Source: Candidatus Dormiibacterota bacterium (GTDB taxonomy: Bacteria; Chloroflexota; Dormibacteria; CF-121). From it: a stretch of DNA of 64,000 nucleotides. Under the pieces are notes generated by a model. That model had not been told where the DNA came from. It worked only from the letters and a program-made list of their open reading frames with translations, and searched no databases. The position numbers were made by a program, and so were the translations under genes. The stretch covers positions 12,246 through 76,245 of the forward strand of contig DATBYO010000002.1 of assembly GCA_036513655.1 (NCBI GenBank), in the 5' to 3' direction. Positions 1-64,000 of the stretch are shown piece after piece. The stretch's first letter is position 1. Each line of letters starts with the position of its first letter.

Positions 1-478
<478 letters not shown>

Positions 479-479
479 C

Positions 480-1562
480 GTGAAGCGCAGCCCGTTCCTG
501 ATGCTGACCTGGTCTTCTCTGAAGGCCTATTTCCGCAACCGGGGGGCGATCTTCTTCAGCCTGCTGGTGCCCCTGATGATCATGGGCATCTTCGGCTTGA
601 TCAACTTCGGGAACAGCACGCCCAGCGTCAACATCGGCGTCGTCGACCAGGCCCACAATCAGGTCAGTAACAGGATCATCGACAATCTTCGGAGTATCAA
701 GGCGGTCAAGCTGCACCTGGGCAGCCTCGATGCCGAGAAGCGCGAGCTCACCCAGGGCAACCGGGACCTGGTCGCTGTCCTGCCGGCCTCCATCGGCCAG
801 GGTTCGACCGCCATCGCCGGCTACTACAACCAGGGCAGTCCCCAGAATTCACAGGTCGCGATTGCGATCATGAACCAGTTCATGGATCAGGCCTCCTTCG
901 CCCAGGCGGGTGTCGCGCCGGCCTTTACGCTGCAGGCCCAGCCGGTCCAGAGCCGTAACCTGACGTACGTCGATTTCCTGGTTCCGGGCATGATCGCCTT
1001 ATCGATCATGCAGACCGGGCTATTCGGCGTGGTGTTCACGTTCGTCCAATGGAAGCAGCGGGGGATCCTCCGTCGCCTGATGGCGACCCCGATGCGGGTT
1101 CGAGATTTCTTCTTCTCCCAGCTGGTCACCCGGCTGACGACGGTGGCGCTGCAGATCGTCGTCCTGCTGGCGGTGGGCTTCTTTGTCTTTCACTTCCACT
1201 TCGCGGGCAACCTCTTCTACCTGCTGATCGTTGGCATCATCGGCGGCGGCATCTTCCTGGCGATGGGGCTGGCCATCTCCGGCGCGTCCAAAAGTGAGGA
1301 GACGGCGGCGCCAATCGCCAACCTCGTCTCGCTGCCGCTGATGTTCCTCTCCGGCATCTTCTTCTCCCGCTCCAACATGCCGGAATGGCTGCAGACGATC
1401 ACGCAGTACTCGCCCTTGACCTACGTCTCTGACGCCCTGCGCAGTATCAGCGTCGATGGCGCCTCACTCTGGGCCATCCGTACCGACTTGCTGGGCATCT
1501 TCATCTGGCTGGGGGTCGCGGTCGTGCTCGCCACCCGGCTGTTCAAGTGGGAGGTGGTTTGA
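480..1562 (+). CDS. ABC-2 family transporter permease
   Basis: 360 aa with six predicted TM segments and ABC-2 type topology. A GTG start lies 2 nt after the ATPase stop, indicating an operon. Confidence 0.8.
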   Translation: MKRSPFLMLTWSSLKAYFRNRGAIFFSLLVPLMIMGIFGLINFGNSTPSVNIGVVDQAHNQVSNRIIDNLRSIKAVKLHLGSLDAEKRELTQGNRDLVAVLPASIGQGSTAIAGYYNQGSPQNSQVAIAIMNQFMDQASFAQAGVAPAFTLQAQPVQSRNLTYVDFLVPGMIALSIMQTGLFGVVFTFVQWKQRGILRRLMATPMRVRDFFFSQLVTRLTTVALQIVVLLAVGFFVFHFHFAGNLFYLLIVGIIGGGIFLAMGLAISGASKSEETAAPIANLVSLPLMFLSGIFFSRSNMPEWLQTITQYSPLTYVSDALRSISVDGASLWAIRTDLLGIFIWLGVAVVLATRLFKWEVV

Positions 1563-1963
1563 TGGCGGTTCAACTCAGTCCAAAAATGCAGGCCTTTACC
1601 CAGGAAGTCTTCCCCGCGCTCATTGGGACCACCCGCAAGGACGGTTCGGTCGAGATGGTGCCGGTCTGGTTCGAGCAAAAGGATGGGTCGTTCTGGATCA
1701 ACGGCGGCACGAATCGCGGGTGGTTCAAGCACCTCCAGCGCGACCCGCGGATCACCCTGCTGTTGATCGATCCCAAGGATATGTGGCGCTGGGCCCAGGT
1801 GGAAGGCAAGATGGTCAACTGGGCCGAAGATCCGGGCGGCGACCACATCAATCATCTATCCCACCGCTACTTGAAGAAGGATTACCAGGGCCCACGCACC
1901 GGCCGGATCAAGGTCCAGATCGAGCCGTTGCGCGTGACCGGCGCCATCGATGGCTGGGGGTAA
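1562..1963 (+). CDS. PPOX-class F420-dependent (pyridoxamine 5'-phosphate oxidase-like) enzyme, paralog 1
   Basis: Motifs AL/IGTTRKDGSVEMVPVWFE and DGSFWIN are typical of TIGR03618-type PPOX proteins. ATG at 1562 overlaps the permease stop (TGATG). Confidence 0.7.
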   Translation: MAVQLSPKMQAFTQEVFPALIGTTRKDGSVEMVPVWFEQKDGSFWINGGTNRGWFKHLQRDPRITLLLIDPKDMWRWAQVEGKMVNWAEDPGGDHINHLSHRYLKKDYQGPRTGRIKVQIEPLRVTGAIDGWG

Positions 1964-2360
1964 GAAGGCGGCGCTGAGCGCCGCGGTCCAGAAGCTGGCG
2001 GCGCTGCCGATCCTGATCATCGTCGCGACCAAGCGGGCCGATGGGTCGGTACAACTGAATCCGGTGTGGTTCGAGCTCAAGGACGGCTTCATCTGGCTAA
2101 ACAGCAACACCAACCGCAGTTGGCCGAAGAATCTCCAGCGCGACCGCGACGTCACGATGCTCCTCGTGGATCCGAAGACGCCGGACCGCTATGCCCAGAT
2201 CCGGGGGCGCCTGGTCAGCCTGATCCCGGACCCCAAGCACGAGTTCATCGATCGCCTATCCCATCGCTACACGGGGAAGAAGTTCCGCGAGCTCGAACCG
2301 GGCGAACACCGGGTCACCCTCAAGGTCCAGCCGGTCGGCGTGACCGGGCAGCTGATCTAG
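1950..2360 (+). CDS. PPOX-class F420-dependent enzyme, paralog 2 (tandem duplicate)
   Basis: About 45% identical to the preceding gene (VATKRADGSVQLNPVWFELKDGFIWLN). Its start overlaps the previous gene by 14 nt. Confidence 0.7.
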   Translation: MAGGKKAALSAAVQKLAALPILIIVATKRADGSVQLNPVWFELKDGFIWLNSNTNRSWPKNLQRDRDVTMLLVDPKTPDRYAQIRGRLVSLIPDPKHEFIDRLSHRYTGKKFRELEPGEHRVTLKVQPVGVTGQLI

Positions 2361-2370
2361 GCGCCCGCTG

Positions 2371-3903
2371 ATGCCGGAGCTGTTACCGGCCAACACCTGG
2401 GACGCTGACCCGACGCTGCGCTCCGTGCTCACGGTGTGGCTTCGACCCGCAACCCTGGCTCTGGCCGAGCCCGGACTCCGTGACATGGGTCGGGCCGCCG
2501 CCGAGGAGCTGCAGGCGTGGGGCGATGCCTGCGAACGCCAGCCGGCGTTCTTACGGTCGTTCAATGGTTGGGGCGAGCGCGTTGATGAGGTCGTCTGCCC
2601 TGACGCCTGGCGCCGGCTCGCGGCTGCCGGGGCACAAGCCGGGCTGGTCGCCCTGCCCTACGACGGCCTGGTGCGCTTCGGCGCGGATGCGCGCCTGGTG
2701 CAAGCGGCCCTTTGTTACCTGTTCGCGCCTTCGACCGCAACCTACTTATGTCCGGTGGCGATGACGGACGGGGCCGCCCGCGTGTTGCGCGACGCGGGAG
2801 GGGAGGGGCAGGCGCCCGAGGTGCTGCGTCATCTCGTCAGCCGCGATCCGGCCGAGGCGTGGACCTCGGGTCAGTGGATGACCGAGCGCCAGGGCGGCTC
2901 GGACGTCGGCCAGAACGCCGTGGTCGCCCGGCGGGACGGCGACGGGTGGCGGCTCTCCGGGCAGAAGTTCTTCTGCTCCAACATCGGCTGCGAGGTCGCG
3001 CTGGCGCTGGCCCGTCCTGAGGGCGCGCCGCCCGGCACCCGTGGCCTCGCGCTCTTCCTCGTGCCGCGCGATGGTCCAGACGGTCGCCGCAACCACTACC
3101 GGATCGACCGTCTGAAGGACAAGTTGGGGACGCGGGCGATGGCCACCGGCGAGGTGACCCTCGACGGCGCCCGGGCTGAGCTGGTTGGCGGGGCGGACCG
3201 CGGCTTCGCCCAGATGACGGCCATGCTCAATATCACGCGGTTGCACAATGCCGTAACCGCTGCGGCGACGATGCGTCGTGCCTTGATGCTGGCGACCGGG
3301 TACGCTGGCCAGCGCGAGGCGTTCGGTCGAAAGCTCGCGCAACATGCACTGCACGCCGAGGTGCTTGGGGAATTGGCCGCCGAAGCCGACGGTGCGCTCT
3401 ACCTCACGATGCGGATGGCGCAACTCCTTGGACGGATCGAGACGGGCGCGGCCGCGCCGGCTGACGCTGTGCTCTTTCGACTCGGGATCGCGCTCGCCAA
3501 GCTGTACACCGCCAAGCAGGCCGTGGCCGTCACCTCGGAGGCGATCGAGTGCTTTGGTGGCCAGGGCTACATGGAGGACACCGGGCTGCCGAGGTTGCTT
3601 CGCGATGCGCAGGTCCTGCCGATCTGGGAGGGGACGACCAGCGTGCTGGCGCTTGACGCGCTTCGCGTGCTGCGAAAGCCGGACGCGCTCGACGCCCTGG
3701 CCGCGGAACTCGATCGACTCGATGCGCCGGAGCGGGACGGCGCGCTCGACCTGGCGCGCACCGCCGGCGCACAAGAGGGCGATTCGGCGGAGCCTGGGGC
3801 GCGCCGTCTCGCGTTTTCCCTGGCTCGATCCTGGATGGGCGGCCTGCTTGGCCAGGCCGGCGTCGAGGTCAGGCTGCGAGGTATCGGGCCGCCGCAGCCG
3901 TAA
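2371..3903 (+). CDS. Acyl-CoA dehydrogenase family protein, AidB/isovaleryl-CoA dehydrogenase-like
   Basis: 510 aa. The ACAD middle domain ERQGGSDVG and the C-terminal EAIECFGGQGYMED motif match the AidB-like long ACAD subfamily. Confidence 0.8.
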   Translation: MPELLPANTWDADPTLRSVLTVWLRPATLALAEPGLRDMGRAAAEELQAWGDACERQPAFLRSFNGWGERVDEVVCPDAWRRLAAAGAQAGLVALPYDGLVRFGADARLVQAALCYLFAPSTATYLCPVAMTDGAARVLRDAGGEGQAPEVLRHLVSRDPAEAWTSGQWMTERQGGSDVGQNAVVARRDGDGWRLSGQKFFCSNIGCEVALALARPEGAPPGTRGLALFLVPRDGPDGRRNHYRIDRLKDKLGTRAMATGEVTLDGARAELVGGADRGFAQMTAMLNITRLHNAVTAAATMRRALMLATGYAGQREAFGRKLAQHALHAEVLGELAAEADGALYLTMRMAQLLGRIETGAAAPADAVLFRLGIALAKLYTAKQAVAVTSEAIECFGGQGYMEDTGLPRLLRDAQVLPIWEGTTSVLALDALRVLRKPDALDALAAELDRLDAPERDGALDLARTAGAQEGDSAEPGARRLAFSLARSWMGGLLGQAGVEVRLRGIGPPQP

Positions 3904-5122
3904 CAACGCGGACCGCCTGCACGATTTCGTTCACGGCGATCCACTCGTCGCTCACGTGCGCCTGCCGGATGTCACCGGGCCCATAGAGGATGGCCGGCGT
4001 TTCCGCTTCGTGGACCAGCAACCGCATATCGGATCCGTAGGGCGCGCCCACCAGCTCGGGAGGGACACCGAACTCGTCGGCATGCGCCGCCTGGAGCGCC
4101 ACAAACGCCGGCAGGTTGGCATCAACTTCGACCGCGTCGAACTGGCCACCGTACCACTCGAGCCGCGGCGGATGCTCGTTCAACCAGGCATCGCGCTGGG
4201 CGGCGTCGGCGAGCGCGGCGGCGAAGAGGCTGCGGACCTCCGCCGAAGCCGTGCCGACCGGCACGCCCACGCGGCCCTCACATTCGAGCTCGTCAGGAAC
4301 GGTGGACGACCACGAGCCCGCCCTGACCCGTCCGATGCTGAGCGCATAGGCGACCGGGTACTGGGCGAAGAGCGGATGCGTCTCCTGGTTGAGCGCGCGC
4401 TCCAACTGCCGGAGCCGCGCTTCGATGAGTTCGAACTTCTCGATGGCGCTGACGCCCTCGTAGCGCACCGAGGCGTGCGCGGAACGCCCACTGATTCGCA
4501 GCCGGAACGAGAGGGCGCCCGCCTGTGCCGGGATCAGCCGCAATCGGGTCGGTTCCAGGACATATGCCGCATCCGCTCGGTAGCCACGCTCGGCCATGGC
4601 AAAGCTGCCGATCCCGCCGTCCTCCTCGCCGACCACACTCTGGACCACCAGGCGACCACGGAGAGGAAGTCCGCTCTTCTTGAGCGCCGCGGCGGCGCTG
4701 ATGCCGACCGCCAGGCCGGCCTTCATGTCGCAGGCGCCCCGGCCAAAGAGGCGTCCGGCCTGAATGTGTCCCGACCATGGTGAGGCGCGCCACGCCTGGC
4801 GGTCGCCAACTGGAACGACGTCGACATGGCCATTGAGGATCAGTGAGCGCTCGCCTTTTTGACCGAGCAGGCCGGCTACCAGCACCGCTTCCGTCCGGTC
4901 CACCTCCATGCCGGGAAAACGCGGGTGAGCCTTGAGCTGGTCGAGGTCCGCCTCGAAACGATCGACCTCGAGGCCCGCCTCCTCGAGGAAAAGCGCGACC
5001 AGGTCCTGCACCGCACGCTCGTTGCCGGTCACGGATGGCACGCGGACGAGATCCTGCGCCAGCCGGATGCAGGCACCGGTGTCAAGCGCCTGGAGCGCCT
5101 TGCTCTCCGGCTGGACTGTCAC
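3869..5122 (-). CDS. M20 family metallopeptidase (ArgE/DapE/acetylornithine deacetylase-like)
   Basis: N-terminal IRLAQDLVRVPSVTGNE and motifs NGHVDVVP and GACDMKAG. The track ORF extends about 200 aa further upstream with Arg/Pro-rich junk. I place the start at the GTG at 5122, which overlaps the upstream gene stop (GTGA). Confidence 0.75.
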   Translation of the reverse strand: MTVQPESKALQALDTGACIRLAQDLVRVPSVTGNERAVQDLVALFLEEAGLEVDRFEADLDQLKAHPRFPGMEVDRTEAVLVAGLLGQKGERSLILNGHVDVVPVGDRQAWRASPWSGHIQAGRLFGRGACDMKAGLAVGISAAAALKKSGLPLRGRLVVQSVVGEEDGGIGSFAMAERGYRADAAYVLEPTRLRLIPAQAGALSFRLRISGRSAHASVRYEGVSAIEKFELIEARLRQLERALNQETHPLFAQYPVAYALSIGRVRAGSWSSTVPDELECEGRVGVPVGTASAEVRSLFAAALADAAQRDAWLNEHPPRLEWYGGQFDAVEVDANLPAFVALQAAHADEFGVPPELVGAPYGSDMRLLVHEAETPAILYGPGDIRQAHVSDEWIAVNEIVQAVRVVTAAAARYLAA

Positions 5123-6387
5123 AAGTGGGGAAATTGCTGCTGGCCGAAGGAGATCAGGTAATCGGGCAGGTTGAGCAGACCGGTGAGGGCGTAGACGGCG
5201 TTCCAGAAGACGGCGGTCACGGGGCCGCCCTGCCAGAGCAGGAAGAACAGCACCAGCAACGGCAGCATCCCGAGGCGAGCGGCTAAGATTCGGACCTCGA
5301 TCGAGAGCCAGGGCGCGATCATGCCGAACCCGTCGAAGGGCGGAAACGGCAGCAGGTTGAGGACCACCGCCGACATCTCCACGAACACCAGGAAGGCGAG
5401 GGTAGCCCAAAAGTGAGGGTCGCCGAAGGTTGGCATCCCGCTGAACACGAGGAATGGCCACCCGATGGCGATCGCGAACAACAAGTTGGCGAGCGGTCCG
5501 GCCGCGGAGGCCAGCGTCCGCCACCGGTCGTTGCGAATCGCTCTCTCGTTCAGGTAGACGGCGCCGCCCGGTAGCCCAATCCCACCCATCATCAGGAACA
5601 CGATCGGCAGGGCGATGCTGAGCACCGGATGCGTGTACTTGAGCGGATTTAGCGAGAGGTAACCCGCGGACGCCACCGACCGATCGCCACCCAGAAAGGC
5701 GATGAACGCGTGGCCGAACTCGTGAATGCACAACGACGTCACCCAGCCGCCGACGACGAGCAAGACGCTGAACAGCAACGTCAGGCCCGGAGCGATCCCC
5801 GTCCAGAGTCCGACGCCGCCGACGATCGTGGCGCCCAACGGGAGGGCGAAGACCGGACTGATCCCGACCACGCCGTCGAGCGAGGGAAGCGGTCGCTGCC
5901 GCGCACCCTTCGCTACCGACCCGGGAGCCGTCAGATATTGGCGGACGTCGTAAATCGTCAGCCCTGCGGCCTCGAGCCGCTGGGCGGTCGATGCAGAGTC
6001 CTTATAGAGGAGGGCCAGCAGGAGGTGCAGCGCGTCGACGCGGTAATGCCCCATCTGTTGCGCCTCGCGGTGCGCGTTGATCAGCAAGTACCGGGTCGCC
6101 GGTCCGATGGGGGCCGGTGCGGCCGGCAAGGCCGGATCCGCCTGCTGAATTTCCGGCAAATTGCGGAGCGCGTCGAGTTGGACATGGAGCGCCACCATGG
6201 CGCGGTGCGCTGAATTACGGGGTTGTAGGGCAATTGCGCCAAGTACGTGGATCGGCTCAGTCCGCGGCGCACCGCTCAGCGTCGCCAGCCGCTGCGCGAG
6301 CTCCACGACCTCACGGGCCGACGTGGTCAGCGGGATGTCCTGGGCGATCTGCTTGAGGGTCCAACCGTCGGCGGCGCTGCCGCCCAA
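5119..6387 (-). CDS. Clp N-terminal-domain protein fused to site-2 protease (M50 family metallopeptidase)
   Basis: Two Clp-N repeats (IHVLGAIALQ and ALHLLLALLYKD) precede a membrane M50 domain carrying HEFGHAF (HExxH) and the LNLLPFPPFDG motif. Confidence 0.75.
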   Translation of the reverse strand: MGGSAADGWTLKQIAQDIPLTTSAREVVELAQRLATLSGAPRTEPIHVLGAIALQPRNSAHRAMVALHVQLDALRNLPEIQQADPALPAAPAPIGPATRYLLINAHREAQQMGHYRVDALHLLLALLYKDSASTAQRLEAAGLTIYDVRQYLTAPGSVAKGARQRPLPSLDGVVGISPVFALPLGATIVGGVGLWTGIAPGLTLLFSVLLVVGGWVTSLCIHEFGHAFIAFLGGDRSVASAGYLSLNPLKYTHPVLSIALPIVFLMMGGIGLPGGAVYLNERAIRNDRWRTLASAAGPLANLLFAIAIGWPFLVFSGMPTFGDPHFWATLAFLVFVEMSAVVLNLLPFPPFDGFGMIAPWLSIEVRILAARLGMLPLLVLFFLLWQGGPVTAVFWNAVYALTGLLNLPDYLISFGQQQFPHL

Positions 6388-6407
6388 CGGTTGCGGCGTC
6401 GTGCTGC

Positions 6408-6569
6408 TCAGGTCGTCTTGACCGTGCCGATGCGCATCCGCAGACGGCCCTCGATTTGCCCCAGCAGCCAGGCGGCGAATTGCTCGTGGGACGGGTGTTG
6501 CTCTTTAACCAGTTCCAGCATCTCGTCGTGGATGAGGGTCAGTAGCTTCAGGAACTCGCTGTCGTCCAT
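6408..6569 (-). CDS. Small helical hypothetical protein (53 aa) upstream of and co-oriented with the M50 protease
   Basis: The internal ATG at 6569 has a strong SD (AGGAGGTGGGG) 4-5 nt upstream. The longer 72-aa track ORF lacks an SD. Confidence 0.5.
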   Translation of the reverse strand: MDDSEFLKLLTLIHDEMLELVKEQHPSHEQFAAWLLGQIEGRLRMRIGTVKTT

Positions 6570-6641
6570 TCCCCACCTCCTCGGCGGCCGGGTCTGAGCA
6601 GCCGGTTGGGCAATTGTAGACGGCAACGCCCAACAAAAAAA

Positions 6642-6661
6642 GCGGCCAGGTGGCCGCTTTT
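6642..6661 (-). terminator. Intrinsic terminator hairpin GCGGCC-AGGT-GGCCGC flanked by an A-tract and a T-tract (bidirectional-type)
   Basis: AAAAAAAGCGGCCAGGTGGCCGCTTTT lies about 20 nt downstream of the stop of the minus-strand small membrane protein gene. Confidence 0.7.
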
Positions 6662-6678
6662 GCCTCCGCAGCGCGCGG

Positions 6679-6933
6679 TCAGACGTCCGTGTGCTCGACT
6701 TCCGTCACCTCGGTGATGTGGTGGTGATGCCGGGTGCCACGGTACATCCCGCCGGCCAGCAGGTTGTAGGCGACGCCGACGATGGCCAGCAAGAGCAACA
6801 GAAAGATGAGGGATCCACCGATGTGGAACCCAAGGCCGAGCAACCACAAAACGACGAGAACGGCGACGATCGCCCAGATCAAGCTCGCCAAGAAAGCACC
6901 TCCGGTCGATGGGCCCACGTCATCCCCCACCAC
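6679..6933 (-). CDS. lmo0937-family small membrane protein with HHHH tail
   Basis: Core LIWAIVAVLVVLWLLGLGFHIGGSLIFLLLLLAIVG matches the lmo0937/DUF-type small two-TM proteins. Confidence 0.6.
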   Translation of the reverse strand: MVGDDVGPSTGGAFLASLIWAIVAVLVVLWLLGLGFHIGGSLIFLLLLLAIVGVAYNLLAGGMYRGTRHHHHITEVTEVEHTDV

Positions 6934-6991
6934 TTGATATTATCGATATCAATTATCATGAGTCGGCTGGGCTCGTAAGTCAAGGGACCAA

Positions 6992-8128
6992 ATGGCCGTA
7001 TCGCTTCCGCAAACCTACAAGCTGCCGGCGGTAGCGGATCCGGCGGAGCTGGCCGACCCGGCCGAGTCGGCTCGGGCGGCGGGGCTGCGCTACGTCTCAG
7101 ACCAGGGCCCGGGCATCCGGCGGAAGCGCGTGGGCAAGGCCTTTAGCTTCATCGCGACGGACGGCCGCCTTGTGCGTGACCGGGAGACCGTTCGGCGGAT
7201 CAAGAGCCTGGTCATTCCGCCCGCGTGGACCGATGTCTGGATCTGTCCCGATCCGCGAGGCCATTTACAGGCCACCGGCCGAGACGCCCGCAGACGAAAG
7301 CAGTATCGATATCACCCGCGCTGGCGTGAGGTTCGGGACGCCGTCAAATACGATCGCATGATCGACTTCGCCGCCGCATTGCCGCGGATTCGGCAGCGGA
7401 CCGACCGGGACCTCGAGCGTTCGGGCCTGCCGCGCGAGAAGGTGCTGGCAACGGTGGTCCGGTTGCTCGAAGAGACTCGCATCCGCGTCGGCAATGAAGC
7501 CTACCGAAAGGAAAACGGCTCTTATGGATTGACGACGCTGCGCAACCGGCACGTCGACGTGATCGGCTCGGAGGTGCGCTTTACGTTTCGGGGGAAGAGT
7601 GGGAAGCATCATCGCGTGGAGCTTCAGGATCGGCGTGTGGCACGGATCATCAAGCGGTTTCTCGAGATCCCCGGCCAGGAGCTCTTCAAGTACATGGACG
7701 AGAACGAAGAGCCAAAAGGGATCGAATCGGCCGACGTCAACGACTACCTGCGCGAGGTCAGCGGTGCGGACTTCACGGCGAAGGACTTCCGAACCTGGTC
7801 CGGCACCATCCTCGCGGCGCGCTTCCTTCGCGAGGCCATCGCAGAGGTGGCCGCGAAGCCGGACACGCACGCCGCGAAGAAGGAGTTGGTGCGGGCGATC
7901 GCGCGCGTGGCCGACGAGCTTGGCAATACCCCGGCCGTCTGCAAGAAGTGCTACATCCATCCGGCGGTGACCGCCGCCTACCTGGCCGGCGCGCTGAAGC
8001 CGATCACAGAAAAGGATGAGGACGACCCCTACAAGCTTTCCGCCGAGGAGCGTGACCTGCTCGCCCTCCTCAGCGCCGCGGCCGGCACCCCGCCACCGAG
8101 GAACGGCGGCCACAAGAATGCCGCCTGA
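6992..8128 (+). CDS. DNA topoisomerase IB (poxvirus/Deinococcus-type bacterial TopIB)
   Basis: 378 aa with GLTTLRNRHV and RFTFRGKSGKHH. The C-terminal active-site region CKKCYIHPAV resembles the SKxxYxHP tyrosine motif. Confidence 0.75.
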   Translation: MAVSLPQTYKLPAVADPAELADPAESARAAGLRYVSDQGPGIRRKRVGKAFSFIATDGRLVRDRETVRRIKSLVIPPAWTDVWICPDPRGHLQATGRDARRRKQYRYHPRWREVRDAVKYDRMIDFAAALPRIRQRTDRDLERSGLPREKVLATVVRLLEETRIRVGNEAYRKENGSYGLTTLRNRHVDVIGSEVRFTFRGKSGKHHRVELQDRRVARIIKRFLEIPGQELFKYMDENEEPKGIESADVNDYLREVSGADFTAKDFRTWSGTILAARFLREAIAEVAAKPDTHAAKKELVRAIARVADELGNTPAVCKKCYIHPAVTAAYLAGALKPITEKDEDDPYKLSAEERDLLALLSAAAGTPPPRNGGHKNAA

Positions 8129-8140
8129 ATCAGGCCGCTG

Positions 8141-8251
8141 CTACCGAGTGCTCAGCACCAGATATGTCGCGATCGAGGCGAGAACGATAAGGGCGATGAT
8201 CCCAATCGCCGCCAGCGCCGGCATCGATGCGTTGGTGCGGTCGGGTGCTTC
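8141..8251 (-). CDS. Possible small single-TM protein (about 36 aa)
   Basis: Not in the ORF track. ATG...TAG ORF MEAPDRTNASMPALAAIGIIALIVLASIATYLVLSTR in the TopIB/PlsC intergenic gap, with no clear SD. Confidence 0.25.
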   Translation of the reverse strand, partial: EAPDRTNASMPALAAIGIIALIVLASIATYLVLSTR

Positions 8252-8318
8252 CATGAGCATTCATCGTGCGCGATGAAATTGAAACCCTGATGAGGGAGCC
8301 CTATGAGTTCGCTAAGAG

Positions 8319-9062
8319 TCAGTACCAGTAGTTGGAGCCTTCGGCTGAGCCTGAGCCGGTCGGCGCCGGCTCGTCATGCAGGAGGCCCTTGGGACCGGCC
8401 AGCGTGCGGACGGCCTGCTCGACGCGGGCGATCAGACCGTCGTAGTCTTCGCCCGGCTGCGGGTAGATGGGGTCCCCGAACGTAATGCTGGCCGGGTGCC
8501 GGCGCGGGATCCGGCGGAAGCGCGGGAAGACTTCATAGAGGCCATCGATGTACGCGGGAACGATTGGCACGCCGGCGTCGATGGCCAGGATCGCGGCTCC
8601 CTTCTTGAAGGTCCCGATGTTGCCCGTCCGCGACAGCGTGCCCTCGGGGAAGATGACGACCGACCACTTATTGGCAAGGTGCTGCTTCAAGCGATCCAGC
8701 GCGGGCCGGGCGCCGCCCGCCCGAGGAATGGGAAAGGTGTTGATCAACAGCTGGGTCAGCGTCCCCTCCCACTTGCGCTTGAAGATCGAGTCGGCCGCCG
8801 CGACGACGAAGGCACGGAAGCGGAAACGATTCGGGAGTGCCTGCAGCATCACGACCGCATCCAGGGCGCTGCTGTGGTTGGAGACGAAGACGGCGCCCCC
8901 TTTGACGGCCCTGACCCGGTATCGGTCGATGACGGTGAGCGGGGAGAAGGCGCCCATCAATGGGAAGATGAGGAAGGTTTGGAGGACGGCACGGGCGACG
9001 CGGATGGGTTCGCTTTGAGTCCATGAGGGAACGGTGACCGGCGGCGGGGTCGTGGTTTCCAA
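8319..9062 (-). CDS. plsC: 1-acyl-sn-glycerol-3-phosphate acyltransferase (lysophospholipid acyltransferase)
   Basis: Acyltransferase motifs NHSSALD (HX4D variant), FPEGT and PIVP. Confidence 0.8.
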   Translation of the reverse strand: METTTPPPVTVPSWTQSEPIRVARAVLQTFLIFPLMGAFSPLTVIDRYRVRAVKGGAVFVSNHSSALDAVVMLQALPNRFRFRAFVVAAADSIFKRKWEGTLTQLLINTFPIPRAGGARPALDRLKQHLANKWSVVIFPEGTLSRTGNIGTFKKGAAILAIDAGVPIVPAYIDGLYEVFPRFRRIPRRHPASITFGDPIYPQPGEDYDGLIARVEQAVRTLAGPKGLLHDEPAPTGSGSAEGSNYWY

Positions 9063-9185
9063 TTCCCTCCCCTCCGGCGGCCCGCCCAGCTAAAGTAGGT
9101 GCGGGGGTGCCATGCCGGAACATCGCAAGCGTAGCAACCGGGCGCCGGTTGGGGAAGGTCCATTGAGGACCTTCGCGACGCCCTG

Positions 9186-10211
9186 ATGGCCCGCCCGCTT
9201 CGGGCGACCGAAGGCGTGTCCGCCGAGATCAGTCGAAACCTGGCCCTCGAACTCGTCCGGGTGACCGAGGCGGGAGCCCTGGCCAGCGCTCGCTGGATGG
9301 GCCGCGGGGACAAGAACACGGCCGACGGCGCCGCGGTCGATGCCATGCGGCGCGCCCTTGGCATGATCCCGATGGACGGCGTGGTCGTGATCGGCGAAGG
9401 GGAGAAGGACGAAGCGCCGATGCTCTACATCGGAGAGAAGATCGGCACCGGCGAGCCTCCACAGGTCGATGTCGCTGTCGACCCGATCGATGGCACGACG
9501 CTGCTCTCGAAAGGACTACCGAACGCGATCTCCGTGGTGGCGATGGCGGCCGGGCGCGGGTCGCTGTACGACGCCAAGCACGTCCACTACATGCACAAGA
9601 TCGCCACCGGCGCCGAGGCCGCCGGCTCGCTGAGCATCGATGATCCTGTGGCGGTCAACCTCCAGCGGGTCGCGCGAGCGAAGCGCATGCGGGTCAGCAA
9701 TCTCACAGTGGTCATCCTTGACCGGCCGCGCCACGAGGGGTTGATCAAGGAAGTCAGAGACACCGGCGCTCGGATCAAGCTGATCAGCGACGGGGATGTG
9801 GCGGGCGCCGTCATGACCGCTATCGACGGCACGGGTCTGGACCTTCTGATGGGGATCGGCGGGTCGCCCGAGGCGGTGCTGGCGGCCGCGGCGCTGAAGT
9901 GTCTCGGAGGCGAGATCCAGTGCAAGCTGTACGCGCGCAACCCGGAAGAGAAGGAGAAAGCGGAGGCCGAGGGCGCCGACTTCGCCCAGGTGCTTGGCGT
10001 CGACGACCTGGTCCGCAGCGACGACGTCTTCTTCGCCGCCACCGGGGTGACGGATGGCGAGGTGCTGCAGGGCGTCAAGTACCACATGAACTGGGCCGAG
10101 ACGGAATCGCTCGTCACCCGCAGCCGATCGGGGACCCTCCGCCGGATTTACGCGCGGCACCATTGGGGCTACAAGCAGCGGGAGTGGCTCGGCCAGCCGG
10201 ACGAAGGTTAG
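9186..10211 (+). CDS. glpX: Fructose-1,6-bisphosphatase class II
   Basis: GlpX-family motifs LALELVRVTEAGA, VDPIDGTT and GDVAG over 341 aa. Confidence 0.9.
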   Translation: MARPLRATEGVSAEISRNLALELVRVTEAGALASARWMGRGDKNTADGAAVDAMRRALGMIPMDGVVVIGEGEKDEAPMLYIGEKIGTGEPPQVDVAVDPIDGTTLLSKGLPNAISVVAMAAGRGSLYDAKHVHYMHKIATGAEAAGSLSIDDPVAVNLQRVARAKRMRVSNLTVVILDRPRHEGLIKEVRDTGARIKLISDGDVAGAVMTAIDGTGLDLLMGIGGSPEAVLAAAALKCLGGEIQCKLYARNPEEKEKAEAEGADFAQVLGVDDLVRSDDVFFAATGVTDGEVLQGVKYHMNWAETESLVTRSRSGTLRRIYARHHWGYKQREWLGQPDEG

Positions 10212-10218
10212 TATGGAT

Positions 10219-10256
10219 CTCCCTCCCCCCTTGCGGGGGAGGGTCGGAGTGGGGGC
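10219..10256 (+). repeat. GC-rich palindromic REP-like element, copy A
   Basis: TCTCCCTCCCCCC-TTGC-GGGGGAGGG-TCGGAGTGGGGG in the 45-bp convergent gap between the glpX stop and the CPBP stop. Confidence 0.7.
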
Positions 10257-10859
10257 TCAGTGGCGAAGCCGCCGGCGATAGACCAGGTACGGCCCCAGGC
10301 TGAGAAAGCCGCAGGTGATCGCGGCGTGGACGAGCACCGGGGCGAGTAACGACGGTGGCGACGGCTGCCAGAGATAGATCAGACCCAGGGCCAGGCCCGC
10401 AGCGCTGGCTCCGGCAACCTGGCGCCAGCCCCAGCGGTCGAGGAAGTGGTAGGCACCGAAGATCACGGTCGTCACCAGCACCGCAAGCGCCGGCGCACTC
10501 CACCATTGCGCCAGGCTGCCCTGCAGGAATCCGCGGAAGAACCACTCTTCGATCGGGGCGTTGAGCACCAGGTAATAGGCGCTCTGCACCAGCAGGTCGG
10601 GCTCGGTCGGAACAAACCAGCGGCCGCTCCGGCGCGACAGATAAATGTTGAACGCCGCGGCGATCGCAAACCCGGCCACCCCGGCAGGGACCGCCACGAG
10701 GAGGTCGCGAAGCGGATGGGTGATCACCAGCCCGAGGCTGCGCAGCGGCGTCCCTGACAGCCAGCTGAAGACGAACGGGACCAGGGTGAGGGGGACCAAC
10801 CGAAGGGGCAGGTCGAGGCGCATCCACGACCAGCTGCTCGCGACGGTCGTGCGTGTCAC
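10257..10859 (-). CDS. CPBP family intramembrane glutamic endopeptidase (CAAX protease/Abi)
   Basis: Motifs EEWFFRGFL (EExxxR), FGAYH (FxxxH) and HAAIT. Confidence 0.8.
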   Translation of the reverse strand: MTRTTVASSWSWMRLDLPLRLVPLTLVPFVFSWLSGTPLRSLGLVITHPLRDLLVAVPAGVAGFAIAAAFNIYLSRRSGRWFVPTEPDLLVQSAYYLVLNAPIEEWFFRGFLQGSLAQWWSAPALAVLVTTVIFGAYHFLDRWGWRQVAGASAAGLALGLIYLWQPSPPSLLAPVLVHAAITCGFLSLGPYLVYRRRLRH

Positions 10860-10879
10860 CTTCGGGGAAGGTCGTGCCG

Positions 10880-10917
10880 AATCCCCCTCCCCGTCTGGGG
10901 GAGGGTCGGGGTGGGGG
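10880..10917 (+). repeat. GC-rich palindromic REP-like element, copy B
   Basis: ATCCCCCTCCCC-GTCT-GGGGGAGGG-TCGGGGTGGGGG-TTAG, with the TTAG tail abutting the stop of the minus-strand Dabb gene. Confidence 0.7.
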
Positions 10918-11223
10918 TTAGTCCGAGTGATCGATGACGTACTGGATCGCTTCGCGCTGTGCCAGGATCGGCCGGATCAGATCCTGGATCACAGCCCGGT
11001 GATCGGGATGGTTTGCGTAGGTGGTCAGCCCTTCCTCGTCGCTGAAATCCGCGACCAGGGCGAAGTCGGCATTTCCGTCCTGGACGCCGAGGTCGCGGCC
11101 GAACCGATACGACTGGATGCACGGAATTTTTGCCGGCAGTTCATGTAGCGCGGCCTCGATCTTGGAGATGTCCTCGGCGGTGGCTTCCGGTTTCCAGCGG
11201 AAAAGGGCGACGTGGCGCAGCAC
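10918..11223 (-). CDS. Dabb-family stress-responsive A/B-barrel protein
   Basis: 101 aa with HVALFRWKPEATAEDI...ADFSDEEGLTTYANHPDHRAV. Confidence 0.75.
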   Translation of the reverse strand: MLRHVALFRWKPEATAEDISKIEAALHELPAKIPCIQSYRFGRDLGVQDGNADFALVADFSDEEGLTTYANHPDHRAVIQDLIRPILAQREAIQYVIDHSD

Positions 11224-11543
11224 CGGCGGCTAGGAGCGGATGGAGATCCCGGGCATCGTCGCCCGCTCGATCTCGGTTGGCGCCGACTCATCCATGGGCT
11301 GCATCCGGCGCGTGCTCGCGGCGAGGAACAGGAAACGCACCAGCGTGCGGCCGAGGCTCATGCGCATTCGAGCTTACCCGATCGCCTGCTGCTCGGCGGG
11401 TCTCCGCCCGCTCATGGTCGAGGCCGTGGATCCGCGAACGGTCGAGTCACGGGCAGCCCGATGGAAATCGTGCTGATGCCAATCGGAGGGCAAAAGGCCC
11501 CCAGGGAAACTCCGAGCATCGTGCGCCACTTTTGCGACACGAG

Positions 11544-12011
11544 TCAGGTGCCGCCGTCCGGACGTGTGCGGATTTCGCGGCCCAGCGGCTCGAGGGCCTC
11601 GGCGACGGCCGCCAGTTGGGCGGCTGACAGACGCTTGCCAAAATGCTCGCGGACCCCCTGGAGGTGGACCGGCCGGGCACGGCGGAGGCGGCTGGCGCCC
11701 GCCGGGGTCAGGATCGCGAACGTGCCCCGCCGGTCACCGGCACAGCTTCCTCGCTTGACCAGACCAGCCCGGGCCAGGCGGTCGACGAGCCGGGTGAGAC
11801 CGCTGCGGCTGAGGCGAACGCGTTCCGACAGCTCCGTCATTCGCAATCGGGTCCCCGGAGCCATCTTGAGCTGGACCAGGACGTCGAACTCCGCCAGCGT
11901 CATGTCGTCGCTTTTGAGGAGCTCCGTTTCCAGTTGGCGAAGCAGGGCGGCCTGGGCATCGAGAAAGGCGCGCCAGGCGCGCTCTTCGGCGGGTTTGAGC
12001 TCAGTGGCCAT
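11544..12011 (-). CDS. MarR family transcriptional regulator
   Basis: Winged HTH LTLAEFDVLVQL...SRSGLTRLVDRLARAGLV. It is divergent from yceI. Confidence 0.85.
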   Translation of the reverse strand: MATELKPAEERAWRAFLDAQAALLRQLETELLKSDDMTLAEFDVLVQLKMAPGTRLRMTELSERVRLSRSGLTRLVDRLARAGLVKRGSCAGDRRGTFAILTPAGASRLRRARPVHLQGVREHFGKRLSAAQLAAVAEALEPLGREIRTRPDGGT

Positions 12012-12096
12012 GTGGAATAGATTGTCTCACCGAATTGTTTGCAGTAGCGACTGTTGCATATACAACAATTTTGAGAGACCGGGAGGACAAAGCCAG

Positions 12097-12675
12097 ATGA
12101 AGTGGGCAATTGACGCGTATCACAGCAGTGTCACGTTTACGATCCGCCACATGATGTCGAAAGTGCGGGGTCAGATGAAGGTCAAGGAGGGCTGGATCGA
12201 GGTCGACGACGACAAGCTGAGCACGGCCAAGGTGGACGTTGTCCTGGATGCGGCGAGCATCGACACCGGAGTGGAGATGCGCGATAACCATCTGCGTAGC
12301 GCCGACGGTCACTTTGACGTCGCCAACTACCCGACCATCACCTTCAAGAGCACGCGAGTCGAGGGCAAGGATCCCTCCAACTTCAAGCTGATCGGCGACG
12401 TGACGATTCATGGCATCACCAAGGAAGTCGCGCTCGACGCGAGCTTCAACGGCGAGGGCAAGGACCCGTGGGGAAATCGTCGAGTTAGCTTCGATGCTGC
12501 GACCAGGCTAAACCGTAAGGACTACGACTTGACATGGAACCAGGCACTAGAGGCCGGCGGCTTCATCCTCGGTGATGAGGTCAAGCTCGAGATCGGCGTT
12601 GAGGCGATCCCGGCAGCGACGCCCGCCGAAGCCCAGAAGGAAATCGAAGCCGAAGCAGCGCTCGAGTCCCGCTAA
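12097..12675 (+). CDS. YceI family periplasmic/polyisoprenoid-binding protein
   Basis: ATG at 12097 with a GGGAGG SD. YceI motifs WAIDAYHSSVTF and GITKEV. The upstream 295 aa of the track ORF is spurious. Confidence 0.85.
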   Translation: MKWAIDAYHSSVTFTIRHMMSKVRGQMKVKEGWIEVDDDKLSTAKVDVVLDAASIDTGVEMRDNHLRSADGHFDVANYPTITFKSTRVEGKDPSNFKLIGDVTIHGITKEVALDASFNGEGKDPWGNRRVSFDAATRLNRKDYDLTWNQALEAGGFILGDEVKLEIGVEAIPAATPAEAQKEIEAEAALESR

Positions 12676-12691
12676 CCAACCCATTTCATTC

Positions 12692-12727
12692 AGCAGCCCG
12701 CCAGCGTTCTGGCGGGCTGCTTTTATT
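12692..12727 (+). terminator. Rho-independent terminator after yceI
   Basis: AGCAGCCCGCCAG-CGTT-CTGGCGGGCTGC followed by TTTTATT. Confidence 0.8.
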
Positions 12728-12766
12728 GCCCCAGGTGCGTCTTGATCGAGTCGATACAGTAAGCGG

Positions 12767-14161
12767 GTGATCGATGACGCGTGGGCCTTCAAACCAGCGC
12801 TGGCGCAGGCGCAGGCGATCGCACAAAAAGCCGTCAAGCCGGCTGAGCTGGTGGCGCTCTACTACGAGCGCATTGCGCGAATCGACCCGGAACTCAATGC
12901 CTACGTGCTGCTGACCCGCGAACTCGCCGAAAGCCAGGCAGCCGCCGCCGAAAAGCGAGTTATGCGCGGCGAGCGGCTCGGCCTGTTGGACGGAGTTCCA
13001 ATATCCATCAAGGAAACCGCCGCGCTCGCCGGCTATCGCAACAGTCTTGGCTCGCGAGTCTTCGAGAAATCCATTGCCCAGGTCGACGGCTTTGCCATCG
13101 GCCGGTTGAAGGACGAAGGCGCCGCGATCCTGGGCAAAACGAACGCGCCGGAGTTCGGCACCCGGCCGGTGACCGAAGGCCCGATGTTTCCGCCAGCCCG
13201 GAATCCCGTCGACAAGACCCGGACCGCCGGCGGCTCCAGCGGCGGGGCCGCCGCCGCCGTGGCTGCTGGTCTGTGTGCGCTCGGCCATGGCGGAGACGGT
13301 GGCGGCTCGATTCGAATCCCCGCTTCCTGTTGTGGCATCGTCGGGCTGAAACCATCGCGCGGCCGGATCTCAAGCGGCCCGGTGTTCGGTGAGGATTGGG
13401 CCGGGCTGTCCACGAGCGGCGTCGTCGCGCGGACGGTCGCTGACGCGGCCCTGGGTCTCGACGCGATGGCCGGCCATCTGCCGGGCGACCCCTACTGGGC
13501 GGAAACCTCGGAACCGTTTCTGCCCGCCGCTCAACGTCAGCCGACCAGGCTGCGCGTCGGCTGGACGATTGACGCGCCAGCCGCCGTTGACCCCGAGGTT
13601 GCGGCCGCCGTCGAGTCGGTCGCCGCCGAGCTTGCGCGCCTCGGCCATCGGGTCAGCCGAGTCCAGCCGGACCTCGGTCAGTTTCGCCCGCTGATCCAGA
13701 TCCTCGCGGTCACCGCCGTGGGCGCTTTACCGATCAGCAACCCGGAGAAGCTCGATCCCCTCAACCGTCGGATGCTGGAGGCGGCGCCGATGTCGACCGC
13801 CGTCGATTACCTGAATGCGCTGACCGAGTTGCACCAGCAGGCCCGACGGCTGATCGCGACATGGGATCAGATCGACGTGCTGCTCACCCCGACGCTGACC
13901 TATCCCGCCCCAAAGATCGGTGCGCTGGGCCAGGACGTCAACACCGCATCGGGCGAGTTTCTCGACTGGTTGAGTTTTACGCATCCCTTCAACTGCACCG
14001 GGCAGCCGGCGATCAGCCTTCCGCTGGCGACGTCGAAAGCCGGGCTCCCGATCGGCGTGCAATTGGTCGGGCGGCCGCGCGACGAATACAGCATCCTTTC
14101 GCTGGGCGCGCAGCTCGAGGCGGTGGTGCGACCGCCGGCGACTGTCGCAGCCGGCGCCTGA
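12767..14161 (+). CDS. Amidase (amidase-signature family)
   Basis: AS signature GGSSGGAAAAVAAGLCALGHGGDGGGSIRIPASCCGIVGLKPSRG. Confidence 0.85.
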   Translation: MIDDAWAFKPALAQAQAIAQKAVKPAELVALYYERIARIDPELNAYVLLTRELAESQAAAAEKRVMRGERLGLLDGVPISIKETAALAGYRNSLGSRVFEKSIAQVDGFAIGRLKDEGAAILGKTNAPEFGTRPVTEGPMFPPARNPVDKTRTAGGSSGGAAAAVAAGLCALGHGGDGGGSIRIPASCCGIVGLKPSRGRISSGPVFGEDWAGLSTSGVVARTVADAALGLDAMAGHLPGDPYWAETSEPFLPAAQRQPTRLRVGWTIDAPAAVDPEVAAAVESVAAELARLGHRVSRVQPDLGQFRPLIQILAVTAVGALPISNPEKLDPLNRRMLEAAPMSTAVDYLNALTELHQQARRLIATWDQIDVLLTPTLTYPAPKIGALGQDVNTASGEFLDWLSFTHPFNCTGQPAISLPLATSKAGLPIGVQLVGRPRDEYSILSLGAQLEAVVRPPATVAAGA

Positions 14162-14170
14162 GGCCCCACG

Positions 14171-15061
14171 ATGGCAACCGACTGGCTGCTGCTCGATGGG
14201 TCCAGCCTGATGTTCCGTGCATTCTTCGGCATCCCCGTCACCGCGTTCAAGGCGCCGGACGGCCAGCCGGTCAACGCCGTGCGCGGCTTCCTCGACATGC
14301 TGGCCCGGCTCATCACGGACCGTAAGCCAAAGGCGCTGGTCGTGGCGACCGATGAAGATTGGCGACCGGCGTTTCGCGTGGACGTGATCGCAAGTTACAA
14401 GACCGCGCGCCTCGAGCGCGGTGCGATGCCCCCCGAGCTCGAGCCACAGGAGCCGATTATCCACGCGGTTCTGCGCGCAATCGGCGTCGAGGTGATGGGT
14501 GCGAAGGGCTTCGAGGCCGAAGACGTGATCGCCTCGTTGCTGCCGAAGATCACGGGAAAGGTCGAGATCGTCACCGGTGACCGCGATCTTTTTTCACTGG
14601 TGCGCGATCCGGATGTGACCGTGCTCTATACGCAGCGTGGAATCGGCAACCTCCTGGTCGTCGATGAGGCGGAGGTCGAGCGTCGATACGGCATCCCGGG
14701 CCGTGCATACAGCGATTACGCGGTGCTGCGCGGCGACCCGTCAGACGGGCTTCCGGGTGTGCCCGGGGTGGGGGAGAAGACGGCCGCCCAGCTGGTGCGT
14801 CGATTCAAGGATCTGGACGGGATCATCGCCAGCGGCAAGCTCGGCGACTCGGCGAACGCGTACATCCAGCGAGCGCGTCGGGTCGGCGTCCCAGTGAGCA
14901 TCGCGCCCCTGCCAAAACCGCAGGGGACGCGGCCGGCCACACCTCGGGATCCTCAGGTGCTAGCAAAACTCGCGGAGACGTACGGCATTGGCGCCTCGAT
15001 CGACCGTCTGGTCCGGGCCCTCGCGGGACCGCCGGCCGCCGTCCGCGCGCGGTCGAAGTAA
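14171..15061 (+). CDS. Stand-alone 5'-3' exonuclease (FEN/Pol I N-terminal domain family)
   Basis: DGSSLMFRAFF, H3TH (GIPGVGEKTAAQLV) and acidic PIN residues. Confidence 0.8.
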   Translation: MATDWLLLDGSSLMFRAFFGIPVTAFKAPDGQPVNAVRGFLDMLARLITDRKPKALVVATDEDWRPAFRVDVIASYKTARLERGAMPPELEPQEPIIHAVLRAIGVEVMGAKGFEAEDVIASLLPKITGKVEIVTGDRDLFSLVRDPDVTVLYTQRGIGNLLVVDEAEVERRYGIPGRAYSDYAVLRGDPSDGLPGVPGVGEKTAAQLVRRFKDLDGIIASGKLGDSANAYIQRARRVGVPVSIAPLPKPQGTRPATPRDPQVLAKLAETYGIGASIDRLVRALAGPPAAVRARSK

Positions 15062-15475
15062 GTGCGCGGGACGGACCGGGATGCCCGCCGCGGTCCGCTC
15101 GCGTTTCTGACCGATCCAATCGCGCTGCAGCGCCTCGAGGGTGGCGTGCTGCTGGTGCTTTCCCTGCTGCTCTACTCGAGAGCCGGCACCTCGTGGTGGC
15201 TGTACCTGCTCCTGATCCTCGCGCCCGACCTCTTTATGCTCGGTTACCTGCGAGGCCCACAGGCTGGGGCCGCTCTCTACAATCTCGGTCACACCTGGCT
15301 GCTCCCGGGGATCCTGGCGGTGGCCGGATTGATTGGCAGCAGCAGCCTGATCGCGTCGCTCGCCATCATCTGGTTCGGTCACATCGGCGCCGACCGCCTG
15401 CTTGGTTACGGGCTCAAGCTGCCGGCGTCATTCCAGACGACCCACCTCGGGGCGATCGGCAAAAAGAGGCCGTAG
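15062..15475 (+). CDS. DUF4260 family membrane protein
   Basis: WWLYLLLILAPDLFMLGYL...ALYNLGHTWLLP matches DUF4260. Confidence 0.65.
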   Translation: MRGTDRDARRGPLAFLTDPIALQRLEGGVLLVLSLLLYSRAGTSWWLYLLLILAPDLFMLGYLRGPQAGAALYNLGHTWLLPGILAVAGLIGSSSLIASLAIIWFGHIGADRLLGYGLKLPASFQTTHLGAIGKKRP

Positions 15476-15623
15476 AAGGGACCACAGCGCGGGGAAAGCG
15501 GGAGGCCTCCTTCTACGGCGATGCCGTGGACGTCGTGACTGTCATAACGTGTGAACCGTTCGAGACGTTACGAGCCGTTTGGCCCATCCAGACCGTGCCG
15601 GGAGGGTCGTATAGTGGCCGCTG

Positions 15624-15893
15624 ATGCTCGACCCGAAACACCGCGTCGCGATCGAGTTCTGCGTTCCCTGAAACTACCTGGAGCAGGCCGTCGGTCTGGC
15701 GGCTGAGATCCTCGGAGCTTGGGCGCCCATCATGGTCGACGTCTGCCTGCGTTCGGGAAGCAAGGGACGCTTCGAAGTGACGCTCGACGACCGGCTGATC
15801 TTCAGCAAGGTCAAGCTCCACCGCTTCCCCAAGCCGGGTGAGATCCTCAAGCTGGCCGAGCCGGCACTCGGACCGCCGCTCGACTGGCGCTAG
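15624..15893 (+). CDS. SelW/Rdx-family selenoprotein (89 aa) with in-frame TGA (Sec) in a CxxU redox motif
   Basis: Absent from the ORF track because of the in-frame TGA at 15669-15671. Translation MLDPKHRVAIEFCVP-U-NYLEQAVGLAAEILGAWAPIMVDVCLRSGSKGRFEVTLDDRLIFSKVKLHRFPKPGEILKLAEPALGPPLDWR aligns along its full length with the Rdx/SelW family (CxxU, GxxGxFEV, LIFSK...RFP). ATG at 15624 follows an in-frame TAG. TAG stop at 15891-15893. Confidence 0.75.
15687..15703 (+). promoter_or_regulatory. Candidate bacterial SECIS hairpin 16 nt downstream of the UGA
   Basis: GCCGUC-GGUCU-GGCGGC: a 6-bp stem including one G-U pair, with the apical loop containing GGUC as in E. coli fdhF-type SECIS elements. 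Confidence 0.5.
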
Positions 15894-15937
15894 CGCACAA
15901 TTCACTGGTTCGCCGTCCACTTCCGTACCTGCTCGCC

Positions 15938-17089
15938 TTGTTGCTGGCGGCCGCGGCCTTCCAGTATTTCCGCCCGCTGCCGGTGACCGCCGCGAGCTTC
16001 ATCCTCCCGGCCACGGAGCGTCTCGGAACGGCGCCCACTTTACCCTGGCCGGCACAGGGCGAGGCCGCGCTATTCGTCGACGGGGTGGGCGAGGTGGGAA
16101 ACTCCGGCGGGCAGTCGCCCGTACCCATGGCCAGCACCGCCAAGTTGATGACCGCGTTACTCGTGCTCGAAGACCATCCCCTGGCGCTGAACGAACCGGG
16201 TCCGACCATCACTGTCACCCGGGCCGATGTCAGTACATACGTGACCGAACGAAACCAGAACGAATCGGTCGTTCCGGTGGTGGCCGGCGAGGAGCTCAAC
16301 GAGTTCCAGATGTTGCAGGGAGTGCTGCTGCCGTCGGCCAGTAACTTCGCGGCCATGCTGGCGAACTGGGACCTCGGCGGCGTCCCCGCCTTCGTCGAGC
16401 GCATGAATGCGAGGGCGGCGGCGCTGGGCATGAGCGCGACTCACTACGCCGATGTCAGCGGCTTCTCTCCGCAGAGCCTCAGCGTCCCGGCCGACCTGAT
16501 CAAGCTGGCCCAGACGGCGATGCGGCTGCCCGTGTTTGCCCAGATCGTCGCGCAGCCGCAGGCCACGCTGCCGGTCGCGGGTGTCGTTCGCAACCTCGAC
16601 ACTCTTCTCGGTCAGGGCGGCGTGGTCGGGATCAAGACGGGGCATACGGACCAGGCCGGCGGCTGCTTCGTGGTGGCGGCCGACCTGACCATCGATGGCG
16701 TAGGGACGCGCGTGTATGGCGCGGTGCTGGGCCAGCCCAATGCCCTGGCGGGCGCCTTCAAAGCAGCCAGCACACTGTTACAGGGGCTGGCCCCGGCCCT
16801 GCACCTCCGTCCAGTCGTGCGCCGCGACGACGTGGTCGCCCGATATCGCACGGCGTGGGATGAGGCCGGGGCGATCGTAGCCAGTCAGTCCGTCGCCTGG
16901 GTGCTGCCGGATGGGACGGCCGTCTCGCGCCGGGTGAAGCTGGACGACCTGCCGGCGATGGTGCCGGCCGGCACGCGGGTCGGGACGCTGTTCATCGAAG
17001 CCGGCTCCCACCAGGCCGAGGTTCCCCTGGTCATGGCCGCCGCGATCAACGGGCCGGACATCGGCTGGCGTCTGACGCACGGCTTCTAG
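15938..17089 (+). CDS. D-alanyl-D-alanine carboxypeptidase (S11 family penicillin-binding protein)
   Basis: SxxK (STAK), SxN (SASN) and KTG (KTGHT) motifs. TTG start in the track; the true start is uncertain. Confidence 0.8.
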   Translation: MLLAAAAFQYFRPLPVTAASFILPATERLGTAPTLPWPAQGEAALFVDGVGEVGNSGGQSPVPMASTAKLMTALLVLEDHPLALNEPGPTITVTRADVSTYVTERNQNESVVPVVAGEELNEFQMLQGVLLPSASNFAAMLANWDLGGVPAFVERMNARAAALGMSATHYADVSGFSPQSLSVPADLIKLAQTAMRLPVFAQIVAQPQATLPVAGVVRNLDTLLGQGGVVGIKTGHTDQAGGCFVVAADLTIDGVGTRVYGAVLGQPNALAGAFKAASTLLQGLAPALHLRPVVRRDDVVARYRTAWDEAGAIVASQSVAWVLPDGTAVSRRVKLDDLPAMVPAGTRVGTLFIEAGSHQAEVPLVMAAAINGPDIGWRLTHGF

Positions 17090-17096
17090 TGCTGCA

Positions 17097-17131
17097 CCTC
17101 CTCCCCGTCCGGGGGAGGGCAGGGTGGGGGT
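17097..17131 (+). repeat. GC-rich palindromic REP-like element, copy C
   Basis: CCTCCTCCCC-GTCC-GGGGGAGGG-CAGGGTGGGGG-TTAG between convergent gene ends. TTAG again supplies the stop of the minus-strand gene. Confidence 0.7.
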
Positions 17132-18231
17132 TAGCCTCCTCCCCAGGTGGACGGCTTGATGTCGATGCCGTCCGGGACGAAGAGGAGGCCAGCGCTGCGC
17201 CCGCTCCGGCCGGTGACGCCGTACTGCCAGACAATCGCGTTCGTCTTCGGGTCGACGATGATCACGCGATTCCGAAAGTCGTCATTGAGCGCGATCAGGC
17301 CATTGCTCAGCTCGATCGCGAGTGAGGGATGATCCAGCATGGCCGTGCCGGATCGGGGCGCATAGCGCCAGACGGCCCGTCCTTGTTTGGTCATGATCAG
17401 GATCTGCCCAGGCCGGGCGTAGTCGACCAGCAGGATGTTCCCGTCCGGGAGCATCTGCGCATCGGAGGGATAGCTGATGCCAGGCGCTCGCGTTGTCCAG
17501 TAGAGGGCGCCGTCCCAGCCGACTTCGCTCACCCACGCGCCCAGGATCTCGGTGATCAGGACATGGCCGTTCTCCAGCGGCGTGTCGCCGTTCGGCAAGC
17601 CGAAGCTCCTTGGCGGATTGTGGGCACAGTAGCCGGTGCGACCCAGCTGGCTCTTGACCGTTTTCGCGTCGTGGTTGACGAGGAGCACGCGGCAGTTGCG
17701 AATGTCCGCCACCCCGATGCTGCCGTCGGGCCACATGTAGGCATCGTCCGGACCGTTGAGATATCCCCGCGCGGATCCGCGATGTTCCGAAACGCCGTAC
17801 TGCCAGACGATCCGATGACTGGCATAGTCGACGAGCACGATGGCATGGGCTTCCTCCTCGTTGACGACGATCGATTTCCCATCCGGGGCATAGAAGGCGT
17901 CGTCGGGCCAGCGGAAGTGCTGGCCTGGCTGGAGGTCACCGGGCCGCGGAAACTCCCAGACGATCTGTCGGTCGGGGGTCACTTCGATCACCCGGTTGTT
18001 CGCGCGGTCGGCGATCAGGAGGTTGCCAGGCAGCACACCCGGGGCCGCGGTTGGTGGTGGCGCCTGTACCGTCAGCGGCGACGGTGAGGGCGGCGGAAGC
18101 TCCTCACCCTGTTGGGCCAGCTTCGCGCTTGATGACGAAGGCGTGGGCTGATTCGCGCAGGCGGTCAGCGCCAGAACCAGAAGGAAATGAAGCGGCAAAA
18201 CAGAAACCTGTTGCCTAAGGGATGCCGCCAC
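17131..18231 (-). CDS. Lipoprotein with beta-propeller-type repeats (NHL/YVTN-like)
   Basis: Signal peptide plus lipobox LALTAC. Repeated IVWQYG / DG...LLVDY motifs over 366 aa. Confidence 0.6.
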   Translation of the reverse strand: MAASLRQQVSVLPLHFLLVLALTACANQPTPSSSSAKLAQQGEELPPPSPSPLTVQAPPPTAAPGVLPGNLLIADRANNRVIEVTPDRQIVWEFPRPGDLQPGQHFRWPDDAFYAPDGKSIVVNEEEAHAIVLVDYASHRIVWQYGVSEHRGSARGYLNGPDDAYMWPDGSIGVADIRNCRVLLVNHDAKTVKSQLGRTGYCAHNPPRSFGLPNGDTPLENGHVLITEILGAWVSEVGWDGALYWTTRAPGISYPSDAQMLPDGNILLVDYARPGQILIMTKQGRAVWRYAPRSGTAMLDHPSLAIELSNGLIALNDDFRNRVIIVDPKTNAIVWQYGVTGRSGRSAGLLFVPDGIDIKPSTWGGG

Positions 18232-18317
18232 GTTGCCCGGAAGTATAGGTGAGGAAGTTGAATAGCGGCTGACCTGGAGAGCGGCCTTCAGTGCTAGTCT
18301 GAAATGAGGGCTGGACC

Positions 18318-18449
18318 ATGGGATTCACGAGCAAACCAGTCAGGGTCATCGAAGTGCCGGAACCGATGTCGGAGCCGCTGCTGGCGCCCGAGAGCGAGCC
18401 GCAGCGGACCGAGAGAGAAGAAGAGGTTCCGGTCACTACTCCGGCATGA
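18318..18449 (+). CDS. Small acidic Pro/Glu-rich peptide (43 aa), translationally coupled to the downstream gene
   Basis: ATG at 18318 with a GAGGG SD 7 nt upstream. Encodes MGFTSKPVRVIEVPEPMSEPLLAPESEPQRTEREEEVPVTTPA. Its stop overlaps the next start (ATGA). Confidence 0.45.
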   Translation: MGFTSKPVRVIEVPEPMSEPLLAPESEPQRTEREEEVPVTTPA

Positions 18450-19042
18450 TCCCGGCGGTCGGTTACCGATTCTGGCGGGTCGACCCGGATGACGCCTGGA
18501 CACGCGGCCGGCTGCAATCGCCAGTGGCGGAAACCCTGTGGCCGCCGCTGGAGCGGCTGGACGCAGAATGTCAGACGCGTCCCGGCCTGCGCCTCGCCCG
18601 CGCGGGGTTGCACCGGCACGATCAGGAGCAGGTCTCGCCGGAGCCGGGTTGCAGTTGCGGCATCTACGCGTACCACGACATCGCCCCGATGACCCGGGCG
18701 CTGCGGGAAGAGCCCTACATGTTCGGGGGAGCGGTCCTGTGTTGGGGTCGGATCGTGATCCATCCCGAGGGCATGCGCGCGCAACACGCGCGGCCTCTCG
18801 CGCTCTGCCGGCCCGAAAGCCCTGGAGTGCAGCAACGCACGGCCGTCCTCCTCCGGGAGGTCACCAAAGAATACGCGATCCCGTTGCTCGAGCTCCGCGA
18901 CCTGGTGGCCTACGCCAGCGAGTTCGGGGCCAGCTACAAACCCGAGCCTCCGCCGCCGTCACGGCACGGTTTGGACCGCGTCCGACATGCGCTGTCGTGG
19001 CGTCAGATGATCCGCCGCCTGGGGAAAGCGGTCGGCGGGTAG
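18446..19042 (+). CDS. Hypothetical protein with conserved-looking Cys/His pattern (GYRFW...H...CSCGIYAY...WGRIVIHPEG)
   Basis: 198 aa with no family recognised. ATGA coupling to the upstream peptide gene. Confidence 0.6.
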   Translation: MIPAVGYRFWRVDPDDAWTRGRLQSPVAETLWPPLERLDAECQTRPGLRLARAGLHRHDQEQVSPEPGCSCGIYAYHDIAPMTRALREEPYMFGGAVLCWGRIVIHPEGMRAQHARPLALCRPESPGVQQRTAVLLREVTKEYAIPLLELRDLVAYASEFGASYKPEPPPPSRHGLDRVRHALSWRQMIRRLGKAVGG

Positions 19043-19118
19043 CCAGGCCGAGTCACCTACTGGCCTCGCTGACCTCGTAGATCTCGTTCGCACCGGCACG
19101 GCCGTCGAGCGATCATGT

Positions 19119-20024
19119 ATGCCGTCGCGGATTTCCCCGCCTGGCCCGTCATACCGGTGCATGCCGGACGGAGCCCCGACGCACCTCCTTCCCGGGCTGG
19201 ACTGGCTGGTCAAGCTCGGCTTCGGGATGATCCTGGCTTCGGCTGGTGTCCTGCTGATCCGCCCTCCGCGCCGGCGAGCGGTGCGCTTTGCGTTAGGCAT
19301 CTTCATCATCGAAGCCGGCGCCCTGGTCGCGATTCGCGGCATCGTGGCCGCGAGTACCTCGCACTGGTGGCAATACCTGATGCCGTTCGCGCTGGTGCTT
19401 GTCCCGGGAATCTTCATCGCGGTCGTCCTGACCCGCTTGCGGTGGTGGCGGCGCGTCGGCTTCACGCCGGTGCGTGAGTGGCGGGCGCCGCACCTGGCGA
19501 TTCCGCTGTTAGTGATGCTCGCCCTGCCCATCGTCGGCTTGTCGGGGCGAGGCATCATGGCGACGACCGCGCTGGTGGTCAGCCTGCAGGTCGGCTTCAT
19601 GCTGATCGACATCTTCATGGAGGAGGTCACCTATCGCGGCGTCATCCTTGAGGCGCTCGCCGGATTCAGTGATGGTTCGCGTGTGTTGCTCTCCGCCATC
19701 CTCTTCGGCCTGAGCCACATCGACAACCTCTTCCTTCCCGGCGCGGATGAGCTCGGCGTCGCTTATCAGATCTTCGAGGCGGCACTCGTGGGCATCCTCT
19801 TCGGTGCGGCGCGACTACGCATGAACACCATCTGGCCGGTGATGGCCGTGCACGCGATGTACGACTTCATGCTCATCCTGGCGTTCGGTCACGCCTTTCC
19901 GGTGGCACCCACCCTGCCCGGTTTTGCGGTGGACACCGTCGTCAACCTCGGGCTCGCCTGCGTCGGGTTGGCATTGCTCCGCCCGCGGCACGCCCGCAGG
20001 GCGGTCAGTGAGGAGGCGGCCTGA
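19119..20024 (+). CDS. CPBP family intramembrane metalloprotease (second paralog)
   Basis: Motifs EEVTYRG, FGLSH and HAMYD. The start is uncertain (GTG at 19119 or downstream ATG). Confidence 0.75.
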   Translation: MPSRISPPGPSYRCMPDGAPTHLLPGLDWLVKLGFGMILASAGVLLIRPPRRRAVRFALGIFIIEAGALVAIRGIVAASTSHWWQYLMPFALVLVPGIFIAVVLTRLRWWRRVGFTPVREWRAPHLAIPLLVMLALPIVGLSGRGIMATTALVVSLQVGFMLIDIFMEEVTYRGVILEALAGFSDGSRVLLSAILFGLSHIDNLFLPGADELGVAYQIFEAALVGILFGAARLRMNTIWPVMAVHAMYDFMLILAFGHAFPVAPTLPGFAVDTVVNLGLACVGLALLRPRHARRAVSEEAA

Positions 20025-20025
20025 G

Positions 20026-21150
20026 GTGAAACTGGGGCGTGGGCACGGCATCACCGTCGCGATCGGCGTCAGTGCGGTGCTCGCTTTCATCGATCTCCAG
20101 TGGTCCTTTACGCTCCACTACCGGCTCGCGCAGCCAGACTTCTTTGTCTACTACCTGGCCGCCCAGATCGGCCGGGTGCAGGGGTGGGCGGCGATGTACG
20201 ACCCCGCCGTCTTCCTGCCGCCGGTCACAGCTGCCATCGGCAAACCACTGCCGTATCTGAATCCGCCGGAACTCGCCTGGCTGGTGACGCCATTGAGCTT
20301 CCTCCCGTATTCCGTCGCCGGCTGGATCTGGACCGGGGTTCTGGCGGCCGCCTTTGGGCTGGTGTGGCACCTGGTCGCGCCCGGACGCGGGCTGATACAC
20401 CTCATTCACGGCGTGGCCGCCGCGGTCCTCCTGCCCGTCTTCGTCGGCGTCCTGTTCGGCCAGATCAGCCTGGTGATCGTTGCTGCCGTCGCCCTCTCAT
20501 GGTGGCTGGTCTCGCAGGGGCGCCCCTGGCTCGCCGGCCTGGCGCTCAGTGCGCTCATCCTGAAGCCGCAAATCGCCTTCCTGGTGCCGATCTCGCTTCT
20601 CCTCGCGGGGTACGGGCGTGTCTTCGTCGCGTGGCTCGCTGCCAGCCTGCCGCTCGCGATGCTGGCGCTACTGGCCACCGGCACCGCGGTGTTCCAGCAC
20701 GTGTTGCAGTCGCTCGATTTCGTCAAGGGCGTACCGGGACCGATCCAGTCTTCATTGCTCCGTCAGCTGCCCCTCCCGGTGGCGCTGATCGGAATCGCGG
20801 GGGTTTTAGGCATATCGGCGTTCGTCGTCTGGCGCGGGCGCGGTAACGGTCCTTCCGGTCCGATTGCCATCGGTCTGCTCAGCAGCCTTCTGGTCAGCCC
20901 GTACGCCAACTTTTACGACCTCTCGGCTCTTGTGCTGGCAGCCTGGCTCATCCTGCGCTTGAATCCGCCACGCTGGCAGCAGGCCGTTACCCTGGGCATG
21001 TACGCGCCCCTCTATGGGGCGCCCATCTGGCCAATCGTCACCCTGGCCTGTCTCTGTGGATGGCTCGTCAGCCTAACGGTTCTCAGCCTGCATGAGCCAC
21101 GCCGAGTCAGCGAGGCTGACAATCGGCTCATCGATCGACGATCGGCTTAA
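20026..21150 (+). CDS. DUF2029-family membrane glycosyltransferase (PimE/GT87-like mannosyltransferase)
   Basis: Multi-TM protein with PYANFYDLS and ILKPQIAFL. I place the start at the GTG immediately after the upstream stop; the upstream 34 aa of the track ORF overlap the previous gene. Confidence 0.7.
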   Translation: MKLGRGHGITVAIGVSAVLAFIDLQWSFTLHYRLAQPDFFVYYLAAQIGRVQGWAAMYDPAVFLPPVTAAIGKPLPYLNPPELAWLVTPLSFLPYSVAGWIWTGVLAAAFGLVWHLVAPGRGLIHLIHGVAAAVLLPVFVGVLFGQISLVIVAAVALSWWLVSQGRPWLAGLALSALILKPQIAFLVPISLLLAGYGRVFVAWLAASLPLAMLALLATGTAVFQHVLQSLDFVKGVPGPIQSSLLRQLPLPVALIGIAGVLGISAFVVWRGRGNGPSGPIAIGLLSSLLVSPYANFYDLSALVLAAWLILRLNPPRWQQAVTLGMYAPLYGAPIWPIVTLACLCGWLVSLTVLSLHEPRRVSEADNRLIDRRSA

Positions 21151-21152
21151 GC

Positions 21153-22823
21153 TTGCTGACCGGAATGAGTGTCGGCGCGGACGTCATCGTTGTCGGCGCA
21201 GGGCTCGCCGGACTGGTTGCCACGGCTGAACTCGCCGCTGCCGGTCGTCGCGTGATGCTGCTGGAGCAGGAACCCGAGCCCTGGCTCGGTGGGCAGGCCT
21301 TCTGGTCGTTTGGTGGCCTCTTCCTCGTCAACTCGCCCGAGCAGCGGCGGCTTGGCGTTCGCGATTCGCAGGAGCTGGCGCTGAAGGACTGGATAGCCAC
21401 GGCCGGTTTCGACCGGCAGGAAGACCATTGGCCGCAGAGATGGGCCGAGGCGTATGTGGCCTTCGCCGCTGGCGAAAAGAGGTCGTGGTTACGATCACAA
21501 GGGATCGGATTCTTTCCGGTTGTGGGCTGGGCGGAGCGAGGCGGGTACGGACCGGCTGGCCCGGGGAATTCGGTGCCGCGCTTCCATGTGACCTGGGGGA
21601 CCGGCCCTAGCGTGGTGGCGCCCTTCGAGCGGCGGGTGCGCGACGCAGCGGCTCGCGGGCTCGTCACCATCCTGTTCCGGCATCGAGTCGATGCGCTGAC
21701 CGTTACCCGTGGCGTCGTCGATGGGGTGCGCGGCGCGATCCTCGAACCGGGGTCGGTGGAGCGGGGGAGACCCAGTTCGCGTGTCCAGGTCGGGGAGTTC
21801 GAACTGCAGGCGCAGGCCGTCATCGTGACCTCGGGCGGGATCGGTGGCAGCCACGACCTCGTTCGCAAGAACTGGCCCGCACGGCTCGGAGAACCGCCGC
21901 GCCAGATGTTGACGGGGGTGCCCGCCCATGTCGACGGCCGCATGCTGGGGATCACGGAGACCGCCGGCGGGACTGTAATCAACCGCGATCGGATGTGGCA
22001 CTACGTCGAGGGCATTCAGAACTGGAGTCCGATCTGGCCAGACCACGGGATCCGCATCCTGCCCGGTCCTTCGTCGATGTGGTTCGACGCCCTTGGGAAT
22101 CGCCTGCCGGCGCCGCTCTTCCCCGGCTTCGACACGCTCGGCACGCTCGAGTACCTGAGGAAGACCGGCTTTGACTATTCGTGGTTCGTGCTGACCCAGC
22201 AAATCATCAAGCGCGAGTTCGCGCTTTCCGGGTCGGAGCAGAATCCCGACCTGACGAACAAGGACATTCGCCTGCTCGTACGGCGGGTGGTCTCGAAGTC
22301 CGGTCCGGCGCCGGTTGAGGCGTTCAAGGAACACGGTACCGACTTCATCGTCGCGAACAACCTCGGCGATCTCGTGCGCGGGATGAATGCCCTCACTGAC
22401 GAGCCCCGCCTCGACCCCGACACGTTGGAGCGCGAAATCATAACCCGCGACCGCGAGGTCAACAACGGTGTGACCCAGGACGCGCAGATCCTCGCGATTC
22501 GGGCGGCGCGACGCTACCTTGGTGATCGGCTGATCCGGGTCGCGACACCGCATCGACTCCTCGATCCAGCGGCGGGCCCACTGATCGCGGTGCGCCTCCA
22601 GATCCTGACCCGCAAGACGCTGGGCGGCCTTCAGACCGATCTGTCCGGGCGCGTCCTGCGATCCGACGGAACGCCGCTACCCGGCCTCTACGCCGCGGGC
22701 GAGGTCGCCGGCTTTGGGGGAGGAGGGATGCACGGCTACCGATCGCTGGAGGGCACCTTCCTGGGCGGCTGCCTGTTCTCTGGACGCACGGCCGGCCGAA
22801 CCGCGGCGGCTTCGGTGGCTTGA
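21153..22823 (+). CDS. FAD-binding dehydrogenase (fumarate reductase/succinate dehydrogenase flavoprotein-like)
   Basis: N-terminal dinucleotide-binding fold DVIVVGAGLAGLVAT and a C-terminal GEVAGFGGGGMHGYRSLEG motif. Confidence 0.75.
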   Translation: MLTGMSVGADVIVVGAGLAGLVATAELAAAGRRVMLLEQEPEPWLGGQAFWSFGGLFLVNSPEQRRLGVRDSQELALKDWIATAGFDRQEDHWPQRWAEAYVAFAAGEKRSWLRSQGIGFFPVVGWAERGGYGPAGPGNSVPRFHVTWGTGPSVVAPFERRVRDAAARGLVTILFRHRVDALTVTRGVVDGVRGAILEPGSVERGRPSSRVQVGEFELQAQAVIVTSGGIGGSHDLVRKNWPARLGEPPRQMLTGVPAHVDGRMLGITETAGGTVINRDRMWHYVEGIQNWSPIWPDHGIRILPGPSSMWFDALGNRLPAPLFPGFDTLGTLEYLRKTGFDYSWFVLTQQIIKREFALSGSEQNPDLTNKDIRLLVRRVVSKSGPAPVEAFKEHGTDFIVANNLGDLVRGMNALTDEPRLDPDTLEREIITRDREVNNGVTQDAQILAIRAARRYLGDRLIRVATPHRLLDPAAGPLIAVRLQILTRKTLGGLQTDLSGRVLRSDGTPLPGLYAAGEVAGFGGGGMHGYRSLEGTFLGGCLFSGRTAGRTAAASVA

Positions 22824-22845
22824 TCCCGGATCGTGTCCGGACCGT

Positions 22846-22880
22846 CATTAGCTATTTAGCAAATTAGCTAAAATAGATAC
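22846..22880 (+). promoter_or_regulatory. AT-rich palindromic operator/promoter island upstream of the ArsR operon
   Basis: CATTAGCTATTTAGCAAATTAGCTAAAATAGATA: two copies of ATTAGCTA, each containing the palindrome TAGCTA, set in an otherwise 68% GC context. Confidence 0.55.
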
Positions 22881-22883
22881 GAG

Positions 22884-23186
22884 ATGAGTGAGACCGCCGT
22901 TTTTCGGGCGCTGGCGGATCCCACCCGCCGTCAGATCCTCCAGTACCTCAAGACGGGCGAGCTGGCCGCGGGCGAGATTGTCGACCGGCTCCCAATCAGC
23001 GGGCCGTCCGTTTCCCGGCATCTTGCCATCCTCAAATCGGCCGGACTCGTGAATGAGCGCCGGGCGGGAAATCGCATCCTCTACCGCCTCGACGCCGACC
23101 GGCTCGCACTGACCGTCACCGATTTCATCAGCGCCGTCTGTCCCGCTCAGATCGTCCTGCGGCGCCGGGGGCGAGGCGCCCGATGA
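22884..23186 (+). CDS. ArsR/SmtB family transcriptional regulator
   Basis: LADPTRRQILQYL...ISGPSVSRHLAILKSAGLV. Confidence 0.85.
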   Translation: MSETAVFRALADPTRRQILQYLKTGELAAGEIVDRLPISGPSVSRHLAILKSAGLVNERRAGNRILYRLDADRLALTVTDFISAVCPAQIVLRRRGRGAR

Positions 23187-24133
23187 GGATCGCCATCACC
23201 GGTGGTACCGGTTTTGTCGGACGACACCTGGCGCGAGAGCTTGTTCGTGGCGGCCATGAGGTCGTCCTCGTGGCCAGAGGCGTTGATCGGCGCGATCCGA
23301 CGGTGGTCCAACTGCCAGGTGTCCGCACCGCCCAGGCCGGCCTGACGGATATTCAAGCCCTGCGGGATGCATTTGTCGGCTGCGACGCCATCGCCCACTG
23401 TGCCGGGATCAATCGTCAGATCGGCTCACAGACGTACGCCGCAGTGCATGTGGCGGGGACCGCCAACGTCGTGACCGCTGCCAAGGATGCCGGGGTCCCG
23501 AAGATCGTCATGTTGAGTTTTCTGCGAGCACGGCCCGCCTGCGGCTCGGGTTACCACGAGTCGAAATGGGCGGCTGAGGAGCTCGTTCGCAAGAGTGGCC
23601 TCGATTACACGATCGTGAAGGCGAGCATGACCTTCGGTCGGGGCGATCACATGCTCGACCATCTGAGCCACCTGCTCTACACAATGCCGATATTCGTGAC
23701 GGTGGGACTACGCGAGAAGGCGGTGCGACCGGTCGCTGTCCAGGATGTTGTGAAGGTCCTGATGGTTGCCGTGATCGAGAATCGGCTCTCGCGGAAAACG
23801 GTGGCGGTGATGGGGCCGGAGGCGGTTCGGCTGAGCGACGTGGCCCATCGGGTCGGTCTCCTGATCGGCAAACGCCTGCTGATCGTCCCAGCTCCGCCAG
23901 CCATTAATTACGCCGTGGCCCATGTCGCCGAGTGGTCGATGAAGGTTCCGCTGGCCTCAGTCGCGCAGGTCCGGATGCTGAACGAAGGATTGACGGAGCC
24001 GTGGGGGACCGTCGATTCGTTGCCGGACGACCTGATTCCTCGAACGCCCCTATCAGAAGATGTGCTTCGCGCTGGGCTGCCTCCAGCCGGACCATTCACG
24101 CGGGCCGACTTGCGCATACCGGGGGTGGTCTAA
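23183..24133 (+). CDS. NAD-dependent epimerase/dehydratase (atypical SDR, NmrA/NDUFA9-like)
   Basis: IAITGGTGFVGRHLAREL Rossmann motif. Overlaps the arsR stop by 4 nt. Confidence 0.75.
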   Translation: MRIAITGGTGFVGRHLARELVRGGHEVVLVARGVDRRDPTVVQLPGVRTAQAGLTDIQALRDAFVGCDAIAHCAGINRQIGSQTYAAVHVAGTANVVTAAKDAGVPKIVMLSFLRARPACGSGYHESKWAAEELVRKSGLDYTIVKASMTFGRGDHMLDHLSHLLYTMPIFVTVGLREKAVRPVAVQDVVKVLMVAVIENRLSRKTVAVMGPEAVRLSDVAHRVGLLIGKRLLIVPAPPAINYAVAHVAEWSMKVPLASVAQVRMLNEGLTEPWGTVDSLPDDLIPRTPLSEDVLRAGLPPAGPFTRADLRIPGVV

Positions 24134-24894
24134 TGTCCGACTTGTTCACCGTCGAGGCTGTGATCCGGCGCCGCCTGCTCGTCAACTTTCGGGTAAGACC
24201 CGACATCCTGGCGCAAACCCTGCCGTTGCCGTTCGAGCCACGATTGGTACGCGGTTGGGGCATGGCGGGGATTTGCCTCATCGGTCTCGGCGATTTGCGG
24301 CCGGGCGGAGTGCCCGCCGTCCTCGGCCTGCGGACGGAAAACGCGGCACACCGCATCGCCGTTGAGTGGAACGATGAAACTGGTCGGCGCCAGGGCGTCT
24401 ACATTCCCCGCCGCGACACGAACTCGGCAGTCGTGCGAGCCCTTGGGGGGCGCTTCTTTCCCGGCGTCTACCGCCAGGGGACCTTTTCGATCAATGAGGA
24501 CGAGGGCTTCGTCAGCGTTCGCGTGCACTCTGCCGACGGCCGGGCCAACGCCTTCGTGTCCGGACACGTCAGCGATCGCCTTGCCAAGGGCTCAATCTTT
24601 GAGTCTCTTGACGAAGCGTCCAAGTTCTTCGAAGTGGGCAGTCTTGGTTTCTCGCCGAGCGCAGACCCCAACCGTCTGGACGGGTTGGAGCTGGTGTCGA
24701 AATGGTGGAAGGTGCAGTCTCTTGAGGTCGAAACGGTCGAGTCAGCCTTCTTTGGTGATACGGTGCTGTTCCCGGCGGGGTCCATCGAGTTCGACTCGGC
24801 GCTCATCATGCGCGCGATACCGTGTCGTTGGGAATCCCACGGCCCGATCGAGCCGTCGCCCATCGTCGCTGTCGCTAGCGGCTTGCTCGGCTAG
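24134..24894 (+). CDS. DUF2071 family protein
   Basis: VNFRVRPDILAQTLPLPFEPRLVRGWGMAGICLIG matches the DUF2071 N-terminus. ATG overlaps the upstream stop (TAATG). Confidence 0.6.
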
Positions 24895-26315
24895 AGGACG
24901 AGGGCCATCGGGCTCTGCAGGAGGCGCTTAACTTCCTGCAGGAATTGCGCGGCGGTCACCCCATAAAAGACCCGGTGATCGACGGATAGCGTGACGCGCA
25001 TCCGCTTGCCGGGCACCACCCGGCCGTCTTTGACGACCGCCTTGTCTTCGATCGCGCCGATCGCCAGGATGCCCGAATCGGGCGGGTTGATGATTGCGGT
25101 GAACTGGTCGACGTCGTACATGCCGAGGTTGGAGATGCTGAAGGTATTGCCGAGGTAGTCCTGAGACGAGGCCTTGTTCGTGCGGGCGCGCTCGATCAGC
25201 TGCTTCGACTCTTTCGCGATCTCCTTGAGCGGCTTCTGGTCGGCGTTGCGCAGCACCGGCACGATCAGGCGGTCGGGAAGACCGACGGCGATCCCGATGT
25301 TGATGTCGCGCTTGCGCTCGATCCGGCCGTCAGCCCATGAGGCGTTGACCTCGGGGAATTTCGTCAGGGCCAGCGCTACCGCCTTGACGACCAGGTCATT
25401 GAGGCTGATCGCCTCCGACTTGTCGACCGCCTCGTTGAACATCTGGCGGAGGCGGACCGCGTCGTCCATGGCGATCTCGGACGTAACGTAGAAATGCGGC
25501 GCCGAGAACATGCTCTGGGCGAGCCGCATCGCAATCGTTGACTGCATCTTGGAGAGCTCGACCACTTCGACCTCACCGGTGGGACGCGCGGTGGGTTGCC
25601 GCGCCTCGCCTCTGGGAGCAACGGCGGTGGGTGCGCCGGCCGCCTGCGGTTGGGCCGTCTGCTGCGCCGCGGCCTCGACATCTTCTTTGGTGATCCGTCC
25701 GCCCGGGCCAGAGCCTTGTACGCGGCTCAGGTCGACGTCGTGTTCTTCGGCGAGGCGCCGGGCGACCGGGGAGACGCGCTGGCGCTCGCCATTTTCTTGC
25801 TGAGCCGGCCGGCGAATGACATTCAACGCGGCCTGCGCGGCGGCACCGACTTCGGTGCGGTCGTCGGGTCCGCCGTGCGGGTACTGTTCCCCGCCGGCAT
25901 CGGCGGCCGCCTGGGCGGTTGCCGCCACAGCGTTATCGGCCTGCGCGACGTGCGCTTCCGGCTTGGTCGCTTGCGGCTTTGGTGCTTCGGCGGTGGCGGG
26001 CTTGGGGCCTTGGGTCGGCTCGGCCGCTCCCGCCTGGCCCTGCGCGGCGGCCGGCTTGTCAGACTTGGCTGCCGGTTGGCCCTCGCCACCGATCTCGGCG
26101 ATGACGGCCCCGATGGGCGCACTTTCGCCTTCGGGAACGAGGATCTTGCTCAGCTTGCCGGAGGCGTAGGCCTCGACCTCAATGTTCGCCTTGTCGCTCT
26201 CGATCTCGACCAGCGGCTCGCCTTTGACGACCTGGTCACCCTCTTTCTTCAGCCAGCGCAGGATCTTGCCGGTCTCCATGGAGTCCGACAGCCGCGGCAT
26301 CTGGACGCTGGCCAT
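24891..26315 (-). CDS. 2-oxoacid dehydrogenase E2 component (dihydrolipoamide acyltransferase)
   Basis: Lipoyl domain (EIESDKANIEVEA), PSBD (SPVARRLAEEHDVDLSRVQGSGPGGRI) and a catalytic DHRVFYG motif. Confidence 0.9.
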   Translation of the reverse strand: MASVQMPRLSDSMETGKILRWLKKEGDQVVKGEPLVEIESDKANIEVEAYASGKLSKILVPEGESAPIGAVIAEIGGEGQPAAKSDKPAAAQGQAGAAEPTQGPKPATAEAPKPQATKPEAHVAQADNAVAATAQAAADAGGEQYPHGGPDDRTEVGAAAQAALNVIRRPAQQENGERQRVSPVARRLAEEHDVDLSRVQGSGPGGRITKEDVEAAAQQTAQPQAAGAPTAVAPRGEARQPTARPTGEVEVVELSKMQSTIAMRLAQSMFSAPHFYVTSEIAMDDAVRLRQMFNEAVDKSEAISLNDLVVKAVALALTKFPEVNASWADGRIERKRDINIGIAVGLPDRLIVPVLRNADQKPLKEIAKESKQLIERARTNKASSQDYLGNTFSISNLGMYDVDQFTAIINPPDSGILAIGAIEDKAVVKDGRVVPGKRMRVTLSVDHRVFYGVTAAQFLQEVKRLLQSPMALVL

Positions 26316-27295
26316 CAGTTCTTTCCGAGCAGTGCTCTGGCCGTCACGATCACGTCCGCCTTGCCCGGGAAAGCGATCTTCTCCAGCCGCTTGTTGTAGG
26401 GCGCCGGAACCTCGGCGGCGCCGATCCGCGCGACCGGCGCATCGAGGTAATCGAACGCCTCCTCATAGACGCGTGAGGCAATCTCCGAACCGACCCCGTA
26501 GGAGCGCCAGCCCTCTTCGACGGTGATCAGCCGGCTCGTCTTCTTGACCGACTCGATCACGGGCGCCATGTCGAGCGGCCGCAGCGCCCGCATGTCCACC
26601 ACCTCGGCGCTGATGCCTTCTTTCTCGAGCTCGCTGGCGGCGTCCATGGCGACGATCAGCATGCGCGAGTGCGCGCAGATCGTGATGTGCTCGCCGGGTC
26701 GTTTGACCTCATTCTTGTCAAGGGGCACCAGGTGCTCGCCGTCAGGGACCTCCCCCTTGACCGCGTAGGTGCCTTCGTTCTCGATGAACATCACCGGATT
26801 GTCGTCCCGGATGGCGGATTTCAGCATGCCTTTGGCGTCGGCCGGGGTGCCGGGCGCGACCACCTTCAGGCCGGGGACGTGCGCAAACCAGTTCTCGTGG
26901 CTGTGCGAGTGCTGCGCCCCCAGCTGGTGACCGCCGCCACCGGGCGTCCGGATCACGAGGGGGACCTTGGTTCCGCCACCGAACATGTAGCGGATGTGCG
27001 CCGCGGCATTGACCACCTGGTCCATCGCGACCATGATGAAGTTGACCGTCATCATCTCCGCGACCGGCCGCAGCCCTGACATCGCGGCTCCGATCGCGGT
27101 GCCGATGATGATCTCCTCGGCGATCGGTGTGTCGAGCACGCGCTTCTCGCCGAACTCCTTCATCAAGCCGCGCGTGACCTTGAATGATCCGTCGTAGAGG
27201 CCGATGTCCTCGCCGAGCAAAAACACCGATTCGTCGCGCTTCATCTCCTCGCGAAGCGCCTGGTTGAGGGCGTCGCGCATGGCAAGGACGGCCAT
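26315..27295 (-). CDS. 2-oxoacid dehydrogenase E1 component beta subunit (transketolase-like)
   Basis: 326 aa matching pyruvate/branched-chain E1 beta. Overlapping start/stop with the flanking operon genes. Confidence 0.9.
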   Translation of the reverse strand: MAVLAMRDALNQALREEMKRDESVFLLGEDIGLYDGSFKVTRGLMKEFGEKRVLDTPIAEEIIIGTAIGAAMSGLRPVAEMMTVNFIMVAMDQVVNAAAHIRYMFGGGTKVPLVIRTPGGGGHQLGAQHSHSHENWFAHVPGLKVVAPGTPADAKGMLKSAIRDDNPVMFIENEGTYAVKGEVPDGEHLVPLDKNEVKRPGEHITICAHSRMLIVAMDAASELEKEGISAEVVDMRALRPLDMAPVIESVKKTSRLITVEEGWRSYGVGSEIASRVYEEAFDYLDAPVARIGAAEVPAPYNKRLEKIAFPGKADVIVTARALLGKN

Positions 27296-28311
27296 CAGCT
27301 CGCCGCCTCGTCGGCGTAGACGTCGCGATAGAGATCCTTCGGGTCCGGGTCGGGACTCTGCTCCGCGAACTTCACCGCCTCCTCGACCTGGGCGGTGACC
27401 TCTTCATCGATCTTCTGGATCTCCTGGTCGTTGATCATCTTCTGCTTCTTCATGTACTCGCCGAGGCTGAGGATGCCGTCGCGGGTCTGCCATTCCTTGA
27501 TCTCTTCCTTGCCCCGGTAGGTATCCGGGTCGGACATCGAGTGACCGCGGTAGCGGTAGGTCACGCACTCGAGCAGGCTGGGCTCGTGTTTCTCGCGCGC
27601 CTGGGCCAGCAGCTGGTCGGTGATCCGGCGGACGGCCAACACGTCCATGCCGTCGACACGCTCGCCGGTCATGTCGTAGGCGCAGGCCTTCTTCCAGATC
27701 TCGGTGACGGCCGAGGCGCGGCTGACCGCCGTGCCCATGCCGTAGAGGTTGTTGACGCAGACGAAGACCATCGGCAAGTGCCAGAGCTTGGCGACGTTCA
27801 GCGACTCATGGAAGGCGCCGATGTTGGTCGCGCCATCGCCGAAGATGCTCATCACCACCTCGTCGGTGCCCTGATAGTTGATGGCGTACCCGCTCCCACA
27901 GGCGATCGGCAGGGCCTGGCCGACGATGGCATAGCCGCCATAGAAACGGTGCTCCTGGCTGAAGAGATGCATCGATCCGCCCCGGCCGTGCGATGTGCCG
28001 GTCTCCTTGCCGAAGAGCTCGGCCATCACCGCTTTCGGGTCGATCCCCTTGGCGATCGCGTGGCCGTGCTCCCGGTAGGTGCTGTAGACGTAATCCTTCG
28101 GCCGAAGTGCCGAGATCGTGCCGACGATGGTCGCCTCCTCGCCGATGTTGAGATGACAGAAGCCGCCGATCTTGGCCGCCTGGTACATCTCGGCGGTCTT
28201 CTCCTCGAAGCGCCGGATGAGCAGCATCTCACGGTAGAGCTTGAGCAGGGTTTCTCTGTCGGAAAGGGAAGCCTTCGAGCGGCTCTCGGCGGCTCGCTGC
28301 TCGACTTTCAT
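27295..28311 (-). CDS. 2-oxoacid dehydrogenase E1 component alpha subunit (TPP-dependent)
   Basis: TPP-binding GDGATNIG...N motif and the YRYRGHSMSDP phosphorylation-loop motif. Confidence 0.9.
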   Translation of the reverse strand: MKVEQRAAESRSKASLSDRETLLKLYREMLLIRRFEEKTAEMYQAAKIGGFCHLNIGEEATIVGTISALRPKDYVYSTYREHGHAIAKGIDPKAVMAELFGKETGTSHGRGGSMHLFSQEHRFYGGYAIVGQALPIACGSGYAINYQGTDEVVMSIFGDGATNIGAFHESLNVAKLWHLPMVFVCVNNLYGMGTAVSRASAVTEIWKKACAYDMTGERVDGMDVLAVRRITDQLLAQAREKHEPSLLECVTYRYRGHSMSDPDTYRGKEEIKEWQTRDGILSLGEYMKKQKMINDQEIQKIDEEVTAQVEEAVKFAEQSPDPDPKDLYRDVYADEAAS

Positions 28312-28391
28312 GACGGCTCCTGGGACCCGCGGGGGGAGAGTCGGTGCAAAACCCCCCTATTGTAGTGGCGGAGGGCGCAAATTCTGGAGCG

Positions 28392-28805
28392 TCAGGCCCG
28401 AGTTGCCGGGTCCATCCGGACGCCATTAGGGGAATACCCTTTCTGGGCGTGGCGCGCCGTGACAACCGTCTTGATGTTGCCGCGGACGTTGAAGTCGCCG
28501 ACGACCTCCATGAAGCGGGGATCGAGTAGCGTGACGAGGTCATCGAGGATCCGGTTGACTGCCGCCTCGTGGAACACTTCCTGGTCGCGGAACTTGTTGA
28601 TGTAGAGCTTGAGCGACTTGAGCTCGACAAGCTTCTGGTCGGGGATGTAGCGAATCCGGATCGTTGCGAAATCCGGGAAACCGGAATCCGGCGCCAGGCA
28701 GGTGAACTCGGGGATGGTGAAGTCGATCTCGTAGTCGCGCGTAGGCGTGTCGTTGGGGACGGCCTCGAGCGTCGACTCGGCGATCATCTTTGCGCCGTAT
28801 TTCAT
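28392..28805 (-). CDS. queF: NADPH-dependent 7-cyano-7-deazaguanine (preQ0) reductase
   Basis: Motifs [21 protein letters not shown] and [10 protein letters not shown], including the catalytic Cys. Confidence 0.85.
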
Positions 28806-28843
28806 CCCCGTAATGCTACGACGGCTTCAATCGTCAGTCCGAG

Positions 28844-29899
28844 TCAGGGCGTCACGGTGAAGGCGGTTCGTGAGCTGGTGACGGCGCCGTCGCCATTGGT
28901 CAGCTGGATGACGTAGTCCTGGACGGCGCGGCCGGCCGCCACCTTTACCGTCAGGGTGGACGGGTTGACCACGGCGGCCGCGAGGCCATCGAACTCGCCG
29001 GCGGGGCTCGCCAGTGGAACGAAGTGCACCCGCAGCGTAGCCCCCGCGAGAAAGCCGGCGCCCTGGATCGTGACCAGCGTGTCTTGCGCCGTCGAGGCGC
29101 GGGTGGGGCTCACCGACTGAACGCTGGGTCCTCCGGTTGGGGCGCTGGTGCTGTCGCTGCCGCGCAGGACGAGTGTGCCGGGGAGCGGGGCGAGTGGCTT
29201 GACCGTTCCGCTCTGGCCACGCCACTGCCCGATGTCGTTCAGGCACAGATTGATCGGGAGGGCTTTCCCGCCGATGGTCAGCACGCCCAGCACCTTCCCG
29301 CCGGGCCCGATGACGGGGCCGCCGAGATTGCCCGGCAGGTCGTCGACGCGGAGGACCAGCTGCGTCGCGCTTTGTTCCGTGAGGAAGGCGGGCGTTGAGG
29401 TTCGCAGGTTCGCCACCTTCGGGCTGGCGAGGAGCACCACCGGGTCGCCGAGCTGCAATGTCGTCGGATCGCCAAACGCGATCGGCGTTCCATCGCCGGC
29501 CGCGCGAATCTGCGCGACGCCGAGGGCGGCATCGATCCCGATCACGCGCACCTGGTGCATGCCCCCGGTGTTGTCGACGAGGCGCAAGCCCTCGCTCCCG
29601 CTGACCAGGCTGGCGGCAGTAAGGAAGTCGCCCTGCGTGTCAATCAGGAAGGCGGTGCCAAAGGTGTGATCGTTGACGATGGTCATCACGCCGTCGAGAT
29701 CCCGGTCGAGCTCGTCCGGCAGGAGCACGGCGGCCGGTGGGGGCGTCGGCGTTGGGGTCGGCACCGGGGTCGGCGTCGGGCGCGCTGCCTCCAATCGCTG
29801 AACGGCGGTCGGGATCAGCACGGCCAGTCCCGCCAGGACGAAGCCGATGGCGAGCGCCGCGAGCACTTGGTCCAGCCGGTTCCGGGGAATACGACCCAC
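28844..29899 (-). CDS. Membrane-anchored trypsin-fold (S1C/Trypsin_2-like) protein with substituted catalytic His and Ser (likely pseudoprotease) plus a C-terminal Ig-like domain
   Basis: GTAFLIDTQGDFLTAASLV aligns to GSGFVIxxxGxILTNAHVV with H>S. PGNLGGPVIGPGGKVLGV aligns to PGNSGGPL with S>L. The Asp region is retained. Confidence 0.65.
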   Translation of the reverse strand: MGRIPRNRLDQVLAALAIGFVLAGLAVLIPTAVQRLEAARPTPTPVPTPTPTPPPAAVLLPDELDRDLDGVMTIVNDHTFGTAFLIDTQGDFLTAASLVSGSEGLRLVDNTGGMHQVRVIGIDAALGVAQIRAAGDGTPIAFGDPTTLQLGDPVVLLASPKVANLRTSTPAFLTEQSATQLVLRVDDLPGNLGGPVIGPGGKVLGVLTIGGKALPINLCLNDIGQWRGQSGTVKPLAPLPGTLVLRGSDSTSAPTGGPSVQSVSPTRASTAQDTLVTIQGAGFLAGATLRVHFVPLASPAGEFDGLAAAVVNPSTLTVKVAAGRAVQDYVIQLTNGDGAVTSSRTAFTVTP

Positions 29900-29965
29900 A
29901 CTCCTTCAACGAAGCAAGGGCGTGCTTTCTTGGAGGCGTCCCGGCTTTCCGATACATTCATCACG

Positions 29966-31165
29966 ATGCGGCTGCGGAATACCGAAACGAACGCAGTCCA
30001 GCCGCTCGAGCCCACTGCCCAACCGGTCGGGATCTATGTCTGCGGGATCACCCCCTACGACACGACCCATCTGGGCCATGCCTTCACCTATGTCGTGTTC
30101 GACGTGCTCGTCCGAGTGCTGCGTGGCGCCGGTCAACGGGTCCGTTATGTGCAGAACGTGACCGATGTCGACGATGACATCATCCGGCGGGCGCGCGAGC
30201 TCGGCACCACCTGGGATCACCTCGCCGACAAGGAAACCGCCCTCTACGAGGACGACATGGCGGCCCTCAACGTGCTGGCACCCGACGTGTTCCCCCGGGC
30301 CAGCCAGACCATCCCCAAGATCATCGCGATGATCGTGAAGCTCGAAGCGCGGGGCCATGCCTACCAGCGCGACGGAAACGTCTATTTCCGCGTGGGGAGC
30401 GTCGCCGACTACGGGCGCTTGAGCCGGCTGAGTCGCGAGGAGATGATCACCCTGTCTGCCCAGCGGGGCGCGGATCCGAATGACCCACGAAAGCAGGACC
30501 CGCTTGATTTCGTGCTGTGGCAGGCAAGCGCGCCGGACGAACCGCGCTGGGAGAGCCCCTGGGGCGTGGGCCGCCCGGGCTGGCATATCGAGTGCTCGGC
30601 GATGGCCCTGGAATACCTGGGCCCACAGGTCGACATCCACGGTGGCGGCGCCGACCTGATCTATCCGCATCACGAAAGCGAGATCGCGCAATCGGAGTCG
30701 GTGACCGGGGTGCGGCCCTTCGCCCGGATCTGGATGCACGTGGGCATGCTCCGTTATCAGGGAGAGAAGATGAGCAAGTCCCTGCGTAATCTGGTCCTGG
30801 TTCGTGACCTGCTGCGGCGCTACGACGCCGACAGCATTCGGGTCTTGTTGCTCCGCCACCACTATCGCGAACCATGGGAATACACCGAGGGCCAGCTCGA
30901 GGATGCCGCCGCCTGGACCAAGCGCCTGCGTGAGGCCGTGAGTCGCGTGGACAATGGCGGCGCAGACAGCGCGCTGGCCGTGCGCACGGCGCTGGAGAAC
31001 GACCTGGATACCGCGGGCGCCCTGCGCGTGCTCGAAGAGGCGGTGGGCAGCGGTGCCAGCGGCTGGGGAGCCGCCGCTGACCTGCTCGGGCTGCGGCTCA
31101 ACGCTCAGCAGGACGAGGGGACAGAAATGAAAAAGGCGCTCGGGTGGCGAGCGCCTTTCTCTTGA
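29966..31165 (+). CDS. mshC: Cysteine--1-D-myo-inosityl 2-amino-2-deoxy-alpha-D-glucopyranoside ligase-like (MshC-type CysRS paralog lacking anticodon-binding domain)
   Basis: YVCGITPYDTTHLGHA (HIGH), YVQNVTDVDDDI, GRPGWHIECSAM and KMSKS in about 400 aa; it aligns closely with mycobacterial MshC. Confidence 0.75.
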   Translation: MRLRNTETNAVQPLEPTAQPVGIYVCGITPYDTTHLGHAFTYVVFDVLVRVLRGAGQRVRYVQNVTDVDDDIIRRARELGTTWDHLADKETALYEDDMAALNVLAPDVFPRASQTIPKIIAMIVKLEARGHAYQRDGNVYFRVGSVADYGRLSRLSREEMITLSAQRGADPNDPRKQDPLDFVLWQASAPDEPRWESPWGVGRPGWHIECSAMALEYLGPQVDIHGGGADLIYPHHESEIAQSESVTGVRPFARIWMHVGMLRYQGEKMSKSLRNLVLVRDLLRRYDADSIRVLLLRHHYREPWEYTEGQLEDAAAWTKRLREAVSRVDNGGADSALAVRTALENDLDTAGALRVLEEAVGSGASGWGAAADLLGLRLNAQQDEGTEMKKALGWRAPFS

Positions 31166-31246
31166 TGGGGGAGAGAAGCCTGGTTAGTAATACGGGCGAA
31201 GCGCCAGCCGTATTCGTAACGATGTCGCGGCCGGGTGACGCTGGGC

Positions 31247-31675
31247 TTACGTGCTCTTGAGGACGCGGTGAACCCGAGGTAACCCGGTGGGTGGGAACGG
31301 CGGCAGATCCGTTGGACCCCGGCGCTGCAGCTCTTGCCGCAGCGCGGCGGTTTCCGTGACCAGTCGCTCGATGTCGATCGTCATGCAACTCGGCCGGTAG
31401 GCCTCCAGCTTGTCGAGCCCATGGCCGAGCTTGGCCACCGCCCCGCGCCAGTTGCCACGGCGCCAGTGATAAAAGCCCACGCCGACCTGAAGGATGCCCT
31501 GGTAGAGGTAGCGCACGGCGTCGGGCTCATCGATCCAGATGCCCTCCAGTGTCTCGTGCTGCTCGAAGAATTCCTGCCGGTTGAACTCCTCGATCCCGTG
31601 CAGCAACGCATCCGGTGGCGCGTCGTCGCAGCGTGCGGTGCGAATCGGTGCCGTCTTCTTTACGTGCGGCGTCAC
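31247..31675 (-). CDS. DUF309 domain protein
   Basis: FNRQEFFEQHETLEGIW...ILQVGVGFYHWRRGNWRGA. Confidence 0.65.
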   Translation of the reverse strand: MTPHVKKTAPIRTARCDDAPPDALLHGIEEFNRQEFFEQHETLEGIWIDEPDAVRYLYQGILQVGVGFYHWRRGNWRGAVAKLGHGLDKLEAYRPSCMTIDIERLVTETAALRQELQRRGPTDLPPFPPTGLPRVHRVLKST

Positions 31676-31697
31676 GGGAGCGCGGAGGGCTCAGCGG

Positions 31698-32918
31698 TCA
31701 CGCCGGGCTCTGGCCGGCGACTGAGGCCCGAACGCTGTCGCCGTCGGGCGATGCGCCAGGCAGCTCCAGATAGAAGGTTGTGCCCTTGCCTTCGAGGCTG
31801 TTTGCCCAGGCGCGTCCCCCGTGCGCCTCGGCCACCCGGCGCAGCAAGTAGAGCCCCAGGCCCTCGCCGCGGGCCGGCTGCTCTTCCGCGAGTGGCGCGA
31901 AGAGCTCGGCCAGGCGGTCGGCCGACATCCCGGGACCATCGTCCTTCACGATCAACTGACAGCGGTCGCGGCTCGCCTGCCGCAGCCGGAGCTGCACCAC
32001 CGTAGCGCTGTGCGCGTGCTTGAACACGTTGTGGAGCATCTCGTCGAGCGCCGCCTCGAGCAGCGTCGCATCGCCCCAGACATCCGCCTGTGTGTCGAGT
32101 TGGACCCGCAGCTCCATCCCGACATTCGCCATCCGCTCGCGGATGCGCTGCGCCGCCGACTGGGCGACGGCCCCCAGTGAAACGCGGACGGTGAACGTCA
32201 GGTCGAGCGGCAGCCGGGAGAGCAGCAATACCTGGTCCGCGACGCGCATCAGCGTTTCCGACTGGAGGGCCAGGCGTTGCGCCACCACCGACATCTGGTC
32301 GGCTGGGACCTCGTTGTTATTCAGCATGTCGGCGTAGCCGCGCAGGATCGCCAGTGGTTCCTTCACCTCGTGCGAGGCGAGCCGCATGGCTGACACCGGC
32401 GTGCGTGACTGGCCATTGCGCTTGGACTCGGGTTGCAGTCGTGGCCCAAGCAACCCGGCCACGACCAGGAGGACGTCCTGGTCGTCTGGCGTGAAGATTC
32501 GGGCGCCTTTGCCGAGTACCGCCAGGGTACCGGCGGCCTCCCCGGTGCTCCCGCGCCAGGAAGTGCCCAGGTAGCTCACGATGCCGAGCTGTTGGCGCAT
32601 CGCCAGGCTTTTGAATGGCTGGCGTTTTCCGGCATCACGAACATTGATGATGCCGCCGTCGTTTTCCTCGTCGACCGCAGCAAACGTCGCCTCGAGCGGG
32701 AGGCGGAGCCCCGGCTCGATGGCGGGCCCGCTCTCGACGACGGCGGCCATGATCTCGAGCGCCTGTTCATCGATCTTGCCCAGGAACGCGGCGCGGGCAT
32801 CGAGGGCCTGCAGCAGGCAATTCAGCGCGTGGTCGATGACTTCGGGAAGGGGCCGGTTGAGATTGGCGACCACCAGGCGGCGGACGAGGCTCAGGGATGA
32901 CTGGTGGTCAGGGCTCAT
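31698..32918 (-). CDS. GAF-domain sensor histidine kinase
   Basis: N-terminal GAF domain, H-box MRLASHEVKEPLAIL and HATPase motifs (DDGPGM, GLGLYL). ATG at 32918. The additional 193 aa of the track ORF read through the REP elements and are spurious. Confidence 0.8.
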   Translation of the reverse strand: MSPDHQSSLSLVRRLVVANLNRPLPEVIDHALNCLLQALDARAAFLGKIDEQALEIMAAVVESGPAIEPGLRLPLEATFAAVDEENDGGIINVRDAGKRQPFKSLAMRQQLGIVSYLGTSWRGSTGEAAGTLAVLGKGARIFTPDDQDVLLVVAGLLGPRLQPESKRNGQSRTPVSAMRLASHEVKEPLAILRGYADMLNNNEVPADQMSVVAQRLALQSETLMRVADQVLLLSRLPLDLTFTVRVSLGAVAQSAAQRIRERMANVGMELRVQLDTQADVWGDATLLEAALDEMLHNVFKHAHSATVVQLRLRQASRDRCQLIVKDDGPGMSADRLAELFAPLAEEQPARGEGLGLYLLRRVAEAHGGRAWANSLEGKGTTFYLELPGASPDGDSVRASVAGQSPA

Positions 32919-32954
32919 GAAGGGGCGCCCACGGTTATAACACGGCCGACCCCT

Positions 32955-33025
32955 GTGAATTCCCTCCGGCTCCGGGGGAGGGTCAGCCCACGTGATTCCC
33001 TTCCCCTCCGGGGGAGGGTCAGGGT
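32955..33025 (+). repeat. GC-rich palindromic REP-like elements, tandem copies D1 and D2
   Basis: TTCCCTCCGGCTCCGGGGGAGGGTCAGCCC-ACGTGA-TTCCCTTCCCCTCCGGGGGAGGGTCAGGGTGGCGG in the divergent HK/PHP intergenic region. Confidence 0.65.
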
Positions 33026-33057
33026 GGCGGCCACATACCACATAAAATGGGCGACCA

Positions 33058-33936
33058 TTGGCAAAGGTATCCAACGGGCGCGCGAACCTGCACCTGCACA
33101 CGATCTTCAGTGACGGAGAGCTCCCGCCGGCCGAGATCGTGGCCGCCCACGCCGCGGCGGGGTTCGAAGTCATCGCCCTGACCGACCACGACACATTGGC
33201 CGGGATCGACGCCATCGGCGGCCTGGAGGGACATGGCGTGCGGGCGATCTCGGGTGTCGAGCTGTCGATCGAGGATGAACCAGGCCGTGGCCTGGTCGAC
33301 ACCCATTTGCTCGGGTACGGATTTGGCCTCAACAACCGGCGCTTGCGCAATCGTCTCCACGAAGCCAGCGAGGCCCGCGAGGCGCAGAAGGTGGAAACGG
33401 TGCGCCGGCTGGCAGCGGCCGGCTTCAAGGTTGCGTGGGAGGCGGTGCGCGCCCGTGCGCGCGGCAACGTCGGCAAGCCGCATATCGTGGCGGCCATCGA
33501 GGCCGCGCAGCCCGGCGTCGCTCGCGAAGACCTCTATGCCCTGATGGGTCCGGGTGGCATGGCTCATGTGCCACGCGCCAAAGAACTCTCGCTCGATGAG
33601 GCGGTGGACCTGGTCACCGCCGCCGGCGGCGTCACGGTGCTGGCGCACCCCGGCGTGTACGATCACGTTCCCGATCTGGAGGTGCTGTTTCGAACCTGCG
33701 CCGTTGCCGGCGTGCTCGGACTGGAGGTCACCTACCCGCAGGCCCCGGACGATCCCTATGGGCCGAAGAGTGCGGTGTTGATGGAACGCTTCTCGAAGGC
33801 GGCCACCTCCTACGGCTGGGTGGCGACCGGCGGCGACGATTTCCATGGGCCGCAGGTGACGCCGCTGATCCGGCTGGCGGGCTGGACCGCGACGCCGGCG
33901 ACCTGCGCGGACGAGCTGTTGCAGCGCAGGCCCTAA
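33058..33936 (+). CDS. PHP-domain metal-dependent phosphoesterase (TrpH/YcdX-like)
   Basis: Motifs NLHLHTIFSDG, ALTDHDT and VLAHPG. Confidence 0.8.
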   Translation: MAKVSNGRANLHLHTIFSDGELPPAEIVAAHAAAGFEVIALTDHDTLAGIDAIGGLEGHGVRAISGVELSIEDEPGRGLVDTHLLGYGFGLNNRRLRNRLHEASEAREAQKVETVRRLAAAGFKVAWEAVRARARGNVGKPHIVAAIEAAQPGVAREDLYALMGPGGMAHVPRAKELSLDEAVDLVTAAGGVTVLAHPGVYDHVPDLEVLFRTCAVAGVLGLEVTYPQAPDDPYGPKSAVLMERFSKAATSYGWVATGGDDFHGPQVTPLIRLAGWTATPATCADELLQRRP

Positions 33937-33941
33937 GGCGC

Positions 33942-35396
33942 TTAGCGGGTCGTCAGGAAGCGGGTGATGGCCTCGACGACGGCGTCGGGGCGGTCGAGCG
34001 GAAGGAAGTGCCCACCGGGGTCGATGATCTCGACCGTCGCGTCGCGCAGCTTCTGCTGGAGCGTCTCGGCCCAGCGTGGGTCGAGGAACGTATCGTTGGC
34101 GCCCCAGAGGATCAGGGTCGGGGTGTCGATCTCCTGGATGTGGTTCGAGCGGCTCGTCAGGTCGCGGTTGTTCAGCGCCCGCGCCGCCCGCAGGTAGGCC
34201 CGGTGCCCGCCAAGATCCTGGAAGGGACGGGTCCACTCATTTACGATCTCATCGGTGACGCGTCCCTCGGTCACCATGCCGGCCTCGAGTCCCTTGCGCA
34301 GGCCGTTGCGTAAGTCGATGTTCACCATGATCTGATCCCAGACCGGCTCTTTGAGGCGCGCAATGTCGGCCACCGGCCAGTTGCTGTCGACGACGCTATC
34401 GATCAAGATCAGCCGCGCCACCCGCTGTGGTTCGTCGACTGCCATCAGCTGGGCAACGCCGCCGCCGATGTCGTGGCCGACCACCGCCGCCTGGTGTACA
34501 CCGACCGATTCCATGAAGGCGACCATGTAACGCGCCTGGGCGGCAATGGAGAGATCGGCGTCCAGGCGCTTGTCGGAATCGCCGTAACCCAGCAGGTCGG
34601 GGGCCAGCACATCGAAGGTTGCGGACAACGGACCGATGACATCGCGCCACAGATAAGACGAGCTGGGAATTCCGTGCAGCAGGACGAGCGGTGGGCCCTG
34701 CCCCTGGCGCAGGTAGGCGACATCACCCGCGAACGTCCGGATCTTCCGCTTGTTCCGGGCCAATGGAGCCGTGCTGATGAGCTCGGTGGTCATGGGCGGG
34801 GAAACGGTGGGCGTGGCGGTCCGCTCGAGTGGTGACGGAGGCGGGGCAAAGCGCGCGGGCGGTTCCGGAGCTCCGGGCGGCGCCGCCTCCTGCTGGGCGA
34901 GTGGTGTGCCTTGAGGCGGCGCGGTCTGCCATGCCGGCGGCTGCGGTTCGGGGGCTCGCCGATGCAGGATCACGTTGGTCGAGCTGGCTCGGGCGATCAG
35001 CTGGTTCTGCTGGTCCAGGATCTCCGCCTCAGCCACGGCGATCTGTTGTCCGCGATGGACGATCCGGCCGATCGACCGAAGCATGCCGGTCTCGGCGGTG
35101 ACGGCCTTGATGAAGTTGACATGCAGCTCGGCTGTGGTGAACGACTCGCCCGCCGCAAGCGTGCTGAAGACTGCGAACCCCATGGCGCTGTCGGCGAGCG
35201 ACGTGAGGGCGCCGCCGTGCACGACATTGTTCGGGTTATAGAGGTCGGTCCTGGCAGGCATCTCGAATGTCGCACTGCCATCGGACACGGCGACGAATCG
35301 CATGCCGAGGAGACGGATGTAGGGCGGAGGAGGCCCAGCACCACGGAGCGCGGCCTCGAGCAGGTCACGACCGGACATCTCCGCCGGGCCGGACAT
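33942..35396 (-). CDS. Fusion protein: PaaI/hotdog-fold thioesterase - Pro/Ala-rich linker - alpha/beta hydrolase
   Basis: The N-terminal 150 aa match the PaaI thioesterase family (NPNNVVHGGALTSLADSAMG). A 55-aa Pro-rich linker follows. The C-terminus carries HGIPSSSYLW...GHDIGGG (nucleophile elbow) and a ...GGHF tail. Confidence 0.7.
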   Translation of the reverse strand: MSGPAEMSGRDLLEAALRGAGPPPPYIRLLGMRFVAVSDGSATFEMPARTDLYNPNNVVHGGALTSLADSAMGFAVFSTLAAGESFTTAELHVNFIKAVTAETGMLRSIGRIVHRGQQIAVAEAEILDQQNQLIARASSTNVILHRRAPEPQPPAWQTAPPQGTPLAQQEAAPPGAPEPPARFAPPPSPLERTATPTVSPPMTTELISTAPLARNKRKIRTFAGDVAYLRQGQGPPLVLLHGIPSSSYLWRDVIGPLSATFDVLAPDLLGYGDSDKRLDADLSIAAQARYMVAFMESVGVHQAAVVGHDIGGGVAQLMAVDEPQRVARLILIDSVVDSNWPVADIARLKEPVWDQIMVNIDLRNGLRKGLEAGMVTEGRVTDEIVNEWTRPFQDLGGHRAYLRAARALNNRDLTSRSNHIQEIDTPTLILWGANDTFLDPRWAETLQQKLRDATVEIIDPGGHFLPLDRPDAVVEAITRFLTTR

Positions 35397-35479
35397 GGCC
35401 GCATTCTATAGCGTGCTCAGCGGCGCTTCGCGGCCGTCAGGCCGCGCGCTATCGCGCGTAATTTGTGCAGCTACGCGTT

Positions 35480-35505
35480 TTTGTCTCTCTGTAACCGAAC
35501 TTTTG
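35480..35505 (+). promoter_or_regulatory. Inverted repeat GTAACC-N11-GGTTAC in the divergent intergenic region (candidate operator)
   Basis: CTGTAACCGAACTTTTGGTTACGGA lies in a 210-bp, comparatively AT-rich gap upstream of the LysM-CHAP gene. Confidence 0.35.
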
Positions 35506-35606
35506 GTTACGGACCTGAGGTAACGGAGATGTGACGGTCGTGTCATAGCTCGTCGCGCCGATGCAAGCCCTCGTGACCCCGGGGAGTTGGTCCTGTGTAG
35601 GCCGTA

Positions 35607-36605
35607 GTGGAGCGGTCATTAGGGAGGGGAAAAGGGGGACTTCGTCTGAAGTACGCCGCGCCGCGCTTTGCAACTCATTCGGCAGCGTTGTTGATGGCAG
35701 CCGCGATGCCCTGGCTGGTTCTCCATGTACCGGTCGGCGCCTCGCCGGCCATGGCTGGTGGAACCGTCCCCGGGGCGGCCGTCGCCCAGGCGCCCTTCGG
35801 CCGGGCGGTGGACGGCATGGCATGGTCCATGAGTGGTTCGCTGGTCATTCCAGCGATGCCCGTGACCCCGGCGGGTGAGAAGCACCGCGACATCATTCAT
35901 TACCCGGCGGTCGATGGGGACACGCTTCGGGCGCTGGCCACGAAGTACGGACTATCGGTGAACACGCTGCTCTGGTCGAATCCCAACCTGGTCGACAAAC
36001 TGACGGCCGGTCAAGACGTGGTGATTCCGCCCGTCGACGGTGTGCTCGTCAAGGTCACATCGAGCGATACGGTCGCGTCCCTGGCGCAGAAGTACCGCGC
36101 GGAGTCGGACGCCATCATCGAGTTCAACCTGTTGCGCCATCCGGAGACGCTGCCCATCGATGACTACCTGATGGTGCCCTATGGGGTCGGTCCTGAGCCG
36201 GCTTCGGTTCCGCAGCCCGTCGCCCACACCGTCAGCGCGGGTAAGCGCTCCTGGTACGTCACGCCGGTCTACTCGTCGGGTGGTGGCTTCTATCCCTTCG
36301 GACAGTGCACCTGGTATGTGAACACGCGCCGGCCTGCGCCATGGGGTGGGAATGCCTGGCAATGGTTCGGGCGCGCCCGGGCCTATGGTCGTCCGGAAGG
36401 GCCGACCCCGCGCGTCGGCGCCATCATGGTCACCTGGGAGTCACCCTACTGGGGCCATGTTGCCTACGTCGAGCAGGTTTACGCGGACGGCAGCTGGCTC
36501 GTCTCAGAAATGAACTACGCCAGTCCCACGGGCGGTGGCTGGGGACGGGTCAGCTACCGGCACGTGCTTCCGGGAACGGTTCCCCTGATCGGCTTCATCT
36601 ACTAA
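35607..36605 (+). CDS. LysM-LysM-CHAP domain peptidoglycan hydrolase (secreted)
   Basis: Two LysM repeats (DGDTLRALATKYGLSVNTLL and SDTVASLAQKYRA). CHAP catalytic motifs FGQCTWYV and WGHVAYVE. Long signal peptide ending AMA. Confidence 0.8.
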   Translation: MERSLGRGKGGLRLKYAAPRFATHSAALLMAAAMPWLVLHVPVGASPAMAGGTVPGAAVAQAPFGRAVDGMAWSMSGSLVIPAMPVTPAGEKHRDIIHYPAVDGDTLRALATKYGLSVNTLLWSNPNLVDKLTAGQDVVIPPVDGVLVKVTSSDTVASLAQKYRAESDAIIEFNLLRHPETLPIDDYLMVPYGVGPEPASVPQPVAHTVSAGKRSWYVTPVYSSGGGFYPFGQCTWYVNTRRPAPWGGNAWQWFGRARAYGRPEGPTPRVGAIMVTWESPYWGHVAYVEQVYADGSWLVSEMNYASPTGGGWGRVSYRHVLPGTVPLIGFIY

Positions 36606-37962
36606 CGAACGCCGGAGCTTCCTCTTCAATGAGGCGGCCAACCGCCAGCAGGCGCGCCTCGTCATTCCATCGCCCAACCACTTGCATGCCGATTGGTAGC
36701 CCGGCGGCGGCGCCGAAGGGTACCGACAACGCCGGCAGGCCGGTCAGGTTGAAGGGCGCCGTCAGGCGCACCAGCGCGCCGTCGACCGGCTCCTCGCCGG
36801 AGCGCCAACGCACGGTGCGATCGCCGACGGCCGGGGCGGTGATCGGCGTCGTGGGCAACAGCAGCACATCGACGTCATGGAAGACATGTCCGATCGCGGC
36901 CCGGATCCGGGCGCGCATGCGCTGGGCCAGTACGTAGTCGGCGCCCGCCACGAGTGCGCCCAGCTGCAGTCTCACCCGGACGTCGGCGCCATACGCTCGC
37001 GGCCTAGCGCGGATCCACGCCCAATGGAACGCACTCGCCTCGGCACGGAGCGTGACCAATTGGGTCGCCACCGTCCACTCCATTTCTGGGATCCGAACGT
37101 CGCGGACGCGCAGTCCTCGCCGGCGCAGGGCTCTGGCCGCGGCGTCAACTTGGCGCGCCACCAGCGGCCGCACGTTCTGGACGATCGGTCCCCGCAGAAT
37201 CCCGACCCGCAGCCCTCGGGTCGGCACCCGCCGCGCCGGCGCGTGCGTGCCGGAGAGCACCTCAAACAGCAGGGCGGCGTCGTCGACGGTCCTGGCGAGC
37301 GGACCGGCGTGGTCAAGGGACCACCCCAACGGGACGGTTCCGGCCAGCGGGATGGCGCCGAAGGTCGGCTTCAAGCCGACGCAGCCGCAGAGGGAGGCCG
37401 GGATCCGGATCGACCCGCCGGTGTCGGACCCGAGGGCGCCCGCGCAGAGCCCCGCCACCACCGCGATCGCCGACCCCCCGCTCGAGCCGCCCGGGCTGCG
37501 GAGGGGATCGTGGGGATTGCGGGCGATCCCCCACCAGGGATTGGCGGTGGTGACGCCGTAGGCGAACTCGTGCAAGTTGGTCTTCCCGAAGATGATGGCG
37601 CCGGCAGCCCGAAGCCGGGCGACGCCGGCGGCGTCGCGCTTCGGCACCCAGTCCCGCAGGATCCGCGACCCGGCCGTGGTTCGCAAGCCGCGGGTCGCGA
37701 ACAGGTCCTTGACGGCAATCGGCACCCCCAGCAGGGCGCCGGCCTCGCCGCTGGCCAGCCGCCGCTCAGCCTGCTGGGCCTCCCGCCGCGCCCGCTCGTC
37801 GGGCACCGTGATGTAGGCGTGGAGCGCTCCCGCCTCCTCGATGCGCCGGGTGTAGGCGTCCACCAACTCGACGGGCGATACCTGCCGCTGTCGCAGCGAG
37901 CGGGCGACCTGGACGAGCGGCGCCGACGTCAGCGGCTCAGCCGCCCTCATCGAGATCCTCAA
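36595..37962 (-). CDS. Amidase (amidase-signature family; GatA/AtzE-like)
   Basis: GGSSGGSAIAVVAGLCAGALGSDTGGSIRIPASLCGCVGLKPTFG. Confidence 0.85.
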   Translation of the reverse strand: MRISMRAAEPLTSAPLVQVARSLRQRQVSPVELVDAYTRRIEEAGALHAYITVPDERARREAQQAERRLASGEAGALLGVPIAVKDLFATRGLRTTAGSRILRDWVPKRDAAGVARLRAAGAIIFGKTNLHEFAYGVTTANPWWGIARNPHDPLRSPGGSSGGSAIAVVAGLCAGALGSDTGGSIRIPASLCGCVGLKPTFGAIPLAGTVPLGWSLDHAGPLARTVDDAALLFEVLSGTHAPARRVPTRGLRVGILRGPIVQNVRPLVARQVDAAARALRRRGLRVRDVRIPEMEWTVATQLVTLRAEASAFHWAWIRARPRAYGADVRVRLQLGALVAGADYVLAQRMRARIRAAIGHVFHDVDVLLLPTTPITAPAVGDRTVRWRSGEEPVDGALVRLTAPFNLTGLPALSVPFGAAAGLPIGMQVVGRWNDEARLLAVGRLIEEEAPAFVSR

Positions 37963-38098
37963 GCGGTATCGGGGCTCTCAGTTGTTCGACCAGCGCCAGG
38001 TACCGCTTCCATGCTGGCAGCAGGGCAGCAACGTCGGCGGCGGTCAGCCGAAGCCCGGCGGCCCGCCCGACGGCGGCCAGGCGTTCCCTCTCCGTCAC
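37949..38098 (-). CDS. Small GatC/AtzG-like (DUF4089-type) protein overlapping the amidase start
   Basis: Not in the track as such. The GTG (or upstream TTG) frame encodes VTERERLAAVGRAAGLRLTAADVAALLPAWKRYLALVEQLRAPIPLEDLDEGG. Its stop lies 12 nt inside the amidase gene (GATGAGGGCGGCTGA). Confidence 0.5.
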
Positions 38099-38287
38099 CG
38101 CCAAAGTATGCAATCCGTGACGGCAGGCCGGTGATCGGCTCCATCACCACTTGCGAGTGCGAAATGGTTTGACAAGAGCGATTGCGGCGGCCTATTCTGG
38201 CGACTGCCGTCACCGGCTCGTGGGGAGGCGCAGGATGGCGGTGGCGCTGCCGTTCATCCAACTTTCATTGCTGAGGAGCCCGAAACA

Positions 38288-39709
38288 ATGCTGCTTGTGG
38301 AAGTCCGCCGCCTCGATATCGCGCCGACTACCGACCAGTTCTGGACGATCGTGTCCCGGGTCAACGGCCCTGAGTTCATGGGCGTTCTCTATCGGGCGCG
38401 CGAGGCGATCTTCGACAGCGCCGGCATCACCTTCACGATCGACCTCCTGAACAAGTTCCTGCAGTTCGACGTCACCAAGAGCTGGTCCGCGGCGGATGAG
38501 GGTGAGCTCTTCATGGGGTCGGCGTCCGTTGTCGGTTGGTTGCGGGTCCGCCGCCCGGGCTCGGCGACGTTGCGCGAGCTGCGCTCCGACGACATCCACT
38601 TCATGGAGCTTGAGCACGCGGCAAAGCCCGCGTTCGTCGAGGTCGGCGTCGCCTACCGCGCCGGCGCCGAGAAGGTCAGAACGGATTTCTTGAAGCGGAT
38701 CCGCACCGCGGCCCAGGAAGCGCTCGGCCAGGAGGTGGGGACGCCATCATCGTGGCCGGTCCTCGCTCCCGTTGGCAGCCACAACTTCGACGCGATCCGC
38801 AAGTCCCGCCAGGCGACGGTCGAGGCCACAGCCGAAGAAAGCCAGGCGATGGCGGCCTTCACCACACCAGAGATTCGGGCGCTGATCCGCGACCTCGAAC
38901 GGGTCGGCTCGCTCACCGTATCGGATTTGCCCAAGGTGTTGGGTGAAGCCCAGGGAACGGCCGTCGCCGGTCGCCTTGGCGAGTTGCGGAATCTCGGCCT
39001 GATCCAGTCCGAATACGTCATCGTGTGCTCGCGCACCGGCAATGCGGTGCTGCGCACGGATGATCCCAACAAGCTGCAGAAGATGGCGCCGGATTGGATG
39101 AAGTGCGCCTGCGGCCGGCCGCTCAACGAGGAGCGGGTCGACCAGGTGATCATGCCCACCGATCGTGCCACCGCCCTCAACGACAAGGGCCGCTGGATGA
39201 CGACCCTGGCGACGGCGATCCTCCCCAAGCTGGGCATCAGCCGCGAGCAGGTCATCATCGAATCCAGCCCGGCGGGGACGGATATCGTTCTGGACCTGAG
39301 CGGTGACCTCGTCCTGGTGGTGCTCAAGGATCGGGAGTTCAACCTGGCGGATGCCTACGGCTTCAACGCCAAGGTCTCCCGCATCAAGGCCGCCGAGGGC
39401 GTGATCGTGAGCAACGAAGGTCTGTCGGGTGATGCGAAGAAGCTCGTCCAGGAAGAACTCGGTCCGCAGCGTGCGCGGATCACCGACCCCTTCCGGATTT
39501 CCTTCGTGGAGGGCGTCCAGGGCCTCGAGCACGAAATGGGACGAGTCGTGGAGCGGCGTCGCCGGCAGTACTTCCTGCGGGCGCTCGGCGATCTGGCCAC
39601 CATCCAGGGACTCAACATCGGTCAACTGGCACTGGCCAAAGTCGAAGCCGGCGGCCGCGCCGGCAAAGAAGCCGCCATCGCCCAAGAACCCGTGGCAGCG
39701 GAAGCTTAG
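38288..39709 (+). CDS. Hypothetical 473-aa protein with a central HTH-like segment, a Cys cluster (C-x14-CxC) and a C-terminal PD-(D/E)xK-like nuclease-fold signature
   Basis: GAGGAG SD 12 nt upstream of the ATG. No family recognised. Segments ...LGELRNLGLIQSEY... , CSRTGNAVL...DWMKCACGRP and DIVLDLSGDLVLVVLKDRE. Confidence 0.6.
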   Translation: MLLVEVRRLDIAPTTDQFWTIVSRVNGPEFMGVLYRAREAIFDSAGITFTIDLLNKFLQFDVTKSWSAADEGELFMGSASVVGWLRVRRPGSATLRELRSDDIHFMELEHAAKPAFVEVGVAYRAGAEKVRTDFLKRIRTAAQEALGQEVGTPSSWPVLAPVGSHNFDAIRKSRQATVEATAEESQAMAAFTTPEIRALIRDLERVGSLTVSDLPKVLGEAQGTAVAGRLGELRNLGLIQSEYVIVCSRTGNAVLRTDDPNKLQKMAPDWMKCACGRPLNEERVDQVIMPTDRATALNDKGRWMTTLATAILPKLGISREQVIIESSPAGTDIVLDLSGDLVLVVLKDREFNLADAYGFNAKVSRIKAAEGVIVSNEGLSGDAKKLVQEELGPQRARITDPFRISFVEGVQGLEHEMGRVVERRRRQYFLRALGDLATIQGLNIGQLALAKVEAGGRAGKEAAIAQEPVAAEA

Positions 39710-39910
39710 CGCCGGCTTAGCGGCCGAAGGCCGCCGCGCTTTCGCGCGAATGAGGGCGGGCGCCGCATGCCGTTCGTGCGAGCACACGAGCGCACGTTCT
39801 TATGCGCGAGTGCGCCGCGAACGGCTGGACGGCGCACCCGCCCGGTTCAGTCTCCGTGTAACTTGAATTAGCAGGCGTATTCGTGCAACCCGACCGCGTA
39901 CTGTATTGAT

Positions 39911-40102
39911 ATGCGTATCGGCAGCCTGATTCTTGGCCTGATTGCCATCGTTGCTGGCGGTGTCTGGATCCTGCAGGGTTCGGGCGTGCTGCCGGGAAGT
40001 TTCATGACGGGCCAGAGCATGTGGCTCATCATCGGCATCATCGTCGCGCTCGTCGGACTGGCGCTGGCTTACAACGGGATCCGCCGGCCCGCCCGGCGGT
40101 AA
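39911..40102 (+). CDS. Small two-TM membrane protein
   Basis: MRIGSLILGLIAIVAGGVWILQGSG...LIIGIIVALVGLALAY. Its end lies 4 nt before the Mo-enzyme start. Confidence 0.5.
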   Translation: MRIGSLILGLIAIVAGGVWILQGSGVLPGSFMTGQSMWLIIGIIVALVGLALAYNGIRRPARR

Positions 40103-40106
40103 CCGC

Positions 40107-41531
40107 TTGATCCGGTCGCGCCCGCTGCTCGTCGGCCTTTGCGCCGGCGCGCTGGCCGTGGGAGCCGACTACCTCGCGCATGCCTTGTTCGCGGTGCCGC
40201 TCCTGCCCGAACAGGCCGGCTACGTCCTGCTCAAGCTCTTGCCGCTCGCGACCTTCGAGAACCTGCTGAAGGCGCTGGGTGTGCTGGCCCGTCCACTGCT
40301 CCTGATCGGAGCGACGCTGGTCATCATCGCGGCCTACGGGGTTGCGGCCTGGCTGATCGCGCGGCTGCTGCCGCGCATCTGGGTGCTGGTCGTGAGCGCT
40401 GCGGTACTGGTCGTCAGCATCGTCGTCGCGATCGTTGCGCTCTCTCCGGGCGATTCGGTGGCTGGAGTCGTCGTCGAGGTGGTGCTGCTGGCCGGCATGG
40501 TCCCGATCGTCGACGTCATCTTCGGGCAGTTGTCGTCGACCCCGGTGAACGAGGACCGCCGGATCCTGCTGCGCAACCTCTTCTACGGTGCGGTCGGCAT
40601 CGCCGTGCTCGGAATCGGCTACGCGACCGTGCGCCGGTTCGCCACGGCGCTGGCCATCACGGAGGGCAACCGCGCCGGCAGCGAGGTCACCAACGTCAAC
40701 GACTTCTACGTCGTCTCCAAGAATATCGGTGGCGACCCCGTAGTCGACGCCGGAAGCTGGCGTCTCAACCTCCCGACACGGTCGCTCAGCTACGACGAGC
40801 TCCTCAAGCTGCCGGCGGAGACCGTCGAGTTGACGCTGGAGTGCATCAGCAACGATATCGGTGGCACGCTGATCAGCAACGGGATCTGGAAGGGCCCGCG
40901 GGTCAGCGAGGTCCTGGCCCTGACCACGGTTCCCTCCGACGCCACCTGGTTGCTGATGGAAAGCGCCGACGGCTACACGGAGAGCTTTCCGCTGCGCGAG
41001 TTGACGCCGGCCCACCTGCTCGCCACCCACCTCAACGGCGCACCCCTCAACCCGCAGCACGGGTTCCCGGCGCGCTTCATCTTTCCGGGCCACTACGGCA
41101 TGAAGCAGCCCAAGTGGGTCACCAGGATCCGCTTTTCCGCGAGCGACCAGCCCGGCTACTGGGAACGCAATGGCTGGGACGAGCGGGCGATCGTCAAGAC
41201 GATGTCTCGGATCGATCGGCCGCAGGACGGCGTGGCGCTGGCCGCCGGCACGGTGCAGTTTGCCGGGATCGCGTTTGCCGGGGACCGCGGCATCAGCGGT
41301 GTTGAGCTGAGTTGGGACGGCGGCCGGTCCTGGCAGGCCGCCGTGCTGCAGACCGAATTCTCCCCCTACGCCTGGCGCTTCTGGCAGCTCAGCACCAGCC
41401 TGCCTGCCGGACATTACCGGGTGAGCGTCCGCGCCCGCGATGGGCAGGGAACATTACAGTCGTCGACGCCGGCGCCCACGCTTCCGAACGGTGCCGACGG
41501 CTATCACGCGATCGGCGTCGATCTCGCCTAA
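40107..41531 (+). CDS. Membrane-anchored molybdopterin-dependent oxidoreductase (sulfite oxidase/MsrP-YedY family)
   Basis: N-terminal 5-TM domain followed by an Oxidored_molyb domain (FPARFIFPGHYGMKQPKWVTRIRF) and a Mo-co dimerisation-like C-terminus. Confidence 0.75.
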   Translation: MIRSRPLLVGLCAGALAVGADYLAHALFAVPLLPEQAGYVLLKLLPLATFENLLKALGVLARPLLLIGATLVIIAAYGVAAWLIARLLPRIWVLVVSAAVLVVSIVVAIVALSPGDSVAGVVVEVVLLAGMVPIVDVIFGQLSSTPVNEDRRILLRNLFYGAVGIAVLGIGYATVRRFATALAITEGNRAGSEVTNVNDFYVVSKNIGGDPVVDAGSWRLNLPTRSLSYDELLKLPAETVELTLECISNDIGGTLISNGIWKGPRVSEVLALTTVPSDATWLLMESADGYTESFPLRELTPAHLLATHLNGAPLNPQHGFPARFIFPGHYGMKQPKWVTRIRFSASDQPGYWERNGWDERAIVKTMSRIDRPQDGVALAAGTVQFAGIAFAGDRGISGVELSWDGGRSWQAAVLQTEFSPYAWRFWQLSTSLPAGHYRVSVRARDGQGTLQSSTPAPTLPNGADGYHAIGVDLA

Positions 41532-41650
41532 CGTTCTCAGGCGCCTCTCAGGATGGCTTCAGCCGGACGCCGAGGCCAGCCCACTACCGTAAGGTTCGAG
41601 GTCGCCGGAAAAGCATGAGCCGTCGCGTTGTAGCTGGCAGGGAGAGGAAC

Positions 41651-41824
41651 ATGTCCTCAAACGCGACGCTGAGGTGGGCGTCGGTACTGGGCACGCTGCT
41701 GCTGGCGCTGCTCTCGGGTGGCGTCGTTGCCACAGCGCCCAAGCCGGCCGAGGCGCCCCTGCACCCGACCGTCACCGTGCTGCCGAGTGATGCCACGGTC
41801 CAGAGTGAAAGCCATGTCTCGTGA
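41651..41824 (+). CDS. Small secreted peptide (57 aa) with signal peptide
   Basis: GGAGAGG SD, then MSSNATLRWASVLGTLLLALLSGGVVATAPKPAEA|PLHPTVTVLPSDATVQSESHVS. Overlaps the apbE start by about 11 nt. Confidence 0.45.
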   Translation: MSSNATLRWASVLGTLLLALLSGGVVATAPKPAEAPLHPTVTVLPSDATVQSESHVS

Positions 41825-42674
41825 ACTCACGACCCGCCATTTCGACGCGCTCGGTTCCACCTGCGAGCTGCTGAGTCTCGGCAGCGGGCAGGCGGCGCTC
41901 GAGCGTTGCGAGCGATGGATCCGCGATGCTGAGGCCCGTTTCACCAGGTTCCTCCCCGATAGCGAGTTGGCCGGCCTGAATACCAGCGATGGTCGGTACG
42001 TCCCGGTCAGTGCCGAAATGTTCGCGATGCTGCAGGCGGCACTCTGGGCATTCCAGGAAAGCGCCGGTCTCGTCAACGCCGCCGTCCTGCCCGCACTGGT
42101 CGCTGCCGGCTACGATCGGCCGTTCCGGCAAGGCCTGACGGAGCCCTCCGTTCTCAACGGGACGCAATTGCCGCCGCTTCCCGAGGTCCTGATCCTTGAC
42201 CCGGCGACGCGCTCCGCGGCGCTCGCCCCGGGCGCGGCGCTCGACCTGGGCGGGATCGTGAAGGGCGCCCTCGCCGATGCCCTCATTGATGAGCTCGGTG
42301 AGGATGCCGTCTGTAACCTGGGGGGCGATCTCCGCGTACGTGGAGCAGGGCCTGAGGGTGATGGGTGGCACATTGGCCTCTGTGATGGATCGGTCGTGGC
42401 GCTCCCCAATGGAGCGGTCTGCACCAGCGGCACGACCAGCCGGCGCTGGGGACACTCGATGCATCATCTGATCGATCCGCGCACCGGGCTACCGGCCCGA
42501 TCCGACGTCGCCGAAGTCTCCGTGGTGACGGACACGGCGCTGCGCGGTGAGGTCTACGCGAAGAGCGCGCTCCTGATGGGTGCGGCCGCCGGCACAGACT
42601 TTCTCGAGGCCAGGCGCGTGCACTACGCCACGGTGACGGCCCCCGGGACCGGGGTGCTTCCGGCGGCGGCGTGA
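41814..42674 (+). CDS. FAD:protein FMN transferase (ApbE family), apparently lacking a signal peptide
   Basis: ApbE motifs LDLGGIVKG and TSGTTSRRW...HLIDPRTGLP. ATG at 41814. Confidence 0.8.
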   Translation: MSRELTTRHFDALGSTCELLSLGSGQAALERCERWIRDAEARFTRFLPDSELAGLNTSDGRYVPVSAEMFAMLQAALWAFQESAGLVNAAVLPALVAAGYDRPFRQGLTEPSVLNGTQLPPLPEVLILDPATRSAALAPGAALDLGGIVKGALADALIDELGEDAVCNLGGDLRVRGAGPEGDGWHIGLCDGSVVALPNGAVCTSGTTSRRWGHSMHHLIDPRTGLPARSDVAEVSVVTDTALRGEVYAKSALLMGAAAGTDFLEARRVHYATVTAPGTGVLPAAA

Positions 42675-43216
42675 GTATTGACCAGTTCCTCTGGCTGACG
42701 TCGCGCGCGGCGGCGCTGACGGCCTTCTTCGTCCTGTCGGCGGCGCTCGTCACCGGCCAGGCAATGCGGAGCGCGATGTTCGAAGGGGCCATGCGCAATC
42801 GCGATCTCTCCAACCTGCACCGGTTCCTGACGGTGTGCTGGGTCCCGCTCGTTGGCCTCCACGTGCTGGCGATCACACTGGACGCGGTGGCACGGGTCAG
42901 TCCGATCGACCTCGTCATCCCATTCCGGGTCTCCTATGCTGCCGTCGCGATCGGCCTGGGCACCATCGGATTCGACCTCCTGATCGTCATCACCGTGACC
43001 AGCTACATGCGGCGGCGTCTCGATCCGATCGCCTGGCGGTGGCTGCACCGCCTCTCCTATCTGATGTTCGCCCTCTTTGCCCTCCACGCTCTGTTGGCCG
43101 GCACGGATTTCTCGCGCCCCGTCGTCCTGGCTCCGGCTGCCGGTGTGATCGCCTTCATTGCCATCGTGAGCCTGGCTCGGCTCGCATTCGGTCGCATGGA
43201 AACGACCCCCCGTTAG
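42671..43216 (+). CDS. Ferric-reductase-like transmembrane heme-b protein (MsrQ/YedZ-like)
   Basis: 6-TM protein with conserved His pairs (HVLAITLDA; HRLSYLMFALFALHALL). The GTG start overlaps the apbE stop (GTGA). Confidence 0.7.
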   Translation: MSIDQFLWLTSRAAALTAFFVLSAALVTGQAMRSAMFEGAMRNRDLSNLHRFLTVCWVPLVGLHVLAITLDAVARVSPIDLVIPFRVSYAAVAIGLGTIGFDLLIVITVTSYMRRRLDPIAWRWLHRLSYLMFALFALHALLAGTDFSRPVVLAPAAGVIAFIAIVSLARLAFGRMETTPR

Positions 43217-43229
43217 ACTCGTCGGCACG

Positions 43230-43997
43230 ATGCAGGACTGGCACCGGGCGATTGCCTTCATGCGCGCCGTCGATGAGCGAGCCGCTGAGGAAGTGGTGCC
43301 GTTTCGCTGGGGCCGGGCGCTGATCAACCGTCGTCTTGACCGGGTACACGATCTCAACTTTCTGATCGTGGACCGGCTCGACGGCGCCGACGCAGCCGGT
43401 CTAGCCGCGGAAGCGGATCGGATCCAGGGCGAAGCCGGCCTGTCACACCGGCGCCTCAATGTGGACGATCCGCCCGCCGCCGACCGACTCGCCGTCGGCT
43501 TCGAAGCGCTGGGGTACACACCGGAACGATTTGTGATCATGGCGCACCGCCGGCGCCCGGTCCAGGTCGTCGACACCGGAAGTGTTCGCCAGGTCGGCTG
43601 GGACGTTCTTCGACCGGCCCGAGAGCGCCAGATCGCCAGCCAGCCCTGGGGCAAGGACCCGGCCGTGGTCCAGCAGATCCTGGCCAAGCATGAGTTGACC
43701 GCGAAGGGCACGAGGACGCAGTATTTCGCGGTGGTCATCGATGGCCTGGCGGTGTCATCGTGCGAGCTCCGCACCGATGGCGCGACGGCCCAGCTGGAAA
43801 CGGTGGAGACGCTCGAACATTTCCGTAAACGTGGCTTCTCGCGGGCGGTCGTCAGCGCGGCGCTCGAGGCGGCACGCGGATATGAGTTCGTGTTTCTCGT
43901 GACCGACGCGGGCGACTGGCCGCAGCAGTTCTATCGCGGGCTCGGCTTCGACGACGTCGGTATCGAGTCGAGGTTCCTGCGATTCGTCGATGCCTGA
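43230..43997 (+). CDS. GNAT family N-acetyltransferase (two-domain)
   Basis: C-terminal GNAT motifs HFRKRGFSRAVVSAALEAARG...VFLVTDAG...FYRGLGF. Confidence 0.7.
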   Translation: MQDWHRAIAFMRAVDERAAEEVVPFRWGRALINRRLDRVHDLNFLIVDRLDGADAAGLAAEADRIQGEAGLSHRRLNVDDPPAADRLAVGFEALGYTPERFVIMAHRRRPVQVVDTGSVRQVGWDVLRPARERQIASQPWGKDPAVVQQILAKHELTAKGTRTQYFAVVIDGLAVSSCELRTDGATAQLETVETLEHFRKRGFSRAVVSAALEAARGYEFVFLVTDAGDWPQQFYRGLGFDDVGIESRFLRFVDA

Positions 43998-44724
43998 CCA
44001 GCCCACCCTGAGCCAGGCCTGGGAGTCCGTCGCGAAGCAATGGTTGGCGTGGGCGCGCAAGCCGGGCCATGACAGCTACTGGCGTTTTCACCGGGATCCC
44101 TTCTTCGCGCTGTTGCCGCCGCCCGGTCGCCTCACCATCGACATTGGATGCGGCGAGGGGCGCGTCGCTCGAGACCTCAAGTCGATCGGTCATAACGTGA
44201 TCGCGGTGGACGCCTCGCCCACCATGGTGCGGTTCGCAAGGGAAGCGGATCCGTCGATGCAGGTGGTCGTCGCCGACGCCGCCCGGTTGCCGTTCGAGGA
44301 TGGTGTTGCTGATCTTGCAGTTGCGTTCATGTCGCTGCACGACGTGGACGACATGCCCGCGGCTATCGGCGAAGCTGCACGTGTCCTCGGGGGCGGAGGG
44401 GTGCTGGCCATGGCACTTGTCCACCCCATCAACTCTGCCGGTCAGTTCGAGAGCCTGGCGCCCGACGCGCGGTTTGTCATCGAGGGCTCGTATCTCGATC
44501 CGCACCGCTACCAGGAGACGATCGAGCGGGATGGTCTGCCGATGACGTTCAATAGCTGCCACCGGCCACTGGCCGCCTACTTCGAGGCCCTGGAGCGCGC
44601 CGGCTTGCTGGTCGAAACGCTTCGTGAGTTGACCGTCGACGCGTCATCGGTGAGCGAGCGCGCGGACCGCGCTCGGTGGCTGCGGGTTCCGCTCTTCCTC
44701 GACCTGCGCGCTCGCAAACGCTAG
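43990..44724 (+). CDS. Class I SAM-dependent methyltransferase
   Basis: Motif I LTIDIGCGEGRVA, motif II VVVADAARLPF. Overlaps the upstream gene by 8 nt. Confidence 0.8.
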   Translation: MPDQPTLSQAWESVAKQWLAWARKPGHDSYWRFHRDPFFALLPPPGRLTIDIGCGEGRVARDLKSIGHNVIAVDASPTMVRFAREADPSMQVVVADAARLPFEDGVADLAVAFMSLHDVDDMPAAIGEAARVLGGGGVLAMALVHPINSAGQFESLAPDARFVIEGSYLDPHRYQETIERDGLPMTFNSCHRPLAAYFEALERAGLLVETLRELTVDASSVSERADRARWLRVPLFLDLRARKR

Positions 44725-44769
44725 GCTGGGATCGAAGCGTCGTAACAGGCGGCCAATTCCAGGAGGGCT

Positions 44770-45108
44770 GTGATGCGGGTCATGGATGTCGTCAACGAAG
44801 CCAAAGGCGCGATGCGGGCGTCGGAAGTGTTCGGCGCGCCGTACGAAAAGAACGGGATCACGATCATTCCGGCGGCGAAGATCTCCGGCGGCGCGGGCGG
44901 TGGTGGCAATGAAGGCCAGCCGCAGGCGGGAGGCGCCGGTTTCGGGGTTTCGTCACGCCCGGTAGGCGCGTTCGTGATCAAGGACGGTGAGGTCAGCTGG
45001 CAGCCGGCCCTCGACCTGAATCGGGTCATCCTGATGGGCCAGGTCGTCGCCATCGTCGCGCTGCTGACCGCACGGGCGATCGTCAAAGCGTTGGCGAAGC
45101 GCCCCTGA
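44770..45108 (+). CDS. GerW/YtfJ-family protein
   Basis: GITIIPAAKISGGAGGGGN...GAGFGVSSRPVGAFVIKDGEVSW pattern. Confidence 0.6.
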   Translation: MMRVMDVVNEAKGAMRASEVFGAPYEKNGITIIPAAKISGGAGGGGNEGQPQAGGAGFGVSSRPVGAFVIKDGEVSWQPALDLNRVILMGQVVAIVALLTARAIVKALAKRP

Positions 45109-46358
45109 TGGCCAGTCCGACCACGATCGACCTCGACCTGCAGTCCGTTCGCCGGCAATTCCCCTCGCTCGCCCTCAAGGTCGAGGGACAGGCGGTCGTC
45201 TATCTCGACAATCCCGCCGGGACGCAGGTGCCGCAGCGGGTCGTCGACCGCGCAGCCAGTTACTGGCGGACGATGAATGCAAATCAGGGCGGCACCTTTG
45301 CAACCAGCCAGCGATCCGACGCGCTCATTGCCGAGGTGCGTCAAGCGGTGGCGACCTTCCTCAATGCCGCTTCCCCGGACGAGATCGTCTTCGGCCCCAA
45401 CATGACGACCATCACCTTCGCCCTCAGCCGCGCGATCGGGCGCGAGCTGCGACCGGGCGATGAGATCGTCGTGACCCGGCTCGATCACGACGCCAACGTC
45501 GCACCCTGGCTGTCGCTGCAGGAGCGCGGCGTGACGGTGCGGTTCGTCGACATCCGGGTGCCCGAGTGCACGCTCGACATGAGCGACCTTCAGCGTCAGC
45601 TGAGCGCGCGGACCCGGCTGGTCGCGGTCACGCACGCGTCGAACGCCGTGGGAACCATCCCGGACCTGGCCGCGGTGTCCCGTGCGGCGCACGCCGCCGG
45701 GGCCTGGCTCTGGGTCGACGCCGTGCACTATGGGCCGCACGGCCCGATCGACGTCCGTGCCATCGACTGCGACTTCCTGGTGTGTTCGAGCTACAAGTTC
45801 TACGGGCCGCACCAGGGGATCCTCTATGGGCGCCGCGACCTCCTGGAGCGGCTCCGTCCCTACAAGGTCCGACCGGCGAGCGACGACGTGCCGACCCGCT
45901 GGGAGACTGGCACGCAGAACCACGAGTGTCTCGCGGGCGTGCTCGGTGCGCTCGAATACCTGGCCGACCTCGGTGGTGCCGACCACGTGGTCCGGCCGGC
46001 ATTGGAGGCCGCCATGGACCGCATTCGCGCCCACGAACGGGCGCTGGCGGCGCGGCTGATCGGCGGCCTGCTGCAGATTCCGGGTGTCAAGCTCTACGGC
46101 ATCACCACGCCGGAAGAGCTCGACCGCCGGGTGCCGACCGTGTCTCTGACATGGCCGCCGCATCGACCGGAAGCCCTCGCCCGCTGGCTCGCGAGCCACC
46201 AGGTCTTTACCACCAATGGCGATCACTACGCGACCGAGCTGATGAGGAAGCTGGCCCTCGTCGACGCGGGCGGCACGTTACGGATCGGGATCGCCCACTA
46301 CAACACCGCCAGCGAAGTCGACCTCGTGCTCGAGCTGCTCGCGGGCTACCGGCCCTAG
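45108..46358 (+). CDS. Class V aminotransferase / cysteine desulfurase-like PLP enzyme (TIGR01976-type)
   Basis: PLP-lysine region CSSYKFYGPHQG and an N-terminal LDNPAGTQVP. Confidence 0.75.
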   Translation: MASPTTIDLDLQSVRRQFPSLALKVEGQAVVYLDNPAGTQVPQRVVDRAASYWRTMNANQGGTFATSQRSDALIAEVRQAVATFLNAASPDEIVFGPNMTTITFALSRAIGRELRPGDEIVVTRLDHDANVAPWLSLQERGVTVRFVDIRVPECTLDMSDLQRQLSARTRLVAVTHASNAVGTIPDLAAVSRAAHAAGAWLWVDAVHYGPHGPIDVRAIDCDFLVCSSYKFYGPHQGILYGRRDLLERLRPYKVRPASDDVPTRWETGTQNHECLAGVLGALEYLADLGGADHVVRPALEAAMDRIRAHERALAARLIGGLLQIPGVKLYGITTPEELDRRVPTVSLTWPPHRPEALARWLASHQVFTTNGDHYATELMRKLALVDAGGTLRIGIAHYNTASEVDLVLELLAGYRP

Positions 46359-46368
46359 CCTGCGTCGA

Positions 46369-47205
46369 TCAGACGCTGATCAGGAGCACGCCGGTCAGCG
46401 CCAGCCCGATGCCGGCCTGCTGCAGGCGGGCCATCCGCTCGTTCAGGACGATCCGGGCCAGCACGACGGTCGCCACCGGGTAGAGCGACGAGAGAATGGA
46501 AACGATGCTCAACAGGCCGATGGTGGTGGCAAACGCGAAGAAGACGTCGGCCGCCACGTCGAGCACGCCGACCGCAAACAGGGCGGGTAGATCGGGTAAT
46601 GGGACCCTGATGCGCGATCGGAACACGAGCCCGAGCACCATCAGGGCGCCCACGCTCCCAGCTCGGGTGGCGAGCACGCCCCACAGCGGATCCGGCCGGC
46701 TCGCGTAGCGGATGGCGACCAGGAACAGGCCGAACGCGAGGGCCGCGAGCAGCGCCAGGCCGACGCCGGGAACGAGCCGCCGCCCCGGCTCCGACGGTCG
46801 ACGATCGAAGGCCAGCAGGGCAATCCCGGCCAGGGTGATGAGCATGCCGCCGAACTGCAACGTGGTCGGTCGCTCGCCGAGTGACAGCCCGACCAGCAGC
46901 GGGACCACCGGGCCCGTCGCGGCGATGGTCGAGACGACGCTGACCACCCCGATGGCCATTCCGCGGTAAGCCGCCGACAGCCCGACCAGGCCGACGAGCC
47001 CCGCCACCACGCCGGCGATGATCCAGGGGCCGGGCTTGACGGGAACCCCGCGGATAACGACCAGCGCGGCGATCAGGAGGAGGGTCGGCGGCTGGGAGAC
47101 GAACAGCACCGCGAGCGCGCCCAGGCGCCTCGTCTTGAATCCCCCGACGAAGTCGCCGACGCCCCAGGAGAGGCTGGCGGCAAGGGCCAGCAGAACCGCG
47201 GTCAG
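46369..47205 (-). CDS. EamA/DMT family transporter
   Basis: Two EamA repeats over 10 TM segments. The start codon is uncertain (no ATG/GTG near the upstream stop); the alternative-frame 334-aa ORF is junk. Confidence 0.65.
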   Translation of the reverse strand: MTAVLLALAASLSWGVGDFVGGFKTRRLGALAVLFVSQPPTLLLIAALVVIRGVPVKPGPWIIAGVVAGLVGLVGLSAAYRGMAIGVVSVVSTIAATGPVVPLLVGLSLGERPTTLQFGGMLITLAGIALLAFDRRPSEPGRRLVPGVGLALLAALAFGLFLVAIRYASRPDPLWGVLATRAGSVGALMVLGLVFRSRIRVPLPDLPALFAVGVLDVAADVFFAFATTIGLLSIVSILSSLYPVATVVLARIVLNERMARLQQAGIGLALTGVLLISV

Positions 47206-48305
47206 TGAGCCACCCGACGGACCGATGTCCGGGCGAGGAGGTCTCCCAGGCGCTGGCGCCGGCCGTTGCGCAGCACGAGAACGGCATCGATCGGCCAGAG
47301 GAGGAGCAGGACGCCGACCAGGTTGCGCACGGCCGCCCGCCACCAGCCGGGGACGCCACCGTTCGGTCCGTAGACCGAGACGCCCATCAAGGTCTTGCCG
47401 ATGGTCTGGCCGGTTCGCGCTTCAGACGGCACCCGATAGAGCAGGGCCACCGTGGCCAGCAGCACGAGCCCTTCCGGGTCGAGCACGATCTCGGTTTTGT
47501 CGATGCCCGAAACCGCTGTCAGGATCAGGATCGTTACGCCAAAGACGATGGCGAGGTCGATCAGGCCGGCCCAGAGCCGCCGGACGATGGGGTACTGTCG
47601 CCAGCTGGTTTCGTTCCGCCCGCGCCAGAAGAGGGCGGCTTCGACCGAATCCGCCATGTCACGACGCACGCCCAGCACGATCGGCTCGAGGACACTGAGA
47701 GCCCCACGACGTGCGAGCCAGCGCACCGACAGGACCACCGCCAGCGCCGCCAGGGTCGTGACTGCGATCACGAAGAAGCGATGCTCGGCCCGGTGGAACA
47801 GCCGCACCGCCGGCTGCCCGACGAGCGCCCCCAGCCCGACGAATAACGCGATGTACACCACGACCGACGGGATGAGACCTGCAGCAAACGTCAGGCGGGG
47901 CATTTTGCTGACGCCCGCGACCTGGGTGGTGTTGATGCGGAGTCCCGGGATGAGCCGGCCGATGAACACCGCCGGCGCCCCGCCCCGTTGGAGCAGGTGG
48001 GTGGCGCGCTCCAGTGCGGGCCGAAAACCCAGGGCCTCCGCCACTTTCATCAGGGCCGGCCGACCCACCGCGGCGAACACCTCACGGCCGAGCATGGCGC
48101 CCAGGATGGTGGCCGCCAGCAGCGCCGCCACCATGGGGATGGGATCCACGGTGTCGCTGGCGATGGCGATGCCGGCGATCATCAGCAGCAGATCGCCGGG
48201 CGCGAACGGAACCGGGATCCCGCTCTCCTCGATGAAAACGAGCCCCGCGATGACGGCGATCAGCAGGTCACCGCTCAAGCTGCCGATGGAGGTGATGGGG
48301 TTCAT
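47202..48305 (-). CDS. DedA (SNARE-associated) - RDD domain fusion membrane protein
   Basis: N-terminal DedA motifs (GIPVPFAPGDLLLMIAG and VFIGRLIPGLR). The C-terminal RDD domain (RRLWAGLIDLAIVFGVT ... RRQRLGDLLARTSV) carries conserved R, D, D residues. Confidence 0.7.
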   Translation of the reverse strand: MNPITSIGSLSGDLLIAVIAGLVFIEESGIPVPFAPGDLLLMIAGIAIASDTVDPIPMVAALLAATILGAMLGREVFAAVGRPALMKVAEALGFRPALERATHLLQRGGAPAVFIGRLIPGLRINTTQVAGVSKMPRLTFAAGLIPSVVVYIALFVGLGALVGQPAVRLFHRAEHRFFVIAVTTLAALAVVLSVRWLARRGALSVLEPIVLGVRRDMADSVEAALFWRGRNETSWRQYPIVRRLWAGLIDLAIVFGVTILILTAVSGIDKTEIVLDPEGLVLLATVALLYRVPSEARTGQTIGKTLMGVSVYGPNGGVPGWWRAAVRNLVGVLLLLWPIDAVLVLRNGRRQRLGDLLARTSVRRVAH

Positions 48306-48349
48306 GGCGCGGATTCCACTTACGTTTTACTTTGTGGCAGGCGGTTGGG

Positions 48350-49936
48350 CTAAGCGATCAATTCGCGGATCAAGGGGATCGGCAGAGCTCCGCAGCCAAG
48401 AAAGGCATCGTGGAAACGTTTGAGCGTGTAGCCGGGGCGGCGCTGCATGTCACCCCGGAGCTCGAGAATCAGGAGCTTGCCCAGCGTGTAGTTGAGGTAC
48501 ATCGGGTCCCAGGCACCGCGGGTTGCCTCACGGGTGGCGGGTAGCTCGGTCATGAACCCGACGGATTGGAAGAGGCGGATGGCGTCCGGCATCGTCATCC
48601 CCTGGCAGTGCAGGCCGAGGGCGACGAGGAACCGGCAATCGCGGAGCAGCGCCTCCAGGCGCTGCCCCAGCAGCTGCTTGGGATCCGTGGAATAGCCGAT
48701 CTCCAGCATCATCGCTTCGACGTAGTGCGCGAAGCCTTCGCCGGTGCTGTAGGTCCAGAAGACGCGTCGCGTCAGGGATGCCGCGTGCCGCTCGTACAGG
48801 CCCTGGACGTAGTGACCCGGATACGCCTCGTGGATCGACGCGCCTTCCAGCGTCGCGTAATTGAGGTAGCGCAACCATTCCTCGCTTTTGGCCTCACCCC
48901 AGTCGGCGCCGGGCACCGTCACCCAGTAGTAGCTGTCGGTGGCCACGGTTTCGAGCGGTCCAGCGTTGTCCATGGCGGCGCTGACGTAGGCGGCATAGGA
49001 CGGCGTCGGCTGCACCAGGCAGCGGCCGTCGCTGGGGAGGGACACCACGTCGCGCTCTACGATGAAGGCTCGAAGACGGTCGAGGATCGCCGTGACGTCG
49101 CCGATGATGGATGTCGCCGTCGGATGGTGATCTTCCAACCGGGCGACCGCCGCGGGCACACCTTCGCCTGGGGCAATCTGTTCCGCCGCGGCCTCGGCGG
49201 CGGCTCGGTTCCGGTCGACATCGGCGCGCACCATGCGCTCGAGCGCCGCGACATCGAGCTGGACCAGCTCGCGCAAGCCCAGCAGGCGCAGGAATTTGGC
49301 CTCGCCGAGGGCGTAAGCCTCGTTCGCGGTGGCGCGCTTCGCTTTCAGGAACGAGGCAAAATCCCTGGTCTTTAGAGCCGCTTGGTCGAGGGCGTTGCGC
49401 GTCTGCGCGTCGTCGCGCGCGGCGGCCCGCACCTCGCCATCGAGGTACTCGATCTGTCCCTCGACCGCCTGGATGGCGACCTCGAGGTTTGGCCTGGGAA
49501 GCGCCGCCTCCAGGTTGTCACGGGCGGCCTCCAGGAATCCGCCATACCCGAGGAGATGGCGGCGCAGGGCGGCCAGCCGGTCGCCCAGCGGGGCATACGG
49601 TCGCTTCAAATAGAAGCTGACGTCCAACTCGCTCGAGCCGGCGTAAAACATCGGCTCAAAAAACGGGAGTCGCAGCTCGGTGAGCTCGAAGCGGGCCGCT
49701 TGCAGCTGGGCGGCCAGCGCCCGGCGATCGACCGCCTGGTCCGGAGTGAGTCCCGAGCCCGCCTCGATGGTGGAGAGGTGCCGATCGATCTCGGCGACGC
49801 GCGCGGTGATCGCCGTGCTGGAGTGGTCGCCAACCACTCCGTCGAAACGGTGATCGCCGACGGATCGGGCGTGGGTGGGTGAAAACCGGAAAAAGCCGTC
49901 GATCACCTGCCGCTCGGTCGTCGCCCAATCGCCCAC
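48350..49936 (-). CDS. DUF885 family protein (putative metallopeptidase-like, HEAYPGH motif)
   Basis: 528 aa with the IHEAYPGHYVQ motif characteristic of DUF885. Confidence 0.7.
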   Translation of the reverse strand: MGDWATTERQVIDGFFRFSPTHARSVGDHRFDGVVGDHSSTAITARVAEIDRHLSTIEAGSGLTPDQAVDRRALAAQLQAARFELTELRLPFFEPMFYAGSSELDVSFYLKRPYAPLGDRLAALRRHLLGYGGFLEAARDNLEAALPRPNLEVAIQAVEGQIEYLDGEVRAAARDDAQTRNALDQAALKTRDFASFLKAKRATANEAYALGEAKFLRLLGLRELVQLDVAALERMVRADVDRNRAAAEAAAEQIAPGEGVPAAVARLEDHHPTATSIIGDVTAILDRLRAFIVERDVVSLPSDGRCLVQPTPSYAAYVSAAMDNAGPLETVATDSYYWVTVPGADWGEAKSEEWLRYLNYATLEGASIHEAYPGHYVQGLYERHAASLTRRVFWTYSTGEGFAHYVEAMMLEIGYSTDPKQLLGQRLEALLRDCRFLVALGLHCQGMTMPDAIRLFQSVGFMTELPATREATRGAWDPMYLNYTLGKLLILELRGDMQRRPGYTLKRFHDAFLGCGALPIPLIRELIA

Positions 49937-50018
49937 GGCCCTAGAGGCTAGCAGGTGAATACCCTGGAACCGTCACAGGGGTCGTAAGGGGGCGCTGTTA
50001 CGTTGGCGTCACCTCCTC

Positions 50019-51560
50019 ATGATCCAGCCGTCATCGCCGCGCAACTCCCTGTCACAAGTTCGCCGGTTGGTGGCCGGTCTCTCCGCCGGCCTGGCGCTGA
50101 CGGTCCTCCCGGGTGTTTCGCCCTGGGCAGGAGCCAACGGTGCGCACCTCGATGGCCAGGTCCTGAGGGCCATGTCGCAGGGGGAGCGGGTTCGGGTCAT
50201 CATGATCGCCCGCGGTGACCTAAACCTGCTCGACGCTGACCTGCGGCGGACCGGTATCACGCAGACGGCGACGGTGCCAGTCGGCCACGGCATCGCCACC
50301 GAACTGACGCCCGCGCTGGTCCAGCACTTCAGCCATGACCCCAACGTCGTGCGCATCATCTATGACGCCCCCGTGAGGCTTTCGGAATCCCCGTTCGATC
50401 CCGCCGGGATGGCGACCGTGTACGCGAGCGTCGTCGGCGCCAGCGGGGACCGATCGGACGATCACCGGCGCACCGGGCGCGGTACCGGCATCGGCATCGC
50501 GGTCATCGATAGCGGGATCGCGCCTCACGCCGACGTCAACCCTCGGGTCATCGCGAGTGTCAACTTCAACCCCACTGTGACCGGCTCCGGCGACGCGTTC
50601 GGTCACGGGACCGCGGTAGCCGGCATCATTGCCGGCGACGGCACGGCCGGTGGCGGCCGGTACATGGGCATCGCGCCCCAGGCCAACCTGATCAACCTCC
50701 GGGTCAATGACGGCACTGGCGCGGCACCGACCTCGGCCATCCTCAATGCGATCCTCTGGGCCGTCGCCAACCAGGATCGCTACAACATCCGGGTCATCAA
50801 CCTCTCCCTGCTCGCGTCGGTCGCGGAGAGCTACCGGACGAGCCCGATCGATGCCGCGGTCGAGTACGCATGGCTGCATGGCATCGTCGTCGTGGTGGCG
50901 GCGGGCAACCTCGGTCCACAGAGTTCGCTCTACGCGCCGGCGAATGATCCGTACGTCATCACCGTCGGCGCAACCGACGATCACGGCACCGTCGCGGTCG
51001 CCGACGATACGCTCGCCCGGTTCTCCAGCTACGGCATCACCCAGGACGGCTACACCAAGCCCGACCTGGTCGCGCCCGGCGTGCACATCGTGACGGCGCT
51101 GGCGCCGGGCAGTAGCTTCGCCCTCAACCATCCCGACCACCTGGTCGGCAGCCAGTACATCGAGCTCAGCGGGACATCTGTCGCGAGCCCGATCATCGCC
51201 GGCATCGCGGCCCTCTACCTGCAGCGAAACGCCGAGGTCCGGCCCGGCCAGTTGAAGGCCAGCCTTCGTGCCACGGCGCAGGCGCTCCCATTCGTGGGCA
51301 GCGGCTCGGGATATCCGGACGCAGCCCGGGCGCTGGCGCAGGCGCGCCCGGCGGGCAACGCGGATCTCGGCCTTCAACCGAACAACTACCTGAAACTCAT
51401 GTACCGGCAGGCCAAAAAATTGGGAAGCCTGACGCAGGTCTCGTGGGACAGCGTCTCGTGGGACAGCGTGTCCTGGGACAGCGTCTCGTGGGATAGCGTC
51501 TCGTGGGACAGCGTCTCCTGGGACAGCGTCTCCTGGGACGCGGTGAGCTGGAGCAACTGA
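50019..51560 (+). CDS. S8 family subtilisin-like serine peptidase with I9 propeptide and C-terminal (SWDSV)x7 repeat
   Basis: Catalytic triad motifs VIDSGI (Asp), HGTAVAGII (His) and GTSVASPIIAG (Ser), plus a signal peptide. Confidence 0.85.
   Translation: MIQPSSPRNSLSQVRRLVAGLSAGLALTVLPGVSPWAGANGAHLDGQVLRAMSQGERVRVIMIARGDLNLLDADLRRTGITQTATVPVGHGIATELTPALVQHFSHDPNVVRIIYDAPVRLSESPFDPAGMATVYASVVGASGDRSDDHRRTGRGTGIGIAVIDSGIAPHADVNPRVIASVNFNPTVTGSGDAFGHGTAVAGIIAGDGTAGGGRYMGIAPQANLINLRVNDGTGAAPTSAILNAILWAVANQDRYNIRVINLSLLASVAESYRTSPIDAAVEYAWLHGIVVVVAAGNLGPQSSLYAPANDPYVITVGATDDHGTVAVADDTLARFSSYGITQDGYTKPDLVAPGVHIVTALAPGSSFALNHPDHLVGSQYIELSGTSVASPIIAGIAALYLQRNAEVRPGQLKASLRATAQALPFVGSGSGYPDAARALAQARPAGNADLGLQPNNYLKLMYRQAKKLGSLTQVSWDSVSWDSVSWDSVSWDSVSWDSVSWDSVSWDAVSWSN
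51441..51545 (+). repeat. 15-bp tandem repeat x7 (TCGTGGGACAGCGTC) encoding SWDSV pentapeptide repeats
   Basis: Seven head-to-tail copies with 1-3 substitutions at the 3' end of the S8 peptidase gene. Confidence 0.9.
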
Positions 51561-51562
51561 TC

Positions 51563-52276
51563 ATGAACGGGGGGCGACTCTCGACCGGCGCCCGCGGCTA
51601 CGTCGCCGCGGTGACCCTCGCGGCCGTGCTGACCACCGGTGTGTTGTGGCAGGCGGAGGGTGCGGCGATCAGCCTCGTTTCGGTCCTGCTGATCACCGGC
51701 CTCGGCATGCTGGCGCACGCCTACCCGATTCAGGGCTTCCGCCACCAGGCCTACCAGATGACGTTGCCTTTCATCGTGCTCGCGGCGGCATTGTTCAGCA
51801 CGGCCGAACTGATCGCCTTTATCGTGTTGATCCACCTCGCCGAGCAAGTTCGGCTTCGCCGGCGCCTCCATATCCAGTGGTTCAACGCCTGCAACTATCT
51901 CCTCAGCGCCGTGATCGCGGCGGCTCTGTACCATGGTGCCGGCGCCCTCCTGGCGGATGGCGCGCTGGGGCATGTCGCGGCTGCGCTGGCGGCGGCGTGC
52001 ATCTTTATCCTGATCAACCGCGTCTTGCTGACGGGTGTGCTCTGGCTGGCCCGCGGCCTTTCCCCGGTCGCCTCCGGCCTCTTCCGGCCGGAGCTGCTCG
52101 CCGCCGATCTCGTCATCGCCTGGACGGCCGGCCCGATGCTCGTCCTGGCGCTCCTCGTGGGGCCGTGGATGATCCTGGTCACCGCCTGCCCGTTAGTGCT
52201 GGGCCGTCCGGCGCTCACGACGCTGCTGGCCCGGCAGGACGAGCCCGCCCACCAGATTCGAAGGGAGGCGGCCTGA
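51563..52276 (+). CDS. Stand-alone polytopic membrane sensor-like domain protein (paralog of the GGDEF N-terminal domain)
   Basis: ATG 3 nt after the S8 stop. The 237-aa multi-TM protein is homologous along its length to residues 1-230 of the downstream GGDEF protein (shared ...HQ.Y..T..F...AAA.L...Y..L..L.AHL.E..R.R..W.I..FN..N.L pattern). Confidence 0.6.
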   Translation: MNGGRLSTGARGYVAAVTLAAVLTTGVLWQAEGAAISLVSVLLITGLGMLAHAYPIQGFRHQAYQMTLPFIVLAAALFSTAELIAFIVLIHLAEQVRLRRRLHIQWFNACNYLLSAVIAAALYHGAGALLADGALGHVAAALAAACIFILINRVLLTGVLWLARGLSPVASGLFRPELLAADLVIAWTAGPMLVLALLVGPWMILVTACPLVLGRPALTTLLARQDEPAHQIRREAA

Positions 52277-52279
52277 GGA

Positions 52280-53515
52280 ATGCCGATGGGTGATCTGCCG
52301 CGTTCGGCACGCCGCTTCGTCGTCAGCATCCTGGTCGTCGCGGTCACCACGGCCATCGTTAGCGTCGCGATCGCGCCGCCTCGCCTGGAGCAGGCGCCGG
52401 TGGCCTTGATGCTGCTGGTGTGCGCCATCGTTGCCCAGCAGTTCAAGGTGAAGAGCCCGAAGCACCAGTCCTACTACACGACGACCATCTTTTTCTTTGC
52501 TGCGGCGGTGCTGCTGCGCCCCGCCTATGTAGTTCTGATCGTCCTGCTCGCCCACCTCGTCGAGCTCCTCCGCGTCCGCTACCGCTGGTACATCCAGGCG
52601 TTCAACGTCGCGAACTTCCTGATATGCGCGGTGGTCGCTGGAGCGATCTTCAGCTTGGGTCAGTCGCGTCATGACGCGGGAGGCGGCCGGGCGGCGCTCT
52701 ATGCCGCGCTTGCCGGCCTGACGTTCGTTGCCCTGAACCACCTCCTGACCGCGCTCGTGATCATGTGGGCACGAGGCGTTCCGATCTCGCGCGCGGGCAC
52801 CATGGAGTGGGAGAACCTGGGAACGGACCTCGCCCTGATGTCGGTCGGTGCACTCGGTTCGTTGCTGTGGCTCACGAACCCATGGCTGGCGCCCCTCTGT
52901 CTCGGGCCGCTGTTTCTGATTTACCGGTCGCTGCTCGTCGCAAACCTGCAGGAAGAGGCGCGGACCGATCCCAAGACCGAGCTGGCCAACATGAAGCACT
53001 GGAACCAGTTGGCGCAGGCGGAGATCGAGCGCGCCCGTCGCTTCCGCCGTCCGCTCAGCGTGGTCCTGGCCGACTTCGACCTGCTGCGTGACGTCAACAA
53101 CCGGCATGGCCACCTGATGGGGGACGAGATGATTCGGCGGGTAGCCGACGCCATTCGAGCAGCGGTGCGTGAGTACGACGTGCCCGCCCGTTTCGGTGGC
53201 GACGAGTTCGTCGTCCTTATGCCGGAGACCACCCTCCCGGAAGCGATGACCGTCGCTGAGCGGATCCGACAAGGGGTCGAGTCGATCGTGTTAAAGGGGG
53301 CGGCGGGCTCGAGTCTTGCGGCCAGCGTCAGTGTTGGGGTCGCGCTCTTCCCCGGCCATGGTCGAACGACCACGGATCTGCTGGCCGCCGCCGACCGCGC
53401 CGTCTACCAGGCGAAAGCGTTGGGCCGCAATCGTGTCTGCGCCTTCGCCGACGGTGATGGCGAGCGCCCGCGCCCCTTCCGCGTTCCGGCAGCGGCGAGG
53501 CTCGAGGCGAGCTAG
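52280..53515 (+). CDS. Diguanylate cyclase (GGDEF) with N-terminal polytopic membrane sensor domain
   Basis: RFGGDEFVVL active site and RxxD I-site-like RRPLS... region. 411 aa. Confidence 0.85.
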   Translation: MPMGDLPRSARRFVVSILVVAVTTAIVSVAIAPPRLEQAPVALMLLVCAIVAQQFKVKSPKHQSYYTTTIFFFAAAVLLRPAYVVLIVLLAHLVELLRVRYRWYIQAFNVANFLICAVVAGAIFSLGQSRHDAGGGRAALYAALAGLTFVALNHLLTALVIMWARGVPISRAGTMEWENLGTDLALMSVGALGSLLWLTNPWLAPLCLGPLFLIYRSLLVANLQEEARTDPKTELANMKHWNQLAQAEIERARRFRRPLSVVLADFDLLRDVNNRHGHLMGDEMIRRVADAIRAAVREYDVPARFGGDEFVVLMPETTLPEAMTVAERIRQGVESIVLKGAAGSSLAASVSVGVALFPGHGRTTTDLLAAADRAVYQAKALGRNRVCAFADGDGERPRPFRVPAAARLEAS

Positions 53516-53811
53516 GGGGACTTCTTCGGCCGGCGGCTTCCACGCCGGTCGGCATGGGCGCGCATGAAGGTGTAGGTCTTCTCAGCGGCGTAGCCCTTCT
53601 TGACCGCATCCTGGATGCGCGGCCAGAATTCTTCCTTCACCCAATTGCGCGCGACCAGCACCTCGACGCCGGCGAGGCGAAGGTCTCCCTTATCCAGGTC
53701 GGACGTCGTATCACCGCGCTGCAGGGCGCGCACCGCATCCAGGCTGAGGTTCGGAAGGAGCCATCCGTGCGGGATGAGGACCTCTGCCTGCCCGCGAGGC
53801 TCATCTGGCAC
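53512..53811 (-). CDS. Hypothetical protein (about 100 aa)
   Basis: The C-terminal 100 aa of the track ORF; upstream residues overlap the GNAT gene on the other strand. No family recognised. Confidence 0.35.
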   Translation of the reverse strand: MPDEPRGQAEVLIPHGWLLPNLSLDAVRALQRGDTTSDLDKGDLRLAGVEVLVARNWVKEEFWPRIQDAVKKGYAAEKTYTFMRAHADRRGSRRPKKSP

Positions 53812-53862
53812 GGAGCAACTATAAACGGCGGTTGCTCGCACCGCCGCTATCCTTGGTGGTCG

Positions 53863-54471
53863 ATGGCGCCCCTGGGACCGACCACACTGAGCGGGAAGCA
53901 CATCCGGCTCGAGCCGATGCGGCCGACGCACGCGGCGGCACTGCTCGAGGCGGGGCGGTCCAGTGAGATCTGGGAGTGGATGCCGGCTCGGCCGGTAACG
54001 GGGGACACGATGGCCGGCTGGCTCGAGAAGGCGATGGTGGCCGAGTCCCAGGGTCGTGAGTACCCGTTCGTCGTGGTCCGCCTCGAGGATGGCCGCATCA
54101 TCGGCAGCTCCCGCTACCTTGACGTTCAGGAAGACGACCGGACCGTCGAGATCGGCTGGACCTGGTACTCACCCGATGCCTGGGGCGGCGTGGTGAATCC
54201 CGAGGCGAAGTACTTATTGATGCGCCATGCCTTCGACGACTGGCGCGCGATCCGGGTGGCGTTGAAGACCGACGTTCGCAACCTCCACTCGCAGGCCGCC
54301 ATCAAGAAGCTCGGCGCAAGCTTCGAGGGCACGCTGCGCAACCAGCGGATCCGCCCCGACGGCAGCTATCGCGACACGGTCGTCTTTTCGGTCATCGAAC
54401 GCGAGTGGCCGGCGGTGAAGCTGGGGCTCGAGCAGCGCATCACACGGCTTACTCCACCGGCCAGAGATTGA
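53863..54471 (+). CDS. GNAT family N-acetyltransferase (RimJ/RimL-like)
   Basis: Internal ATG (MAPLGPTTLSGKHIRLEP...). Acetyltransferase motifs VEIGWTW and LRNQRI. The upstream 103 aa of the track ORF are spurious. Confidence 0.75.
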   Translation: MAPLGPTTLSGKHIRLEPMRPTHAAALLEAGRSSEIWEWMPARPVTGDTMAGWLEKAMVAESQGREYPFVVVRLEDGRIIGSSRYLDVQEDDRTVEIGWTWYSPDAWGGVVNPEAKYLLMRHAFDDWRAIRVALKTDVRNLHSQAAIKKLGASFEGTLRNQRIRPDGSYRDTVVFSVIEREWPAVKLGLEQRITRLTPPARD

Positions 54472-54772
54472 GCGTCGGGTTGCGCCGCGGCGCCTTCGAC
54501 GCGCGCCGCTTTGCGCCACCCTGCAGCACCTGGAGGCTGGGTTCGTCTTTGCGTCGCGTCCGATAGCCGCTGGCGACCCGGGCCGCCGCCGCCTGGACCG
54601 CCCCGATCATTTCCTGGGCCGCCACCTCGGGGCTGCGCAGGGACTGCTCATCGAACGGGACCAGCTCGCTGATGCAGATCTGCCGCTGTGGATCGACGAT
54701 GACGACCGCGACAAAGGGCTCTTCACTTGTAATGCTCGGATGGATCTGTGACCACGGGATGACATTGCCCAT
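54449..54772 (-). CDS. Hypothetical protein (107 aa)
   Basis: ORF only; no family recognised. Overlaps the GNAT 3' end by about 20 nt. Confidence 0.35.
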   Translation of the reverse strand: MGNVIPWSQIHPSITSEEPFVAVVIVDPQRQICISELVPFDEQSLRSPEVAAQEMIGAVQAAAARVASGYRTRRKDEPSLQVLQGGAKRRASKAPRRNPTLNLWPVE

Positions 54773-54818
54773 GGCGCGAGGTTAACCCCCGGTTTTGACA
54801 GCTGTCTGTCGCAACCGC

Positions 54819-57800
54819 CTAACGCGGGACTTCTTCTTCGATCTCGTCGCGGGTGGACCCGTTCGCCGGCGCCGCCTCCGCCGATGCGGGAATCAGCGCC
54901 GGGCCGGGAAGCCGAATGATGGTCCAGTCCTCGGCCTTTTCGGCGCGATCGGCGAGCCCTTCGTCCTTCGAGAAGAGGATGATCTGGTGCTCCCGGCCGA
55001 GGCGGCCCAGCTCCTCGAGCGCCGCTCGCATCCGCCGGCGATCCGCGTGCACCAGCGCCTCGTCGAGCAACAGGGGTGGTGGCTCCGCGTTTCCACCGAT
55101 GATGCGCGCCAAAGCCAGCCGCTCCAGGAGATAGATCAAGGAGCGGGTGCCGAGACTGAGGTTGTCGACATCCTTATAGACCCGCTGGTCCTGGGTCTTC
55201 ACCGACAGTGCCAGGTCTTCCCCGATGCGGACATCCCGATACCGGCCGTTGGTGATCGGCGCCAGTTGACCCTGCAGCTGCGACTTGAGCCGTGGGATCA
55301 CCGCCCGTCGGACCGACTTGGCCGCCGCTTCCAGGGTGTCGATGGCGAGATCGTAGGCGTGGGCTTCGACTTCGAGCTCCTGGAGCTGTTCGCGGGTGGT
55401 GGCGATCTCCTCTTCGAGGGCGGCGACGTCGCCGGTCTGGGTCAACCGGTCGTTCAAGAGCTCTTCGGCGCGCGCCCGCTCCTCCTGGGCCCGCTCCTTG
55501 GCGCCGCGGTGCTGGTCGCGCTGGCGTTCCAGCTCGGCCAGCGGCAGGGTGGCGAACTCGGCCGCGCGCGCCGGGTCGACGCTGGGGCTAACCTCGGCCA
55601 GCTGATGGTCCAGGTCTTCGACGAGCTGGCGGAGCGATGCCCCTTCGTCGGCGGACGTCGCGCCTCGCTGCCCCTCCAACTCGGCCAGCTTGGCGCTCGA
55701 CGCCCGATAGGCCTCCCCGTGGATGACCCCGGCGTCCCAGGCCTGGGCCGCTCGCTCCATATCGGTCTCCGTGATCCCGGCCGGGCCGTAGATGGCCGCA
55801 AGCTGTCGGGCGTAGTCCTCGGCCTTGCCGCGCTCGGTTGCCGAACGCTGTCCCGGCGCGCGTAGCTGCTCGAGCTGGGCGTCCAGCTGCTCGATTCGGG
55901 TGCGCACCTGCTGGGCCGTCCGAGCGGCTTCGCAGCTGGCAATGAAATCGCGGGCGGCCCCAAGCGCCTCTCGGCGGTCGAAACCCAGCCGGTCCAGCAG
56001 GCTGTGCAATTGCTGTCGAAGCGTTTCGCGGCGCTGATCCATCTCGGATTCCGCCCGCGACGCCTCGAGCGACCGCTGGCTGCTGGCGTTCCAGGCAAGG
56101 GTGTCCTGGGCCAGCGATTCGATCTCTCTGGCGATCTCGTCGACGGCCTCCTCGGTCGGCGCGGGCTGCGGCATGCCCCACGAGCCCACCAGCTCGCGGA
56201 GGCTGCGGCCCGCAAGCTGCGCCCGCTCCTCCAACTCGGTGGCCTGCCGATCGAGCTCGAGTCGGGTGGCGTCGTAGCGCACCTTCTGAAGGTGCTCGAC
56301 GAGCGCCTGCTGCAGTTCCGCCGAGCTCCGCACGCCCCACGGCTGGAGGATTTCTCGCCGCTTGACCCGAGCCTCGTCCTTCGCCCGGAGGCGGCGATCG
56401 ACCTCACGCACGGCCGCGCCCCGCACCCAGATGCCGATGCCGGTCGAGAGCACGCCCATGCCGAGCAGAAAGAAGGCGGCGCCGCTCAGGGGAAGCGGCA
56501 TCCCCCCTTGCAGGGCGAGAAATGCCACGAGGATGGCCATCGCCGTCAGCAGCAGGCCGCCGAGCATCGCCCCCAGGAAGGTGCGCTGCCGGCTGCGGGC
56601 CCGCTCGGCCATCGCCTCTTCACGCCGCATCGACTCCTCCGCCTGCTGGCCGGATTTGATGACGTCGGGCACCTCTTTGTAGCGCGCGATGTCGTGTTTG
56701 AGCTGCTCCAGGCGTGGGGGTAGCTCGGCGCCCGCCCGGCGCCGGGCCTCGAGCGCGACGTTATGGCGCTCCCGCCACTCCGAATAGACCCGCTGGAATT
56801 CCATCTGGCGAGCCGGCCAGTCCAGGTTCTGTCCGATCAGGCCCGGGTGGCGCTCCGCGATCCGCCGCGCCTCCTCGGCCGCCGACTGGGCGCGAAGGTG
56901 AACGTCGGGCGCCTGGGTGTCGGCCACGTTGAGCGTGGAAAGCAGCTCGCGCACAGCCGGCTCCTCCGCGAGCGCCGCCGCGTCGATGCCGCGGGCTCGC
57001 GTCTCATGGCCTTGTGCGTCGGCGTTGAGCTTCTGCCGCTCGGCTTCGAGCTGCTGCACCTGGGCGATGGTGTTCGCGGCGCGACCCTCGAAGTCCTCCT
57101 GAGCCTCCCGAGTCGCTCGCAGGTGGCTGCGAAGGTCCTGGACCTCGGCCTGGCGATCGAGGGGAAACATCGCGAAGCGGGTGTGCTCCTCCTGCCGGCC
57201 GCGTTCCTCGGCGATCACCTGCTCCAGCGCGTCGACCCGCTCCAGGCGATGACGCGCCTCGGCGAGGCGAGAGGCAAGCACCGCGGCCTCGAGCGTTTGC
57301 ACGATCCCGAGCTCCGCCTCGGTCAGGGCGGAGACGGTCTCCCGCTTCTGTGCCAGCTCGTCGACGGCGGCGCGGGCCTGACGCGCCGTCGTGAGCTGCC
57401 GCTCCAGGTCGGTGAGGTGACCTTCGAGGTCGTGAAGTGGGCCGGTGCGCCCACGCGGCTTTCCAATCCGGCGGGCCCGCTCCTGGCGCAGCCGATCGAG
57501 CACGCGCTGCGCCGTCCGGTCGGGATGCGCCGAGTCGGCCAGGGCGACGATCGCTTCCTTGATGCTGCCGGCGTCTTCGAGACGTAGGACCTCGCTTCGC
57601 GAGATACAGGCGGTGTTCGTGTAGATATCGCGGCTGACACCGAGCAGCTGGCGTCCGACTTGCAGGCCACCGGAGGCATCCCGTTCGAAGCGCTCGCCGA
57701 GCTCGGCACCGGTGTTGACGTCGATGACGCGGACCGTCTCCGCGTCGAGATCGCGCTCGACCCGGAGCTGCGTCCCATCTTCCAGTTCCACCTCGAGCGC

Positions 57801-58031
57801 CAACCCGAAGTTGCCACCTTGCCAGGGACGCCAGCGGTCGGCGCGCTCCACCAGCGCCGTCCGGGCGTGATCGCCCGACTGGAGGCCGTAGAGGCCGGTG
57901 ACGATAGCCTCCTGCAGTGTCGATTTGCCCGCCTCATTGGGCCCCACGACCAGGTTCATCGTGGGACCGAAGCGCAGGTCCATTCCTTGCAGGCTGCCGA
58001 AGCCCTCGATCTCGATCCGTGTCAGGCGCAT
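54819..58031 (-). CDS. SbcC/Rad50-like AAA ATPase with two transmembrane helices inserted in the coiled-coil region (YhaN/SbcE-like)
   Basis: Walker A GPNEAGKST, ABC signature LSLGTRSLIYL and Walker B/D-loop LLLDEALVHAD. A hydrophobic TFLGAMLGGLLLTAMAILVAFLAL...AAFFLLGMGVLSTGIGIWV segment sits mid-protein. 1070 aa. Confidence 0.8.
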   Translation of the reverse strand: MRLTRIEIEGFGSLQGMDLRFGPTMNLVVGPNEAGKSTLQEAIVTGLYGLQSGDHARTALVERADRWRPWQGGNFGLALEVELEDGTQLRVERDLDAETVRVIDVNTGAELGERFERDASGGLQVGRQLLGVSRDIYTNTACISRSEVLRLEDAGSIKEAIVALADSAHPDRTAQRVLDRLRQERARRIGKPRGRTGPLHDLEGHLTDLERQLTTARQARAAVDELAQKRETVSALTEAELGIVQTLEAAVLASRLAEARHRLERVDALEQVIAEERGRQEEHTRFAMFPLDRQAEVQDLRSHLRATREAQEDFEGRAANTIAQVQQLEAERQKLNADAQGHETRARGIDAAALAEEPAVRELLSTLNVADTQAPDVHLRAQSAAEEARRIAERHPGLIGQNLDWPARQMEFQRVYSEWRERHNVALEARRRAGAELPPRLEQLKHDIARYKEVPDVIKSGQQAEESMRREEAMAERARSRQRTFLGAMLGGLLLTAMAILVAFLALQGGMPLPLSGAAFFLLGMGVLSTGIGIWVRGAAVREVDRRLRAKDEARVKRREILQPWGVRSSAELQQALVEHLQKVRYDATRLELDRQATELEERAQLAGRSLRELVGSWGMPQPAPTEEAVDEIAREIESLAQDTLAWNASSQRSLEASRAESEMDQRRETLRQQLHSLLDRLGFDRREALGAARDFIASCEAARTAQQVRTRIEQLDAQLEQLRAPGQRSATERGKAEDYARQLAAIYGPAGITETDMERAAQAWDAGVIHGEAYRASSAKLAELEGQRGATSADEGASLRQLVEDLDHQLAEVSPSVDPARAAEFATLPLAELERQRDQHRGAKERAQEERARAEELLNDRLTQTGDVAALEEEIATTREQLQELEVEAHAYDLAIDTLEAAAKSVRRAVIPRLKSQLQGQLAPITNGRYRDVRIGEDLALSVKTQDQRVYKDVDNLSLGTRSLIYLLERLALARIIGGNAEPPPLLLDEALVHADRRRMRAALEELGRLGREHQIILFSKDEGLADRAEKAEDWTIIRLPGPALIPASAEAAPANGSTRDEIEEEVPR

Positions 58032-58061
58032 GAGCGACTCACCACGATGTCCAAAGCAGAG

Positions 58062-59156
58062 TCATTCGTCGAAGGCATCGAGCGCCAGCTGCAACGCGCG
58101 GCCAACGGCCTCTTCCTCCTGGCGGGACCCCTGCTTGTGGTCGACCAGCTTGCGCACCATCTCCCCACGGCTGGTGAATTCTTGAGCGGCGGCACCGAGG
58201 TCGTGGGAGACGCGCGAGTGGTCCTGGAACTCGAGATAGGCGAATCCATCGCTACACTCGGTTGAGAGCATCTGGGGATCGAGGTTCAGCGCCCGGTCGC
58301 GCTCACCCACGAGGCTGGCCCGGAGCACGGCGCCGTCCAGTCGCTTGCTCTCCCGCATCGCCATCACCGCGTCGCGGACGTGGTCGAGGGTCGTCATCCC
58401 GGTGATGTCGATCGTCTCCTGGGCAAACTGCCGCTGGTTGATGTCTTCCAGCAAAACCTGGACGCCCCCACCGTCATCGATGGTCACCAGCGCCGTGCAG
58501 TGCCGTCCGGTCTCGCTCCAGCCAAGCGGCTCCGGGCTACCAGGGTAGGTGATCGAGTCCTTCGTGCCGGCGTCGTGGTAATGCCCGAGGAGCGCATGCC
58601 GGAACCCGGCCTCCTCGACCTGGGCGGGCAGGATCGGCTTGTAGGGTGTGATGCCTGGCGGCACCTGGCTCATGTCGGAGGCGTGCAGTAGCAGCAGGTG
58701 CGTTCCCTCTTCCTGCCGGACGAAATCACGCAGCGGCGCGTCCGGCACGTCGGGCCGCATGAAGCCGGCGGTCCAGATGTGGACGTTGCCGTAGCGGTAG
58801 GCGTGCAGGTCTTCGTGGGCCGCGATGGTGACATTCTCGGGCCAGCGGAGGTAGCGGTAGGGGGAGCTCGCGACGGCCGGATCGGTGTGGCCGGGGGCAA
58901 TCAGTACCGGCAGCCCCGACTGACCCAACGTCTGCACGATGAAGCTGGCGGTTTCGCGAGTCACATGATCCTGTTCGAACAGGTCGCCGCCGCAGGTGAT
59001 CAGGTCGGCCTGCGCCTCGCGGGCCCGCTGGACGATCCGTTGCAAGGCCGAGCGGAGATCCTCGCGGCGTCGTTGGGCGCCGACGCCAAACAGGCGCTCA
59101 CTGGCGAAGGATCGGTCGAGATGCAGGTCGGCGAAATGGAGCAGGCGAAGGGCCAC
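58062..59156 (-). CDS. SbcD/Mre11-family metallophosphoesterase (DNA repair exonuclease, YhaO/SbcF-like)
   Basis: Calcineurin-like motifs LHFADLHLD, GGDLFE and GHYHD. It lies immediately upstream of, and co-oriented with, the SbcC-like gene. Confidence 0.8.
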   Translation of the reverse strand: MALRLLHFADLHLDRSFASERLFGVGAQRRREDLRSALQRIVQRAREAQADLITCGGDLFEQDHVTRETASFIVQTLGQSGLPVLIAPGHTDPAVASSPYRYLRWPENVTIAAHEDLHAYRYGNVHIWTAGFMRPDVPDAPLRDFVRQEEGTHLLLLHASDMSQVPPGITPYKPILPAQVEEAGFRHALLGHYHDAGTKDSITYPGSPEPLGWSETGRHCTALVTIDDGGGVQVLLEDINQRQFAQETIDITGMTTLDHVRDAVMAMRESKRLDGAVLRASLVGERDRALNLDPQMLSTECSDGFAYLEFQDHSRVSHDLGAAAQEFTSRGEMVRKLVDHKQGSRQEEEAVGRALQLALDAFDE

Positions 59157-59235
59157 AAATCCCCCGTAACCACGCGAATTCGGCCTGGCGCGATGGCATA
59201 GGCGAGCGGAAAAGCAGCGCCCATTATAAAGGTTG

Positions 59236-59278
59236 GGCCGAATTTGTTCCGCATCAGCCGGTCCAATTCGGAACAGCC
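59236..59278 (+). promoter_or_regulatory. Candidate operator: inverted repeat TGTTCCG-N16-CGGAACA with flanking AATT(C)GG motifs (a third GAATTCGG at 59176-59183)
   Basis: GGCCGAATTTGTTCCGcatcagccggtCCAATTCGGAACAGCC in the 140-bp divergent region between sbcD-like and the WYL regulator. Confidence 0.4.
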
Positions 59279-59296
59279 TCTACACTGAGCAAGAAA

Positions 59297-60259
59297 ATGG
59301 GCTCCTTCGAGAAGGGTGACCGCGGCGCCCGGATCCTGAAGATCCAGACGTTGCTCCAGGGTAATCCGCACGGCTTGACCACCGGCGAGATCGCCCGCCG
59401 CACCGGGGTCAACCCGCGCACCACCTATCGCGACGTTCGGGCACTCGAAGCCATGAACGTGCCGGTCTACGAGGACCACGGCCGGATCGCGATCGACCCG
59501 AACTACTTCGTCGCCCCGGTCAAGTTCACCCTCCGCGAGGCGATGGCCCTGCTGATGGGCGTTCGCCTGATGCACCGGCATCGTGACCAGGCCGATCCCG
59601 ACGTCGCCGACGCGTTCACCAAGCTGGCGGCGGTCCTCCCGGCGCCCGTCGCGGAGTACGTCCACGCCACCGTGCGGCAGATGGCCGATCGCCCGTCGAA
59701 CCCGACCTATTCGCGGGTCCTGCAGACGATCGCGCTCAGCTGGGCTGGTCACAAGACGGTCCGGATCTGGTATCCGAGCGCGAACCACGAGGCGAAGCCG
59801 CGCGTGATCGAGCCGTACTTTCTTGAGCCATCGCTGATCGGACACAGCAGCTACGTGGTTGCGCGCGATCGCGGGCTGAAGGAAATGCGAACCTTCAAGC
59901 TGGAACGCATCACCCGTGCCGAGCCGATGACCGAGACCTATCAGATTCCTCCAGAGTTCGATGTCAACAGATACCTGGCCGGAGCCTGGGGCATCTTCCA
60001 CTCCGGCGAGCCGGTAGCGGTGCGTCTGCGCTTCTTTTCGCCGGCGGCCGCGCGCGTGAAGGAATCAATCTGGCATCCATCGCAGAAGCTCAGCGATGGG
60101 CCGAAGGGTTCGGTCAACATGACGGTCACCGTGACCGGGACGCTCGAGATCACGCCCTGGATCCTCGGATGGGGTGATGCCGTCGAGGTCATCGCCCCCG
60201 CGGACTTGCGCAAGAAGATCAGCGACGTCGGTACGAAAATGGCAGCGCGCAACAAATAG
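59297..60259 (+). CDS. WYL-domain transcriptional regulator (HTH-WYL-WCX; PafBC/DeoR-like)
   Basis: N-terminal HTH (LTTGEIARRTGVNPRTTYRDVRALE), WYL core (TVRIWYPSANHEAKPRVIEPYFL...YVVARD...MRTFKLERI) and a C-terminal extension. Confidence 0.8.
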   Translation: MGSFEKGDRGARILKIQTLLQGNPHGLTTGEIARRTGVNPRTTYRDVRALEAMNVPVYEDHGRIAIDPNYFVAPVKFTLREAMALLMGVRLMHRHRDQADPDVADAFTKLAAVLPAPVAEYVHATVRQMADRPSNPTYSRVLQTIALSWAGHKTVRIWYPSANHEAKPRVIEPYFLEPSLIGHSSYVVARDRGLKEMRTFKLERITRAEPMTETYQIPPEFDVNRYLAGAWGIFHSGEPVAVRLRFFSPAAARVKESIWHPSQKLSDGPKGSVNMTVTVTGTLEITPWILGWGDAVEVIAPADLRKKISDVGTKMAARNK

Positions 60260-60269
60260 GAGGATGAGG

Positions 60270-60635
60270 GTGGACGTCTTTCAGGCGGTCGCGAAATTGA
60301 AGCCATCGCGGATCTGGGACGGCGTGCTCGCGCGCGTCGTCAATGGTGAGAGGCTTTCGATCGGCTTCGTCGACATCGACCCCAATGTGCAGGTTCCCGA
60401 ACACCGGCACGAGAACGAGCAGGTCGGGTTCGTCCTACGCGGTTCGGTGACCATGGTGGTCGGCGGCAAAGCACGCGAGCTCCAGGTGGGGGAGACGTAC
60501 ACGATCACCAGCCAGGTTCCCCACTCCGCCAAGGCCGGCGCCGAGGGGGTGTCGGTGGTGGACGTCTTCGCGCCGGTTCGTGAGGATTGGACGACCAAGC
60601 CTACGGTCGAACCGTTCCCCGGACGGTGGCCATAG
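60270..60635 (+). CDS. Cupin domain protein
   Basis: Cupin motifs PEHRHENEQVGFVLRG ... YTITSQVPH. GTG start 6 nt after an AGGAGG SD. Confidence 0.7.
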   Translation: MDVFQAVAKLKPSRIWDGVLARVVNGERLSIGFVDIDPNVQVPEHRHENEQVGFVLRGSVTMVVGGKARELQVGETYTITSQVPHSAKAGAEGVSVVDVFAPVREDWTTKPTVEPFPGRWP

Positions 60636-60639
60636 GGAG

Positions 60640-60677
60640 ATCTCCCTCCGGGGGAGGGTCGGGGGCGGGGCGTCAGC
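60640..60677 (+). repeat. GC-rich palindromic REP-like element, copy E
   Basis: AGATCTCCCTCC-GGGGGAGGG-TCGGGGGCGGGG-CGTCAG between convergent cupin and SDR genes. Confidence 0.7.
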
Positions 60678-61460
60678 CTAAAAGAGGCCGCCGTACTCCC
60701 CGCCGTCGACGGAGAGCGTGGTTCCGGTGATGAAGCTCGCGCCGTCGCCGGCCAGGAACACGACCGCCGCTGCCAGCTCATCCGGGCGTCCATGCCGGCC
60801 CAATGGGATGTTGCGCAAGCTCCGCGCGGTGAACTCCTTCGGATCGACATTGAGCTTGAGCGCTTGGTGACGGTTTTCTTCGACGATGCGATCGGTTTCA
60901 AATCGGCCGGTGAGAATGGAATTAACGCGAACCTCGGGCGCGGCCTCTTTCGCCAGGGTCTTTCCCATCGCGACCACCGCCGGCCGCAAGGCGTTCGAGA
61001 GCACGAGATTGTCGACCGGCTGATGCGCGGCGATGGAGGTGAGGTTGACGATGGCGCCTCGGCCGCGACGCAGCGCCGGGAGTGAGGCCCGCGTGAGGCG
61101 AACCGCGCTCATCAACACCAGGTCGATGGCTTCGGCCCATGCGTGGTCGTCCAGCTCCGCAACGGTGCCGAGGATGGGCCCCCGGGTGTTGTTGACCAGC
61201 ACCTCCAGCCCGCCCAGGGTCGCGGTCGCCCACTCGACGAGCTCGCGGCATTGGTCAGCCTGCCTGAGATCCGCCACCCGGGCGACGACGTCGTGACCCT
61301 CCTTGCGAAGTGCTCGCGCGGCGGCCTCAATCCGCGCGTCGTCGCTCGAGGCGATGGCGACCCGGCAACCCTCGGCCGCCAGCGCTCGGGCCGAGGCGAA
61401 GCCCAGGCCCCGGCTGGCTGCGGTCACCAGCGCGCGCCGTCCCCGAAGTCCGGTTTCCAC
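60678..61460 (-). CDS. SDR family oxidoreductase (3-oxoacyl-ACP reductase-like)
   Basis: TAASRGLG cofactor motif and catalytic S...YxxxK region (NNTRGP... pattern). 260 aa. Confidence 0.8.
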   Translation of the reverse strand: METGLRGRRALVTAASRGLGFASARALAAEGCRVAIASSDDARIEAAARALRKEGHDVVARVADLRQADQCRELVEWATATLGGLEVLVNNTRGPILGTVAELDDHAWAEAIDLVLMSAVRLTRASLPALRRGRGAIVNLTSIAAHQPVDNLVLSNALRPAVVAMGKTLAKEAAPEVRVNSILTGRFETDRIVEENRHQALKLNVDPKEFTARSLRNIPLGRHGRPDELAAAVVFLAGDGASFITGTTLSVDGGEYGGLF

Positions 61461-61497
61461 CGGGCAATACTATGCGGGGGCGTGCGGGAACGGCAGG

Positions 61498-61707
61498 CTA
61501 GGCCGCGGCGCGGGGTTGCTTGCCGCAGGCGGGACACGCGGTGCCCGCCTTGAGTTCCGCCCGCTTAAAGGCGTGACCGCCGCAGTGCGGGCAGAGCGCG
61601 CCGGGTCGCAGCGGATGGGCCTGTTCGGCCTTCTGCATCCGCTCGCGCAGGTGACTGTCGTCTTCCTTGTCGATGAAGCGCGGATCGGTGGGCGTCTGCG
61701 TGCTCAT
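61498..61707 (-). CDS. Small zinc-ribbon protein (CxxC...CxxC)
   Basis: 69 aa with CPHCGG...CPACG. The ATGA overlap with the upstream UDG gene suggests coupling. Confidence 0.5.
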   Translation of the reverse strand: MSTQTPTDPRFIDKEDDSHLRERMQKAEQAHPLRPGALCPHCGGHAFKRAELKAGTACPACGKQPRAAA

Positions 61708-62450
61708 GCGGCCTTCAACTCGTGTAGCTCAAACTGCTCGGGCCGGATCCGGTCGCCCAGGGCGCGCCCGATGACCTCCGGATGAAGGTCGACGCCGCGC
61801 TGAAACGGGTGCACGCTCAGAATCGCCGGCGCCGTGCGATCGCCGATCTGTACATCGAGCACCCGCCCATGAAGGGTGGTCATTGGGGCCCAACCGTCCC
61901 AGGTCCGCATCGTGCGCCACCACAGGTGGCGAGCCACGGGTCCACCCATGGCGACGACGATTTGCGGGGCGATGCTCGCCAGCAAGCTCTGCAGGTGGCG
62001 GTCCACACACTGGTTGACGGCGTCGTCGGTGACGAGGTCGGGGTTCTCCGTCGGGCAGCGAACCGCCCAGGTATGGAACGCGAAGTCCAGGACATCGCGC
62101 TTGCCAAGTTTCTGCCCGAGCCGGCGGCGGGCGCCCAGTAGCACGGCGCGCACGAACTGGTAGTACGGCAGGGGCGTGTCGGCGGTCATGTGGTGCTCGA
62201 GCGCCGCTTCGTGATCGAGCCATTCGGTGAACGCCTCGTTGCTCGCGCTGGCGGCGTCCAGCGGGCTCGGACTGATGAAGACGATCGGCGCCTGCGGGTT
62301 TCCGAAGCCGACCTGCGGCCGGCGAAGCGGCTGAGCCAGGCGCTCGCAGGGGCTGTCGGCGCCCCGATCGGACTCCGCGATCGCGCAGCCGTGCAACCGC
62401 TTGAGCGCGTCGGAACCGAAGAACTGCAGGTACTGCTGGCCCTTGCTCAC
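61704..62450 (-). CDS. Uracil-DNA glycosylase superfamily protein (family 4/5-like, four Cys)
   Basis: GNPQAPIVFISPSP (the GxPG(A)-type active-site motif) and the LSVHPF (HPS-like) motif. GTG start proposed at 62450; the upstream part of the track ORF overlaps the rhodanese gene. Confidence 0.65.
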   Translation of the reverse strand: MSKGQQYLQFFGSDALKRLHGCAIAESDRGADSPCERLAQPLRRPQVGFGNPQAPIVFISPSPLDAASASNEAFTEWLDHEAALEHHMTADTPLPYYQFVRAVLLGARRRLGQKLGKRDVLDFAFHTWAVRCPTENPDLVTDDAVNQCVDRHLQSLLASIAPQIVVAMGGPVARHLWWRTMRTWDGWAPMTTLHGRVLDVQIGDRTAPAILSVHPFQRGVDLHPEVIGRALGDRIRPEQFELHELKAA

Positions 62451-62506
62451 GCTGCTGAAAATGACGGGGAGTGGCCGGTGAAGCTTGCGCCCCTTAAGAT
62501 TCCTCG

Positions 62507-62827
62507 ATGGCCAATGTCCCCGCCGTGGACGTCGTCCAGCTGCGAGAGCGGCTTGCGGCCAGGCCCGCGCCTTTCCTGCTGGATGTCCGGGAGCCCTGGG
62601 AGTACCTGGCCGGACACGTTCCGGAAGCGCAGCTGATCCCACTCGGTGAGTTGGAGCAGCGGGTCAGCGAGGTGCCGCGCGATCGACCGGTGCTGGCCAT
62701 CTGCCACAGCGGGCAGCGGAGCCTGGCGGCGGCGGGCTATCTCATCCAGCTCGGCTACTCCGCCGTCAGCAACGTCGACGGCGGCACCGCCGCCTGGATC
62801 GAGCGCGGATACCCGGTCGAACGCTAA
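62507..62827 (+). CDS. Rhodanese-like domain protein (single-domain sulfurtransferase)
   Basis: Active-site loop CHSGQRS. 106 aa. Confidence 0.85.
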   Translation: MANVPAVDVVQLRERLAARPAPFLLDVREPWEYLAGHVPEAQLIPLGELEQRVSEVPRDRPVLAICHSGQRSLAAAGYLIQLGYSAVSNVDGGTAAWIERGYPVER

Positions 62828-63069
62828 TCCGTCAGCTGCAGCTGGGTGGCGTCAAAGCGCCGGACGGTGCCGGCGCGCACCGATTGCGCCAGGTGCTTCC
62901 AGGCATCGGGGTCGGTGATCCAGGCGCGCGCCACCACGATCGATGACCCGTCGATGATCAAGGTGCCGGTGCCCTCGATGAGCTCGACCGGCGCCAGCTG
63001 GAGGGCCCGCACCTTCTCCGGCGACAGGTTCTCCGCAAGGACCTGCCGGTTGATCTCGATCCGCGCCAC
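62824..63069 (-). CDS. Hypothetical small protein (81 aa)
   Basis: ORF convergent with rhodanese, overlapping it by 4 nt. No family recognised. Confidence 0.35.
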   Translation of the reverse strand: MARIEINRQVLAENLSPEKVRALQLAPVELIEGTGTLIIDGSSIVVARAWITDPDAWKHLAQSVRAGTVRRFDATQLQLTD

Positions 63070-63203
63070 GCTGGGCAGTGTACGGCGGAAGGTTCGCGGC
63101 GCCTGCGACAGACAGCTGTCGAAACGGGCTGCTTGACTCTCGGAGTGAGCCCAATCACCATGAACACGACCAATCGTCCCTTACATGTCTTCAAGGAGTC
63201 CAA

Positions 63204-64000
63204 GTGAACGTTCTGGAACTGGTCCTCGTCGTCGTGCTGGTGGCCGCCCTGCTCGGCCTGCTGGCTCTCCTGATCCGGCGGCCGACCGGTTCCGGACCAT
63301 CCGAGGCGGTGCTCGCGGCGCTGGCCGACCTCGGAGCCCTCAAGTCCCACGTCGAGACGGTCGGGAACCAGCAGAGCGCGCTCGCGCAGTCGCTCGGCGT
63401 CCTGCAGACGGCGGTCCAAGGCGTCGAAACCAAAGTGCTGGAGAGCTCGGCGGGCGTGCGGAACGCTCTGGGCAAGGATCTGTCCGACGCTCGGATCGCC
63501 GTCGAGCGATTAAAGGTCGACGCCGAGGAACGCCGCAGAATGGAAGAGGACGTGCAGGCGTCGGCGCGGCGGATCGAGACCGTCCTCCTGGGTAGCCGCA
63601 CGCGTGGCGCCGCCGGCGAGAACATCCTTCAGGACGCGTTCCGCCAGTTCCCCGCGGAGATGATCGACATGAACTTCCGCGTCAACGGCAAGGTCGTCGA
63701 GTACGCGCTGATCCTCGCCAACGGCAAACGCCTGCCGATCGACAGCAAATGGCCGTCACCGGAGCTGCTCGACCGGCTCAGCGATGGCTTGCAGGAGCCG
63801 GCCAAGGAGACGGCGCTGGTCCAGGAGATCGAACGGGTGCTCCGCCTGAAAGTCCGTGAGGTTCGCCAATACATCGATCCTGCGGCCACGCTGGCCTTCG
63901 CGGTTGCCGCCGTCCCCGACCCGGTCTTCAATGCCTGCCGTCGCGCGCACCTCGAGGCCTACCGCGAAGGCGTGATCCTGATGCCGTACAGCATGACGAT
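63204..64000 (+). CDS. rmuC: DNA recombination protein RmuC (3'-truncated at window edge)
   Basis: GTG at 63204 with an AAGGAG SD 6 nt upstream. N-terminal TM segment, then a coiled-coil, then RmuC motifs (VEYALILANGKRLPIDSKWP, ILMPYSMT). No stop codon before the window end, so it is not in the ORF track. Confidence 0.8.
   Translation, partial: MNVLELVLVVVLVAALLGLLALLIRRPTGSGPSEAVLAALADLGALKSHVETVGNQQSALAQSLGVLQTAVQGVETKVLESSAGVRNALGKDLSDARIAVERLKVDAEERRRMEEDVQASARRIETVLLGSRTRGAAGENILQDAFRQFPAEMIDMNFRVNGKVVEYALILANGKRLPIDSKWPSPELLDRLSDGLQEPAKETALVQEIERVLRLKVREVRQYIDPAATLAFAVAAVPDPVFNACRRAHLEAYREGVILMPYSMT

Follow-up and report, generated by a model that had tools for sequence, protein, structure and literature searches.

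The 473-residue gene and its surroundings

The window analyzed here, a stretch of 64,000 nucleotides, contains at 38288..39709 on the plus strand an ATG-initiated gene of 473 aa in one clean frame, the sole copy of its kind within the window. A Shine-Dalgarno sequence, GAGGAG (38273..38278, +), lies 9 nt before the ATG, and AGGAG is kept in all six aligned loci of the clade to which the gene belongs. Frame and ribosome-binding site are both present as a first-pass annotation of this DNA had described them. Base composition is native, with a gene GC of 65% in a window of 66.7% and a GC3 of 0.84 among neighbors with values of 0.78–0.89. A consensus scan revealed a sigma70-type promoter (TTGACA, 18-nt spacer, TATTCT; 38169..38198, +) with 10 of 12 matching positions, the only match in 2.5 kb. 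The promoter block GTTTGACAA-N13-CCTAAGCTG is kept in 6/6 aligned clade loci, including one (L037) without the upstream amidase pair, and the gene is predicted from these signals to be transcribed from its own conserved promoter. The presumed 5' UTR carries a G-rich box, TGGGGAGGCGCAGGATGGCGGTGGCG (38221..38246, +), that clade loci share as GGGGAAGGTGCTGGCTGGCGGGCC and that is possibly an operator. RNAalifold on the clade loci gave no covariation support for RNA structure in this box, and scanning the window for Rfam families and tRNAs returned no matches. The region 3' of the gene is not conserved among aligned clade loci. The inverted repeats that it contains in the window (39730-39761 and 39806-39841, +) are imperfect, and a T-tract terminator is lacking, in agreement with the hairpins reported previously past the stop codon.

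Upstream, in the minus orientation, lies an amidase gene (Pfam E=3.9e-111). It had been annotated as one half of an amidase/GatC-like pair; the amidase stands, but the small ORF designated GatC-like had no Pfam or other family match and we rejected that label. The small membrane protein noted downstream corresponds to a 63-aa hydrophobic ORF encoding a two-segment membrane peptide, beyond which are genes for a sulfite-oxidase-type Mo-oxidoreductase, ApbE, and a ferric-reductase-like membrane protein. Across the clade, the setting is one of housekeeping and redox genes with partly conserved synteny, and the 473-aa gene is kept where its neighbors change, with the amidase pair missing in L037 and the Mo-oxidoreductase missing in L038. 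The gene is also the best conserved locally, showing 82% and 77% identity between genomes at which flanking genes show 44–69% and 36–65%, respectively.

In 5/6 clade loci the Mo-oxidoreductase gene adjoins on the same strand; four of these five have the 63-aa ORF in the gap, and in L039 no such ORF was called. This adjacency, along with the conserved box just 3' of the gene's own promoter, would suit a local and possibly thiol- or metal-sensing transcription factor that controls itself and the MsrPQ-like cluster of membrane peptide, Mo-oxidoreductase, ApbE, and ferric-reductase-like protein. We consider such a role unlikely. L038 has the gene without the Mo-oxidoreductase, the gap to the next gene ranges from 46 to 200 bp among clade loci and is not conserved, and a non-exhaustive search for a shared operator motif 5' of the downstream genes found none. 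Features of the protein itself, described below, bear on this proposal from both sides.

Predicted fold and domain architecture

AF2 run with the shallow clade alignment produced a model with a pLDDT of 65; with a 56-sequence family alignment, pLDDT was 86.3 and pTM 0.84. Five parts follow one another in the model: an alpha/beta domain at the N-terminus, a winged helix-turn-helix (wHTH), a three-cysteine segment, a restriction-endonuclease fold, and C-terminal helices. The N-terminal domain of AF2 model 2 (about aa 1-165; 38288..38782, +) is built from strands 2-9, 72-76, 81-88, and 116-124, and helices 15-25, 33-44, 51-58, and 128-146. The wHTH that follows (aa 182-257; 38831..39058, +) consists of helices 194-206, 211-218, and 220-235, and a wing hairpin formed by residues 239-246 and 253-257. 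It includes the peptide GELRNLGLIQSEYVIV (aa 231-246) quoted in the first-pass annotation. Sequence matches to this segment were weak and consistent with the topology: NmtR of the ArsR family (E=0.0043) and the ArsR/SmtB model of NCBIfam (E=0.079), both below threshold, and in relatives MarR_2 or POLR3C_WHD.

Likeness to ArsR/SmtB metal sensors is a point in favor of the local regulator considered above. The alignment of ArsR/SmtB and MarR regulators is restricted to the wHTH segment, however; these proteins are dimers of ~100-150 aa without a nuclease-fold domain, and the window protein reached 12.8 bits against the 55-bit cut-off of the ArsR/SmtB model NF033788. A cysteine cluster, C247-x25-C273-x-C275 (39026..39112, +), lies between the wHTH wing and the nuclease-fold domain, and in the AF2 model the C273/C275 segment meets C247 at the wing tip. 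Such a cluster had been proposed with the spacing C-x14-C-x-C. The spacing was incorrect, but the cluster itself is conserved: among 115 family representatives C247 and C275 are present in 115 and C273 in 114, and all three are invariant in the family alignment A2. Judging from this pattern, the cysteines probably form a Zn site that joins the wing to the nuclease-fold domain. Because they are near-invariant family-wide whatever the genomic context, they look structural, which speaks against a sensor dedicated to the local redox cluster. A weak match of the family profile to the Rad50 zinc hook (E=0.005) was also considered. It was rejected, as the family has C-x-C plus a distant third cysteine rather than CxxC, and flanking coiled coils are absent.

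Residues 283-408 (39134..39511, +) adopt in the AF2 model the alpha-beta-beta-beta-alpha-beta order of the PD-(D/E)xK core (helix 292-314; strands 322-327, 330-337, and 340-347; helix 353-366; strand 370-375; helix 381-391; strand 403-408). Foldseek searches of the PDB matched EndoMS/NucS (E=4.4e-4), Can2, EcoT38I, the Rpb5 N-domain, AF1548, Cdn1, Cap4, and Mus81, with the top matches all being PD-(D/E)xK folds at a probability of 0.97-1.0. Matches in BFVD were Rpb5, "restriction endonuclease," and proteins with an Mrr domain. Two C-terminal helices (410-437 and 444-460) complete the structure (aa 410-460; 39515..39667, +). Thus, AF2 topology, Foldseek, and recurrent sub-threshold sequence matches support the winged helix and restriction-endonuclease fold that had been guessed from sequence. 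They do not support membership in any named family.

Mrr-like type IV enzymes (PF14338/PF04471) share with the family the order of domains, a winged helix followed by PD-(D/E)xK (PD-QxK in Mrr), and a likeness of motif, the family having D...ExK and then, past strand 4, a conserved T/S. Mrr_cat (PF04471) gave sub-threshold matches in 3/56 family members (best E=0.012), and with the window protein no match at E<=0.01, the Pfam gathering threshold of 21 bits not being reached. Unlike Mrr, the family possesses an extra 165-aa N-terminal domain, the three-cysteine knuckle, and C-terminal helices, and the window copy has V where the motif has E/Q. NucS/EndoMS (PDB 5gkj), a DNA-binding two-domain protein with a RecB-like PD-(D/E)xK and the source of the best Foldseek match, differs in superimposing with an rmsd of 12 Å over 238 columns at 12% identity, and a Pfam or NCBIfam match to it is absent. 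NucS itself is ~230 aa and has neither a wHTH nor a cysteine cluster. Fusions of a winged helix to a nuclease are established modification-dependent restriction enzymes (PMC11037411), and the 6mA-dependent type IV enzymes DpnI, FcyTI, and Psp4BI likewise combine a winged-helix reader and PD-(D/E)xK in a solitary protein (PMC11037411). The domain order of DpnI-type PD-(D/E)xK-wH enzymes is opposite to that of the family, and the top 50 Foldseek matches did not include DpnI.

Extent and genomic context of the family

The protein had been described as an orphan with no recognizable family. The latter holds for curated libraries: with the window protein as query, Pfam, PADLOC, and PHROGs each gave 0 matches and NCBIfam only the ArsR/SmtB match given above. 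"Orphan" does not hold. A word-indexed search recovered 46 close homologues at 76-96% identity, all unnamed, one of them from a MAG labelled Candidatus Limnocylindrales; the window's clade is a Chloroflexota lineage with at least one member so labelled. An exhaustive HMMER search with the clade profile detected distant homologues among the representatives of 694 clusters of 50% identity when cut at E<=1e-3, of which 517 also passed E<=1e-10. Proteins of these clusters are mostly 440-490 aa, align to query residues ~160-440, and are all labelled hypothetical. An Acidobacteria member used as query yielded 204 further homologues with 38-57% identity over ~95% of length, again all "hypothetical" and with a Pfam domain in none. 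A second word-indexed search, using the family alignment, returned the close clade again and nothing more. The window protein scored 398 bits (E=2e-120) against the HMM of alignment A2, and it shares with this wHTH-Cys3-REase family full-length homology and residues C247, C273, C275, E282, W303, and F351. SVEN_2491 of Streptomyces venezuelae (WP_145953703.1) is also a member. A literature search on the S. venezuelae locus tags found no publication, and no characterized member of the family was found.

A genome scan located 29 family loci, distributed patchily over numerous bacterial phyla and also present in some archaea. Bacterial loci were found in Acidobacteriota, Alpha- and Gammaproteobacteria, Streptomyces and other Actinomycetota, Dehalococcoidia (Chloroflexota), Bacillota, Methylomirabilota, and Binatia, and archaeal loci in Methanomassiliicoccales, Geoglobus, and Halobacteriota. 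No conserved partner gene was found over the 29 loci; the one neighbor cluster that recurred came from the N-terminus of the family gene itself, which crude ORF calling had split off. The 101 flanking ORFs include transposases, integrases, PIN and XRE-type HTH proteins, a reverse transcriptase, a MobA relaxase, and restriction-modification genes of type I and type ISP. Directly beside the S. venezuelae copy is an AICE-like block, and one Micromonospora copy, split into two ORFs, is next to a type I restriction-modification system. Searches of plasmid and phage collections by tblastn with the window protein and a Streptomyces member gave no match, and a scan of IMG/VR found no family relatives. 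Over most of its range, the wider family has the look of a solitary, horizontally scattered, wHTH-guided Mrr/NucS-like DNA endonuclease with an intact E...D...ExK and a frequent location in variable or mobile regions. Within this large unnamed family the window gene represents a branch that has diverged and is inherited vertically.

The first-pass annotation had also raised the possibility of a solitary defense factor. A mobile or defense flavor is evident in the neighborhoods of the wider family and lacking in those of the window's clade. That the window protein itself is a solitary anti-phage defense nuclease or a type IV modification-dependent restriction nuclease appears very improbable, even though the wider family is patchily distributed, its members stand alone and often adjoin transposases, integrases, type I/ISP systems, a relaxase, or an AICE-like element, and the winged helix-nuclease fusions noted above (PMC11037411) are its nearest precedent in function. 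The housekeeping, vertically inherited, and highly conserved setting of the clade, in which the gene exceeds its neighbors in conservation, argues against a solitary defense nuclease, as does the replacement of the (D/E)xK acid by Val described below. Furthermore, PADLOC-DB v2, which includes the Shedu, Cap4, and Hachiman nucleases, gave 0 families at E<=1 for the window protein, and none of the plasmid, phage, and IMG/VR collections searched contained a family member. A defense or type IV role is a better fit to the wider family than to the window's clade, and, if confirmed, would add a single-gene nuclease family to restriction and defense candidates. The fold and the logic of its fusion to a winged helix are already known, and this is not a new kind of system. 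What is new is an unannotated form of PD-(D/E)xK protein with a plausible lineage-specific exaptation, together with the family to which it belongs, hundreds of 50%-identity clusters in bacteria and archaea that curated libraries do not cover and that share a clear and testable architecture of wHTH, metal knuckle, and Mrr/NucS-like nuclease.

Nuclease-domain substitutions and shifted constraint in the window's clade

Residues in and at the edge of the nuclease domain are strongly conserved among the 115 family representatives, with E282 and W303 present in all 115, D332 in 114, D348 in 113, E345 and F351 in 111, and K347 in 110. The family consensus, GG.D....G.L.LFELKDKEF..GNAYSFGAK, displays a textbook D...ExK. 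In the window protein the corresponding motif is degenerate, reading D332...V345-L346-K347 (39281..39328, +) where the family has D...E-L-K. Val at position 345 is found in 22/23 sequences of the clade; the catalytic D...(D/E)-x-K of strands 2 and 3 is thus a property of the family (E345 in 111/115) that the clade lacks. The peptide DIVLDLSGDLVLVVLKDRE (aa 332-350), previously cited as a D...(D/E)xK-like core, is present and contains D332 and K347, but the acid has been replaced.

The change at 345 is accompanied by others. Relative to family-conserved residues, the clade has the substitutions E286Q, S301G, E345V, T376N, H386L, F387V, and Y406F, and family-conserved acids are gone at positions 286, 345, and 385. 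Of family-conserved polar residues, 7/18 are changed in the nuclease domain versus 1/6 in the wHTH. D332, K347, D348, E350, and E282 are still invariant in the clade. D355, where the helix that follows strand 3 begins, is also clade-invariant, at a position where the family has mostly N or H and some D. Moreover, the clade has an invariant RRRR patch (R423-R426) and an invariant 441-455 tail, neither of which is conserved in the family.

Constraint on the domains is reversed between family and clade. In the family, conservation is highest in the nuclease domain (entropy of 1.84 bits), whereas in the clade this is the least conserved structured domain (0.62 bits versus 0.25-0.37 bits for the others). 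The N-terminal domain, by contrast, is the most variable in the family (2.96 bits) and has an entropy of 0.37 bits in the clade. Site by site, entropy in the family does not correlate with entropy in the clade (rho=0.07). Together, reversed domain constraint and uncorrelated site entropies bear the mark of a functional shift.

The PD-(D/E)xK superfamily has known cases of a catalytic acid that has moved, for example in Cfr10I/NgoMIV. A still-active endonuclease, acting in repair, restriction-like processes, or defense, could accordingly combine D332 and K347 with a relocated acid, D355 or alternatively D348/E350. The invariance of D332, K347, D348, E350, and E282 in the clade, the fixation of D355 where the family has N, H, or D, and retention of the PD-(D/E)xK fold in a model of high confidence are all compatible with activity. 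We nonetheless regard an active enzyme as doubtful, although it is a more serious contender than the defense nuclease or local regulator. The family residues replaced in E286Q, E345V, T376N, H386L, and F387V were lost together, no structured domain of the clade is under less constraint than the nuclease domain, and the housekeeping, strongly conserved setting is unlike that of fast-evolving defense nucleases.

As the clade is without a key catalytic residue, the protein therefore probably binds DNA rather than cutting it. We favor an exapted, probably cleavage-deficient DNA-binding or regulatory factor over a cutter, with confidence that is evenly balanced. In this proposal, an ancestral-type nuclease would have been domesticated in one lineage, with its nuclease center decaying through E345V and other losses. 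The wHTH would still bind DNA, and the metal knuckle and nuclease-fold domain would serve as scaffold or DNA-contact surfaces. With cleavage gone or poor, the protein may act as a chromosomal DNA-binding or regulatory factor, and selection would now rest on the N-terminal domain, wHTH, cysteine knuckle, and C-terminal surfaces. The more specific scenario, in which a scattered wHTH-Cys3-PD-ExK endonuclease family was domesticated once, in a Chloroflexota lineage, to give a cleavage-dead and highly conserved DNA-binding factor with new surfaces (the N-terminal domain, tetra-Arg helix, and C-terminal tail), is offered tentatively, as somewhat short of an even prospect.

The clade constitutes a natural experiment, in which a form lacking the catalytic glutamate has become fixed in one lineage and domain-level constraint is reversed. 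If the exaptation is true, it would be a bacterial case of a restriction-type nuclease converted into a core DNA-binding or regulatory protein. NACHT-associated NA-iREase1 (PF22722) is a precedent for reuse of an inactive REase fold as a non-catalytic module, and is the only REase-clan Pfam model matched by the window protein (aa 340-390, 13.0 bits, E=0.11). The match falls far below the 27-bit threshold of that family, and a NACHT/NTPase context is absent. Domain net charge had no discriminating power; counting against the DNA-binding reading, the wHTH was slightly more acidic in the clade (-3 versus a family median of +1).

Promoter and genes flanking the target

Six loci encoding close homologues of the 473-aa target (the clade with V-L-K instead of E-L-K) share the promoter block GTTTGACAA-N13-CCTAAGCTG, with the -10 element reading TATTCT in the window. 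The block is followed 3', in the presumed 5' UTR, by a G-rich box, TGGGGAGGCGCAGGATGGCGGTGGCG in the window and GGGGAAGGTGCTGGCTGGCGGGCC at other clade loci, with block and box together covered by positions 38168-38246. A search of the box region for RNA covariation across the clade loci compared found none, and this promoter-proximal box could be an operator or a leader element.

Also upstream lies a minus-strand ORF (37959-38261; 100 aa from a TTG start) likened to GatC in the first-pass annotation. Its translation is of low complexity and rich in Arg and Pro, and a Pfam search with it returned zero matches. In relatives, conservation is limited to an ORF of 53-57 aa that overlaps the start of the amidase, so the 100-aa version is probably over-extended. 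The four genes 3' of the target (39911-43216) are an MsrPQ-like periplasmic redox cluster, comprised of a 63-aa peptide with two TM segments, a Mo-oxidoreductase with an N-terminal extension of ~200 aa (40107-41531), ApbE (41718-42674) and a ferric-reductase-like membrane protein (42671-43216). The peptide and Mo-oxidoreductase are found 3' of the target gene in most clade loci.

Cysteine motif and a Rad50-like ATPase

The family profile weakly matches the Rad50 zinc hook (E=0.005) near 'rCaCGrplaeEr' (window aa 268-286, nt 39089-39145), a hint from sequence that the Cys motif of the target might bind metal between subunits. However, the zinc hook is CxxC, whereas the family motif is C-x-C. 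In one metagenomic clade homologue (P0011), a 13-residue insertion (alignment columns 274-286) falls within the otherwise invariant C273-x-C275. The insertion may be an artefact of assembly or reading frame, or the Cys site may be naturally disrupted in this protein. Separately, an SbcC/Rad50-like ATPase of the AAA_23/SMC_N type (1070 aa; 54819-58031, minus strand) is encoded ~15 kb downstream of the target, and this gene occupies an equivalent relative position in one compared locus (L001).

Neighbors of the family gene at other loci

In a Methylomirabilota MAG (DASPOJ010000007.1), a canonical member of the family (2710-4164) is flanked directly by gyrB (185-2692) and gyrA (4424-7036). Such a housekeeping setting, related to DNA topology, is unusual for this family, which elsewhere occupies variable regions. 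The Micromonospora sonchi gene (7320-8669), directly 3' of type I R-M hsdS and hsdR, is broken into two ORFs of 242 and 157 aa and is probably a pseudogene. A Type ISP R-M enzyme adjoins the family gene in a Dehalococcoidia locus, and a MobA relaxase is present at locus L012. Adjoining SVEN_2491, the Streptomyces venezuelae homologue (CP018074.1), is a block of GntR, HD, NUDIX, HTH, DUF6284 and several unknown ORFs (10001-21404) that resembles an actinomycete integrative conjugative element.

Follow-up and report, generated by a model that had tools for sequence, protein, structure and literature searches.

A widespread mini-protein-ApbE-cytochrome cassette, adjacent to a polytopic molybdenum enzyme gene in Dormibacterota, as a possible variant of the MsrQ-like electron-transfer system

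Five genes of a Candidatus Dormibacterota contig form two units: (i) module A, which encodes a polytopic molybdopterin oxidoreductase (Mo-enzyme) and the small membrane protein sm63, and (ii) module B, a three-gene cassette that encodes a membrane mini-protein, an ApbE-family flavin transferase and a ferric-reductase-domain cytochrome. The cassette is widespread, has not been described previously and probably carries electrons across the membrane. In our best reading, the cassette represents a hitherto overlooked form of the "MsrQ-like" flavinylation-associated electron-transfer system with the mini-protein as a candidate flavin carrier; this reading of both modules is given a probability of about 0.4. 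The window is the whole stretch of DNA that was analysed (64,000 nucleotides), and the features within it are as follows.

39911..40102, + strand: sm63, 63-aa two-helix membrane protein, Mo-enzyme partner of module A (ORF, helices, conserved position)
40107..41531, + strand: polytopic molybdopterin oxidoreductase, 474 aa, module A (Pfam, PDB sequence matches)
40557..40619, + strand: twin-arginine motif R151-R152, helix 5, then R176-R177 (sequence RRILLRNLFYGAVGIAVLGIG then YATVRRF)
40842..40844, + strand: Cys246, candidate molybdenum ligand, motif LECISN (invariant in alignment)
41532..41650, + strand: 119-nt spacer between module A and the cassette (sequence)
41651..41824, + strand: 57-aa single-pass membrane mini-protein, cassette gene 1 (pN/pS, conserved length)
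41795..41797, + strand: Thr49 in S46-D47-A48-T49, near-canonical ApbE motif, clade-specific (Thr/Ser in 69/76)
41810..41821, + strand: C-terminal S54-H55-V56-S57, motif [ST]-x-[AVGS]-Ser-COOH (family-wide)
41814..42674, + strand: ApbE-family FAD:protein FMN transferase, 286 aa from the ATG (Pfam ApbE)
42671..43216, + strand: ferric-reductase-domain (MsrQ-like) cytochrome, 181 aa, five helices (Pfam Ferric_reduct, invariant His)
43100..43108, + strand: Gly144-Thr145-Asp146 in the cytochrome outer loop, rival candidate site of FMN attachment or flavin docking (conservation)

The five ORFs are co-oriented on the + strand, as originally predicted, with junctions of +4, +119, -11 and -4 nt, in order; the earlier description of 4-nt gaps or overlaps fits the first and last junctions but not the 119-nt gap before the mini-protein ORF or the 11-nt overlap after it. 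The earlier gene identities (Mo-enzyme, ApbE and MsrQ-like heme protein) hold, as Pfam confirms a molybdopterin oxidoreductase, an ApbE and a ferric-reductase-type cytochrome, the last with four invariant histidines.

Of module A, sm63 has two hydrophobic helices and a basic C-terminus (pN/pS 0.37); its gene immediately precedes the Mo gene in every Dormibacterota or Limnocylindrales locus and is also detectable there in two Deinococcales loci (L055 and L061). The Mo-enzyme is composed of an N-terminal membrane domain of about five helices, a sulfite-oxidase-fold catalytic domain (Oxidored_molyb, E 5e-35, residues 211-352) and an Ig-like dimerisation domain (Mo-co_dimer, E 3e-7, residues 369-451). 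Its assignment to an MsrP/sulfite-oxidase family is sound for the fold and loose for MsrP, as the protein scores 32 bits against the NCBIfam MsrP model (cutoff 207) and its best partial matches are the sulfite dehydrogenases SorT, SoxC and SorA; among PDB sequences the best matches are sulfite oxidases and dehydrogenases (E ~1e-18), with YedY at just 5e-4. The enzyme is missing the loop that bears a sulfite-binding arginine in chicken sulfite oxidase. Cys246, one of two cysteines in the protein, is invariant in the homologue alignment and, by family membership, is a candidate ligand of molybdenum. Also invariant (15 homologues) are R151, R152, R176 and R177, and this placement of a twin-arginine before helix 5 and of positive charges after it reads as the signature of Sec/Tat dual insertion defined by Tooke et al. 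2017 (PMC5449189). Joint insertion by Sec and Tat would place the catalytic domain on the outer side of the cytoplasmic membrane. The five-helix anchor of the Mo-enzyme, highlighted in the original prediction, is present, though not novel, being known from the Sco3746 family (PMC5449189). Since the N-terminal 200 residues include a single histidine (H25), the heme function appears to reside in the separate cytochrome gene.

Conservation of the five-gene order, a point on which the original prediction had looked to comparative genomics, is limited to close Dormibacterota relatives (Mo-enzymes at least 73% identical). The sister lineages Ca. Dormibacter (69-70% identity) and Limnocylindrales (61%) retain sm63 and the Mo-enzyme and are missing the other three genes at this position, while no ApbE or cytochrome is found within 6 kb in any of ~60 more distant Mo-enzyme loci. 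The absence in the sister lineages counts against the mechanism proposed below, as does relative L001, which retains the mini-protein and ApbE and is missing the cytochrome. A realistic alternative, given somewhat under even odds and compatible with any flavinylation model, is that nothing but an insertion brought the cassette next to the Mo gene and that the cassette, instead of serving the Mo-enzyme, is a general outward electron conduit, e.g., for iron reduction, as proposed for MsrQ-like systems, in which VIT1 neighbours are noted (PMC8238504). The restricted gene order, the 119-nt spacer, the variable region 3' of the cassette and the occurrence of the cassette in other contexts, in one case near a VIT1 iron transporter, all favour such an insertion. 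By contrast, the Mo gene is directly 5' and on the same strand in 75/75 peptide clusters whose context was examined, just such a pairing has a precedent in MsrP-MsrQ, and the Mo-enzyme needs an external redox partner because its membrane domain is without heme-binding histidines. A search of the spacer (41532-41650) for terminator-like and promoter-like sites likewise found none; the spacer has no Rfam match and no significant RNA fold (z = 0.49), and it includes a Shine-Dalgarno-like GGGAGAGG five bases 5' of the mini-protein ATG. A lineage-specific link of cassette to Mo-enzyme is plausible, and is favoured by the common strand, the lack of a terminator-like site and a block that stays intact while the genes 3' of the cytochrome vary.

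Beyond this clade, the cytochrome gene immediately follows ApbE in 42 of the 51 ApbE loci with enough flank, and in 39 of these 42 the ApbE, which is signal-less, starts where a small hydrophobic single-pass ORF ends; the mini-protein belongs to a wide, unannotated family. The hosts include Anaerolineaceae, Mycobacterium, Rhodococcus and Alicyclobacillus, with plasmids among the replicons, and the GC content of the cassette ranges from 0.40 to 0.74. In Actinobacteria, genes for a NuoF-like protein and a ferredoxin lie 3' of the cassette. Other Dormibacterota loci have the cassette 3' of DUF1800-DUF1501, which to our knowledge are not redox enzymes; this linkage also counts against the mechanism.

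The mini-protein, deposited as hypothetical protein HEY4844144.1, is truly coding, contrary to the possibility raised earlier that the ORF is not translated: purifying selection is evident in its own frame only (pN/pS 0.30, vs 1.04 and 3.38 in the other frames; 0.11-0.37 for neighbouring genes), and across 75 protein clusters it is invariably 57 aa long, or 68-70 aa if an upstream ATG is taken as the start. The original prediction viewed the locus as a single MsrP/MsrQ-type operon of five genes in which a 57-aa precursor is cut at AEA|P and a peptide of 22 aa is secreted. The genes are indeed co-oriented and closely spaced, and an N-terminal hydrophobic segment followed by Ala-x-Ala is present in the ORF; however, Pro occupies position +1 in 75/76 sequences, homologues have tails of 50-130 residues with no conserved cleavage site, the Mo-enzyme scores far below the MsrP cutoff and the five-gene order is clade-specific. 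Pro at +1 blocks signal peptidase I, and the conserved Pro after Ala-x-Ala argues against cleavage. A single operon with a cleaved secreted peptide is, therefore, very improbable and largely refuted by comparison with relatives; the mini-protein is probably an uncleaved single-pass membrane protein. Divergent members of the family have 3-8 Lys/Arg ahead of the helix, which argues for an N-in, C-out topology, and homologous 76-aa Dormibacterota paralogues share an invariant A-P-L-x-P-x-V and a final Ser. The mini-protein is a candidate flavin carrier or cytochrome subunit.

ApbE (Pfam ApbE, E 3e-43) has the hallmark motifs DLGGIxKG, GGD, TS and HHLIDPRTG and is translationally coupled to the mini-protein by the 11-nt overlap of their ORFs. 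As predicted, the enzyme is without a signal peptide, because no hydrophobic segment (and, hence, no membrane anchor) occurs anywhere in the protein and an in-frame upstream GTG extension evolves neutrally. The nearest ApbE relatives outside the clade likewise begin at the domain, and no export signal is found on ApbE in any cassette. The tail of the mini-protein is predicted to lie outside the membrane, and this combination with a signal-less ApbE counts against the mechanism; we know of no precedent for flavin modification before export.

A canonical substrate of ApbE is not detected near the locus: [ST]GA[ST] is absent from all five proteins, in agreement with the original prediction, and D-x-x-[ST]GA[ST] is found in none of 374 neighbouring ORFs, in none of the clusters of cultured organisms and, within the window, only in a shadow ORF; a nearby gene for an FMN-binding protein is also lacking. 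The earlier statement overlooked two near-canonical sites of the mini-protein. First, position 49, in S46-D47-A48-T49, is Thr or Ser in 69/76 sequences; position 47 is Gly in four sequences, of which two (P0124 and P0135) read canonical SGAT. This motif is not conserved across the wider family, and the loss of Thr49 to Ala, Pro, Val or Met in 7/76 sequences counts against the mechanism. Second, the C-terminal [ST]-x-[AVGS]-Ser is similar to the [ST]GA[ST] at which ApbE acts. Among the 39 small cassette ORFs that end at an ApbE start, 36 match [ST]-x-[AVGS]-S[RKH]? and three the looser [ST]-x-x-S, compared with a background of 1.8% for the strict motif at the end of ORFs of 35 aa or longer, all such ORFs of these loci being counted, a comparison for which the motif was defined after the data were seen and in which many loci are inter-related. 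Conservation of the last four codons is confounded in this clade by the overlap with the ApbE start, the H-V codons CAT GTC embedding the ApbE ATG; elsewhere, the motif is kept with synonymous codon variation in loci where ApbE starts past the stop codon and where neither the ApbE start nor its ribosome-binding site overlaps. The variable position -2 (Y, H, R, Q, K, G, N or S) and a position -1 that is often V, G or S, rather than canonical Ala, speak against the proposed mechanism. There are precedents in the literature: ApbE needs no more than a 7-residue tag, which is most effective at the ends of a protein, ~50% flavinylation is retained after A-to-V and G-to-A changes (PMC12052999), and the unstructured C-terminal extension of an FMN reductase is flavinylated on Ser (PMC11334425).

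The mini-protein may instead be merely the membrane partner of the cytochrome, as p22phox is of NOX2, or the remnant anchor of a once-fused ApbE, with ApbE acting in the cytoplasm on an unlinked protein or in flavin trafficking and no cassette component flavinylated outside the cell. Consistent with this rather improbable alternative, ApbE is signal-less throughout, in some close relatives (P0227 and P0339) an N-terminal helix and a low-complexity linker are joined in frame to ApbE, conservation of the juxtamembrane residues points to packing of the helix, and cytosolic ApbEs with cytosolic substrates are known (PMC12052999). It leaves unexplained, however, the amino-acid-level conservation of the C-terminus across divergent low-complexity tails and the invariable sandwiching of ApbE between two membrane proteins, and no cytoplasmic protein with a flavinylation motif occurs in any cluster.

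The cytochrome matches Pfam Ferric_reduct at E 6e-6, just below the gathering score, and has four histidines that are invariant in 52 homologues (codons at 42818, 42860, 43046 and 43085). With a topology derived from charge distribution, His50/His126 would ligate an inner heme and His64/His139 an outer heme. The outer loop just past the outer-heme ligand reads [AS]-G-[TS]-D in 49/52 cassette cytochromes; in each of the three exceptions this loop contains AGAT, SGAS or AGAS. NqrB and RnfD are membrane-integral flavinylated subunits, and the cytochrome may similarly be the ApbE substrate, with FMN on Thr145, six residues past His139, and the mini-protein as a structural or assembly subunit. This assignment, which we consider unlikely, would place the flavin next to the outer heme, a site ideal for electron transfer; the loop motif is also kept as NGTD in Mycobacterium and Rhodococcus and SGTD in Alicyclobacillus, and in two of the exceptions (L134 and L136) the mini-protein ends in a weaker TRQS. 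The conserved Thr and the GA[ST] of the exceptions thereby count against a mini-protein carrier. By contrast, G-[TS] is without the canonical Ala at -1 and has a hydrophobic residue, not Ser/Thr, at -3, a signal-less ApbE would find the extracytoplasmic, co-translationally inserted loop even less accessible than a free tail at the C-terminus, the role of the Thr could simply be to bind a heme propionate, and the three exceptions represent only two independent lineages.

In the preferred reading, with the mini-protein as flavin carrier, ApbE would use FAD to attach FMN to a Ser/Thr of the mini-protein, with the invariant Ser57 at the C-terminus as the likeliest site and Thr49 as a possible one in this clade. 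Without an export signal, ApbE would act on the tail in the cytoplasm, and the tail would cross the membrane afterwards. The helix and juxtamembrane A-P-L-x-P-x-V may pack against the cytochrome, and the tethered flavin would dock on the conserved outer face near the outer heme. Electrons would flow from quinol or a cytoplasmic donor (in Actinobacteria, the co-encoded NuoF-like protein and ferredoxin) to the inner heme, outer heme, flavin and an extracytoplasmic acceptor. In this Dormibacterota clade that acceptor would most probably be the neighbouring Mo-enzyme, much as MsrQ supplies MsrP. The general theme raised originally, an ApbE-linked extracytosolic redox module, is supported.

Among the closest known systems is the MsrQ-like system (Meheust et al. 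2021, eLife, PMC8238504), in which apbE likewise adjoins the gene of a two-heme membrane protein (PF01794), NuoF-like or VIT1 genes lie nearby in some members, as they do in the Mycobacterium and Rhodococcus cassettes, and the clusters are proposed to form transmembrane electron conduits from cytosolic or membrane donors to the outside. The MsrQ-like system typically includes a gene for an FMN-binding domain (PF04205), whereas the cassette has none and carries the small single-pass protein in place of the substrate gene; the clusters of that study were selected by the presence, on either ApbE or the substrate, of a signal peptide or a lipidation site, whereas the ApbE here is signal-less. No Mo-enzyme link is mentioned in that study ("molybd", 0 occurrences). 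Escherichia coli MsrP-MsrQ (YedY-YedZ) similarly pairs the gene of an extracytoplasmic sulfite-oxidase-fold Mo-enzyme with that of a ferric-reductase-domain heme protein, a possible electron feeder. MsrP is soluble, Tat-exported and without a dimerisation domain, whereas the Mo-enzyme here is polytopic, has Mo-co_dimer and is closer to sulfite dehydrogenases; MsrPQ also lacks the ApbE and mini-protein, and the cytochrome falls far under the MsrQ model cutoff (16 vs 130 bits). The Sco3746-type MoCo proteins (Tooke et al. 2017, eLife, PMC5449189), with homologues reported in Chloroflexi, share the five N-terminal helices, the C-terminal MoCo domain and the twin-arginine right before a weakly hydrophobic helix 5 with positive charges after it; Sco3746 has conserved His in helices 2-4 and two predicted b hemes, whereas the membrane domain of the Mo-enzyme has only H25. 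As in the FMN reductase extension (Huang et al. 2024, PMC11334425) and Flavin-tag (PMC12052999), ApbE is proposed to modify a Ser/Thr in a short unstructured terminal segment, after which the flavin would dock at a nearby binding site. Those substrates are folded flavoproteins with a recognisable [ST]GA[ST]-like motif; by contrast, the tail proposed as carrier is anchored in the membrane, low in complexity and terminated by [ST]-x-[AVGS]-Ser at the extreme C-terminus, and its flavin would dock on another protein.

The genes of the locus lie on the + strand of a contig with 67% GC, and the cluster proteins have identical deposited copies among Candidatus Dormibacteraeota MAG proteins. The features, in window positions, are as follows:

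39911-40102, +, ORF of a 63-aa two-helix protein
40107-41531, +, 474-aa Mo-enzyme, with the Pfam domains Oxidored_molyb and Mo-co_dimer after ~190 hydrophobic residues
41651-41824, +, 57-aa ORF (the mini-protein)
41814-42674, +, ApbE (Pfam E 3e-43)
42671-43216, +, 181-aa Ferric_reduct protein by Pfam (the cytochrome)

The intergenic junctions are, in gene order, +4, +119, -11 and -4 nt; thus, the tight packing of five + strand genes described in the original prediction holds at three junctions but not ahead of the 57-aa ORF. The 119-nt spacer (41532-41650) has no match in Rfam at E values up to 1 and no significant RNA fold (z = 0.49), and a riboswitch or other RNA element is rejected on both counts. 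A scan for sigma-70-type promoters and intrinsic terminators finds neither between the first two genes and the last three (the cassette). About 200 nt 5' of the 63-aa gene is a gene (38288-39709, +) for a 473-aa protein with no match in Pfam or NCBIfam, which travels with the 63-aa and Mo genes in all Dormibacterota/Limnocylindrales loci, cassette-less ones included, and which is under the strongest constraint in the block (pN/pS 0.11).

The locus is composed of two modules and is not the single five-gene unit initially proposed. Among 80 genome loci holding Mo-enzyme relatives, the peptide, ApbE and cytochrome genes follow the Mo gene only in Dormibacterota relatives of 73% identity or more, an order specific to this clade. 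The cassette is absent at this position in Ca. Dormibacter (69-70%) and Limnocylindrales (61%), which do retain the Mo gene with the 473-aa and 63-aa genes ahead of it; in the Ca. Dormibacter loci, a GNAT gene comes directly after the Mo gene, and no ApbE or cytochrome is detected within 6 kb of the Mo gene in more distant loci. In one close relative (L001:6710-7697, JGI Ga0683348_0000022), the peptide and ApbE are present, the cytochrome is gone, and the ApbE end lies 115 nt ahead of the GNAT gene. Around the most divergent peptide clusters, the context is unchanged and the genes 3' of the cytochrome are variable. A boundary of recombination or insertion seems to lie at the 3' end of the cassette, with GNAT and methyltransferase genes following the cytochrome in the window and ribosomal-protein-S4-like or YtfJ-like genes elsewhere. 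Gene content downstream of the cytochrome (window 43230-44724 and the same positions in the related loci L005, L086 and L088) varies among close relatives.

The Mo-enzyme was first placed in the MsrP/sulfite-oxidase family, and an MsrP identity is ruled out: the NCBIfam equivalog model NF003767 scores 32.2 bits against a cutoff of 207, with only residues 290-355 aligned, and the match to YedY is weak. The best NCBIfam matches are to SorT, SorA and SoxC (95, 81 and 89 bits), all below their cutoffs (570, 600 and 420), and comparison with the PDB gives E ~1e-18 for sulfite oxidases/dehydrogenases versus 5e-4 for YedY (1xdq). In chicken sulfite oxidase, the Cys ligand is followed by a loop of ~15 residues that carries the sulfite-binding Arg190; the Mo-enzyme lacks this loop (LEC246ISN-DIGG; the alignment starts beyond it). 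By hydropathy, the N-terminal domain has about five helices, the fifth weakly hydrophobic; R151-R152 precede helix 5, R176-R177 come after it, and all four Arg are invariant. Such a helix-5 signature is that of Sco3746-type MoCo proteins, which are inserted jointly by Sec and Tat and have homologs in Chloroflexi (Tooke et al., PMC5449189). Like the Sco3746 family, the Mo-enzyme has five predicted helices, with a twin-arginine ahead of helix 5 and positive charges behind it, and a MoCo domain at the C-terminus. A Mo-enzyme architecture with its own membrane anchor is thus already known. The two differ in the membrane domain: helices 2-4 of the Sco3746 family carry conserved His that would bind two b hemes, whereas H25 is the sole His in residues 1-200 of the Mo-enzyme, which leaves no room for the two hemes predicted in that family. 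Structure prediction of the Mo-enzyme with 15 close homologs gives a pLDDT of 43, too low to support a fold search.

The 57-aa ORF is a genuine gene. In a set of 19 distinct nucleotide sequences, pN/pS is 0.30 when read in its own frame, compared with 1.04 in that of ApbE and 3.38 in the third; for residues 42-54, the tail, it is 0.27, and for the neighboring genes 0.11-0.37. The peptide forms 75 protein clusters and is always 57 aa, or 68-70 aa where the gene caller chose an upstream ATG. Codons 1-11 (41651-41683) have a pS of 0.08 versus 0.33-0.63 in the remainder, and the spacer DNA at 41560-41650 is conserved among relatives yet contains a frame-shifting indel; together, these features point to constraint at the nucleotide level, e.g., on translation initiation or regulation.

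Although first described as a secreted, cleaved peptide, the mini-protein is probably an uncleaved single-pass membrane protein, a prediction based on its N-terminal hydrophobic helix (by hydropathy) and on Pro36, which directly follows Ala33-Glu34-Ala35 in 75 of 76 sequences. Signal peptidase I cleavage is prevented by Pro at +1; thus, with Pro36 at +1 of Ala-x-Ala, the mini-protein is read as uncleaved, with a tail of ~28 residues, although a prediction program might score its N-terminal helix as a signal peptide. The topology of the small proteins and the cytochrome is called from hydropathy and charge counts under the positive-inside rule. Tat export of the mini-protein is rejected, as the Tat-like start of the Dormibacterota paralogs (M-R-x-F-L-L-K) has one Arg only and is absent from divergent members. 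A frameshift or readthrough that joins the mini-protein to ApbE as its anchor is likewise rejected: purifying selection on the tail continues in its own frame as far as the stop, none of the 75 clusters is fused to another domain, and the frames of the two genes relate as 0, +1 or +2 depending on the lineage. One long member, P0497 (ENA, 434 aa, from the cluster of the L160-type small protein), is a miscall rather than a fusion; the gene caller merged it with an upstream histidine kinase because no in-frame stop lies between the two, an example of how such genes become mis-annotated.

On sequence comparison, the mini-protein is a member of a large family, predicted to be uncleaved, and the three-gene cassette is widespread. 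The analysis covered 80 metagenome loci around out-of-clade ApbE relatives, 51 of them with enough flank; a ferric-reductase protein directly follows ApbE in 42 of these 51, and in 39 of the 42 the start of ApbE coincides with the end of a one-helix ORF, whose frame relative to that of ApbE can be any of the three. These small proteins are 57-160 aa in length with tails that are 70-90% Pro, Ser, Thr, Ala, Gly, Gln, Asn or Val, and the 3-8 Lys/Arg ahead of the helix in divergent members indicate an N-in, C-out orientation. The C-terminus is [ST]-x-[AVGS]-Ser, with or without one trailing basic residue, in 36 of the 39 and [ST]-x-x-Ser in the other three, while among all ORFs of 35 aa or more in those loci only 1.8% finish with the strict pattern; the motif was defined after looking at the data, and many of the loci are phylogenetically related. 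In the window clade, conservation of this end is confounded, as the ApbE ATG is embedded in the last peptide codons (CAT GTC TCG TGA). In loci where the ribosome-binding site and start of ApbE lie beyond the stop codon, the motif is kept (TRSSR, TKSS, TRAS, TQSSK, TGGS, SGGS) with free synonymous variation, and selection thus acts on the protein. The window peptide also aligns with a 76-aa Dormibacterota paralog family, with A-P-L-x-P-x-V after the helix invariant and Ser as the last residue. A profile search for the small-protein family returns 912 proteins; among the matches listed, all are unnamed or hypothetical and have no Pfam domain, and neither Pfam nor NCBIfam has a model of the family.

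The contexts of the cassette are diverse, with a GC range of 0.40-0.74. A paralogous cassette of Dormibacterota (L171:5190-9580, on a contig of ENA ERZ19973474) is a tight operon of DUF1800, DUF1501, a 76-aa small protein, ApbE and a cytochrome. The DUF1501 homolog at locus L104 has a Tat-type RRDFLKAG signal, and in both Dormibacterota contexts the gene just 5' of the small ORF is predicted to encode a Tat-dependent exported protein. The cassette is also found in an Anaerolineaceae MAG and is plasmid-borne in three cultured organisms. The gene ahead of ApbE in Mycobacterium sp. JS623 encodes a hypothetical protein of 157 aa that ends in SHGS (L173:2581-3054, WP_015297701.1); genes for a NuoF-like protein and a ferredoxin come after the cytochrome, and one for a VIT1 transporter is nearby. 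Rhodococcus qingshengii (plasmid NZ_AP023173.1) has a 91-aa single-pass ORF that ends in ARSAGS directly 5' of ApbE (L174:2785-3060), missing from the available gene table, and again a NuoF-like protein and ferredoxin after the cytochrome. A divergently transcribed two-component system lies upstream of both actinobacterial clusters. The small protein of Alicyclobacillus fastidiosus is 236 aa, with a helix and a peptidoglycan-binding domain, and ends in SASSP.

The window ApbE is assigned as an ApbE FAD:protein FMN transferase by fold and catalytic motifs, the columns DLGGIxKG, GGD, TS and HHLIDPRTG being invariant in 11 relatives (window protein included). The original view that it has no signal peptide is borne out: the protein starts six residues ahead of the first strand of the domain, has no hydrophobic segment and lacks the lipoprotein/secretion signal that is typical, though not universal, in ApbE. 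A longer protein from GTG at 41718 is rejected because the upstream in-frame extension evolves neutrally. Most of the closest ApbE relatives outside the clade (40-50% identity) similarly begin at the catalytic domain and are signal-less, and a few carry an N-terminal helix and long linker; an export signal is absent from ApbE in every cassette examined.

The lack of a canonical flavinylation motif nearby, noted at the outset, is confirmed. D-x-x-[ST]GA[ST] occurs in 0 of 374 ORFs around 77 related loci, and bare [ST]GA[ST] is found 14 times in neighboring ORFs versus 17 expected and in none of the window's cluster proteins, which likewise have no Pfam match to FMN_bind (PF04205). The pattern [ST]G[AG][ST] is absent from every protein of the three plasmid clusters, and the NuoF-like protein is rejected as the actinobacterial substrate for want of a motif. 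A canonical substrate elsewhere in the window is also rejected, as the sole D-x-x-TGAT falls in a shadow ORF. This D-P-L-T-G-A-T lies in ORF 29906-30862 (-), antisense to a cysteinyl-tRNA-synthetase/MshC-like gene (29555-31165, +) with KMSKS, and is the kind of trap that motif scans meet in high-GC genomes.

Apart from ApbE itself, all cassettes share just two components, the small protein and the cytochrome. The small-protein gene is directly 5' of ApbE, where substrate genes are usually found, and is translationally coupled to it. A 7-residue tag is enough for ApbE and is most effective when placed at a terminus; about half of the modification is kept after an A-to-V or G-to-A change in the tag, the Asp change matters little, and cytosolic ApbEs exist (PMC12052999). 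In FMN reductases, a Ser is flavinylated in an unstructured C-terminal extension (PMC11334425). Compared to the known-substrate motif D-x-x-[ST]-G-A-[ST], the window peptide has SDAT and a C-terminal SHVS, which resemble it and do not match, while C-termini across the family at large read [ST]-x-[AVGS]-S, SGGS and TGGS included. In the near-canonical S46-D47-A48-T49 of the window clade, residue 49 is Thr/Ser in 69 of 76 sequences, and P0124 and P0135 have SGAT. The alternative candidate site is Thr145 in the outer loop of the cytochrome, where [AS]-G-[TS]-D follows the outer-heme ligand in 49 of 52 cytochromes and the other three have AGAT, SGAS or AGAS in the same loop. The four His of the cytochrome are invariant, and its outer face is unusually well conserved, at W8, R12, D71, P84, F85, Y89, G144, T145 and D146. 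The positive-inside rule places both candidate sites outside the cytoplasm; the loop of a polytopic protein could hardly be modified before export by a signal-less ApbE, whereas a free C-terminal tail, inserted post-translationally, could be, and the mini-protein is ranked above the cytochrome for this reason. The G-[TS]-D loop motif is missing only from the cytochromes of L134, L136 and L145, and the small protein of L134 and L136 ends in a weaker TRQS; the flavin site could have moved between the two proteins. Structure prediction of the cytochrome alone gives a pLDDT of 61 and a pTM of 0.38, likewise too low to support a fold search. Two 5-mers common to cluster proteins, PSDAT (Mo-enzyme 276-280, window 40932-40946; peptide 45-49, window 41783-41797) and AGTDF (ApbE 259-263, window 42587-42601; cytochrome 143-147, window 43097-43111), are put down to chance, as homologs do not conserve the partner positions. 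The mini-protein family is the best candidate for the missing ApbE substrate, and the fuller proposal, that small single-pass proteins are a new substrate class with FMN carried on the C-terminal Ser and added by cytoplasmic, signal-less ApbE before export, is tentative, with roughly one chance in four of being correct. While the observation behind the original prediction largely stands, its interpretation is revised in the unit, the architecture of the Mo-enzyme, the secreted peptide and the substrate candidate.

In the proposed mechanism, ApbE, translated in a coupled manner with the small protein from one mRNA, would attach FMN to the C-terminal Ser, and the unstructured tail would cross the membrane only thereafter, so that a flexibly tethered flavin would sit on the outer side of a minimal cytochrome with two hemes. 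Electrons would pass from quinol or a cytoplasmic donor (the NuoF-like protein and ferredoxin in Actinobacteria) to the inner heme, the outer heme, the covalent flavin and an exported acceptor; the cassette is most likely a minimal outward electron conduit. By analogy with the MsrQ-MsrP pair, the obvious candidate acceptor in the Dormibacterota clade is the neighboring Mo-enzyme, which is membrane-anchored and has no heme; the coupling is proposed from adjacency, shared strand, the lack of a terminator-like site and a block that is intact within the clade. This coupling is weakened by the finding of the cassette in other contexts and of the Mo-enzyme elsewhere on its own. Flow may also be reversed, with the Mo-enzyme oxidizing a substrate and electrons passing inward via the cassette. 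As an outward conduit, the cassette would be a portable electron supply that separate lineages have coupled to exported enzymes of different kinds, the Mo-enzyme in this clade and DUF1501/DUF1800 or NuoF-fed systems in others.

Bacteria are known to place flavins outside the cytoplasm mainly by ApbE-dependent flavinylation, whose substrate catalog (FMN-bind, NqrB/RnfD, DUF2271, DUF3570, Flavodoxin_4, FMN_red) is thought to be incomplete. The cassette is a widespread apbE context (signal-less ApbE, two-heme ferric-reductase-domain protein and unannotated mini-protein, with no known substrate) that published screens demanding signal peptides or known domains would miss. Flavinylation of either the mini-protein or the cytochrome loop, if it occurs, would add a class of substrate and a minimal NOX-like conduit for electrons, and the place of flavin modification would become a clear mechanistic question; if the tail is modified in the cytoplasm, FAD export would no longer be needed. 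The plasmid-borne cassettes of cultivable Rhodococcus, Mycobacterium and Alicyclobacillus make this question directly testable. For Dormibacterota, an abundant uncultured soil phylum, the cassette suggests how a heme-less, membrane-anchored Mo-enzyme may get or shed electrons.

Among described systems, the one that comes closest is the MsrQ-like flavinylation cluster reported by Meheust et al. (PMC8238504), operationally defined by PF01794 adjoining apbE (within five genes), a definition that includes the cassette, where the two genes overlap by 4 nt. The common ground of the cytochrome with MsrQ is the general ferric-reductase domain only (16.3 bits versus a cutoff of 130 for the MsrQ model NF003831). 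The MsrQ-like system typically has an FMN-binding-domain gene (PF04205) and an exported ApbE (PMC8238504), whereas the cassette has neither. Not among the substrates in PMC8238504 or its 2024 follow-up (PMC11334425), the conserved mini-protein is the cassette's own addition.

Follow-up and report, generated by a model that had tools for sequence, protein, structure and literature searches.

A YhaO/YhaN-like nuclease-ATPase operon beside a divergent WYL regulator in Candidatus Dormibacterota

The 64-kb window (the whole stretch of DNA analysed, 64,000 nucleotides) carries a three-gene module of Candidatus Dormibacterota, a fairly unremarkable addition to known families. Two of the genes make up an operon for an Mre11/Rad50-type pair, and the third encodes a transcriptional regulator of the HTH-WYL-WCX type. 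The pair is a version, from a soil bacterium of the Dormibacterota, of the YhaO/YhaN (SbcF/SbcE) pair already known from DNA-break processing, here found beside a WYL regulator of the damage-sensing type. The reading we favor, to which we give about an even chance, is that of a lineage-specific DNA-end-processing operon under a local, DriD/PafBC-type WYL activator responsive to single-stranded DNA (ssDNA).

The nuclease-ATPase operon

The first-pass annotation's coordinates, gene identities, and minus-strand operon all agree with the open reading frame positions and domain matches, as does its divergent regulator. The YhaO/SbcF-like nuclease gene (58062-59156, minus strand; 364 aa, GTG start) comes first and is followed after 30 nt by the YhaN/SbcE-family ATPase gene (54819-58031, minus strand; 1070 aa); the regulator gene (59297-60259, plus strand; 320 aa) points away from both. 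A Shine-Dalgarno sequence, GGGGGA (59160-59165, minus strand), lies 3 nt 5′ of the nuclease GTG and is near-invariant among relatives, and a purine-rich, Shine-Dalgarno-like GGTGAG closely precedes the ATPase ATG. A conserved 107-aa ORF (54449-54772, minus strand), 46 nt 3′ of the ATPase gene, is a possible third operon gene: Its N-terminal part shows 55-96% tblastn identity in relatives, and it has no Pfam match. Since its orientation is changed in loci L080 and L161, its membership of the module is uncertain.

The ATPase consists of a split ABC head and two long coiled-coil arms. Its N terminus matches Pfam AAA_23 (58 bits), AAA_27 (42 bits), and SMC_N (40.5 bits), and its C terminus gives a subthreshold match to SbcC_Walker_B (23.9 bits; cut-off 27). 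Its PDB matches are Rad50 heads, C-lobe included, and its homologs carry the source annotation "YhaN." The AlphaFold2 model places the heads at residues 1-190 and 931-1040, with helices in between. In the translated Walker A motif GPNEAGKST (aa 30-38; 57918-57944, minus strand), residues G30, N32, E33, G35, K36, S37, and T38 are invariant in a 14-sequence alignment of the distant family. In the region of the ABC signature-like LSLGT (aa 958-962) and Walker B LLLDEA (aa 987-992; together 55056-55160, minus strand), the S, the D, and nearby residues are likewise invariant in the distant alignment.

The ATPase has no CxxC zinc hook (its sole cysteines are residues 142 and 700); instead, a two-helix hydrophobic hairpin (aa 484-537; 56421-56582, minus strand) occupies the apex of the coiled coil. 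Its two segments (aa 484-507 and 515-537; Kyte-Doolittle maximum 2.5 in a 19-residue window) are joined by an uncharged loop of eight residues, QGGMPLPL, and flanked by Arg/Lys-rich stretches with six and nine basic residues; AlphaFold2 predicts helices at 454-508 and 514-565 with a five-residue turn in between. Hydropathy and the model suggest two transmembrane helices forming a membrane hairpin. The first-pass annotation had proposed such helices and compared the architecture with YhaN/SbcE; the central hydrophobic hairpin and the comparison both hold, but it had also called the architecture uncommon. The hairpin is in fact the family norm, with an equivalent hydrophobic segment in 100 out of 125 distant representatives of the ATPase family and in 58 out of 61 full-length genomic homologs from many phyla. 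That the central domain is conserved, hydrophobic, and insoluble had been reported in the SbcE paper of 2009 (PMC2811018). With the hairpin in the membrane, the coiled-coil arms and ATPase heads would be cytoplasmic, so the complex would probably act on DNA ends located at the membrane or close to it; the same has been proposed for Bacillus subtilis SbcE/SbcF in repairing double-strand breaks and in transformation.

The nuclease matches Pfam Metallophos (27.7 bits; cut-off 21.5) and reaches 41 bits with TIGR00619 sbcd, under that model's cut-off of 77.65; Escherichia coli SbcD is a weak PDB match. In most of 80 loci drawn from many phyla, the nuclease gene lies directly 5′ of the ATPase gene. 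The protein keeps phosphoesterase motifs I, II, IV, and V, but its motif III (aa 89-92; 58881-58892, minus strand) is degenerate, reading GHTD rather than GNHD. Of 71 sequences from across the family, 53 have N at column 90 and 64 have H at column 91. The motif in 80 close relatives is GHAD (64), GNAD (11), GNRD (3), GHSD (2), or GDAD (1), and none of the 80 has the column-91 His. The motif-III catalytic His is thus lost throughout the clade of the window nuclease, and nuclease chemistry in this Dormibacterota lineage may therefore be weakened or altered.

A function in double-strand-break repair and competence has been shown for B. subtilis SbcE/SbcF (Krishnamurthy et al. 2010; PMC2811018). 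The window operon shares with that pair (YhaN/YhaO) the nuclease-then-ATPase order and an AAA_27 match in both ATPases, and with SbcE an SMC/SbcC-like architecture, coiled-coil arms of ∼300 aa, the lack of a CxxC hook, and a hydrophobic central domain. It differs in several respects: The window protein is only ∼25-35% identical to family members outside Dormibacterota, the 107-aa ORF stands downstream in place of a yhaM-like exoribonuclease, the nuclease lacks the motif-III His, and a WYL regulator is attached, which is the case in none of the Bacillota loci fetched. With E. coli SbcCD and the Mre11-Rad50 of archaea and eukaryotes, the pair has in common the split ABC head, the antiparallel coiled coil, and a calcineurin-like phosphoesterase partner. 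Unlike them it carries the apex hydrophobic hairpin for the zinc hook and GHTD for GNHD, and the curated models for SbcD and Rad50 give the window proteins scores far under the cut-offs.

The regulator and its relatives

Matches to Pfam HTH_11, WYL, and WCX, each above cut-off, confirm the regulator's assignment to the HTH-WYL-WCX class (wHTH, 59333-59482; WYL, 59717-59923; WCX, 60008-60244; all plus strand). It shares the order of wHTH, three-helix bundle, WYL, and WCX with Caulobacter DriD (8tp8) and actinobacterial PafBC (6sj9, 7p5x). DriD and PafBC are ssDNA-sensing WYL activators of a LexA-independent damage response. Sequence searches of the PDB match the regulator to DriD (8tp8; 2.8e-14) and PafC (8e-10), and give no match to BrxR or CapW at E ≤ 0.01. 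Foldseek ranks DriD first, then PafBC, BrxR, and CapW, the last two being 7-10 orders of magnitude weaker.

The base-reading Arg37 and Arg41 of DriD correspond to R41 and R45 of the regulator, and the clade shows no variation in the recognition helix (R41-T42-x-Y44-R45-D46). DriD contacts ssDNA through ten residues. Four of them have identical counterparts in the regulator that are invariant in the clade (Y159, R169, Y186, and R198), five are conservatively replaced (four of these invariant or nearly so in the clade), and one is lost (R288 to L283). The regulator is probably a homodimeric, ssDNA-sensing protein of the DriD/PafBC type. In contrast to the PafBC heterodimer, the window has a single regulator gene. 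The protein is ∼23% identical to DriD, no CGxC-N7-GxCG box was found, and unlike the global regulators DriD and PafBC it appears, within the 64 kb examined, to be local to one adjacent operon. CapW and BrxR, repressors of CBASS and BREX, belong to the same class of HTH-WYL-WCX homodimers with a gene adjoining the controlled operon, and CapW likewise senses ssDNA; however, they are only 11-16% identical and are structural matches only, and the window genes form no recognized defense system.

The shared intergenic region

The nuclease and regulator genes are separated by 140 bp (59157-59296). The nuclease-proximal 74 bp (59157-59230) form a noncoding block with a mean column conservation of 0.93; for comparison, the flanking genes score 0.73 at third codon positions and 0.95 at positions 1 and 2. 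Single-nucleotide indels scattered through the relatives exclude coding, and the block has no fold signal (z = −0.02) and no Rfam family; it may be a leader or promoter-proximal region of the nuclease operon. Its consensus includes GCGC-N7-GCGC at ∼59207-59221 and a perfect TATAAT (59223-59228, minus strand), whose columns are 1.00 conserved and which persists in L161 and L162, two divergent loci. We place the putative operon promoter by this TATAAT as its −10 element, with conservation as the sole basis. A consensus scan of the promoter found no −35 hexamer and for that reason reported no full sigma-70 promoter. On the other side, a −10-like TACACT (59281-59286, plus strand) lies 10 nt 5′ of the WYL ATG and reads TA[G/C/A]ACT in relatives (columns 59281-59288 ∼0.92-0.97 conserved, third base excepted). 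With TACACT as −10, the WYL mRNA would be leaderless or nearly so.

At promoters without a −35 hexamer, DriD binds sites that overlap the −35 position (PMC13004042). The best conserved candidate operator here is similarly placed: a dyad, GGCTGA-N12-TCAGCC (59236-59259), which covers roughly −20 to −43 of the promoter proposed for the operon and surrounds a core (A/G)TTT(G/A)TTCCGAA with columns ∼0.9 conserved. All six pairs are present in 23 out of 55 unique relatives (1.3% of shuffles), and five in a further 18 (16% of shuffles). The window copy, GGCcGA...TCAGCC, has five, and in a variant, GCCCGA-N11-TCTGGC, pair 2 is kept through changes on both sides. L161 and L162 have the same recognition helix, but no recognizable dyad.

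The first-pass annotation had proposed other operators. Its inverted repeat of TGTTCCG and CGGAACA exists (59245-59275; arms 59245-59251 and 59269-59275), with a spacer of 17 nt rather than 16. By a rough estimate, chance alone would give ∼0.25 perfect 7-bp inverted repeats (spacer at most 30 nt) per 140 bp, so the repeat alone is not significant. It is perfect in only two of the 55 unique relatives and mostly lineage-private, and its right arm has a column conservation of 0.32-0.89 (mean ∼0.6), against 0.73 at third codon positions. The three AATTCGG copies also exist (59177-59183, plus; 59238-59244, minus; 59265-59271, plus). Since the whole window holds only six (6.4 expected), their clustering is real in this genome, but 45 of the 55 unique relatives have no copy at all. 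Neither element is conserved or supported as an operator; the regulator's recognition helix, meanwhile, is invariant.

Under the activator reading, ssDNA from damage or end resection would bind the regulator's WYL/WCX pocket, and the ssDNA-bound protein would then bind the 59236-59259 block, overlapping the missing −35 upstream of TATAAT, and switch the operon on; autoregulation is probable. Several observations run against this reading: The dyad is perfect in less than half of the relatives, imperfect in the window, and lost from view in L161 and L162, the candidate half-sites are spaced 18 bp center to center as against 11 bp in DriD, and the strongest conservation lies downstream of TATAAT, where a repressor or an mRNA leader would more usually be expected.

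The same module might instead be controlled by a CapW/BrxR-type repressor, sitting on the −35 block, the 59157-59230 leader, or both, and released by ssDNA. CapW-CBASS has the same divergent layout and short shared region (PMC9122588, PMC11662680). The perfect −10 might be active alone, the most conserved DNA, including GCGC-N7-GCGC, is at or downstream of it, and BrxR and CapW are also among the regulator's structural relatives. The PDB and Foldseek searches nevertheless bring the regulator closer to the activators, and the missing −35 hexamer is a feature of activator-dependent DriD/PafBC promoters. We consider repression unlikely.

Linkage of regulator and operon across genomes

In all 71 close relatives for which both gene starts were recovered, the WYL and nuclease genes are divergently oriented, and the WYL gene also adjoins the operon in L081, L161, and L162. 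This adjacency holds in every Dormibacterota relative of the window's lineage with enough flanking sequence, even where both flanks are rearranged. Outside this lineage, co-occurrence fails: Among 80 retrieved loci that each carry a distant family member, four other Dormibacterota loci included, 79 have no WYL neighbor, and the sole exception is from Dormibacterota. Co-occurrence of operon and WYL gene is thus constant within one lineage and lacking in the 79 loci outside it; the regulatory pairing arose as an innovation of that one Dormibacterota lineage and does not characterize the YhaON family as a whole.

This distribution means that the link could be inherited synteny, with the WYL protein a mere neighbor that regulates itself, a distant damage regulon in the manner of PafBC and DriD, or both. 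None of the 79 homologous operons outside the lineage has a WYL neighbor, and the WYL-linked loci are all fairly close kin (identity of 66% or more for the nuclease and 71% or more for the WYL protein). The proposed repeats are unconserved, and the conserved intergenic blocks have no second copy in the 64-kb window or the compared loci. Yet the trio persists in L161 and L162, where other genes stand on either outer side (SIS or UDG for SDR, and methyltransferase or P5CR for GNAT), and is intact also in loci without SDR. Constrained blocks lie between the two putative −10 elements, and DriD-type regulators typically have a site at their own promoter, which here is the shared region. The lack of a functional link seems improbable to us as well, and we rank it just after repression.

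An anti-phage role, Lamassu-like or new, as in the "defense module" of the first-pass annotation, is very improbable: WYL regulators often accompany defense systems (PMC9122601) and PADLOC models for LmuB (1.2e-15), GajA, and PtuA match the ATPase, but these matches fall mostly on the generic P-loop head of the SMC-like protein (residues 1-50), the nuclease has no PADLOC match, no LmuA-type effector or other defense gene is nearby, the neighbors are housekeeping genes (DUF885, subtilase, GGDEF, GNAT, SDR, and UDG), GC content is flat around the locus, and the two genes form a syntenic core pair across many phyla.

A phosphoesterase/ATPase pair of the YhaO/YhaN type

We find an Mre11/Rad50-type YhaO/YhaN gene pair with a hydrophobic hairpin at the coiled-coil apex of its ATPase, a divergently transcribed WYL gene of the DriD/PafBC type, and conserved promoter-like elements in the region that they share. 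The three open reading frames lie exactly where the first-pass annotation had placed them: an ATPase of 1070 aa (54819-58031, minus strand), a calcineurin-like phosphoesterase of 364 aa with a GTG start (58062-59156, minus strand; hereafter the nuclease), and an HTH-WYL-WCX regulator of 320 aa (59297-60259, plus strand; Pfam HTH_11, WYL, and WCX). The nuclease gene is directly upstream of the ATPase gene, with a gap of 30 nt between them. The nearest homologs come from Candidatus Dormibacteraeota MAGs.

The N terminus of the ATPase matches the Pfam families AAA_27 (42.3 bits, cutoff 22) and AAA_23 (58.2 bits, cutoff 27) as well as SMC_N, and carries the P-loop (Walker A) GPNEAGKST. At the C terminus, SbcC_Walker_B scores just under its cutoff (23.9 bits, cutoff 27); LSLGT and LLLDEA are present and conserved in this region, which aligns to the C-lobe of Rad50. 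Matches in the PDB are limited to Rad50 head domains, and homologs are named "YhaN" in their sources. The sequence has no CxxC zinc hook; its place between the two long heptad-repeat arms is taken by a hydrophobic center, a trait of YhaN/SbcE proteins. In a Kyte-Doolittle scan, strong hydrophobicity is confined to two segments, aa 484-507 and 515-537 (nt 56421-56582), with Arg/Lys-rich flanks and an uncharged joining loop, QGGMPLPL. The AlphaFold2 model (mean pLDDT 73) consists of globular halves (residues 1-190 and 931-1040) with long helices between them, including a helix-turn-helix at 454-508 / 514-565. Hydropathy, flanking charge, and predicted helices all bear out a hydrophobic hairpin in the middle of the coiled coil, where the earlier proposal had placed two predicted transmembrane helices.

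The earlier comparison with YhaN/YhaO was also right, as the family pattern fits the description of Bacillus subtilis SbcE/SbcF, and the pair in the window belongs to the same family. SbcE (YhaN) is an SMC-like protein closest to SbcC that pairs with SbcF (YhaO); it has no CxxC motif, and its unique central domain is conserved, insoluble, and rich in hydrophobic residues. For B. subtilis alone, genetics and yeast two-hybrid data indicate a role of the two proteins in double-strand break repair and transformation, and a physical complex between them (PMC2811018).

What had been called an uncommon architecture is instead the hallmark of a very large family. When 1.8 billion cluster representatives were searched exhaustively with the ATPase in HMMER, 5,373 family clusters (50% identity) matched at E ≤ 1e-10, with identities of ~25%-35% outside the Dormibacterota cluster. 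A mid-protein hydrophobic segment of 40-50 residues is found in 100 of 125 full-length distant YhaN-like representatives; about one-fifth have no such segment, some of them having an Arg-rich amphipathic center (in homologs P0181 and P0189, an amphipathic central helix in place of the hairpin). At ~2,200 aa, two other homologs (P0151 and P0209) are exceptionally large, and their hairpin lies around residues 700-750. We also scanned family loci, taking one genome per GTDB species and a distant family member as seed. The 80 loci listed come from Chloroflexota, Actinomycetota, Bacillota, Eremiobacterota, Acidobacteriota, Armatimonadota, Patescibacteria, and other groups. Most have the phosphoesterase gene directly upstream of the ATPase gene, and the hydrophobic segment occurs in 58 of their 61 full-length ATPases, typically at 45%-55% of the protein length.

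The nuclease exceeds the Pfam cutoff for Metallophos (27.7 bits, cutoff 21.5) and stays below threshold for the curated SbcD/Mre11 models (TIGR00619, PRK10966). Motifs I (DLH), II (GD), IV (H158), and V (GHYH) are present. Motif III, however, reads GHTD (nt 58881-58892, aa 89-92) and is missing the catalytic His of the GNH[D/E] position, so that the set of five SbcD/Mre11 motifs is incomplete. In an alignment of 71 phosphoesterases from the wider family, motifs I (D-x-H), II (GD), IV (H), and V (GH-x-H) are conserved and motif III is mostly GNHD (N in 53 and H in 64 sequences). Among 80 close relatives it is GHAD, GNAD, GNRD, GHSD, or GDAD, and the canonical His occurs in none. This residue is catalytic in Mre11 and SbcD, and its substitution yields an Mre11 that is nuclease-deficient and structurally competent. 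Since it is absent throughout the clade, the protein should not be classed with the canonical, active SbcD enzymes: The nuclease of this Dormibacterota clade may be catalytically altered, although the adjacent His of GHAD might compensate.

Two minor features adjoin these genes. The only Rfam hit, a Twister-sister match on the plus strand (59035-59111), antisense within the nuclease coding sequence, is sub-threshold (20.7 bits, gathering score 34; E = 0.05), and we regard it as a chance match. An ORF of 107 aa (54449-54772, minus strand), 46 nt downstream from the ATPase gene, has a basic C-terminal tail and is conserved in relatives, with no match to a Pfam family. Whether it belongs to the operon is uncertain, because its orientation differs in two relative loci, L080 and L161.

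A DriD/PafBC-like regulator and its linkage to the operon

The winged HTH, WYL (Sm-like), and C-terminal WCX domains of the regulator all score over the Pfam cutoffs, and the AlphaFold2 secondary structure agrees with them. By sequence, the closest solved structures are Caulobacter crescentus DriD (2.8e-14) and PafC (8e-10). BrxR and CapW give no match at E ≤ 0.01 in this PDB sequence search, and a Foldseek search with the model (pLDDT 69, moderate) has the order DriD (1e-17), PafBC (1e-12), BrxR (1e-10), and CapW (1e-7). The fold leaves some room for a CapW-like repressor, as which the WYL protein might act on the operon; with CapW last by structure and missing by sequence, we consider this unlikely.

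The ssDNA pocket of DriD is formed by Y168, S172, R176/R178, R189, Y192, R204, W206, R207, Y240, and R288 (PMC10853764), and we mapped the DriD residues onto the WYL protein through a HMMER alignment. R41 and R45 are the counterparts of the base-reading Arg37 and Arg41 of DriD, and Y159, R169, Y186, and R198, identical and invariant in the clade, are those of its ssDNA contacts Y168, R178, Y192, and R204. Replacements in the pocket are conservative at N163 and K167 and at F200, K201, F234, and H183 (W206, R207, Y240, and R189 of DriD). R288 is lost in the WYL protein (L283). Within the clade, all mapped residues and the recognition helix (R-T-T-Y-R-D) are invariant or nearly so. The pocket is suggestive of ssDNA binding, and the best-supported reading of the protein is a predicted ssDNA-sensing homodimer similar to DriD and PafBC. 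PafBC control of the mycobacterial homologs Rv1277/Rv1278, for which we found no documentation in the literature searched, is not used as evidence here.

Gene calls among the WYL homologs (P0270-P0382) are in many cases 330-356 aa rather than 320. At least two of the longer calls, P0375 and P0376 from the divergent Dormibacterota loci L162 and L161, share the MGSFEK start of the protein in the window; their additional residues are therefore not at the N terminus. A conserved ATG/GTG and variable upstream DNA support the 320-aa start. PADLOC matches the WYL gene only to generic WYL models and to the WYL part of its "Cas3c" model (PDLC01766), which covers the entire regulator (59297-60259) with its positions 6-313 of 1009 (8.7e-79). 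Several JGI homologs are likewise named "CRISPR-associated endonuclease/helicase Cas3." Both are probably annotation artifacts stemming from WYL-Cas3 fusions in the model seed.

We compared the locus with 80 metagenomic relatives whose nucleases are 66%-86% identical. The WYL gene, divergent on the plus strand in the window as the first-pass annotation had it, is divergent from the nuclease gene in every relative with enough upstream DNA (71 loci in which both gene starts are recovered). Because these loci are broadly syntenic, this says little by itself. More informative are L161 and L162, in which the trio is intact (WYL protein 71% identical) and the genes on both outer sides differ from those in the window. 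In many other relatives, the SDR gene between the WYL and UDG genes is missing.

In the wider family the picture is different. Among the 80 listed loci found with the distant seed, a WYL gene lies within 8 kb in just one, L081, which is itself from Dormibacterota and orthologous to the window locus. None was detected in the other 79 by phmmer, by a clade HMM with filters off (--max), or by a Pfam scan of 108 upstream ORFs; these 79 include four further Dormibacterota loci whose yhaON-like pairs are more distant. The 79 loci rule out linkage as a family trait; as to whether orthologs ever lie beside a WYL gene, most do not, but the clade loci with enough flank keep it. Present in the clade and missing from the wider family, the linkage was acquired in a single lineage. 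Local regulation would fit it, but the family does not require the linkage. The regulator might also have no functional link to the operon, as the 79 loci would allow; the retention of the trio in L161 and L162 amid different neighbors makes this improbable in our judgment.

Conservation in the shared intergenic region

Column conservation in the 140-bp region between the nuclease and WYL starts (59157-59296) was measured across 62 relatives, with 55 unique intergenic sequences aligned. Conservation is 0.93 over positions 59157-59230, on a par with the first and second codon positions of the adjacent genes (0.95). The remainder, 59231-59296, has the same value as third codon positions (0.73 in both), with islands of higher conservation at 59240-59253 and 59281-59288. 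Within the highly conserved stretch lies the hexamer CCATTATA (TATAAT on the minus strand, 59223-59228), which is invariant, L161 and L162 included; no −35 hexamer accompanies it. The Shine-Dalgarno sequence and GTG of the nuclease gene are conserved among relatives. On the other side, TA(G/C/A)ACT is conserved 10-12 nt before the WYL start codon, a position that suggests a near-leaderless WYL mRNA.

The 74-bp leader (59157-59230) occupies the interval from the start codon of the nuclease to the TATAAT on the minus strand. Single-nucleotide indels at several positions in relatives rule out a small ORF in it, it matches no Rfam family, and a structured RNA in either leader is rejected because folding energies are no better than those of shuffled sequences (z = −0.02 and −0.23).

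As operators, the first-pass annotation had proposed an inverted repeat, TGTTCCG/CGGAACA, and three AATTCGG motifs. The repeat is present (arms 59245-59251 and 59269-59275), although with a spacer of N17 rather than N16, and the 140-bp region holds three exact AATTCGG copies. However, only two of the 55 unique sequences have the perfect repeat, 45 have no AATTCGG, and conservation of the right arm is at or under the neutral level. Since the WYL recognition helix is invariant, sites that vary in this way are unlikely operators, and we reject both as operators for the clade.

Conservation points instead to a dyad, GGCTGA-N12-TCAGCC, in the block 59236-59259, at about −20 to −43 from the TATAAT. 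It is complete (6/6) in 23 of the 55 sequences and 5/6 in 18, compared with 1.3% and 16% of shuffles, which ignore kinship. One subgroup keeps one of the dyad's base pairs through changes on both sides. DriD binds at this same position on promoters without a −35 hexamer (PMC13004042). On the other hand, the dyad is imperfect in the window and unrecognizable in L161 and L162, and its half-site spacing is unlike that of DriD, so we treat it as a candidate WYL operator and no more. Reading the consensus by eye, we saw no DriD-type CGxC-N7-GxCG box; a GCGC-N7-GCGC just downstream from the TATAAT has the geometry of the DriD box with the wrong bases. Further copies of the conserved blocks were found neither in the window nor in ~860 kb of Dormibacterota DNA, a weak test as this is largely the same locus repeated.

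Possible function and genomic setting

The most likely mechanism, judged from these sequence features, is activation. Single-stranded DNA generated by damage would bind the WYL/WCX pocket, and the WYL dimer, sitting over the −35 position, would recruit RNA polymerase to the TATAAT promoter and induce the operon; the regulator would probably also affect its own back-to-back promoter. The ATPase hairpin would be inserted in the membrane with both arms cytoplasmic, as expected from the positive-inside rule, and the SbcE/SbcF-like complex would handle DNA ends near the membrane.

A bolder and quite doubtful extension is that, in this Dormibacterota lineage, a membrane-anchored SbcE/SbcF complex whose phosphoesterase lost the motif III His came under the control of its own ssDNA-sensing WYL switch. 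The complex would be a tether or sensor for DNA ends at the membrane, induced by damage or DNA entry, rather than a classical end-resecting nuclease, and leader conservation would reflect a second layer of control. If true, such a tether could, for example, hold the ends of a broken chromosome, or DNA entering the cell, at the membrane.

The system is essentially known: The locus, from an uncultured phylum, pairs a new SbcE/SbcF family member with a regulator of the DriD/PafBC class. The YhaN/SbcE family itself is large (~5,400 clusters at 50% identity, E ≤ 1e-10), spans many phyla, and is almost unstudied, with one functional study found; a literature search on COG4717/AAA_27 gave nothing useful. 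Compared with the zinc hook of Rad50, the predicted membrane hairpin at the apex is an interesting variant, although it is a trait of the whole family and not of this locus. The contribution of the locus is modest: a WYL regulator of the DriD/PafBC type that seems to serve a single repair operon beside it, a nuclease active site altered throughout the clade, and a noncoding leader under strong constraint. A specialist would not find any of these very surprising, nor do they open a long-standing question; worth remembering, as minor points, are the clade-wide loss of the motif III His and the coding-level conservation of the 74-bp leader. The first-pass observation was correct and careful overall; its operator and defense proposals fail against relatives.

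That the trio is a defense system is highly improbable: PADLOC hits to the ATPase are partial and mostly generic P-loop/head-domain matches, the nuclease has none, no full set of genes of a known system (Lamassu, Gabija, Septu, etc.) is found at the locus, and the YhaO/YhaN pair is syntenic across phyla. A defense island is likewise rejected by the PADLOC matches, by GC content (~67% in the window, with no compositional break at the trio), and by the neighbors (DUF885, subtilase, a MASE9/GGDEF pair, GNAT, SDR, and a UDG-like gene), which include no partner genes of defense systems.

A gene of the UDG superfamily adjoins or lies near the WYL gene in the window (61704-62642) and in most relatives. 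Both L161 and L162 have an RmuC gene 2-4 kb past the WYL gene (DNA-metabolism and IS genes are listed at 12667-13788 in L161 and at 11384-12247 and 12985-14130 in L162), and L162 also has an IS605 OrfB/TnpB gene.
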